From the IMG/VR virus record IMGVR_UViG_3300042261_000720: DNA of 20,000 bases; one strand, 5' to 3'. Below are positions 1 through 20,000 of the stretch, piece by piece. Under the pieces are notes generated by a model that worked only from the letters and a program-made list of their open reading frames with translations, was not told where the DNA came from and did not search any database. This DNA comes from an uncultured virus (IMG/VR IMGVR_UViG_3300042261_000720) (Duplodnaviria > Heunggongvirae > Uroviricota > Caudoviricetes). How positions within the stretch are numbered: position 1 is the stretch's first letter; every line of letters begins with the position of its first letter. The position numbers and the translations under genes were made by a program.

Positions 1-228
1 GAGAATGAGATTTTGAACTAACTGAACATTGTTAGTTTTATCCACAGCGAAAACATCATAAAGAATCACATCAGAATTCTTTACGTTGCCATCGTTTTGA
101 CCAAATACTTCACGAGGAGGAATCGAAAAATCATATCCCCGATGCCTGGCAATACCTTTTAATGAGGCATACTGAAACATTTGATTGGCAAGTCTACCAA
201 GATTTCCAATATTATTAAACGATAACAT
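1..228 (-). CDS. alpha-1,2-fucosyltransferase-like glycosyltransferase (GT11), N-terminal part, truncated by window edge
   Basis: Manual translation from ATG at 228: MLSFNNIGNLGRLANQMFQYASLKGIARHRGYDF...; GRLxNQMFQYA is the GT11 N-terminal motif. Not in the ORF track. Confidence 0.85.
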   Translation of the reverse strand, partial: MLSFNNIGNLGRLANQMFQYASLKGIARHRGYDFSIPPREVFGQNDGNVKNSDVILYDVFAVDKTNNVQLVQNLIL

Positions 229-231
229 TTT

Positions 232-1116
232 TCATTTAGAAATAATTTTTCCAATAGTGTTTACTGCACCATCCCAAGAAAGATAGTTATTGTAGCAGTA
301 CTGCCCATATTCTAGCATATCTTTGTATTCACCGCTCTGAATAAGTTGATCAACCTTAGCAGGAATATGGTGAATTTGATCAGGAGAAATCATCAAGCAA
401 AGTTTGTTCCAATTAATGTATTCTCTAAAAGGCAACCAAAATTGATCACTAATATAAATTGGAATACAACCCATCTGAATCGTTTCATAAAATCTGAAAG
501 ATGCAGGACCATAACCACGAGGGCACAATCCAAAAATAGAATCACTCAAAAGAGTTCTAAAAGTATCAACATCTTCTTGAGAAATTGCTGCTGAAGAAGT
601 ATCATAAAGATTATAACCCTCAACATTACTCAGAGTATCAAACATTTTTTCTCTCAGTTCATGAGTGCGTCTTCCACAAAAAACAACTTTATATTGCTTG
701 TTCTCATTCTCAATCAAAGGATGAGGATCACAAAGAAGAGGAATGGGTTCATAGACAGAATTCTCACCAATAGGAGAACTAAAACTACCAGATGCAGCAA
801 AAATTTTACAATTTGGAAGTTCTATAAGAGTTCCACCATCATACTGAACAACGGTAAAAAATTTCTCATTAGGTAATTGTTCAACAACATGAGAATAAAA
901 AGTAATCAGTGGTTGTACATTTTTGCCATATCCGTTCAGAAGGTGATATGCAGTCCACTGAATAGGAAGATAAATGTAATCACTATCAATATTCTGTAAA
1001 TTTTGACTAAAAAAATTATAACAATGTTTTTCAATCAAAGGATTATTCCCCTGATGTGGGGGATAAATCATATTCATCTCAGGTAAAAAACCCTGAGGAA
1101 TCTCAAGCATTCGCAT
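232..1116 (-). CDS. exostosin-like glycosyltransferase (GT47)
   Basis: C-terminal motif SIFGLCPRGYGPASFRFYETIQMGCIPIYISDQFWLPF..INW is typical of exostosin/GT47. Confidence 0.8.
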   Translation of the reverse strand: MRMLEIPQGFLPEMNMIYPPHQGNNPLIEKHCYNFFSQNLQNIDSDYIYLPIQWTAYHLLNGYGKNVQPLITFYSHVVEQLPNEKFFTVVQYDGGTLIELPNCKIFAASGSFSSPIGENSVYEPIPLLCDPHPLIENENKQYKVVFCGRRTHELREKMFDTLSNVEGYNLYDTSSAAISQEDVDTFRTLLSDSIFGLCPRGYGPASFRFYETIQMGCIPIYISDQFWLPFREYINWNKLCLMISPDQIHHIPAKVDQLIQSGEYKDMLEYGQYCYNNYLSWDGAVNTIGKIISK

Positions 1117-2053
1117 TTTTAATCATCTCCTCATACATATGTGATGCTGCACCAGCAGCGTGTCCTGTCATGCTCCAAAAACTATCCACTCTAAGACGAT
1201 GATAATAATAAAGATCTGGAAGAATTTGGAATTTACCTTGATTAGTTAACCAGTAATATGAAAAAGCAATAACATCAGCAGCATGAGGTTCTACAGTGGG
1301 ATCCTCAACTGCTTTAAGTAAAGAATCAACATAATGGTCTCTATTAACAAAAAAGTTTCCAGTATTTAAAAATCCATTTACACCTAAACCAACTCCGACT
1401 TTAGATGACAGTTCCGTTTCCAAATCAAAAAAGTTTTGTATTCCTTTGAGATCAAAAGGTTCATACCCAAAGCGACGATGATTCCAATCATCCCAAGCAC
1501 GATATCCTTCTTTTCTTTCCATAATTGGAACACTTGGGCAATAACAAGTTTTATTGTCCCACTCACCAATATTATAAAGAGCGGATATACTACCGTCAAC
1601 TAAAAAGTTATCACTGTCCAACAAATATACCCATTCATTTTTTGATTCTTTAACTACTTTAAACTTGTTTCGGAATCCACCAAGATTTTTTTTATTTCTA
1701 ATTACTTTAATTTTTTTAGATTGCTTACTGACATCTTTAGCAGTGAGAAGATAAATTGATGCTGCTGCACCATGAATATCCTCAGGAGCTTCTACAGTAT
1801 GCTTTATAGAAGTATCAAAATAATCCGCTAAGTTATAGTCACTGATTAATCTAAAATTAGGATCATAACTAATCTTATATCCATTTAGAAGAAAAGAAAT
1901 AGACTCAAGTAAAGCATAATATTCTTCGTCAGAAGATCGATCATCACAAATCAATATTTCATCAACACGATCATCAAATAATGGCATTCTAATAGCATCT
2001 TCGAGATAATTAATGCTATTGTAAAAAGGAATTGCAACAGTAATATTTTTCAT
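1103..2053 (-). CDS. glycosyltransferase family 2 (GT-A fold)
   Basis: ITVAIPFYN, ILICDDRS, RNKKNLGG and LLDSD (DxD) motifs. Start placed at 2053 because of the ATGA overlap with the upstream stop. Confidence 0.85.
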   Translation of the reverse strand: MKNITVAIPFYNSINYLEDAIRMPLFDDRVDEILICDDRSSDEEYYALLESISFLLNGYKISYDPNFRLISDYNLADYFDTSIKHTVEAPEDIHGAAASIYLLTAKDVSKQSKKIKVIRNKKNLGGFRNKFKVVKESKNEWVYLLDSDNFLVDGSISALYNIGEWDNKTCYCPSVPIMERKEGYRAWDDWNHRRFGYEPFDLKGIQNFFDLETELSSKVGVGLGVNGFLNTGNFFVNRDHYVDSLLKAVEDPTVEPHAADVIAFSYYWLTNQGKFQILPDLYYYHRLRVDSFWSMTGHAAGAASHMYEEMIKNANA

Positions 2054-2877
2054 GAAAGGCAAGTGTCGAGCAGCATTTTATAATATTCGACTTCTGTATC
2101 TGGACAGGATTCCAATGAATAATGTGGATTGATTTTACATTCGGAATAAGTTTTAGTTGCTCCGATCCACTGACCCATTATTAGATTCCTTTCATTGAGA
2201 TATTTTTGTTTAATACAATACTCAATATCACCAACCCTATTACCAAAAACAGAAATTTTTCCAGGATGACGAGATGAGATGGAAGATGGTTCAGGATATC
2301 TTAAAGGCATCTTAAGAGATCCAATAATTCTTGCACCAGTTGACTTAATATAATCAGATCCCATCAACTCAAATTGCCAAGGATTTCCAACTCTAGATAA
2401 AACATCAATTAAAAATTGGCGACGCCAGATACATAATTGAGTTGTAGCGGAATAGTTCGCTTCTTTTTTAAGAACATATACATGGTCATCAAGCATTTCA
2501 TAATCAGATACTCGATAAGAAGGACTGATTCCCAGTTTTGCTGCACCAATAGAATAGTCATCTTCCATATAATCTAAAAGATCATGATATGCATCAAGAT
2601 CTATAAAATTACTTAAGAGATAATCATCAAGACCAAAAATAATAAAGTCATCACTAACTCTTGACAGGTAATCTACAAGATATTTTGACCAGGAATCTGG
2701 ACCGCCTTTCTGATCATCATCGAGAGCAATATAAGATCCAGCAACTAATTCACCAATATAATCACCATAGTTGAGAAAGAAAAAATCAAACTCACCTGGC
2801 ATATACTTATTAAACAAATAAGAACTGGCAGCAAGAATTTTCTTACTGCCTTCATATCCCACTAGAATGGTTTTCAT
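2050..2877 (-). CDS. hypothetical protein, probable GT-A-like glycosyltransferase
   Basis: 275-aa ORF inside the sugar island; FIIFGLDDYLL acidic motif after a beta-strand, QLCIWRR and PWQFELMGS. Confidence 0.5.
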   Translation of the reverse strand: MKTILVGYEGSKKILAASSYLFNKYMPGEFDFFFLNYGDYIGELVAGSYIALDDDQKGGPDSWSKYLVDYLSRVSDDFIIFGLDDYLLSNFIDLDAYHDLLDYMEDDYSIGAAKLGISPSYRVSDYEMLDDHVYVLKKEANYSATTQLCIWRRQFLIDVLSRVGNPWQFELMGSDYIKSTGARIIGSLKMPLRYPEPSSISSRHPGKISVFGNRVGDIEYCIKQKYLNERNLIMGQWIGATKTYSECKINPHYSLESCPDTEVEYYKMLLDTCLS

Positions 2878-3734
2878 ACCAACTCCATGATCTCCTCAAT
2901 AGTAAATCTCTCTACTTCAGAAGAATCTGGACCATCTTCTAAAATCATTTCGTGTAAGTTTTCACCAGGTTGCAGTCCAATTGTCTTAACTTTATGAGTC
3001 TCACCTTTTGGATGATACTTGCGAATCATTGCTTCCAAAAGATTGCCAACTGACATTGACTTCATCTCAGGAACATAAGGTTTGGAATCTTCGGCATCAT
3101 TTAAGCAATCAAAAATAAGATCAATTGCCTGATCAACAGTCCAATAGAAACGAGTTGCTTCAGGATCAGTGATAATTACTTCCTCATCGTTCTGAAGACG
3201 ATCTTTCCACTTACAAAGAACAGATCCAGTAGAGTACAGAACATTACCGTAACGAACAGTTCTATACTTAGTACCAGGATTCATTCTCTCATAATCAGTG
3301 AACAAACGTTCGTGAAGAAGTTTACTAGCGCCATAAACACCACTTACTTGTGCTGCCTTATCAGTACTAATACCAAGAATAAACTCAATCGGATACTTAC
3401 GAGTCAATTCCAAAATGTTTAGAGTACCATTGACGTTACCAAGAACACACTCCCGAACATTTTGTTCTGCCAAACCAACGTGCTTAAAAGCAGCAAGATG
3501 GAAAATAGCATCTACACCTTGCACTGCTTTTTCTGCACAATAGGGATCAGCAATGTCCCCAGGAATAATCTTAACGAATGGGAACTTCTCTTTGAGAGCT
3601 ACAAGTTTTCCTTCGTTACGAGAAATGGTTACAATGTTGGTACATCCTGCTGCCCAAAGACGAGCAATCAGTTCTTGCCCAAGAAATCCAGCACCACCAG
3701 TAACAAGATAGGTTTTGTTTTTATCTAGAATCAT
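2874..3734 (-). CDS. UDP-GlcNAc 4,6-dehydratase-like (PseB/FlaA1/CapD family) SDR
   Basis: TGGAGFLG, HLAAFKHV, ISTDKA, YGASK, VRYGNVLYSTGSV, TRF and GLQPGENLHE motifs. Start placed at 3734 (ATGA overlap). Confidence 0.85.
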   Translation of the reverse strand: MILDKNKTYLVTGGAGFLGQELIARLWAAGCTNIVTISRNEGKLVALKEKFPFVKIIPGDIADPYCAEKAVQGVDAIFHLAAFKHVGLAEQNVRECVLGNVNGTLNILELTRKYPIEFILGISTDKAAQVSGVYGASKLLHERLFTDYERMNPGTKYRTVRYGNVLYSTGSVLCKWKDRLQNDEEVIITDPEATRFYWTVDQAIDLIFDCLNDAEDSKPYVPEMKSMSVGNLLEAMIRKYHPKGETHKVKTIGLQPGENLHEMILEDGPDSSEVERFTIEEIMELV

Positions 3735-4468
3735 TTTACTCTCCAAATCGTCAAACTTTCACGCCACCAAAAATAAAACTTTTTATAGGAATAAGACTGT
3801 CTTAAAAATGCATCAGTCTTTTCTTTATCTAATTCGAATCCCCAAGCATTCATTAGTTTTTCTACATCATATGTAGGCAATGGACTGATGTGCTGTGGAG
3901 GAGCATCAAGTGGGGGATAAGTGCTGCTCCAAGTAAGAATGAGATATTTTCCAGTCAACTTCTTTAAGTTATCAAGGAATACATCCAAGTATTTTGGATC
4001 TACGTGCTCAGCAACTTCAGTACAGTTAACCAAATCAAACTTTAACTCTTCCTCAAATGGATCACGAATATCAAAGATGTTAATACATTCTTTGACTTCA
4101 TCATCAGCATTATCTTTCTGGTACTCGAAATATTCGATACCACAAGCATTTGCACAGTCTAGCATATTATAGACCAAATGACCAGTCGAGCATCCAATAT
4201 CACAAAAACTCTCAATCTCATCCATATTAAAAGTTGAGAGAATGCACTTATAAAACTCATCATAAGGAGAAGAATCCTCCCTAAGTTCCAACTCAGGAGG
4301 ATACATTATATCAATATCAATTTTGCCATCATCTTTAAAAGAAAGACGTGGATTACGCTCAAGAATATGAGGATCAAGTACAGAATGGTTTTTTCCAATC
4401 ACACTGGAAATGCGATCATTCCAAGATAAAAAGTGTTCGTAAAATTGTTCGATCGTTCTCTCAGTCAT
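3731..4468 (-). CDS. class I SAM-dependent methyltransferase
   Basis: FCDIGCSTG (motif I), FDIR, and FDLVNCTEVAEHV. Confidence 0.85.
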   Translation of the reverse strand: MTERTIEQFYEHFLSWNDRISSVIGKNHSVLDPHILERNPRLSFKDDGKIDIDIMYPPELELREDSSPYDEFYKCILSTFNMDEIESFCDIGCSTGHLVYNMLDCANACGIEYFEYQKDNADDEVKECINIFDIRDPFEEELKFDLVNCTEVAEHVDPKYLDVFLDNLKKLTGKYLILTWSSTYPPLDAPPQHISPLPTYDVEKLMNAWGFELDKEKTDAFLRQSYSYKKFYFWWRESLTIWRVK

Positions 4469-5328
4469 TCTCTTTCCAACAAAATGTGATTTCCTTTACC
4501 TTCATATGCCAGATAATCAACACCTTCATAAAGAGGTGGTTCATCAATTTGATAATTTGTCCAATCACCAAAGTATGGACGATTGATATCAATGATTCCA
4601 GCGATAGCATCAATTGCAGATCCAACATCCAAGAATACAGCATCAGTATAATTCTTAAGACGATGGATCAGACCAGACTTGGAATGTCCAACTCCCATCA
4701 AGAAAATCTTAGATGAAGAATTAATTAGTTGCTCACCAACCATCTTTTCGGTGGCATCAATATCATCACAAGCAAATCGTTGAGGAAGAGAAATATAATC
4801 CTCAAACTTTTCGAGTCCAAGATATTCCTGATACTGAGGTGCTTCCATCAGATTCTCAATGATTTTCATTTTACGATCAGCACCAATCAAACCAATCTTT
4901 CCAGCAAAAGTTTTCAGTAGCCACTTATTAGCAACCAACCCGTAACCATACTCAGCAGGAAAGTCAATATTAATGCCTGGAAGAACCTCCTTAAAACGTT
5001 CACGATTTTCAGGGTAAATCTCACAAGTGTAGTAATCGCACTTTGTAGCACCTTCTACGAATGCCTGGTGATCAATCTGAGCATATGACTTACTCAGTGC
5101 TCTACGACCAGGAGCAGCACTACCAATACCTTCTTTCTTTAGGAAAAAGTAATCCCCATCACCAAACTTATAGAAAGTAGAAGATGCTCCACCATCTACA
5201 AGTTCTACAAGAAGAGATTTAAATTTCTCAAGATCTTCCTGGAAAGTTGGAAAAGTTTCCGAATTACCAAAGCAAGGATGAGTATCTAGATTAGTAGACT
5301 CTTCGATTTTATAAAGATCCAAATACAT
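4465..5328 (-). CDS. hypothetical protein, possible GT-D fold (DUF1792-like) glycosyltransferase
   Basis: FYKFGDGD resembles the GT-D RFGDGE motif; C-terminal FLDVGSAID resembles the xIDIGHxD motif. Confidence 0.5.
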   Translation of the reverse strand: MYLDLYKIEESTNLDTHPCFGNSETFPTFQEDLEKFKSLLVELVDGGASSTFYKFGDGDYFFLKKEGIGSAAPGRRALSKSYAQIDHQAFVEGATKCDYYTCEIYPENRERFKEVLPGINIDFPAEYGYGLVANKWLLKTFAGKIGLIGADRKMKIIENLMEAPQYQEYLGLEKFEDYISLPQRFACDDIDATEKMVGEQLINSSSKIFLMGVGHSKSGLIHRLKNYTDAVFLDVGSAIDAIAGIIDINRPYFGDWTNYQIDEPPLYEGVDYLAYEGKGNHILLERE

Positions 5329-5329
5329 A

Positions 5330-6502
5330 TCAGTCCTCCGTTACAATAGTGCCGTGATAAACTGCTCTCTTACCATCGTAAGAAGAGATACGCTTTTCAC
5401 CATAGTATTCCTTTACCCAATAGATCACATAATCAATATCTTCTTGTGTCATACCAGGATGGCAAGGAAGACTCAGCAATTTCTGCCATTCACGATCTGC
5501 AACAGGATAATCACGATTCTGTTTTACAACACTGTACTTATGCAGTGGTTTAAAGTGAACGCTTGTATGAATCTTCTTATCTGCAAGATAATCAATCATA
5601 TCACTACGTTCAGCAGCAGGAACACGAGCACAATAATACTGAACAGTTTCTGACCAAGCAGGAGTACGAATCAGACCCTCAAGACCTTCGTTATAGCACT
5701 TCTGAATATGACGACGCCACTCAAGATTCTTAGGTAGTTTCTTCATCTGCTCCAAGCAAATGGCAGCAGAAAGATCAATCATATAGCACTTGTAACCAAG
5801 AACATCAACCTCATAATCCCAAGAATAACCAGGTTTGCCAGTCAGTCCATCATCCTTACGAACACGAGAATAGGTGCTGCTGATACCCAACCAAGTCATA
5901 GGAACAAGTTTTTCATACAGTTCCTTATCATTGGTAGTAATCATTCCACCATCACCACAAGGCATTGTCTTTACTGCCTGGAATGACCACACAACAACAT
6001 CACCCTTAGTTCCAGCACCAGGAGTGTAGCAACTATGAGCACAGTCTTCCAAAATGAATCCATCATAGAACTTACGGATTTCATCAATGGGCGCAGGAGT
6101 TCCTGCGTGATTTACAGCGATAATTGCTTTCGTATCTGGACGAAGACTTTTACGCACATCTTCAGGATCCAAACACAAAGTATCTTCCAGAACATCGACA
6201 ATATTGGAAGTGCAGTTATTCCAAAGAGGAACAACAGCAGTTGTCATAAAAGAAATGGTAGGATTGATGATATCACAATCTTTGATGCCCAGTGCTTTCA
6301 GAACAAGATCCTGACCAGTGGTGGCACTATTGACTGCAACAGCATACTTTGCACCGACCATCTCGGCAAATTTCTTTTCGAACTCGGCAACCTTAGGTCC
6401 CTTTCCCCACCATCCACTCTCAATAGATTCTCTCAGAGAGTTAAGTTCTTCTTCACCACCAACAGGGCGAAGAACAGGAAGCATAGTATCACGAATTTTC
6501 AT
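5330..6502 (-). CDS. DegT/DnrJ/EryC1/StrS PLP-dependent sugar aminotransferase
   Basis: GPKVAEFE, AVNSAT, EDCAHS, SFQAVKTM (PLP lysine), GDGGMITTND, and LSLPCHPGM. Confidence 0.93.
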   Translation of the reverse strand: MKIRDTMLPVLRPVGGEEELNSLRESIESGWWGKGPKVAEFEKKFAEMVGAKYAVAVNSATTGQDLVLKALGIKDCDIINPTISFMTTAVVPLWNNCTSNIVDVLEDTLCLDPEDVRKSLRPDTKAIIAVNHAGTPAPIDEIRKFYDGFILEDCAHSCYTPGAGTKGDVVVWSFQAVKTMPCGDGGMITTNDKELYEKLVPMTWLGISSTYSRVRKDDGLTGKPGYSWDYEVDVLGYKCYMIDLSAAICLEQMKKLPKNLEWRRHIQKCYNEGLEGLIRTPAWSETVQYYCARVPAAERSDMIDYLADKKIHTSVHFKPLHKYSVVKQNRDYPVADREWQKLLSLPCHPGMTQEDIDYVIYWVKEYYGEKRISSYDGKRAVYHGTIVTED

Positions 6503-6515
6503 TTAAATCCTCCTA

Positions 6516-7217
6516 TCAGCAAACGTGAAAATTGTTAACATCAAGAACCTTTCGGTTTCTTTCCCAGTCATTACGAACCATACCCAACCATTTTAACCAT
6601 TCATACTCAAGTTTATTTTCATTGACAAAATTATAAAGAAGTTGTTCTGATCCAACACTTTGAGAAGAATCAGTTTCCATATAGTTTATAGCATAATTTG
6701 CATAATCAAGCATAACAGAGGCATTCATCGAGAAAAACATATCATTATAAAGTCCTTGCTTATGACTCTCTACAAACTTACCATTTAGAAATGCAAAGTC
6801 TGGATTTGATAGAAGTGCTTGTTTCTCTAGTCTTTCTGTTCTCTCAAAAACGTATGGGCAAGTGAAGAAACGTCTTGCCGTGATGTAAGAAATATTCTTA
6901 TAATTATCTAGGTCAGTTTCGTCAAGGGCAGTTTTGAGCATCAACAACTCACCCATACCTTTATTCTTTGTTCCAATATTTCCTTCACTTCCAGTGACAC
7001 ACATTTCCTCTTCCGAAAGAAATTCTCTCAATTCATCATTCCGAATCTCTTCAGGATCATTAATAGTATTCTCACAGATTAATAGATCAAAAGAATCTGG
7101 AAGAACTCGTTTAAGTTGCTTGAGACAGATCAGATACTCTTCTTCTCTAGCATCATTAACCTCATCAGATAACTGAACAGGTCGCAAGGAACAAAATCCA
7201 AGTGCTAAATGTTTCAT
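6516..7217 (-). CDS. hypothetical protein (sugar island)
   Basis: 233-aa ORF downstream of an internal promoter; NKGMGE motif; no confident family. Confidence 0.7.
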   Translation of the reverse strand: MKHLALGFCSLRPVQLSDEVNDAREEEYLICLKQLKRVLPDSFDLLICENTINDPEEIRNDELREFLSEEEMCVTGSEGNIGTKNKGMGELLMLKTALDETDLDNYKNISYITARRFFTCPYVFERTERLEKQALLSNPDFAFLNGKFVESHKQGLYNDMFFSMNASVMLDYANYAINYMETDSSQSVGSEQLLYNFVNENKLEYEWLKWLGMVRNDWERNRKVLDVNNFHVC

Positions 7218-7233
7218 ACAAAAAGACAGTTTT

Positions 7234-8085
7234 TTACATTATATCAGGAAGATGGTCAAAGCACAAGTAGTCAAGACCATCCTGCAAAGGTATGGATACT
7301 TGGAATCCTAATAAACGTAATTTATTAACATTTAGAGTAAAATTCTTTGCCTGAACTCTTCGATAAAATTCTGGTGTTTCCACAGAAATAATTTCACTCT
7401 TACTAAGAAGCATTTGTTTTGCAAGAAGAATAATCTCACGATAAAGTTCGGGAGATCCTGCACCAATATTATAAATCGAATTTAGTTCTCCCTTGTCCAT
7501 TACTGTTCTAATTGCACGTGACACATCCTCAACGTGCATATAATCCCGATAATACTCACCATTATCATAAAGAGTAATTGGTTTATCTTCCTTAAGAAGA
7601 TTCACCATATGACCCAAAACATTCTTTGTATTTGATTGCGTTTTATCGTGACCGTAAATACTAGCACTACGAATAATGCGATATTTTACATCAAAAGTTT
7701 CACAAAAAGAAACAAGCAATTGTTCTGCTGCTCTTTTTGTGATTGAGTAAAATCCTTTTGGGTCACAAGGATCAGTTTCTTTAGAATCTAAAATATCATT
7801 ACCATATACAAATCCAGTGCTGATGTAATTAAAAACGGTATCCGTGTTCTTACAATACTCAAGAACTTCCATCAAAACATTCAGATTTGTATTAATATCT
7901 AAATGCAAATCATCAAATACGTTGTAATTACTGGTTGTACTTAAAAAATAAACAATGTTATTTGATTGTGGTTGTCTTTCCTCACGAGGAATCACAATTA
8001 CATCATCGGAATAAAGACGAGAAAAAACACTGCCAACGAATCCTGTGCCACCATAAACTGAAATTTTATCAGGCATATTTCTCAC
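7234..8085 (-). CDS. NAD-dependent epimerase/dehydratase (extended SDR, WcaG-like)
   Basis: GGTGFVG, YISTGFVYG, YSITK (YxxxK), RDYMHVEDV, and YNIGAG. Confidence 0.88.
   Translation of the reverse strand: MRNMPDKISVYGGTGFVGSVFSRLYSDDVIVIPREERQPQSNNIVYFLSTTSNYNVFDDLHLDINTNLNVLMEVLEYCKNTDTVFNYISTGFVYGNDILDSKETDPCDPKGFYSITKRAAEQLLVSFCETFDVKYRIIRSASIYGHDKTQSNTKNVLGHMVNLLKEDKPITLYDNGEYYRDYMHVEDVSRAIRTVMDKGELNSIYNIGAGSPELYREIILLAKQMLLSKSEIISVETPEFYRRVQAKNFTLNVNKLRLLGFQVSIPLQDGLDYLCFDHLPDIM
7238..7266 (-). promoter_or_regulatory. sigma70-type internal promoter (extended -10)
   Basis: Minus strand TTGTGC-N17-TATAAT with TGn directly before the -10, about 20 nt upstream of the 7217 start. Confidence 0.5.
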
Positions 8086-8614
8086 AATCTTTTAGAGTTT
8101 TTCCTTCAGCATCTTTTAGAGAAAGAAGAGGTTCACCATCGATCTTCCACTCAATTCCCAGTTCAGGATCATTCCAGAGAAGAGTTCTTTCATTTTCAGG
8201 ACTATACTCATTCGTAACTTTATAAAAAAATTGAGTATCATCTTCCAGAGCAAGAAACCCGTGAGCAAATCCAGGAGGAGTCCACAGAGAAAGGTTATTT
8301 TTATCAGTCAATGTAATCGAAAAATGCTGCCCAAAAGTTTTTGAGGATTGGCGAAGATCAACAATTACATCCTGAACAGCACCGCGAACAATTCTCACAA
8401 GTTTACCTTGTGGTTTTTTAATCTGATAGTGCAAACCTCTTAGTACATTTTTCTTGGAACAAGACAAATTATCCTGATAAAAATCTGCGTGAAAATCAGT
8501 GACTTCACGAAACTTTTTTAGATTAAATGGAACAGAAAAGTATCCTCGATCATCTTTGTATTGATTGATCTCAAAAATCCAAGCGCCACTCAGTTTAGTT
8601 TCTACTGCTTTCAT
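8069..8614 (-). CDS. rmlC: dTDP-4-dehydrorhamnose 3,5-epimerase
   Basis: DDRGYF, QDNLSCS, VLRGLHYQ, QGKLVR, DVIVDLR, and PPGFAHGF. Confidence 0.95.
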   Translation of the reverse strand: MKAVETKLSGAWIFEINQYKDDRGYFSVPFNLKKFREVTDFHADFYQDNLSCSKKNVLRGLHYQIKKPQGKLVRIVRGAVQDVIVDLRQSSKTFGQHFSITLTDKNNLSLWTPPGFAHGFLALEDDTQFFYKVTNEYSPENERTLLWNDPELGIEWKIDGEPLLSLKDAEGKTLKDCEKYA

Positions 8615-9521
8615 ACCACTCAATCGTTTTTCTAAGTCCGTGTTCTAAAGAATACAATGGAGACCAGAACAACGTATCTCTAATCTTTGAGATATCCGTT
8701 GAGTACCTACGGTCGTGTCCTGGTCTGTCCTGAACGTATTCTATCATATCTTCACCCCTACCCATCAAATGTAAGATTTTTTTAACAAGGTCAATATTTC
8801 TGATCTCACACTCACCACCAACATTATACTTCTCACCGCTTATTCCATCTTTCCAAACTTTAATCAATGCAGTGCAATGATCATGAACATACAACCAATC
8901 TCTTACTTGCAGTCCATCACCATATACAGGAATCTTTTTCCCATCTAAGATATTCAGAATTGTTTGTGGAATGAACTTTTCTTTATACTGTCTTGGTCCA
9001 TAATTATTAGAACAATTTGTAATATTGACTGGCAACCCGTGAGTATGATGATATGCCATTACAAAATGATCACTTGCTGCTTTAGATGCAGAATATGGAT
9101 TTCTTGGATTATAGATTGTGTTTTCAGTAAAAGATCCATAATCTATAGATCCATAAACCTCATCAGTCGAGATGTGAATAAACTTATCCACTCCATACTT
9201 AAGAGCAAGGTTTAAAATATTTACTGTCCCATTAACATTTGTATGAACAAATGGAAGAGAATCTTTGATCGAATTATCTACGTGACTTTCTGCAGCAAAG
9301 TGAAAAATAGTTTTAATTTTGTGCCTGGAAAAAATATAATCGCAAGCAGACTTGGAAGCAATATCTATTGTATAAAGTTTAACAGGATTTGGAATATAGT
9401 GCCAGTCTGCCGCATAAGTAAGTTTATCAATACAAACTATTTCTTCGTCAGTAACTTTAACTAGATGATGGAGAAAATTGCTTCCGATAAATCCTGCCCC
9501 ACCCGTGACTAATATGCTCAT
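8595..9521 (-). CDS. rmlB: dTDP-glucose 4,6-dehydratase
   Basis: TGGAGFIGSN, DKLTYA, HFAAESHVDNSI, HISTDEVYG, PYSASKA, CSNNYGP, RDWLYV, and DRPGHDRRY. Confidence 0.96.
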   Translation of the reverse strand: MSILVTGGAGFIGSNFLHHLVKVTDEEIVCIDKLTYAADWHYIPNPVKLYTIDIASKSACDYIFSRHKIKTIFHFAAESHVDNSIKDSLPFVHTNVNGTVNILNLALKYGVDKFIHISTDEVYGSIDYGSFTENTIYNPRNPYSASKAASDHFVMAYHHTHGLPVNITNCSNNYGPRQYKEKFIPQTILNILDGKKIPVYGDGLQVRDWLYVHDHCTALIKVWKDGISGEKYNVGGECEIRNIDLVKKILHLMGRGEDMIEYVQDRPGHDRRYSTDISKIRDTLFWSPLYSLEHGLRKTIEWYESSRN

Positions 9522-10009
9522 TTTTGACCGTACTTTTCTAAAAGTTCTGGAGAATACTGTAGAATATCTTTGATGTCTTTTTCTTCTCTTTTTGCTTTCT
9601 CAAGTTCGTAAACTCTATTTCTAAGTTCTGTAGTTGAGTATTGGTGTCTTCTCAAATGGTAATAGATTTCGATATCATTATCAATACAATACTGTTTACC
9701 AGTAAAATCAATATCTTTATATTCTTCACTCAAAAATCTAATATGAAAAGTCTGAGTTTTGATTAGATTGAGAAGATCTGCTTCCGTATCATAAACAAGA
9801 ATCTCATCCACATATTTACACCCCTGCACTTGAGCATATCTCTCATAAATGGATTGCACTGGTTTATTTTTTAAACTAGGTCTATCAATTGTCGGATCGA
9901 CCTGAAGTGCTACTTTTAAATAGTCACACATCTCTTTTTCCATCTTGAGCATTGTAACGTGCCCAGCATGAAAAAGATCAAAGCAACTACAATTAAAACC
10001 GATCTTCAT
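9518..10009 (-). CDS. cytidylyltransferase-like nucleotidyltransferase (TagD/glycerol-3-phosphate CT family)
   Basis: FDLFHAGH (HxGH), ER..V..CKYVDE, and R.H.YSTT motifs. Confidence 0.85.
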   Translation of the reverse strand: MKIGFNCSCFDLFHAGHVTMLKMEKEMCDYLKVALQVDPTIDRPSLKNKPVQSIYERYAQVQGCKYVDEILVYDTEADLLNLIKTQTFHIRFLSEEYKDIDFTGKQYCIDNDIEIYYHLRRHQYSTTELRNRVYELEKAKREEKDIKDILQYSPELLEKYGQK

Positions 10010-10029
10010 ATTAAAAGTACTTTTTTTAT

Positions 10030-10058
10030 ATTATACTAAAAAAGGACGGTTTATGCAA
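10030..10058 (-). promoter_or_regulatory. sigma70 promoter for the sugar island
   Basis: Minus strand TTGCAT-N17-TATAAT; overlaps the terminator hairpin. Confidence 0.75.
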
Positions 10059-10064
10059 CCGTCC
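10038..10064 (-). terminator. intrinsic terminator
   Basis: GGACGGTT-gcata-AACCGTCC followed by TTTTTT on the minus strand. Confidence 0.8.
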
Positions 10065-10069
10065 AAACT

Positions 10070-10222
10070 CAGTTTATGCAGGCTCGCCACTTGCTCTTTG
10101 ACCAGAAGCAAGAAACTGGGCGGGAGAGAGTCCCATCCGCACCACTTGCTTTTTAATGGGAAAGCAAGAAACCATAAGGGGTCATTTGACTCCACCACTT
10201 GGTTTTACGAAACCAAGAAAAG
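10070..10222 (-). ncRNA. manA/wcaG-like cyanophage structured RNA, 3' part (three tandem stem modules)
   Basis: Three copies of TTTCTTG(G/C)TT-loop-A(A/G)(C/G)CAAG-TGG-type stems with compensatory changes, plus GCGGATGGGA..TCCCGCC and TGGCGAGCC segments. Lies upstream of sugar genes. Family match is from memory. Confidence 0.7.
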
Positions 10223-10432
10223 TTGGATTAACTTTGATATCTCGGTAATACCAAAGAATGCTATCAAAAATAGCACATCCCAGAGTTTGAGTTTGATGGC
10301 AAATGGAATACCGAGTAAACCCCCGATAAACTTAATTGCTAGACCAAACTTAAAGTTTCCCCATAACATAACTTGATAACCAAGCATTAGGAGAAAGTTC
10401 CCAAGATACCTCAGGATACTAGATTTAGACAT
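10205..10432 (-). CDS. small 3-TM membrane protein embedded in the structured RNA
   Basis: 75-aa hydrophobic ORF; its stop codon lies in the loop of the first RNA module. Confidence 0.75.
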   Translation of the reverse strand: MSKSSILRYLGNFLLMLGYQVMLWGNFKFGLAIKFIGGLLGIPFAIKLKLWDVLFLIAFFGITEISKLIQLFLVS

Positions 10433-10478
10433 AAGGGGTTTGCTCCCGACCAGTGCTGTTAACGTCCATCCGTGACGA
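10433..10478 (-). ncRNA. manA-like RNA 5' segment
   Basis: GC-rich GTCACGGATGGACGTTAACAGCACTGGTCGGGAGCAAACCCC resembles my recollection of the manA RNA 5' end. Confidence 0.55.
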
Positions 10479-10736
10479 CTAATCCCAAAATTCTTCAGTG
10501 CCTTTTACATAACAAGGAACACGATCTGGATCTAACCATTTCGCATATTCGATATCTTCCATTGCAGTAGAACATTGTAGCACATTATCAAAAAGATAAA
10601 TGTCATTCCATCGTTTTGTGTAATAATTTTGTTTTTGCAAGCGATAATCGGGTTTACCGTTTATCTCAAGAATACCCGCTTCTACAAAACGGTATCCTTC
10701 ACGCTCTAACAAAACTTTTGGAAGTTTCGTAATCAT
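10479..10736 (-). CDS. hypothetical phage protein
   Basis: 85-aa ORF with ATGA coupling to the upstream gene. Confidence 0.75.
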   Translation of the reverse strand: MITKLPKVLLEREGYRFVEAGILEINGKPDYRLQKQNYYTKRWNDIYLFDNVLQCSTAMEDIEYAKWLDPDRVPCYVKGTEEFWD

Positions 10737-10948
10737 ACCACCTCAACAGATTCAAGATCTTGAGCGACATACTCCATAAGAATTTCATAGTCATCAAGGG
10801 GGTCACCAGAAAATACGACGCCTTCATTTTCGTAGAAGCGACGAACCTTTTTATAAAGTTTCGGATTCTTTACATCAAGGTAGATTTCCCCGTTAGCAGC
10901 AAGACGAAGAGTGCTAACATCTTTCTTGAATTTTTGGATCAGAGACAT
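10733..10948 (-). CDS. conserved cyanophage-type hypothetical protein
   Basis: MSLIQKFKKD...FSGDPLDDYE. Start moved to 10948 because the promoter lies inside the longer ORF call. Confidence 0.75.
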   Translation of the reverse strand: MSLIQKFKKDVSTLRLAANGEIYLDVKNPKLYKKVRRFYENEGVVFSGDPLDDYEILMEYVAQDLESVEVV

Positions 10949-10970
10949 TGTTTTGTTTGTTGACCTAGTT

Positions 10971-10999
10971 ATTATAAGGTGTTTAGACTTGTGTGTCAA
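10971..10999 (-). promoter_or_regulatory. consensus sigma70 promoter
   Basis: TTGACA-N17-TATAAT, a perfect match. Confidence 0.88.
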
Positions 11000-11023
11000 G
11001 TGTGCCAGTGAAGTAACTGGCTA

Positions 11024-11094
11024 TCGGGGCGGCAAGAATCGAACTTGCACCTCCGCTTCCCAAAAGCGGCATTCTACCACTATACTACGCCCCG
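11024..11094 (-). tRNA. tRNA-Pro(UGG)
   Basis: Cloverleaf CGGGGCG...CGCCCCG-A; anticodon arm CCGCT-TTTGGGA-AGCGG; T-loop TTCGATT; no encoded CCA. Confidence 0.95.
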
Positions 11095-11128
11095 TTGCGT
11101 TGAGTGGTCTTGCCTCCCAACAGAACTA

Positions 11129-11157
11129 ATTATACTACTTCTTGTGCCCCCTGTCAA
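11129..11157 (-). promoter_or_regulatory. consensus sigma70 promoter for tRNA-Pro
   Basis: TTGACA-N17-TATAAT. Confidence 0.88.
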
Positions 11158-11287
11158 ACGGAGCCCAGTGCTGCCAGTTGTATTTGTGAATTGCCCAGAT
11201 ACCCATAATAGGCAGAACAATCAAAATGTATCCAAGAAATCCAAGTGTATAAGGATTCTCCAATACCCATCGTGCGAAGTGTCCCAT
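11135..11287 (-). CDS. 50-aa single-TM hypothetical protein
   Basis: Manual translation MGHFARWVLENPYTLGFLGYILIVLPIMGIWAIHKYNWQHWAPFDRGHKK; TGATG coupling with the upstream ORF. Confidence 0.7.
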   Translation of the reverse strand: MGHFARWVLENPYTLGFLGYILIVLPIMGIWAIHKYNWQHWAPFDRGHKK

Positions 11288-11484
11288 CAGTATCCTCTCC
11301 AGGTCTTAAATTCATAATAAAAATACTGGTCAAGAACTTTATCATCTAATGGAGCATCATCAGTTCTGTGTGCCCATACCTCACAAAACTCTACAATACG
11401 ACGGTCGTGTAATGAACTGTGCCCCCACATTCTTACAAACGCTGATGCCGCAAAAGAATATCGTTGCTTAATGTGCGGTTCCAT
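11287..11484 (-). CDS. hypothetical protein
   Basis: MEPHIKQRYSFAASAF...FKTWRGY; part of the coupled micro-ORF chain. Confidence 0.7.
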   Translation of the reverse strand: MEPHIKQRYSFAASAFVRMWGHSSLHDRRIVEFCEVWAHRTDDAPLDDKVLDQYFYYEFKTWRGY

Positions 11485-11590
11485 TGCCTTTGTAGTCCTC
11501 TGAGTCATAATACCCTCCTCGTGTTCCGAAGTACAGTGTTGCTAAAACAAAAGGAATTGAAACAAATAAAAGTGCTTTTGCTAATAACAT
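11468..11590 (-). CDS. ndhP: NDH-1 small subunit NdhP-like
   Basis: Manual translation MLLAKALLFVSIPFVLATLYFGTRGGYYDSEDYKGNGTAH; TM helix plus the FGTxxGxYDxxxYxGNGxAH signature of NdhP; TGATG-coupled to PTOX. Confidence 0.85.
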   Translation of the reverse strand: MLLAKALLFVSIPFVLATLYFGTRGGYYDSEDYKGNGTAH

Positions 11591-12090
11591 CAGACCATCT
11601 CCATTGCTCGTTCTAGTTCTATGTAATGATTCATTTCATCTGTGGCAATCTCACCGATCTTGGCGTCTTCTGGATGGTCCCAGAAGTAATCTAGGTAAGT
11701 TTCTGTTGCGTGAAACTCAATACCTGAGTTCAGGTGATAAGCAGAAACAGGACCAACAAAATAGTAAACAACCATACTCCAATAATAGACGAGAACCAGA
11801 TGATAAGCAAAAAAGCGATCAATCCAGCGGTCTGCTCCACCACGCGACTCCATTTCTCTGAGGTGTTCGGTTTCATTGATTGTCTGTGCGAAGTGTTCTT
11901 TCATTAAGTAATAGTGTTCTTCTGTTCGGAGACCTAGTGATTCTCTGAGATGAAGAACACTGAGAAAAGCGAAGTAGGGTGCTCTGGCAATTGTTTCTAG
12001 CACCCAGAAGCGTTGTATAGGTAGATCACGGTAAAGGAAGTCAATGATGGCTACCGTGATTGATAGAACTACATCATTGAACTTTTTCAT
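11590..12090 (-). CDS. ptox: plastoquinol terminal oxidase (PTOX, alternative oxidase family)
   Basis: RFWVLETIARAPYFAFLSVLH, NETEHL, EFHATETY and DEMNH di-iron ligands. Confidence 0.95.
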   Translation of the reverse strand: MKKFNDVVLSITVAIIDFLYRDLPIQRFWVLETIARAPYFAFLSVLHLRESLGLRTEEHYYLMKEHFAQTINETEHLREMESRGGADRWIDRFFAYHLVLVYYWSMVVYYFVGPVSAYHLNSGIEFHATETYLDYFWDHPEDAKIGEIATDEMNHYIELERAMEMV

Positions 12091-12254
12091 AGGAATACTC
12101 CTGGTTGATAGTTTACCAACTTCTGCAGTTCATCAAGAATTGCACCATATTCTCTAAACTTTCTATCACCAGCAATGTAATGTCTTTGTCTTACCCATAC
12201 TGCATCTGCTAGAAGTTTTAATTCGTATTCAGAAAATTCGTTAAATCGTTCCAT
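12087..12254 (-). CDS. 55-aa hypothetical protein
   Basis: MERFNEFSEYELKLLADAVWVRQRHYIAGDRKFREYGAILDEL...; GAGG ribosome-binding site; ATGA overlap with PTOX. Confidence 0.7.
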   Translation of the reverse strand: MERFNEFSEYELKLLADAVWVRQRHYIAGDRKFREYGAILDELQKLVNYQPGVFL

Positions 12255-12262
12255 AATACCTC

Positions 12263-12508
12263 TTATGTTGGTAATACAATCTGTTCCCTTGCTCCACTGT
12301 TAAGAAGTGGCGCTTTCAATACTTCCCATTTCAAATACACAACAGTATCTACCATCCACCAAAAAGCAATAGTACATAAGAAAATAGTAAGAACTGTTGA
12401 TGCAGTACTCAATACAAGACTGAACTTCTTTGCTTTAAAATGGTTGATAACTCCAAGTGCCATAATCAACAATAATACTTCATACGTTATAAAATTATAG
12501 TAAGTCAT
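12263..12508 (-). CDS. small 2-TM hypothetical membrane protein
   Basis: 81-aa hydrophobic ORF with ATGA overlap. Confidence 0.65.
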   Translation of the reverse strand: MTYYNFITYEVLLLIMALGVINHFKAKKFSLVLSTASTVLTIFLCTIAFWWMVDTVVYLKWEVLKAPLLNSGAREQIVLPT

Positions 12509-12594
12509 TGTGGATATGCGTGTGTAAGACCCCAGTAAATAAAGGTTCCAATCGCACTGAAAAGTAAAATTGACGATATGAATGTTTTAGTCAT
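12505..12594 (-). CDS. NdhQ-like single-TM peptide (29 aa)
   Basis: MTKTFISSILLFSAIGTFIYWGLTHAYPQ aligns without gaps to the recalled TM and C-terminus of cyanobacterial NdhQ (IS..L....I...IxWxLxxAY); overlaps both neighbours. Confidence 0.6.
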   Translation of the reverse strand: MTKTFISSILLFSAIGTFIYWGLTHAYPQ

Positions 12595-12700
12595 TTTCTT
12601 CGTCCTCATAAGTAGATGGTTCTTCAAATAACTCATCCATTTTTTGTCTTAAAACTATTTCTCGTAATTCTTGTAAGTCTTCTTCTGTGATCGTTATCAT
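12587..12700 (-). CDS. 37-aa acidic hypothetical protein
   Basis: MITITEEDLQELREIVLRQKMDELFEEPSTYEDEEND; ATGA overlap. Confidence 0.65.
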   Translation of the reverse strand: MITITEEDLQELREIVLRQKMDELFEEPSTYEDEEND

Positions 12701-12876
12701 TTGTCCTTGAGTAGTTCTTCTATTCTTTTACGCATCGTTGTGCTATCTTGTTTCATATAGTCACGTAAAGAATAACCACGTTGATTTCTCAGTATACAAG
12801 TTCCTTGATAGAACATAGTCGCAGCAAATACCAACAATAGGACGATGCCTATTATTTCAGGGTAATGTTGAGCCAT
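12697..12876 (-). CDS. 59-aa single-TM hypothetical protein
   Basis: MAQHYPEIIGIVLLLVFAATMFYQG...MRKRIEELLKDK. Confidence 0.65.
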   Translation of the reverse strand: MAQHYPEIIGIVLLLVFAATMFYQGTCILRNQRGYSLRDYMKQDSTTMRKRIEELLKDK

Positions 12877-13055
12877 GGTAGTAATGGTGGAATAACGCCA
12901 ACCAATCTTAAAAGTCCCTCAGCAAATAAAGAAAGAACCACCCAACCGACGCACATACTAATGATAGAAGCATTACGGTTGTGTCGTCGTATTGCTGCAT
13001 CGATCATCTCCTGAACTTCGGCACGACTTACTAATTCGTCTTGTGGTTCCATCAC
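12852..13055 (-). CDS. 67-aa membrane hypothetical protein
   Basis: ORF track; EMIDAAIRRHNRNASIISM followed by a TM segment. Confidence 0.7.
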   Translation of the reverse strand: MMEPQDELVSRAEVQEMIDAAIRRHNRNASIISMCVGWVVLSLFAEGLLRLVGVIPPLLPWLNITLK

Positions 13056-13201
13056 TTCTCGTCTCCAAGAAACTTTGCCAGAGGATCTCTTCTGGTCTTA
13101 GCGATTTCCACTGCTCTTTTGTAAAACATATTGTCTGTATTTCCAGACTGTTCGAAAGTCTCCTTGATCTTCACCCAATTATCGTAGGTGTGCTGATCCA
13201 T
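13052..13201 (-). CDS. 49-aa conserved cyanophage/picocyanobacterial-type hypothetical protein
   Basis: MDQHTYDNWVKIKETFEQSGNTDNMFYKRAVEIAKTRRDPLAKFLGDEK; first gene after a promoter. Confidence 0.72.
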   Translation of the reverse strand: MDQHTYDNWVKIKETFEQSGNTDNMFYKRAVEIAKTRRDPLAKFLGDEK

Positions 13202-13227
13202 AGGGTTATGAGTAAGTATACTACTAT

Positions 13228-13255
13228 ATAATAATTTTTCTTTTTACAGTGTCAA
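13228..13255 (-). promoter_or_regulatory. probable sigma70 promoter of the micro-ORF/PTOX operon
   Basis: TTGACA-N16-TATTAT. Confidence 0.5.
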
Positions 13256-13317
13256 GTTATTGTGTTGATATCAAAAAAGTGTTTAAGAAAATCTTAAATT
13301 ATGTAATATTTGTAACA

Positions 13318-13403
13318 AGGAAGATCAGGGATTCGAACCCTGGAACGCTATTAACGTTAATAGTTTTCAAGACTATCGCCATCAACCACTCGGCCAATCT
13401 TCC
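13318..13403 (-). tRNA. tRNA-Ser(UGA)
   Basis: GGAAGAT...ATCTTCC; anticodon arm ATAGT-CTTGAAA-ACTAT; long variable arm; T-loop TTCGAAT. Confidence 0.95.
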
Positions 13404-13408
13404 ATTTG

Positions 13409-13443
13409 TGGTATAATATACTGTACTTATTTAATTTTGTCAA
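13409..13443. promoter_or_regulatory. overlapping oppositely oriented promoters
   Basis: Minus: TTGACA(13443-13438)-N17-TATATT toward tRNA-Ser. Plus: extended -10 TGgTATAAT (13409-13417) toward the plus-strand genes. Confidence 0.6.
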
Positions 13444-14052
13444 GTGCGTATAAAACCACCACCAAAAAGACTTGAGTTTGAAAAACTTTTAAGAGATCTT
13501 GGTTATAGAGATAGGTCACCCATTTATTTTGAAGAGAGAGTAACTAAGCAAATTAATTATGTTTTGCCTAGTGGAAAAGCAATGGGGTTTTATAACACCA
13601 TTGTACCATATTACAATAAAAAATCATATCTCTATACTGAATTTTATCAAAGTTATCACGAACCAGATATTAAAAGACGTATTTCAACACTTGCTGAAAA
13701 CATTCTTTTTAATGAAAAAAGAAGAATTGGCGAAGTATATTGGAAAGTTGTTTATACAAATGACCCAACTGAGTTTACTCTAGAAGAAAGGAGAGCAATC
13801 TTTGGATATTTTATTAAAGATGTAAAAAATTGGTTTACAAATGGATTTGTAAAGTTCGAACCAAGAGAGGGGGATATGTTAGTCTCAAATCCATATGGTC
13901 CAAAAATTAATAAAGGATTCACTAGCGAATCAATGGATGAAGGAACAAAGCAAAGAGCATTATGGAATAAAAGACTTGGATTTGGAGATCTAAAATTAGA
14001 TGGTTTTTGCTATGCAAGATATGACCAAGATTTAAAATTACGCCCACTATGA
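13444..14052 (+). CDS. hypothetical protein, paralogue A
   Basis: 202-aa ORF with GTG start, clearly homologous to the next ORF. Confidence 0.8.
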   Translation: MRIKPPPKRLEFEKLLRDLGYRDRSPIYFEERVTKQINYVLPSGKAMGFYNTIVPYYNKKSYLYTEFYQSYHEPDIKRRISTLAENILFNEKRRIGEVYWKVVYTNDPTEFTLEERRAIFGYFIKDVKNWFTNGFVKFEPREGDMLVSNPYGPKINKGFTSESMDEGTKQRALWNKRLGFGDLKLDGFCYARYDQDLKLRPL

Positions 14053-14669
14053 GTAAAATATATCCACCAAAAGCAAGAATAGAGTTTGAGAAATTGATTG
14101 TTAAACTTGGATATAGAGATCGATCTCCTATTTGCTTAAAAACAAAAAGAGAAACAACAAAAATTGGAAAAGAATGCTTTCCAATATCAATTAACTACAT
14201 AGAATTTTTTGCTGTTCATTACAAAAATAAAAAAAGTTATGCTTATGAACAATATCTAATTGATAGAAAATTTTTATCTAAAAAAGACATCATTAAAAAA
14301 TACAAATACTTATTAAACAAAATAAAATTTGGTGAAGGAAGAATAAGTGAAATTGGTTGGCAAATAATGTGGGATAGAAACCCAGTATTACTTACGCCAA
14401 ATCAACATAAAAAAATTCTCTATAGAATTATTAGAGAATTAAAAGATATGAGAGATAATAGAAAATATTTTACTACAGCATACCCACAACAAATATTAGT
14501 CAGCAAACCTTGGGGAAATCAATTATATAATCCAATTGATTCCAAAGACAATTTTGATTTAGTAAGAAAAAGATCTTTAATGAATTCAAAATTTGGTTTT
14601 GGAAACTTAGACGAATACGGACACGAGTATGCTATGTTTGATGATACTCTTTACCTAAATCCTATCTAA
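14049..14669 (+). CDS. hypothetical protein, paralogue B
   Basis: 206-aa ORF, ATGA-coupled; shares PP..R.EFEKL...LGYRDRSPI, LVS.P.G and GFG.L...G..YA..D..L.L.P with paralogue A. Confidence 0.8.
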   Translation: MSKIYPPKARIEFEKLIVKLGYRDRSPICLKTKRETTKIGKECFPISINYIEFFAVHYKNKKSYAYEQYLIDRKFLSKKDIIKKYKYLLNKIKFGEGRISEIGWQIMWDRNPVLLTPNQHKKILYRIIRELKDMRDNRKYFTTAYPQQILVSKPWGNQLYNPIDSKDNFDLVRKRSLMNSKFGFGNLDEYGHEYAMFDDTLYLNPI

Positions 14670-14919
14670 TCTCAAAATCTAACTTTCTAACCTTACGTTG
14701 CCTTCTCGCTTCTTGATAAGCGAGATCATCGTTTGTTAAAACACCAGTTTTACTTTTTGCTTTTGGTGCATTTAACATAATAACTTGCCCCAAATCAAGT
14801 GCTGAAATAACACCATTACGAATGGTCGCCATATTAGGACATCCGCAAGACACTGTTTTTCCAGAAATGCCCTCTAACTCGTTACCACAGGAACGGCATC
14901 TGATTCTTAAGTTTTCCAT
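14662..14919 (-). CDS. Zn-ribbon hypothetical protein
   Basis: CRSC...CGCPN motif; C-terminal RRQRKVRKLDFEIR. Confidence 0.75.
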   Translation of the reverse strand: MENLRIRCRSCGNELEGISGKTVSCGCPNMATIRNGVISALDLGQVIMLNAPKAKSKTGVLTNDDLAYQEARRQRKVRKLDFEIR

Positions 14920-14950
14920 TACTCATTACCTTAACGAAATCAATAATTGT

Positions 14951-15523
14951 TTATTGTGTTGGTTGCTCTTCTGCGGGAACTTCTTGCTCTACAGGTTGCG
15001 CTGGAACTTCATCGGTTTCCTCGACTTGAGGAACTGCTTTTTCACTAAACGATCTTAGCATCCAAACAAACTTACCGTGAGATTCCATCAGGTCCTGAAG
15101 AAGATTTGCAGTTGCTAACGTTCTTTGTGCTTCTGCTTCTTCTGCAGCGTTTGTAAGAAGTTCTATTAAAATCTCATTATCATTTAAAAGTTGTTTGATC
15201 ATCTCAGTTCCTTTGGAAAGAGGTTTTCCTAAGGTTACCATTTTTTGTCCATTTTCATCATAAGAAACAATATTTGTTCCTTCACCAATAGTGGAAACTT
15301 CTACAATTCTACTGAGTGTTCCAACAGGACGAACATTTAAATATCTCATATGTTCGGAGAGACGATCAATCTCTTCGAACATTGCTTCATATTGATTACC
15401 AAAAACTTCGTGGAACTGATGGAAATCAGGACCTACAACGTTCCAGTGGTAAACCCAAGTTTTATGAAACAGAAGAAATAAATTCGCCTGAACATCACTT
15501 AGAAGTTTAAAAAGTCTTTCCAT
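14951..15523 (-). CDS. dps: Dps / DNA starvation protection ferritin-like protein
   Basis: KTWVYHWNVVGPDFHQFHEVF, EEIDRLSEHMR, and HGKFVWMLRS. Confidence 0.92.
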   Translation of the reverse strand: MERLFKLLSDVQANLFLLFHKTWVYHWNVVGPDFHQFHEVFGNQYEAMFEEIDRLSEHMRYLNVRPVGTLSRIVEVSTIGEGTNIVSYDENGQKMVTLGKPLSKGTEMIKQLLNDNEILIELLTNAAEEAEAQRTLATANLLQDLMESHGKFVWMLRSFSEKAVPQVEETDEVPAQPVEQEVPAEEQPTQ

Positions 15524-15540
15524 TATACCAGTTTTTTAGG

Positions 15541-15548
15541 TATTTATA
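15541..15548 (-). promoter_or_regulatory. T4-type late promoter
   Basis: TATAAATA 17 nt upstream of the dps start. Confidence 0.75.
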
Positions 15549-15551
15549 AAG

Positions 15552-15623
15552 TGGGCGATGACGGATTCGAACCGCCGACCAATTGCGTGTAAAGCAACTG
15601 CGCTACCGCTGCGCTAATCGCCC
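15552..15623 (-). tRNA. tRNA-Val(UAC)
   Basis: GGGCGAT...ATCGCCC-A; anticodon loop TTTACAC; T-loop TTCGAAT. Confidence 0.95.
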
Positions 15624-15629
15624 GCAAAA

Positions 15630-15794
15630 TTAATGCTTTTGCATAATGTATTCTACAGTATTTGCTACATCATTCATAGCATCTCGCAAGTCAGTTTGTT
15701 GTCCAGACTCTTGACGAATTACTGGACGGTGATCATCAGTCAGTGTCCACCGCCAGAGATTCATATCTTTACAATGCCAGAGATTAATTTTCAT
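15630..15794 (-). CDS. 54-aa hypothetical protein
   Basis: Manual translation MKINLWHCKDMNLWRWTLTDDHRPVIRQESGQQTDLRDAMNDVANTVEYIMQKH. Confidence 0.72.
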   Translation of the reverse strand: MKINLWHCKDMNLWRWTLTDDHRPVIRQESGQQTDLRDAMNDVANTVEYIMQKH

Positions 15795-15996
15795 TCTTAA
15801 AGTACTCCAAACGAACCCAGTTGAGAAGTGTATTTAACTCATACAACTCTTGCTTGTATGTATGATACTCTGGGTAGTTTGGATCGTCAACTAGTTGCGA
15901 ATCTTCAATAAAAGATATTTCACTCTTTAGAAAATCAGCATAATGCTCAAAGGCAGTAATGGCAAGTTGCCTGTCTAGTTGCGAAAGAAGAGACAT
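15784..15996 (-). CDS. hypothetical protein
   Basis: 70-aa ORF with a strong AGGAGG ribosome-binding site and an upstream promoter. Confidence 0.8.
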   Translation of the reverse strand: MSLLSQLDRQLAITAFEHYADFLKSEISFIEDSQLVDDPNYPEYHTYKQELYELNTLLNWVRLEYFKNEN

Positions 15997-16017
15997 AAAC
16001 CTCCTGACTCGTTACTT

Positions 16018-16046
16018 ATAATACACTAAAAAAGGGGTTGTGTCAA
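16018..16046 (-). promoter_or_regulatory. sigma70 promoter overlapping the pstS terminator
   Basis: TTGACA-N17-TATTAT. Confidence 0.75.
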
Positions 16047-16052
16047 CCCCCT
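16028..16052 (-). terminator. intrinsic terminator after pstS
   Basis: GGGGTTG-aca-CAACCCC followed by TTTTTT. Confidence 0.8.
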
Positions 16053-16058
16053 TATGTA

Positions 16059-17036
16059 TCACTTCTCGCCCAGACCGATTTGTTGGACTTTCAGACGGGA
16101 ACGATTCAGAATAGAACCAGCAAGAGGAACATAACCCAGATCATCAGCAATCGACTGTGCCTTGGTACTTAAAGCATAGTTAATAGCATCACGAACTGCT
16201 TGTGCCTTACCAGGAGCATAACCATTCTTATAAGCAAGAATCCAGGTTAGGGTGGAAATAGGATAGGCACGAGCACCTGATGGGTTAGGATCTTCACCAG
16301 CAAGAGTCACGGGGTCCAGTTTGATGCCATTCAGGGCAGCAGCACCAGTCACAGCAGAAGGTCCAACGAACTTACCTGCCTTGTTTTGGAGCACAGCAGC
16401 TTGGAGTTTGTTAGCACGAACAAATCCAGTGTTCAGATAACCGATACCACCAGGAGTGTTGGAAAGAGTTCCAGCAACACCTTCGTTACCTTTGGCACCA
16501 ACACCAGTAGGCCAGTTGATTGACTTACCAACACCAGCAGTCCAACCACCAAAAGCATCCAGAGAGTTGGTGAATGCGTAAGTGGTTCCAGAACCATCAG
16601 AACGATGAACAACTCGCATAGAACCAGCGGCACAACCAACTTGCTTCCAGTCCTTGATGCGACCAGCGAAAATATCAACAACTTGTTTCTGAGTCAGTTT
16701 CAGTTTACAACCAGGTTTGTTATAAGCAACAGCAATCGTGCCACCAACCATAGGAATCTGAACGACACCACGCTTGACCTTTGCTGCTTCCTTTGCCTTG
16801 ATAGGTTCATCAGAAGCACCGAAGTCAACGGTTCCAGCAACAAACTGGCGAATACCAGCACCAGAACCAACGGACTGGTAGTTTACTTTTTCACCAGTGG
16901 TAGATGAATAATCAACGAACCAACGCTGATAGATGGGTGCGGGGAATGTAGCACCAGCACCATTAATAGCAGGTCCAGCAAATGCAGCGGTAGGGGCAAG
17001 AGCAAGACCGATTGTAGCAATGTGTTTGAGTTTCAT
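16059..17036 (-). CDS. pstS: phosphate ABC transporter substrate-binding protein
   Basis: Signal peptide; GAGATFPAP, YQSVGSGAG, DFGASD, HRSDGSGTT, GKGNEGV-like and YPISTLTW motifs. Confidence 0.97.
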   Translation of the reverse strand: MKLKHIATIGLALAPTAAFAGPAINGAGATFPAPIYQRWFVDYSSTTGEKVNYQSVGSGAGIRQFVAGTVDFGASDEPIKAKEAAKVKRGVVQIPMVGGTIAVAYNKPGCKLKLTQKQVVDIFAGRIKDWKQVGCAAGSMRVVHRSDGSGTTYAFTNSLDAFGGWTAGVGKSINWPTGVGAKGNEGVAGTLSNTPGGIGYLNTGFVRANKLQAAVLQNKAGKFVGPSAVTGAAALNGIKLDPVTLAGEDPNPSGARAYPISTLTWILAYKNGYAPGKAQAVRDAINYALSTKAQSIADDLGYVPLAGSILNRSRLKVQQIGLGEK

Positions 17037-17044
17037 TGTAGTTA

Positions 17045-17063
17045 ACGTTAAGAAGAGGTTAAT
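17045..17063 (-). promoter_or_regulatory. Pho-box-like tandem repeat upstream of pstS
   Basis: ATTAACCT-ctt-CTTAACGT with 11-bp period, matching the cyanobacterial YTTAAYYW consensus. Confidence 0.55.
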
Positions 17064-17077
17064 TGAGTTCTAACACC

Positions 17078-17102
17078 AAAAAACCTCCCCGAAAGGAGGT
17101 TT
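17078..17102 (-). terminator. intrinsic terminator after the porin gene
   Basis: ACCTCCT-TTCG-GGGAGGT followed by a T-tract. Confidence 0.85.
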
Positions 17103-17121
17103 AGAGGTATCGTAGATATTA

Positions 17122-18624
17122 TCAGAAACGGAAGGTCGTCTGAATCACACCACCATAGTTGTCCGAAGCATTCTTGAGCCCTTGATTGTTGGACACATAG
17201 AATACAGCAGGAGTCACGCTGATAGCATCGCTAACCTTGTAACGATAGAAGGCTTCCCACATAATCGCTTTGCGATCAGCAGCAAGAGAAGCAGCATTAC
17301 CAGGAGCACCGATGGCAAAACCAGCAGCATTACCCTTCACAAACACATCGCTCCACTGAAGACCCGTCATCCACGTTTGTGAATCGGTAGCGCCAGTAGG
17401 AGTCTGACGGTTGTTGGACAAACTTACGGTGTTCCAACCATAAGCACCACTCACAGAAGGAATGATACCCGACTTCTTGGGTTGCCAGTATGCGTTGATC
17501 GCATAACCATTGGAGGTTTGGTTAGCACCAAGAGCACCAGAACCACCACCGATAGCATTGAAGTTACGGACACGGGTTCCTTCGGTGCCGTAGCGGTAAC
17601 CGAAAGCAATACCATACTGAGGGGCACGATAACCAATCTGAGCAAGAGTGTTCAGAGAACCATCTTCATCAAACTGACCTTTGGTAGAATCGTTTCCGTT
17701 CTGAGCAACATAGTTGATGCCAGCAACGAAACCAGGCTTACCCTTCTTGGTAGGTTGTACCCACTGAGCACCGAAACCAGAACCAGTTGCCTTGTTATAA
17801 ACACCAGGAGCACCAGCAACGGAGAAGAAGTCCAGAATGTCCGACTTGTATGCGGTAGGAACCCAAGCCATCTCAGTGTTACGAACCAGAGCACCAGCAG
17901 TCAGGGTCACACCCTTAGCAAGTCCAGGGAAGCTGTAGTACAGACGATCCAGAGTCACAGTGTTCGCATAGGTTTCTGCCTTGTCCAGTTTGAACAGGGA
18001 GGAAGAGGAACCGAAAGGTTGCGAGGAGAAGTTACCAGAACGCAGACGGGTCTTGAGCAGATCCTTACCAGTGAAGGAAGTATCAAAGCTCAGGCGGAGG
18101 TCATAGTTGAAAGCAGTGTTTCCAACATTGGTGCTGTTAGCAAGACGAGCACCATCTACACCACCCAGAACGAAGGTTGCTTCACCCTTGAGTTTGGTAG
18201 TGGTAGAGAATTGTTGTGCCTGAAGAGCAGCGGTTTGCTTCTCCAGTTTAGCAACACGACCACGAAGAACTTGAAGTTCATTAGCGAACTCGGTAGCAAG
18301 ACGCTGGAGTTCATCGGTGACTTCAGTTACGCGATCCAGGCAAGCATTCAGAAGTGCTGCTGCCTCAAAACGGGTCATTGCCTTACCACCAAGATAAGTT
18401 CCGTTTTCATAACCAGCAACGCAACCATAACGCTCAACAAGATTGCTGAGTGCCTGATAAGCCCAATCAGTAGGTTGGACATCAGAAAGTTGTTTGATGC
18501 TTGAGACCTGCTCAGAAGAAGTGTATTGGTTGACTGCTGCCATATTAAGGTCTGCGGCATTCGCAGCAACAGGAGCAACCATTCCCAGAGCAACAGGTGC
18601 GAGCATCAGTTGTTTGAGTTTCAT
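17122..18624 (-). CDS. cyanobacterial outer-membrane porin (Som / SLH + OprB-type beta-barrel)
   Basis: Signal peptide; SLH-like SDVQPTDWAYQAL..LVERYGCVAGY and TRFEAAALLNACL; coiled coil; QFSTTTKL; TSFTGKDLL.TRL; C-terminal TTFRF. Confidence 0.95.
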   Translation of the reverse strand: MKLKQLMLAPVALGMVAPVAANAADLNMAAVNQYTSSEQVSSIKQLSDVQPTDWAYQALSNLVERYGCVAGYENGTYLGGKAMTRFEAAALLNACLDRVTEVTDELQRLATEFANELQVLRGRVAKLEKQTAALQAQQFSTTTKLKGEATFVLGGVDGARLANSTNVGNTAFNYDLRLSFDTSFTGKDLLKTRLRSGNFSSQPFGSSSSLFKLDKAETYANTVTLDRLYYSFPGLAKGVTLTAGALVRNTEMAWVPTAYKSDILDFFSVAGAPGVYNKATGSGFGAQWVQPTKKGKPGFVAGINYVAQNGNDSTKGQFDEDGSLNTLAQIGYRAPQYGIAFGYRYGTEGTRVRNFNAIGGGSGALGANQTSNGYAINAYWQPKKSGIIPSVSGAYGWNTVSLSNNRQTPTGATDSQTWMTGLQWSDVFVKGNAAGFAIGAPGNAASLAADRKAIMWEAFYRYKVSDAISVTPAVFYVSNNQGLKNASDNYGGVIQTTFRF

Positions 18625-18686
18625 AAAAATGTTTTATGTACTATAGGACAATTAAGGTTTTTTAGATAAACCTTGGTATATAGAGG

Positions 18687-18780
18687 TGCTTAACCAAATC
18701 TTAAGAGATGATTAAGTTAACGGTATCATAGCATAACCGTATCAGTTATGTCAATTAAGATACGGTTAAGACTTTTTAAG
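18687..18780 (-). promoter_or_regulatory. porin promoter with two arrays of Pho-box-like repeats
   Basis: TTGACA(18754-18749)-N18-TATGAT with TGn. Upstream CTTAAAAA/CTTAACCG/CTTAATTG; downstream CTTAATCA/CTTAAGAT/GTTAAGCA at exact 11-bp period. Confidence 0.6.
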
Positions 18781-18852
18781 AGCGGAGTATCGGATTTGAA
18801 CCGACGACATCTAACTTGGAAGGATAGCGTTCTACCACTGAACTAACTCCGC
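18781..18852 (-). tRNA. tRNA-Gly(UCC)
   Basis: GCGGAGT...ACTCCGC-T; anticodon loop CTTCCAA; T-loop TTCAAAT. Confidence 0.95.
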
Positions 18853-18854
18853 AA

Positions 18855-18906
18855 TGGTGGGGATTTACCCAGCCTCAGGTTTCCCTTCACAGGCACGGAA
18901 CCCCAC
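18855..18906 (-). ncRNA. putative small structured RNA with a kink-turn
   Basis: Outer stem GTGGGG/CCCCAC enclosing GCC-TGT-GA-AGG-GAAA-CCT-GA-GGC; ends ACCA. Confidence 0.55.
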
Positions 18907-18932
18907 GCACTTCACTTCACACGGACTTGAGA

Positions 18933-18961
18933 AGTATATGACATAATAACTATTATGTCAA
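18933..18961 (-). promoter_or_regulatory. sigma70 promoter with a palindromic spacer
   Basis: TTGACA-N17-TATACT; 18939-18960 is the perfect inverted repeat TGACATAATA-gt-TATTATGTCA. Confidence 0.8.
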
Positions 18962-18962
18962 G

Positions 18963-19034
18963 AGCCCCCGACAAGATTTGAACTTGCGACCAGCGGTTTA
19001 CAAAACCGCTGCTCTACCACTGAGCTACAAGGGC
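18963..19034 (-). tRNA. tRNA-Thr(UGU)
   Basis: GCCCTTG...CGGGGGC-T; anticodon arm GCGGT-TTTGTAA-ACCGC. Confidence 0.95.
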
Positions 19035-19324
19035 GAAACAGAAGGTTTATGATAAGAAGTAAGACCAGCGTGTAATTCTCTATGACAATTAGCACAAAGC
19101 ATATAACACTTGTCTGCTTCTTTTTTCTGCTTTTCTAAAGATTTTGTAGAACCAGAAATTTGAAACTCTTTTGTGTTTTCATTAATGTGATGAAACTCTA
19201 ATGCTTCAATACATTTATCATAACCACAAAATTCACACTTCCCGCCTTTATATTCAACAAGAAGTTCTTTTGTTCTTTTTCTCCAATTACCTACATTTTT
19301 CTTTAGTTTTTCTTGGTCTCTCAT
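19025..19324 (-). CDS. free-standing HNH endonuclease (putative homing endonuclease)
   Basis: GGKCEFCGY...LEFHH...KC.MLCANCHRELH: a Zn-binding HNH signature. Confidence 0.9.
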   Translation of the reverse strand: MRDQEKLKKNVGNWRKRTKELLVEYKGGKCEFCGYDKCIEALEFHHINENTKEFQISGSTKSLEKQKKEADKCYMLCANCHRELHAGLTSYHKPSVSPL

Positions 19325-19327
19325 AGT

Positions 19328-19357
19328 GATTAACTTAATATGTTAATCTTATTTATA
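19328..19357 (-). promoter_or_regulatory. T4 late promoter plus translation-initiation hairpin for the HNH gene
   Basis: TATAAATA (19357-19350) followed by the GATTAAC-N7-GTTAATC hairpin ending 3 nt before the ATG. Confidence 0.7.
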
Positions 19358-19364
19358 AGACCAA

Positions 19365-19437
19365 CTCCCCGAGTAGGGCACGATCCTACAACCTCAGTGT
19401 TAACAGCACTTTGCTCTACCAATTGAGCTATCGGGGA
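19365..19437 (-). tRNA. tRNA-Asn(GUU) with an atypical T-loop
   Basis: TCCCCGA...TCGGGGA-G; anticodon loop CTGTTAA; T-arm GTAGG-ATCGTGC-CCTAC. Confidence 0.88.
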
Positions 19438-19441
19438 ATAG

Positions 19442-19524
19442 TGGTAGGAGGGATTTCTATGTGCGGACAGAATCACCTTTCACATCATCCAGTCTAAACC
19501 AGCGAGAGGTGTTGCACTTCCTAC
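19442..19524 (-). ncRNA. putative ~83-nt structured RNA ending in ACCA
   Basis: Terminal stem GTAGGA/TCCTAC with nested GTGC/GCAC and CACCT/AGGTG stems. Confidence 0.45.
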
Positions 19525-19527
19525 ATT

Positions 19528-19584
19528 TGATGGAGCAAGTGTGATATACCTCATAAGGATATAACAGTGACTTACTCTCTATCA
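19528..19584 (-). ncRNA. long imperfect hairpin RNA candidate
   Basis: TGAT..GAGTAAGT..TGTTATATCCT-TATG-AGGTATATCA..ACTTGCTC.ATCA. Confidence 0.45.
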
Positions 19585-19613
19585 TTTTTATATATGGAGA
19601 ATAAATCTCCAAG

Positions 19614-19687
19614 CGTCTCAGGCTGGATTCGAACCAGCGACCGACCGCTTAGAAGGCGGTTGCTCTGTTCCACTGAGCTACTGAGAC
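19614..19687 (-). tRNA. tRNA-Arg(UCU)
   Basis: GTCTCAG...CTGAGAC-G; anticodon arm ACCGC-CTTCTAA-GCGGT; T-loop TTCGAAT. Confidence 0.95.
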
Positions 19688-19691
19688 AAGA

Positions 19692-19766
19692 GACCTCCCT
19701 GTTTGTGCTTCTATGAGAGGCATGGGAGGGGCAGGACTTACACGGAGTTTGGACCCCCGCCGCCTA
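19692..19766 (-). ncRNA. GC-rich two-hairpin leader RNA candidate
   Basis: GGCGG-CGGGG..CTCCG..CCTGCC followed by CCTCCC...GGGAGG, between the promoter and tRNA-Arg. Confidence 0.4.
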
Positions 19767-19773
19767 TGAGGGT

Positions 19774-19802
19774 ATTATACTACTGCTTAGGGCAGTCGTC
19801 AA
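19774..19802 (-). promoter_or_regulatory. sigma70 promoter of the tRNA cluster
   Basis: TTGACG-N17-TATAAT. Confidence 0.85.
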
Positions 19803-20000
19803 CCCATACGGCACAGATTCTCATTTCTCCACCAAGCAGTCTTTGTGCCTCACTGCCGTCTGGTGCTTTCTCAGAATATCGTGGTTTATAACGCTTATTT
19901 GATTCTTCGATAATACGATCATACTCGGGTGTGACTTCAGCAAGTGCTCGGTCAACATCACGTTTGACCCTACGTTCTACTTTGTTAGGATCTTGAATAA
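19780..20000 (-). CDS. hypothetical protein, C-terminal part (truncated by window edge)
   Basis: Open frame ...IQDPNKVERRVKRDVDRALAEV...GGEMRICAVWVDDCPKQ* ending at TAG 19782-19780. Confidence 0.7.
   Translation of the reverse strand, partial: IQDPNKVERRVKRDVDRALAEVTPEYDRIIEESNKRYKPRYSEKAPDGSEAQRLLGGEMRICAVWVDDCPKQ

Follow-up and report, generated by a model that had tools for sequence, protein, structure and literature searches.

A probable four-module form of the wcaG RNA motif with a small membrane-protein gene nested between its modules

The RNA motif wcaG (RF01761) was described in 2010, and the accessible text of that report (Weinberg et al. 2010, PMC2864571) presents it as a candidate riboswitch in front of exopolysaccharide and high-light genes. 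It has stood as an orphan riboswitch candidate ever since, and papers on cyanophage genomes still annotate it as a cis-regulator of exopolysaccharide genes of approximately 97 nt. The same paper introduced manA, an orphan motif of cyanophage and marine origin that, according to the available part of a later report, lies within approximately 400 nt of wcaG in phage S-CREM1 (PMC9964418). Neither tandem arrays nor nested open reading frames are mentioned in the accessible parts of the 2010 wcaG description (PMC2864571) or of later papers. Here we describe a locus on the minus strand of a 20,000-nucleotide stretch of DNA from an uncultured virus, the whole of which is referred to as the window. 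Very probably it represents the common four-module version of wcaG RNA in cyanophages, here with a gene for a small membrane protein (ORF75) nested between modules 1 and 2.

The Rfam wcaG model matches the window at 10176-10076 (minus strand) with 100.8 bits, where the gathering score is 42, and the match covers model positions 1-98 of 98. The manA model (RF01745) gives no match, whether at its gathering score over all 20 kb or at E values up to 10 over 9900-10700. A preliminary description of this DNA had called the element manA/wcaG-like, a reading to be abandoned if no covariance-model hit was found even with the ORF removed; the full-length match upholds the wcaG half of that name, and the manA half is not supported. 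As wcaG requires, two TTTC-stem-GTGG hairpins flank a TGCGGATGGG...CCCGCC hairpin. The phage records with matches come from cyanophages or marine viruses in 222/222 and 80/80 cases, and IMG/VR loci match as well.

The whole array occupies 10477-10079 on the minus strand and consists of four modules followed by an intrinsic terminator, each module being a hairpin that ends in UGG, directly followed by a short G-rich/C-rich connector hairpin. Module 1 (10477-10433) begins with a hairpin of type A' (10450-10477) that has a CGTC/GACG stem (10477-10474 with 10466-10463), a loop of 7 nt (ACGGATG) and a tail with CTGG at its end, and continues into connector B3 (TCGGGAGCAAACCCC) and a TT linker (10433-10449), with GGGAG 10 nt 5' of the ORF75 ATG. 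ORF75 (10205-10432) starts in this linker and has its TAA (10207-10205) in the loop of the next hairpin, H0, just as the preliminary description had it. Module 2 (10220-10172) contains H0, a type A hairpin (10195-10220) with TTTC, a CTTGGTT/AACCAAG stem (10217-10211 with 10204-10198) and TGG, and connector B2 (TGGAGTCAAATGACCCC) with a TTATGG linker (10172-10194), whose ATGG (10175-10172) provides one side of pseudoknot 1, the 5' strand. In module 3 (10171-10116) the type A hairpin H1 (10142-10171; stem 10168-10162 with 10151-10145) pairs with this ATGG through the CCAT of its loop (10159-10156), and is followed by the nearly invariant core connector B1 (TGCGGATGGG...CCCGCC; 10116-10141), in which CCAG (10119-10116) serves as the 5' strand for pseudoknot 2. 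Module 4 (10115-10079) comprises H2, likewise of type A (10087-10115; stem 10112-10107 with 10095-10090), and the terminal connector Bf (CGAGCCTG; 10079-10086). The H2 loop CTGG (10105-10102) pairs with the CCAG of B1, and this is the wcaG pseudoknot of the 2010 figure, which joins the loop of the 3' hairpin to the sequence flanking that hairpin on its 5' side. TTT stands 5' and TGG 3' of each of the H0, H1 and H2 stems. Of the three tandem units proposed earlier, all three hairpins are where they were placed, but the 4-bp hairpin at 10477-10463 had been missed and the modules number four; both copies of the repeated 10-mer ACCCCTTATG (10439-10430 and 10182-10173) were found.

The modules fold as RNA on the minus strand. 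We aligned 76 core arrays and compared their pairing with partner-sliding and 500-shuffle controls. Standard pairs fill 97.4% of the pair cells as against 33-53% with slid partners, and compensatory changes are seen at 6/7 pairs of H1, 5/6 pairs of H2 and 2/4 pairs of the unit-3 pseudoknot, a score equalled by 0/500 shuffles. Pseudoknot 2 (CCAG/CTGG) pairs in 97.7% of cells, and its 5' strand matches its own loop in 53/57 cases, the maximum among permutations being 32; for the unit-2 pseudoknot, own-loop matches of at least 4 bp occur in 48/82 cases compared with a mean of 32.3 and a maximum of 44 in 1000 permutations. The covarying stems and pseudoknots that had been read from this one sequence in units 2 and 3 are seen in other loci too. 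H0 has no pseudoknot (2/29 own-loop matches). The stems contain 80 G-U pairs and a single A-C, with one alignment column holding UA 48 times and UG 23 times, and this excess of G-U over A-C points to a strand-specific fold. The A' stem pairs in 250/261 cells of 87 distinct copies (shuffle mean 214, with 0/1000 shuffles equal to the observed value), yet the A' hairpin is absent from the minimum-free-energy fold (z +1.47) and is not favoured thermodynamically when folded alone. Variants of the A' loop and tail correlate, and no definite loop-tail pairing scheme could be derived from them.

To see how the modules are arranged elsewhere, loci were collected with the exact B1 pattern, giving 110 non-redundant cyanophage loci among the matches listed, and this ascertainment biases the module statistics towards B1-bearing arrays. 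Among these matches, one module is found in 2 loci, two in 18, three in 19, four in 67 and five in 4, so that 90/110 have more than two modules and 67/110 have four; the classes come from a regular-expression parser rather than a covariance model and include some errors, such as locus L033, which is over-called. The modules keep a preferred order, in which B3 or B2 precedes B1 and Bf stands last, with B4 between B1 and Bf in some arrays. Module number and the content of the gaps, which are empty or filled by ORFs, thus vary from locus to locus, as had been proposed as a check. The 5' segment belongs with the 3' modules, since the two are directly contiguous in loci that lack an ORF, among them S-SZBM1 and L120. 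The fixed content and independent occurrence that would have spoken against the preliminary reading were thus not seen.

These arrays show that the Rfam model under-describes the wcaG family. The 98-nt model spans modules 3 and 4 alone (units 2 and 3 of the preliminary description), and modules 1 and 2 of the window fall outside it: H0 is a sub-threshold match of 20.5 bits, and the upstream module pair reaches 20-22 bits with the current model. Natural ORF-less arrays took the place of a window with its ORF cut out, and L120 likewise gives one full match on its B1 core and 22.3 bits (E 0.98) for its upstream pair. The extra modules are nonetheless kept in S-SRM01, S-SZBM1, S-SKS1, S-CAM7 and IMG/VR loci, and B2, which lies outside the model, is conserved in the same four phages and in many IMG/VR loci. 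The 2010 seed alignment itself already includes A'-B3-A and A-B2-A triads, as well as adjacent matches on one scaffold. In S-CAM7 a second, sub-threshold match (26.7 bits) adjoins the first.

ORF75 encodes a small hydrophobic protein of 75 aa that belongs to phrog_2318 (E 2.8e-20), with homologues in 250 phage records by tblastn and a median dN/dS of 0.155 over 159 pairs. This pattern indicates that ORF75 is a genuine gene for a predicted small membrane protein. It has no Pfam match at E up to 0.01, and DUF6552 is no more than an Atlas lead, carried by 18-58% of the proteins in look-alike clusters. An antisense ORF of 107 aa (10053-10376, plus strand) overlaps ORF75, and it is the ORF75 strand that is under purifying selection.

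The position of ORF75 is strikingly constant. In 21/21 loci with enough upstream sequence it lies between modules 1 and 2, preceded by a B3 connector ending in CCCCTTATG, with A'-B3 on its 5' side and A or A'-B2 on its 3' side, so that a gene under selection is flanked by covarying modules in every one of them. Translation would start at the AUG of the linker that follows B3, the final codons and the stop lie inside H0, and the C-terminal tail differs according to which hairpin type comes next; small phage genes can evidently take start and stop signals from structured RNA. In ACG-2014f, just one terminal module follows ORF75. The array seen in the window (A'-B3, A-B2, A-B1, A-Bf) occurs without an ORF in seven loci, and an inter-module ORF, either ORF75 or a member of four other families, is present in 35/110 loci among the matches listed. 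Families F2, F3 and F5 occupy the second slot and F4 another gap, and the nested ORFs are 60-113 codons long. The extra sequence occurs solely in the linkers that join a connector to the hairpin after it, and the gain and loss of ORFs would reflect a tolerance of insertions and deletions confined to these linkers. ORFs can sit between modules without disturbing them. The ORF is absent from most arrays, and the phrog_2318 family also occurs elsewhere in phage genomes without wcaG RNA.

The array lies among tRNA genes. A predicted sigma-70 promoter at 10971-10999 (minus strand; TTGACA, 17 nt, TATAAT), which scores 12/12 in a consensus scan, likely starts a short operon that would end in the RNA array, as judged from these sequence signals. 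The 85-aa gene at 10479-10736 (minus strand) belongs to phrog_481, is annotated as "similar to gp206" in S-SKS1 and S-IOM18, and ends with a TAG (10481-10479) just 1 nt before module 1; among the matches listed, 54/110 loci have an upstream homologue in the same orientation. Neither a Pfam family nor a PDB sequence matches the protein, and its model (pLDDT 74), a four-strand sheet with two helices, gives uninformative fold matches (Foldseek at best E 0.22; VIA at best Z 5.3, within background).

On the other side of the array is a putative composite terminator/promoter (10030-10064, minus strand). Its stem-loop (GGACGG/CCGTCC; 10064-10044) and T-run (10043-10038) are the terminator that had been noted at the end of the element, with the sugar genes directly downstream. 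The loop contains a -35-like element, TTGCAT (10058-10053), and TATAAT follows at 10035-10030 after a 17-nt spacer; the -10 element matches the consensus at 6/6 positions and the -35 at 3/6 relative to TTGACA, and the promoter scan did not list this promoter. Other loci have TTGACA or TTTACA. The next gene has its ATG at 10009 (minus strand), and sugar-nucleotide genes for cytidylyltransferase-like, dehydratase, dTDP-4-dehydrorhamnose 3,5-epimerase and epimerase/reductase-like products fill 7234-10009 (minus strand). The same organization recurs: a terminator lies 3' of 82/95 evaluable arrays, 6 of the 13 without one run into tRNA genes, and in 63/95 the T-run is followed 1-3 nt later by a -10-like hexamer TAnnnT, after which a long ORF starts within 9-67 nt (median 20) in 39/40 loci. 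The sugar-side genes thus appear to have their own promoter, and with terminator and promoter intervening the array looks like the tail of an upstream early operon and not like a 5'-UTR switch.

Transcript data from relatives cover the same region. Metatranscriptome Logan contigs, which share 0.05-0.14 of sampled words and show no starts, ends or strand, extend over the gp206-like gene, ORF75 and the array, with almost nothing at 10010-10050 and sparse cover of the sugar gene; neither their depth nor their gaps can rank genes. RNA-library contigs (records 12, 19 and 20), which may contain DNA, bridge the end of ORF75, H0, B2 and H1.

We propose that the array would form the end, and the stretches between cistrons, of an early operon transcript of approximately 0.95 kb that begins at the promoter (10999-10971) and stops at the terminator (10064-10038), and that the sugar genes would be driven from the promoter built into that terminator. 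The RNA would then act on the transcript that carries it, or as a stable product of that transcript. A factor may recognise the invariant B1 core and the pseudoknots, and the array would then set the 3'-end fate or stability of its transcript, rather than switching downstream genes from a 5'-UTR. Short repeats at module junctions may help ORFs to be gained and lost. Taken as a whole this explanation seems to us about evenly balanced between right and wrong, and its functional part, considered separately from the well-supported architecture, is tentative.

The alternative that survives best, although we regard it as unlikely, is a classical riboswitch, in which a metabolite bound by the B1-centred core would govern whether transcription passes the terminator at 10064-10038 and enters the sugar genes, the upstream modules being accessory or duplicated parts of the aptamer. 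It agrees with the candidacy of wcaG upstream of exopolysaccharide and high-light genes in the accessible text of PMC2864571, with the sugar genes directly downstream and with the terminator after most arrays, and the near-invariance of B1 and of the junction nucleotides would fit a ligand-binding aptamer too. However, the -10-like hexamer and the ORF shortly beyond it give the downstream genes an apparent promoter of their own, and the terminator stems vary freely, lie 13-48 nt beyond Bf, and showed no conserved alternative pairing on inspection of the loci. Some arrays, moreover, run into tRNA genes or lack a terminator, and an aptamer sits poorly with modules that vary in number and type and with ORFs of up to 113 codons inside the RNA.

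We consider it improbable that the modules instead form a trans-acting or processing array, with each a recognition or cleavage site for a host or phage protein such as a ribonuclease, releasing monocistronic mRNAs and a stable multi-hairpin RNA that titrates the protein. The repeat unit does occur in variable number with conserved single-stranded flanks (TTTC; GTGG then T or C), hairpins stand exactly at ORF ends and connectors before ORF starts, and the neighbouring tRNA genes are themselves processed. Yet no candidate protein was found, the gp206-like neighbour being without an informative fold match, and modules that differ and keep a preferred order fit a single multi-domain RNA better than equivalent repeats. 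An RNA-defined gene-cassette array, which we likewise rate as improbable, would have wcaG as the core of an RNA of four to five modules at a single locus, into whose early transcript phages load different small ORFs; it would use the linkers as docking slots for ORF75, F2, F3, F4 and a mannose-6-phosphate-isomerase-like cupin, with the modules supplying start, stop and protection or processing and the RNA being stable and engaging a host factor.

A cassette system acting on DNA, with the modules as recombination sites (like PeSL or integron attC) that capture and shuffle small ORFs, appears very doubtful. Five ORF families in the gaps of arrays that are otherwise found empty, short junction repeats such as the two copies of ACCCCTTATG, and contigs of relatives that delete exactly the gp206-like gene (joint 10474 to 10733) speak for it, as does the reported role of PeSL in mediating indels in hyperplastic regions of T4-like phages in the accessible parts of PMC4122927 and PMC2839356. 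But the pseudoknot covariation and the preference for G-U over A-C suggest a single-stranded fold, and double-stranded sites need neither; ORF75 is always in the same gap, and the individual ORFs are not bracketed by identical copies of a module. Nor does the array behave as a dispersed boundary element, in that there is one wcaG locus per genome in 4/4 complete phage genomes and in the record nearest to the window, no dispersed repeat copies were found in these, and the A' pattern gives 0-1 matches per record, being present in 3 of 5 records searched. No recent gain or loss is seen either, the best ORF-plus/ORF-minus pair having flank identities of 0.77 and 0.86 and none being near-identical.

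Scarcely credible is a peptide encoded by the 33-codon frame (10175-10074, minus strand) that begins at the second ACCCCTTATG copy and runs through modules 3 and 4, making the core a coding sequence: the translation-coupled frame of the preliminary description exists, but among 76 arrays its in-frame ATG is present in 15 and the frame open in 7, and the compensatory substitutions in stems would change the peptide freely, so we rejected it as incidental.

Several known systems bear comparison with the four-module array. SgrS/SgrT and RNAIII/hld are transcripts that each carry a structured RNA together with a small-protein ORF; they differ from the window type, in which the ORF is optional and its protein family is also found without the RNA. 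In enterobacteria, the intergenic REP/BIME elements likewise build mosaics from a few hairpin types and linkers, variable in number and placed at cistron 3' ends, but they are dispersed in hundreds of copies; the array described here is at a single locus and has pseudoknots and long invariant single-stranded stretches. In the accessible parts of the PeSL reports (PMC2839356, PMC4122927), of which the available text of PMC4122927 does not contain the word "cyanophage", a terminator fused to an early-type promoter lies near small variable ORFs, tRNA genes and indels, an arrangement that the 3' boundary in the window may share; PeSL, however, flank ORFs in many copies, while here only the final element would have the PeSL form and the modules are pseudoknotted RNA units at one locus. 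manA has no match in the window. The closest relative is wcaG itself: modules 3 and 4 are a full-length example, and the published pseudoknot and the T4-like cyanophage host range are in common. The window differs from the published motif in having four modules, which is the usual form, an ORF between modules 1 and 2, and a terminator and apparent promoter that separate the array from the genes it was thought to control. Together these features change which experiments make sense, and natural arrays with and without an ORF offer ready-made controls.

The window is a segment of a T4-like cyanophage with its genes on the minus strand, and all 222 of the phage records matching 9900–10700 are cyanophages or marine viruses. 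An Rfam scan of the window reports a match to the full length of the wcaG RNA model (RF01761) at 10176–10076 (-), scoring 100.8 bits where the gathering score is 42 and coinciding with the second and third of the three tandem units proposed in the preliminary description; at a permissive threshold a second match (20.5 bits, E 0.24) places the hairpin at 10220–10195 on the 3' hairpin of the model. The manA model gives no match at E up to 10, and the 'manA-like' label is not supported. Otherwise the elements described are present: a 75-aa ORF (ORF75, 10432–10205 (-)) whose TAA sits in a hairpin loop, the duplicated ACCCCTTATG, a 33-codon frame, and a terminator comprising a stem-loop (10064–10044 (-)) and a T-run. 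The observation of a modular RNA with an ORF in one slot is thus confirmed, and the interpretation placed on it is partly supported.

To define the array we scanned IMG/VR with the invariant core as an exact pattern (connector B1, below), which is present in at least 120 loci. The loci listed, the window and three phage loci make up 124 matching sequences, and removal of five high-GC false positives and duplicates left 110 non-redundant loci, to which the survey counts below refer as those among the matches listed. Each array is a chain of modules, a module being a hairpin ending in ...TGG with a connector directly after it. Hairpins are of type A (TTTC, stem, loop, stem, GTGG), A' (a 4-bp stem, a 7-nt NYGGRNN loop and an A-rich tail ending in CTGG) or A'', a less common long-loop form; connectors are B1 (TGCGGATGGG...CCCGCC), B2 (TGGAGTCA...GACCC), B3 (TCGGGA...CCCC), B4 (...CCCCTTCCGTGTGG...) and the terminal Bf (CGAGCCTG or CGTGCATG), as assigned by a purpose-written regular-expression parser that makes some class errors. 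Counted across interposed ORFs, and applying to B1-bearing arrays, there are one, two, three, four or five modules in 2, 18, 19, 67 and 4 loci, respectively; 90 of the 110 have more than the two hairpins that the Rfam model describes, and four is also the mode in complete-looking loci (58/81). The window has the modal order A'-B3, [ORF75], A-B2, A-B1, A-Bf, and the three units and their structure stand, except that A'-B3 is itself a module and the array has four. We are highly confident of this architecture, a four-module array with a nested gene. Among four cultured phages, S-SRM01 has the same layout, ORF included; S-CAM7 has the ORF and then four hairpin units; S-SZBM1 joins the 5' segment straight to three TTTC...GTGG hairpins without an ORF; and in S-SKS1 nothing but the TGGAGTCA...GACCC hairpin stands ahead of the Rfam core. 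In one locus (ACG-2014f, 801–1075) the sole module after ORF75 is a terminal hairpin module lacking a B1 core (wcaG 30.7 bits, below cut-off), showing that arrays without the Rfam core exist and are missed by a B1-anchored survey.

The modules are real RNA folds. Among 76 aligned cores, standard pairs occupy 97.4% of pair cells, a share that falls to 33–53% when the partners are slid. Six of seven pairs of H1 (the module 3 hairpin), five of six of H2 (module 4) and two of four in the H2 pseudoknot show compensatory changes, and none of 500 shuffles reaches the observed covariation score. In 53 of 57 distinct modules the flank of H2 matches its own loop over 4 bp or more (permutation mean 23.8, maximum 32), as does that of H1 in 48 of 82 (mean 32.3, maximum 44), bearing out the covarying stems and pseudoknots noted in units 2 and 3; H0, the first A hairpin, has no such pseudoknot (own-loop match in only 2/29). 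For the A' stem (CGTC/GACG at 10477–10463 (-) in the window), 250 of 261 cells are paired, where shuffles average 214, and both UA/AU and AU/CG exchanges are seen. Stems contain 80 G-U pairs versus one A-C, so that the fold belongs to the minus strand. Folding of the 197-nt array gives -65 kcal/mol (z -4.35), but the 5' segment does not fold well alone (z +1.47), and its support is therefore comparative.

ORF75 is a real gene nested in this RNA. It matches phrog_2318 (E 2.8e-20), is matched by tblastn in 250 phage records, and shows a median dN/dS of 0.155 over 159 pairs; distant family members lie between sliding-clamp and clamp-loader genes, at loci with no wcaG match at E up to 0.1. Among the matches listed it occurs in 28 of 110 arrays, preceded in all 21 with enough upstream sequence by an A'-B3 module ending in CCCCTTATG, within which the ATG is the ORF75 start codon. 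Its 3' end runs into the next hairpin (A in 19 loci, A' in two), and its last 2–9 residues vary with the hairpin type (...QLFLVS, ...QLTFPSLSVN, ...QLYISPGTT). In seven loci the modules follow exactly this order without any ORF. An in-frame ATG in the A' loop (ACGGATGGAC) or, in one locus (L070), elsewhere in the A' hairpin region lengthens the ORF by 12–14 codons in several loci (e.g. L080, L020 and L073); in the window the A'-loop ATG reaches a stop after three codons. A 107-aa antisense ORF (10053–10376 (+)) overlaps the array and ORF75 and is probably spurious because purifying selection acts on the ORF75 strand. In the S-SRM01 record a deposited CDS (1976–2182) is called across the wcaG RNA, and the ORF75 homologue (1707–1958) is unannotated.

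At least one ORF lies between modules in 35 of the 110 loci among the matches listed, and every insertion falls between a connector and the hairpin that follows it, with none between a hairpin and its own connector. Besides ORF75, these matches include families F2 (64–70 aa, eight loci, between B2 or B3 and an A-B1 module), F3 (62–80 aa, five loci, between B2 and an A-B1 module), F4 (two loci, between A'-B2 and A'-B3) and F5 (113 aa, one locus); ORF75 and a second ORF occur together in two loci. F5 is a mannose-6-phosphate-isomerase-type cupin (PF01050, E 1.5e-26), a sugar-metabolism gene inside the array between A-B2 and A'-B1 modules (L059, 743–1081 (-)). The 33-codon frame, proposed as translation-coupled, has its in-frame ATG in only 15 of 76 arrays and is open in only seven; it is incidental. 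In contigs of relatives from two RNA libraries the 'similar to gp206' family gene (10479–10736) is skipped almost exactly (joints 10474–10733), and one contig has an A' hairpin there instead; this gene is therefore also optional beside module 1.

The array is a single locus per genome: four complete phage genomes carry one wcaG locus apiece, and of five records searched three contain the A' pattern, none of them more than once. Seven tRNA genes (Pro, Ser, Val, Gly, Thr, Asn and Arg; 11024–19687 (-)) share its strand, with a perfect predicted sigma-70 promoter (11157–11129 (-)) just upstream of tRNA-Pro. An Rfam abiF RNA match (19693–19729 (-); 44.8 bits, above the gathering score of 37) stops 5 nt before the start of tRNA-Arg (19687–19613); abiF is reported to lie near wcaG and manA in S-CREM1 (PMC9964418). 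A 166-aa ORF (11590–12090 (-)) has a match to the alternative oxidase family (PF01786, E 5.3e-13) and is a plastoquinol-terminal-oxidase-like auxiliary gene.

Of the 95 loci among the matches listed that could be evaluated, 82 have a terminator after the last module; in six of the other 13 the array leads into tRNA genes. TAnnnT lies 1–3 nt past the T-run in 63 of the 95, with a -35-like hexamer 15–19 nt (commonly 17) upstream, inside the terminator, in 60; a long ORF begins 9–67 nt (median 20) past the -10-like hexamer in 39 of the 40 loci that extend far enough. In the window this predicted promoter is TTGCAT, 17 nt, TATAAT (10058–10030 (-)), with the next ATG at 10009; its -35 matches three of six consensus positions and it is absent from the automated promoter scan list. 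A perfect predicted promoter lies upstream of the array (10999–10971 (-)). From its sequence context, the array appears to make up the end of a short early operon and the stretches between its cistrons rather than a 5' UTR for the sugar-nucleotide genes, and we tentatively suggest a 3'-terminal cis-acting RNA function. The expression data consist of metatranscriptome contigs of relatives, some of which bridge the ORF75 end and modules but give neither ends nor strand.

The 2010 description presents wcaG as a riboswitch candidate from marine samples and cyanophages (PMC2864571). The conserved core could still be a ligand or protein site; a classical riboswitch is unlikely. An array that is processed or acts in trans is somewhat less likely still, and a primary role in DNA recombination is improbable. 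Module number (one to five) and gap content (empty or with different ORFs) vary among homologous loci, the point that the preliminary description proposed to check.

The 2010 seed alignment, as far as available, aligns A'-B3-A and A-B2-A triads and contains adjacent matches on single scaffolds, so the tandem nature is implicit in published data (PMC2864571). Arrays, nested ORFs and an intervening promoter are not mentioned in the available parts of that description or of later papers, supplementary tables of the latter aside. The locus is the known wcaG motif in a longer array form, with a nested ORF and a predicted intervening promoter new to the wcaG literature so covered. Its 3' end, a terminator with a predicted promoter, resembles the composite terminator/promoter PeSL elements of T4-like phages (PMC4122927, PMC2839356).

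Follow-up and report, generated by a model that had tools for sequence, protein, structure and literature searches.

A conserved hairpin with a kink-turn signature in the tRNA arrays of freshwater cyanomyophages, and its association with a head predicted to be antisense to a host tRNA-Val(CAC)

A phage tRNA-Gly gene preceded by an RNA that spells out a kink-turn (k-turn) raises the questions of whether this element is a genuine structured RNA and, if so, which partner it would have. The element was predicted in a stretch of 20,000 nt from an uncultured virus of the Caudoviricetes (IMG/VR record IMGVR_UViG_3300042261_000720), called the window below. The window has the appearance of a freshwater cyanomyophage, with seven tRNAs and one wcaG RNA (10076-10176, minus strand, 100.8 bits), downstream of which lies a sugar-nucleotide/polysaccharide gene cluster (region 232-10009). 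Genes for PTOX, ferritin, a PstS-like protein and an OprB/SLH porin are interspersed with single tRNA genes. The closest isolate is Synechococcus phage S-SRM01, which is 74% identical across the stretch from tRNA-Thr to tRNA-Gly and has the gene order Arg-Asn-Thr-Gly-porin in common with the window. On the minus strand, tRNA-Thr (19034-18962) is followed by a promoter, the leader (18926-18853) and tRNA-Gly(UCC) (18852-18780). The features are the following, all on the minus strand:

18962..19034, tRNA-Thr(UGU), immediately 5' of the leader promoter
18933..18961, sigma-70-type promoter TTGACA-17-TATACT, 11/12 consensus matches
18907..18926, head GUCCGUGUGAAGUGAAGUGC, predicted antisense to tRNA-Val(CAC) positions ~24-41, with one bulged U
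18853..18909, k-turn hairpin module including the 3' tail CAUU (model R1, 74.9 bits)
18901..18906, outer stem 5' strand GUGGGG; 4 of the 6 pairs doubly changed among 40 distinct sequences
18895..18900, UU (unpaired), CC (with GG at 18869-68) and GU (opposite UG at 18871-70), near-invariant
18872..18894, k-turn core (C stem GCC/GGC, bulge UGU, G.A/A.G, NC stem AGG/CCU, GAAA loop)
18894-92, C stem 5' strand GCC
18891-89, bulge UGU
18888-87, first GA
18886-84, NC stem 5' strand AGG
18883-80, GAAA loop
18879-77, NC stem 3' strand CCU
18876-75, second GA
18874-72, C stem 3' strand GGC
18863..18871, UG, GG and the internal-loop strand UAAAU (UAAAU in 39/40)
18857..18862, outer stem 3' strand CCCCAC, partner of GUGGGG
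18780..18852, tRNA-Gly(UCC), from a tRNA search of the window

The string GCC-UGU-GA-AGG-GAAA-CCU-GA-GGC, on which the original prediction was built, is present on the minus strand at 18894-18872 with every element in its place, and forms the core of a hairpin module of ~50 nt. From outside to inside, this module consists of the outer stem, the UU/UAAAU internal loop, CC/GG, GU/UG and the C stem GCC/GGC, and innermost of the 3-nt bulge, the tandem G.A/A.G, an NC stem of 3-4 bp and the GAAA loop. The enclosing GUGGGG/CCCCAC stem and an ACCA placed 2 nt before tRNA-Gly, both part of the same prediction, were also located in the window, the ACCA at 18858-55 being followed by UU and then by tRNA-Gly(UCC). 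As a feature of the element, the ACCA did not hold up: it is not kept in relatives, in which the 3' tails read CAUU, ACCU, UUCG, CCUG, UUCUG and others.

A strict descriptor of a hairpin k-turn (3-bp C stem, 3-nt bulge, GA, 3-4-bp NC stem, loop of 3-8 nt, GA) has three matches on both strands of the window, against a mean of 0.48 (sd 0.75) in 100 dinucleotide shuffles. As 34 of these 100 shuffles contain at least one match, the k-turn motif alone is not significant. The leader has modest MFE z-scores (-1.4 to -2.2), and a scan for the k-turn pattern returned, among the matches listed, mostly chance ones in coding DNA. A search of Rfam, proposed along with the original prediction, matched no family: the leader is unmatched even at E <= 10, and four loci from relatives (type C, headless and Leu-type, described below) are unmatched at E <= 1. 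The significance of the k-turn element rests on its relatives, in which it recurs near-unchanged and with compensatory changes.

A covariance model of 59 positions, R1, was built from 15 sequences, and 40 distinct module sequences were aligned to it. With an agreement that is inflated by close relatives, by patterns fixing parts of the element and by an alignment fitted to R1, paired cells reach 95.7% versus 87.8% in shuffles (0/500 as high), cells changed on both sides number 57 versus 18.6 (0/500), and the covariation score is 0.249 versus 0.125 in shuffles and 0.037-0.134 in slid controls. Double changes affect four pairs of the outer stem and two of the NC stem. The C stem and the CC/GG pairs display no covariation, and their variation neither confirms nor contradicts the pairing. 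Separately, columns 12 and 43 of alignment A4, which are not partners in the model, change jointly from C to U and from G to U in L146, L172 and L191 (L215 likewise), giving a U.G and a C/U mismatch; this joint change may reflect a non-Watson-Crick contact or shared descent.

The C stem GCC/GGC, with C-G at -1b.-1n, is kept in 37-40 of the 40 distinct sequences. The bulge is UGU or UAU in all 40 and constant in length, L1 and L3 being U throughout and L2 being G in 32 and A in 8. At the tandem G.A/A.G, G1b is kept in 39/40 and A2b, G2n and A1n in 40/40. The NC helix extends 3-4 bp beyond the G.A pairs and exists in compensatory versions (AGG/CCU, AGA/UCU, AGAG/CUCU and AGGA/UCCU), while 3b.3n is A-U in 35 sequences, G.U in 1 and non-standard in 4 (A.A in 2, U.U in 2). 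Outside of the k-turn proper, GAAA is found in 38/40, UU, UAAAU and UG each in 39/40 and GU in 40/40. As far as an alignment can tell, this pattern is, position by position, the one expected of real k-turns. It is very improbable that a conserved hairpin with another internal-loop geometry resembles a k-turn by chance: the bare descriptor is indeed common, as the 34 matched shuffles illustrate, but the conservation follows the k-turn rules at each position. The k-turn consensus announced by the original prediction is thus borne out among relatives, in which the G.A positions are kept in 39-40 of 40 sequences and the outer and NC stems on the flanks covary. From these comparisons, the k-turn element is a genuine structured RNA module, conserved and bearing a complete k-turn signature at the sequence level.

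The distribution of the module was explored with several anchors. When viral contigs were searched with the 5' box of the leader, 43 contigs with a leader were retrieved; each of them has the promoter as well as the 5' box, and in each a closing stem precedes tRNA-Gly(UCC) by a few nt. Their tails fall into three types, namely the k-turn hairpin (23 contigs), a plain hairpin (6), which is also that of S-SRM01, and a long cloverleaf-like structure (14), designated type C. The type C tail is a 70-nt three-hairpin fold (z = -2.97). In L014 (326-420, minus strand) and 13 other loci, an 8-bp closing stem surrounds three hairpins, the T-arm-like one abutting the closing stem; one compensatory pair occurs among 6 sequences, and neither ARAGORN nor Rfam calls this tail a tRNA. 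Among 80 loci anchored on the porin gene, a set unbiased for leader presence, 34 have tRNA-Gly upstream, of which 20 carry the k-turn tail, 6 the plain hairpin and 8 no leader. Since a plain hairpin or a cloverleaf-like fold can occupy the same site in relatives, the tail is exchangeable.

In a further scan, only the flanks TTCCGTGCC ... GGCTGGGTAAAT were fixed and the k-turn was free to vary. Family members make up 67 of the 68 loci found, and 65 of these 67 keep both G.A pairs. The interiors are as follows:

UGUGAAGGGAAACCUGA, 37 loci
UGUGAAGAGGAAACUCUGA, 20 loci
UGUGAAGAGAAAUCUGA, 4 loci
UAUGAAGAGGAAACUCUGA, 2 loci
UGUAAAGAGGAAACUCUGA, with G1b lost, 2 loci
AGGA/UCCU, 1 locus
AGGA/UCCA, 1 locus

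A metagenome scan gave 81 family members out of 104 loci, the other 23 being unrelated and 15 of those belonging to one coding gene; both G.A pairs and the GAAA loop are each found in 79/81, these counts overlapping with those of the viral contigs as the two collections share some assemblies and the scans are not independent. The metagenome scan added the U.U and G.U variants of 3b.3n. Variants that break the rules are a change of G1b to A (2/67 and 2/81 loci) and a non-GNRA loop (2/81).

The module is not confined to tRNA-Gly. It is also found, together with promoter and head, before tRNA-Leu(UAA), and headless copies, devoid of both promoter and 5' box, lie between tRNA-Ile(UAU) and tRNA-Met(CAU). 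Wherever ARAGORN called the flanking tRNAs, only a few nt separate the module from the tRNA that follows it; no tRNA is visible 5' of a small number of the metagenome copies. A search with R1 found one copy in the window, its sole match there, and four large phage records (236, 205, 181 and 123 kb) have a single copy apiece. The search found none in S-SRM01, none in the nearest record (G001, a 19.5-kb fragment) and none in five candidate host genomes, this last result being weak evidence with 150 of about 1150-1340 candidates scored per genome. A blastn search with the 74-nt leader against 50,697 phage records gave no match at E <= 0.01, and S-SRM01, with its plain hairpin, is the only phage record aligning across the spacer. 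The module is an independent unit of phage tRNA arrays, present once per genome in a group of freshwater cyanomyophages. The tRNA-Gly(UCC) genes behind the same leader have at least five clearly different sequence backbones (loci L003-L045), so that the leader is more uniform than the tRNA that follows it.

Two simpler explanations bear on this distribution. The hairpin could be a plain processing or stability element that spaces and insulates the tRNAs or guards a 3' end, its k-turn consensus being functionless. The position of the module a few nt before a tRNA wherever ARAGORN called the flanking tRNAs, the plain hairpins found at the same place in relatives and the absence of a leader from 8/34 porin-linked tRNA-Gly genes all agree with such a role. 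Loops and bulge would then be expected to drift, yet the flanking stems change while 38-40 of 40 distinct sequences retain GAAA, UAAAU, UU, GU/UG and each of the four G.A positions, and we consider this explanation rather unlikely. Alternatively, the near-identity of the copies could result from the recent spread of a 38-nt insert moving as a cassette between hairpin loops in tRNA arrays. The insert varies less than the outer stems, heads and adjacent tRNAs and is found in three different tRNA contexts, and the arrays contain homing-endonuclease-like ORFs, of which that at 19025-19324 was read by eye. Against a recent origin, the NC stem already carries compensatory changes, the unpaired positions are fixed and the borders show neither repeats nor target duplications, which makes recent spread clearly unlikely.

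In the ORF just mentioned (99 aa, minus strand), inspection of the DNA by eye shows an HNH-like motif (EFHHIN ... CANCH); Pfam gives no match at 1e-3. The ORF separates tRNA-Asn from tRNA-Thr, extending into the start of the latter; several relatives are devoid of it, their Asn and Thr tRNAs being adjacent. The same array includes another leader, of ~85 nt, which precedes tRNA-Arg (region 19688-19802, minus strand) behind a second promoter, TTGACG-17-TATAAT (19802-19774). This leader includes a match to the abiF RNA of Rfam (19729-19693, 44.8 bits versus a gathering score of 37) and is conserved in S-SRM01. It has no consistent complement in the five candidate host genomes, in which its matches are scattered (E 0.2-3).

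The leader that carries the module lies behind its own strong promoter, as originally proposed: TTGACA-17-TATACT has 11/12 consensus matches, and its sequence is conserved in relatives. The spacer of this promoter is palindromic (GACATAATA at 18959-18951, TATTATGTC at 18948-18940), and by eye the two arms change jointly in relatives (loci L003-L125: GACATAAT/ATTATGTC, GACGAAAT/ATTTCGTC, GACAAAAT/ATTTTGTC and GACAGAA/TTCTGTC). The palindrome could be an operator, or a hairpin in read-through RNA just after tRNA-Thr. A further promoter is found 3' of tRNA-Gly (18725-18770, minus strand; TTGACA-18-TATGAT with an extended TG), with an inverted repeat AACCGTATC / GATACGGTT on its flanks; relatives have the same layout 5' of the porin gene. 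The 5' end of the leader should coincide with the start of the head, ~7 nt past the -10 box, and cleavage by RNase P at tRNA-Gly +1 would plausibly set the 3' end and free a discrete RNA of ~74 nt (18926-18853). No terminator-like site follows the leader.

Parts of the leader stretch are present in 20 rows from lake and other aquatic RNA libraries, and contigs cover it in all four metatranscriptome runs examined, at depths of 32, 16, 5 and 6; these data are contigs that reveal neither transcript ends nor strand and that may include DNA carry-over. Such depths (5-32) are low versus that of the adjoining porin gene. The AGAG/CUCU variant is found in two of the four runs. The bins at 19308-19399 are uncovered in all four and the HNH-like ORF is little covered, which is uninformative as this stretch is absent in relatives. 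One contig ends 3 nt before tRNA-Gly (record 8, run X1), an end that is not readable as that of an RNA. In the predicted fold, the last bases of the head, AGUG, pair with the 3' tail CAUU, leaving ~15 nt single-stranded.

These ~15 nt belong to the head, for which a target was found in the host. The candidate hosts are five freshwater Synechococcus/Cyanobium, designated from ~49% porin identity alone. All five possess a tRNA-Val(CAC) with the anticodon arm CUUCC-UUCACAC-GGAAG, with which the leader heads form perfect Watson-Crick runs of 12-16 nt. That of the window pairs as UCCGUGUGAAG-U-GAAGUGC, i.e. 11 + 7 pairs around one bulged U. A 15-nt core of the head has exactly one site per genome in the five hosts, always antisense to the tRNA-Val(CAC) gene; the exact 20-nt head of the window has no site within 3 mismatches in these five genomes because of its 1-nt insertion. 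With tRNA modifications and tertiary structure left out of the energies, the duplex of the head with tRNA-Val(CAC) is predicted at -31.2 kcal/mol, versus -20.8 for the next best of 26 tRNAs (host Val-GAC) and -19.0 for the phage's own tRNA-Val(UAC), which is non-complementary to the head; 500 shuffled heads give a mean of -14.2 (sd 2.8) and a lowest value of -24.3, and the arm's own hairpin amounts to -4.1. The box GUGUGAAG, which complements C31 and the entire anticodon loop, is kept in nearly all heads, one metagenome variant reading GUGUGGAG. Of 301 genomes sampled from the phylum of the hosts, 48 have the exact 17-nt arm, each in a single copy. From crude ORF sets, GUG represents 53% of 1109 valine codons in host loci versus 10% of 294 in the window.

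Taken together, the head is, at the level of base complementarity, antisense to the anticodon arm of host tRNA-Val(CAC), and the leader has two properties of trans-acting antisense small RNAs, its own promoter and an extended, specific complementarity. Two other readings of the head were rejected. A decayed inverted tRNA gene or attachment site does not account for a likeness that, by eye, ends at 18 nt and sits at the promoter +1. An external guide sequence for RNase P would place the antisense part beside the 3' ACCA; here it lies 5' of the hairpin, and the ACCA is unconserved.

A 5' leader in which a k-turn accompanies an element complementary to an anticodon calls to mind the T-box, whose Stem I, also in a 5' leader, combines a k-turn with a codon-like element that pairs with the tRNA anticodon. 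By analogy, the binding of tRNA-Val(CAC) to the head could alter tRNA-Gly processing or read-through into the porin gene, the k-turn having an architectural role as at the base of Stem I. The complementarity of the head covers the entire anticodon loop, and both the k-turn and the 5' position fit this proposal. The leader nevertheless has neither a T-box match in Rfam nor a terminator/antiterminator pair, its downstream gene is a tRNA, the porin gene has a second promoter, and the pairing, of 12-18 nt, reaches the anticodon stem and would require the tRNA to unfold. We therefore regard tRNA sensing of this kind as improbable.

The next issue is the partner of the k-turn, which the original prediction had sought among L7Ae-family proteins. 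The hairpin would then form an RNP as in box C/D and H/ACA RNAs, U4 and archaeal RNase P, and it does have a textbook k-turn sequence and a short loop-capped NC stem that resembles the 5' stem-loop of U4. The proposed protein was not recovered: the L7Ae family (PF01248) is found in 0/5 phage records, three of those 96-100% complete, and above cut-off in 0/5 candidate host genomes (best 11.7 bits, E = 0.45), against 8 positives in 14 control genomes, among which Synechococcus elongatus, a cyanobacterium, is negative. Nor does Rfam give a C/D, U4 or other family at E <= 10. An L7Ae-type RNP is therefore extremely doubtful.

The pair at 3b.3n is informative in this respect. According to McPhee, Huang and Lilley (PMC4382518), k-turns with a Watson-Crick or G.U pair at this position fold poorly in Mg2+ alone and do so on protein binding or via tertiary contacts, and U4 typifies the protein-dependent class. 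With A-U at 3b.3n in 35/40 sequences, the module falls among the k-turns for which Mg2+ alone does not suffice, and by this rule the turn should not kink unaided and needs a partner; U4 being of the same class is a point in favour of an L7Ae-type protein. The profile searches above indicate that the partner is not L7Ae and would instead be a tertiary contact or a new protein.

The near-invariance of GAAA, UAAAU, UU and GU/UG, all formally unpaired, argues for a specific contact. Counted from the sequence, the GAAA loop and the UU/UAAAU loop each lie ~7 steps from the kink, on either arm. We infer that the kink would lay the GAAA loop against the UU/UAAAU loop, which would act as a tetraloop-receptor-like or protein-contact region and which we take to bear a likeness to the 11-nt receptor. 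The NC stem is of 3 or 4 bp without any compensating change in the other arm, and this disfavours a rigid intramolecular dock between loop and receptor. A non-L7Ae protein and a dock between GAAA and UU/UAAAU appear about as likely as each other.

The following model can be drawn, which we favour with modest confidence. The leader would be a promoter-proximal RNA made of a 5' anti-tRNA-Val(CAC) head and of an exchangeable structured tail, the k-turn tail being under additional constraint. By cutting at tRNA-Gly +1, RNase P would release the leader, which would then be a discrete RNA. As the tail can be exchanged, the task shared by all tails would most likely be to provide a stable, defined 3' structure for the released RNA. 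The k-turn tail would in addition engage either in a tertiary contact, for instance one in which the kink brings the tetraloop back onto the UU/UAAAU loop, or in binding a non-L7Ae protein. Neither the head nor the k-turn hairpin needs the other, since the head is also joined to other tails and headless k-turn hairpins exist. A more ambitious scheme, which is a tentative possibility, is that of a phage-made anti-tRNA RNA whose head would invade the anticodon arm of tRNA-Val(CAC) and whose k-turn tail would dock a non-L7Ae factor acting on the captured tRNA. If so, the disabling of a host tRNA that decodes GUG would tilt translation towards phage messages, and the leader would be a bacterial-virus counterpart of guide RNPs.

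The leader shares traits with several known RNAs. The 5' stem-loop of U4 snRNA has the layout of a hairpin-form k-turn, and the module has in common with it and with standard k-turns the C stem, the 3-nt bulge, the tandem G.A/A.G and a short NC stem with a loop at its end. Unlike U4, the module belongs to a bacterial virus and to a tRNA array, it has an additional invariant UU/UAAAU loop and GU/UG, and a protein of the L7Ae/15.5K type was not found in the phage records or candidate hosts. Archaeal box C/D guide RNAs that target tRNAs likewise associate a k-turn with an antisense to a tRNA anticodon arm, and a box D-like CUGA is present in the module. Box C has the consensus RUGAUGA, where the leader has CUGUGAAG; moreover, the antisense part of the leader is not adjacent to box D but at the 5' end, outside of the k-turn hairpin, the leader has no Rfam match, and L7Ae was not found in the phage records or candidate hosts. 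The tRNA cluster of phage T4 encodes species 1 and 2, small stable RNAs that are not tRNAs and that are presumably freed by tRNA processing enzymes. Like them, the leader would be a non-tRNA small RNA encoded in the tRNA array of a T4-like phage; no k-turn or anti-tRNA head is known in species 1 and 2. Lastly, in the k-turn or pk-turn of P16-P17 in RNase P RNA and in the k-turn of the SAM-I riboswitch, the kink brings a distal loop to its receptor, according to PMC3672288 and PMC3651934. The module differs from these in that a receptor function of UU/UAAAU is our proposal and in that its NC stem varies in length, against a rigid dock.

Judged by title and abstract opening, no paper on a k-turn leader from cyanophages was found among the matches listed, and none on a viral RNA aimed at host tRNA-Val(CAC). 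The module is new to Rfam, and the combination of a k-turn tail and an anti-tRNA-Val head was found in no paper, by titles and abstract openings. It constitutes an easily modelled RNA family (R1, 59 positions) that marks the tRNA arrays of abundant lake cyanophages. K-turns with a Watson-Crick pair at 3b.3n are thought to await a protein, usually of the L7Ae family, and here such a k-turn is strongly conserved in a virus-host pair that apparently has no L7Ae protein. This would point either to a new k-turn partner in cyanobacteria or their phages, or to a compact tertiary fold that holds the turn. With its anti-tRNA-Val(CAC) head, the module would make it possible to test directly whether a virus aims an RNA at a single host tRNA.
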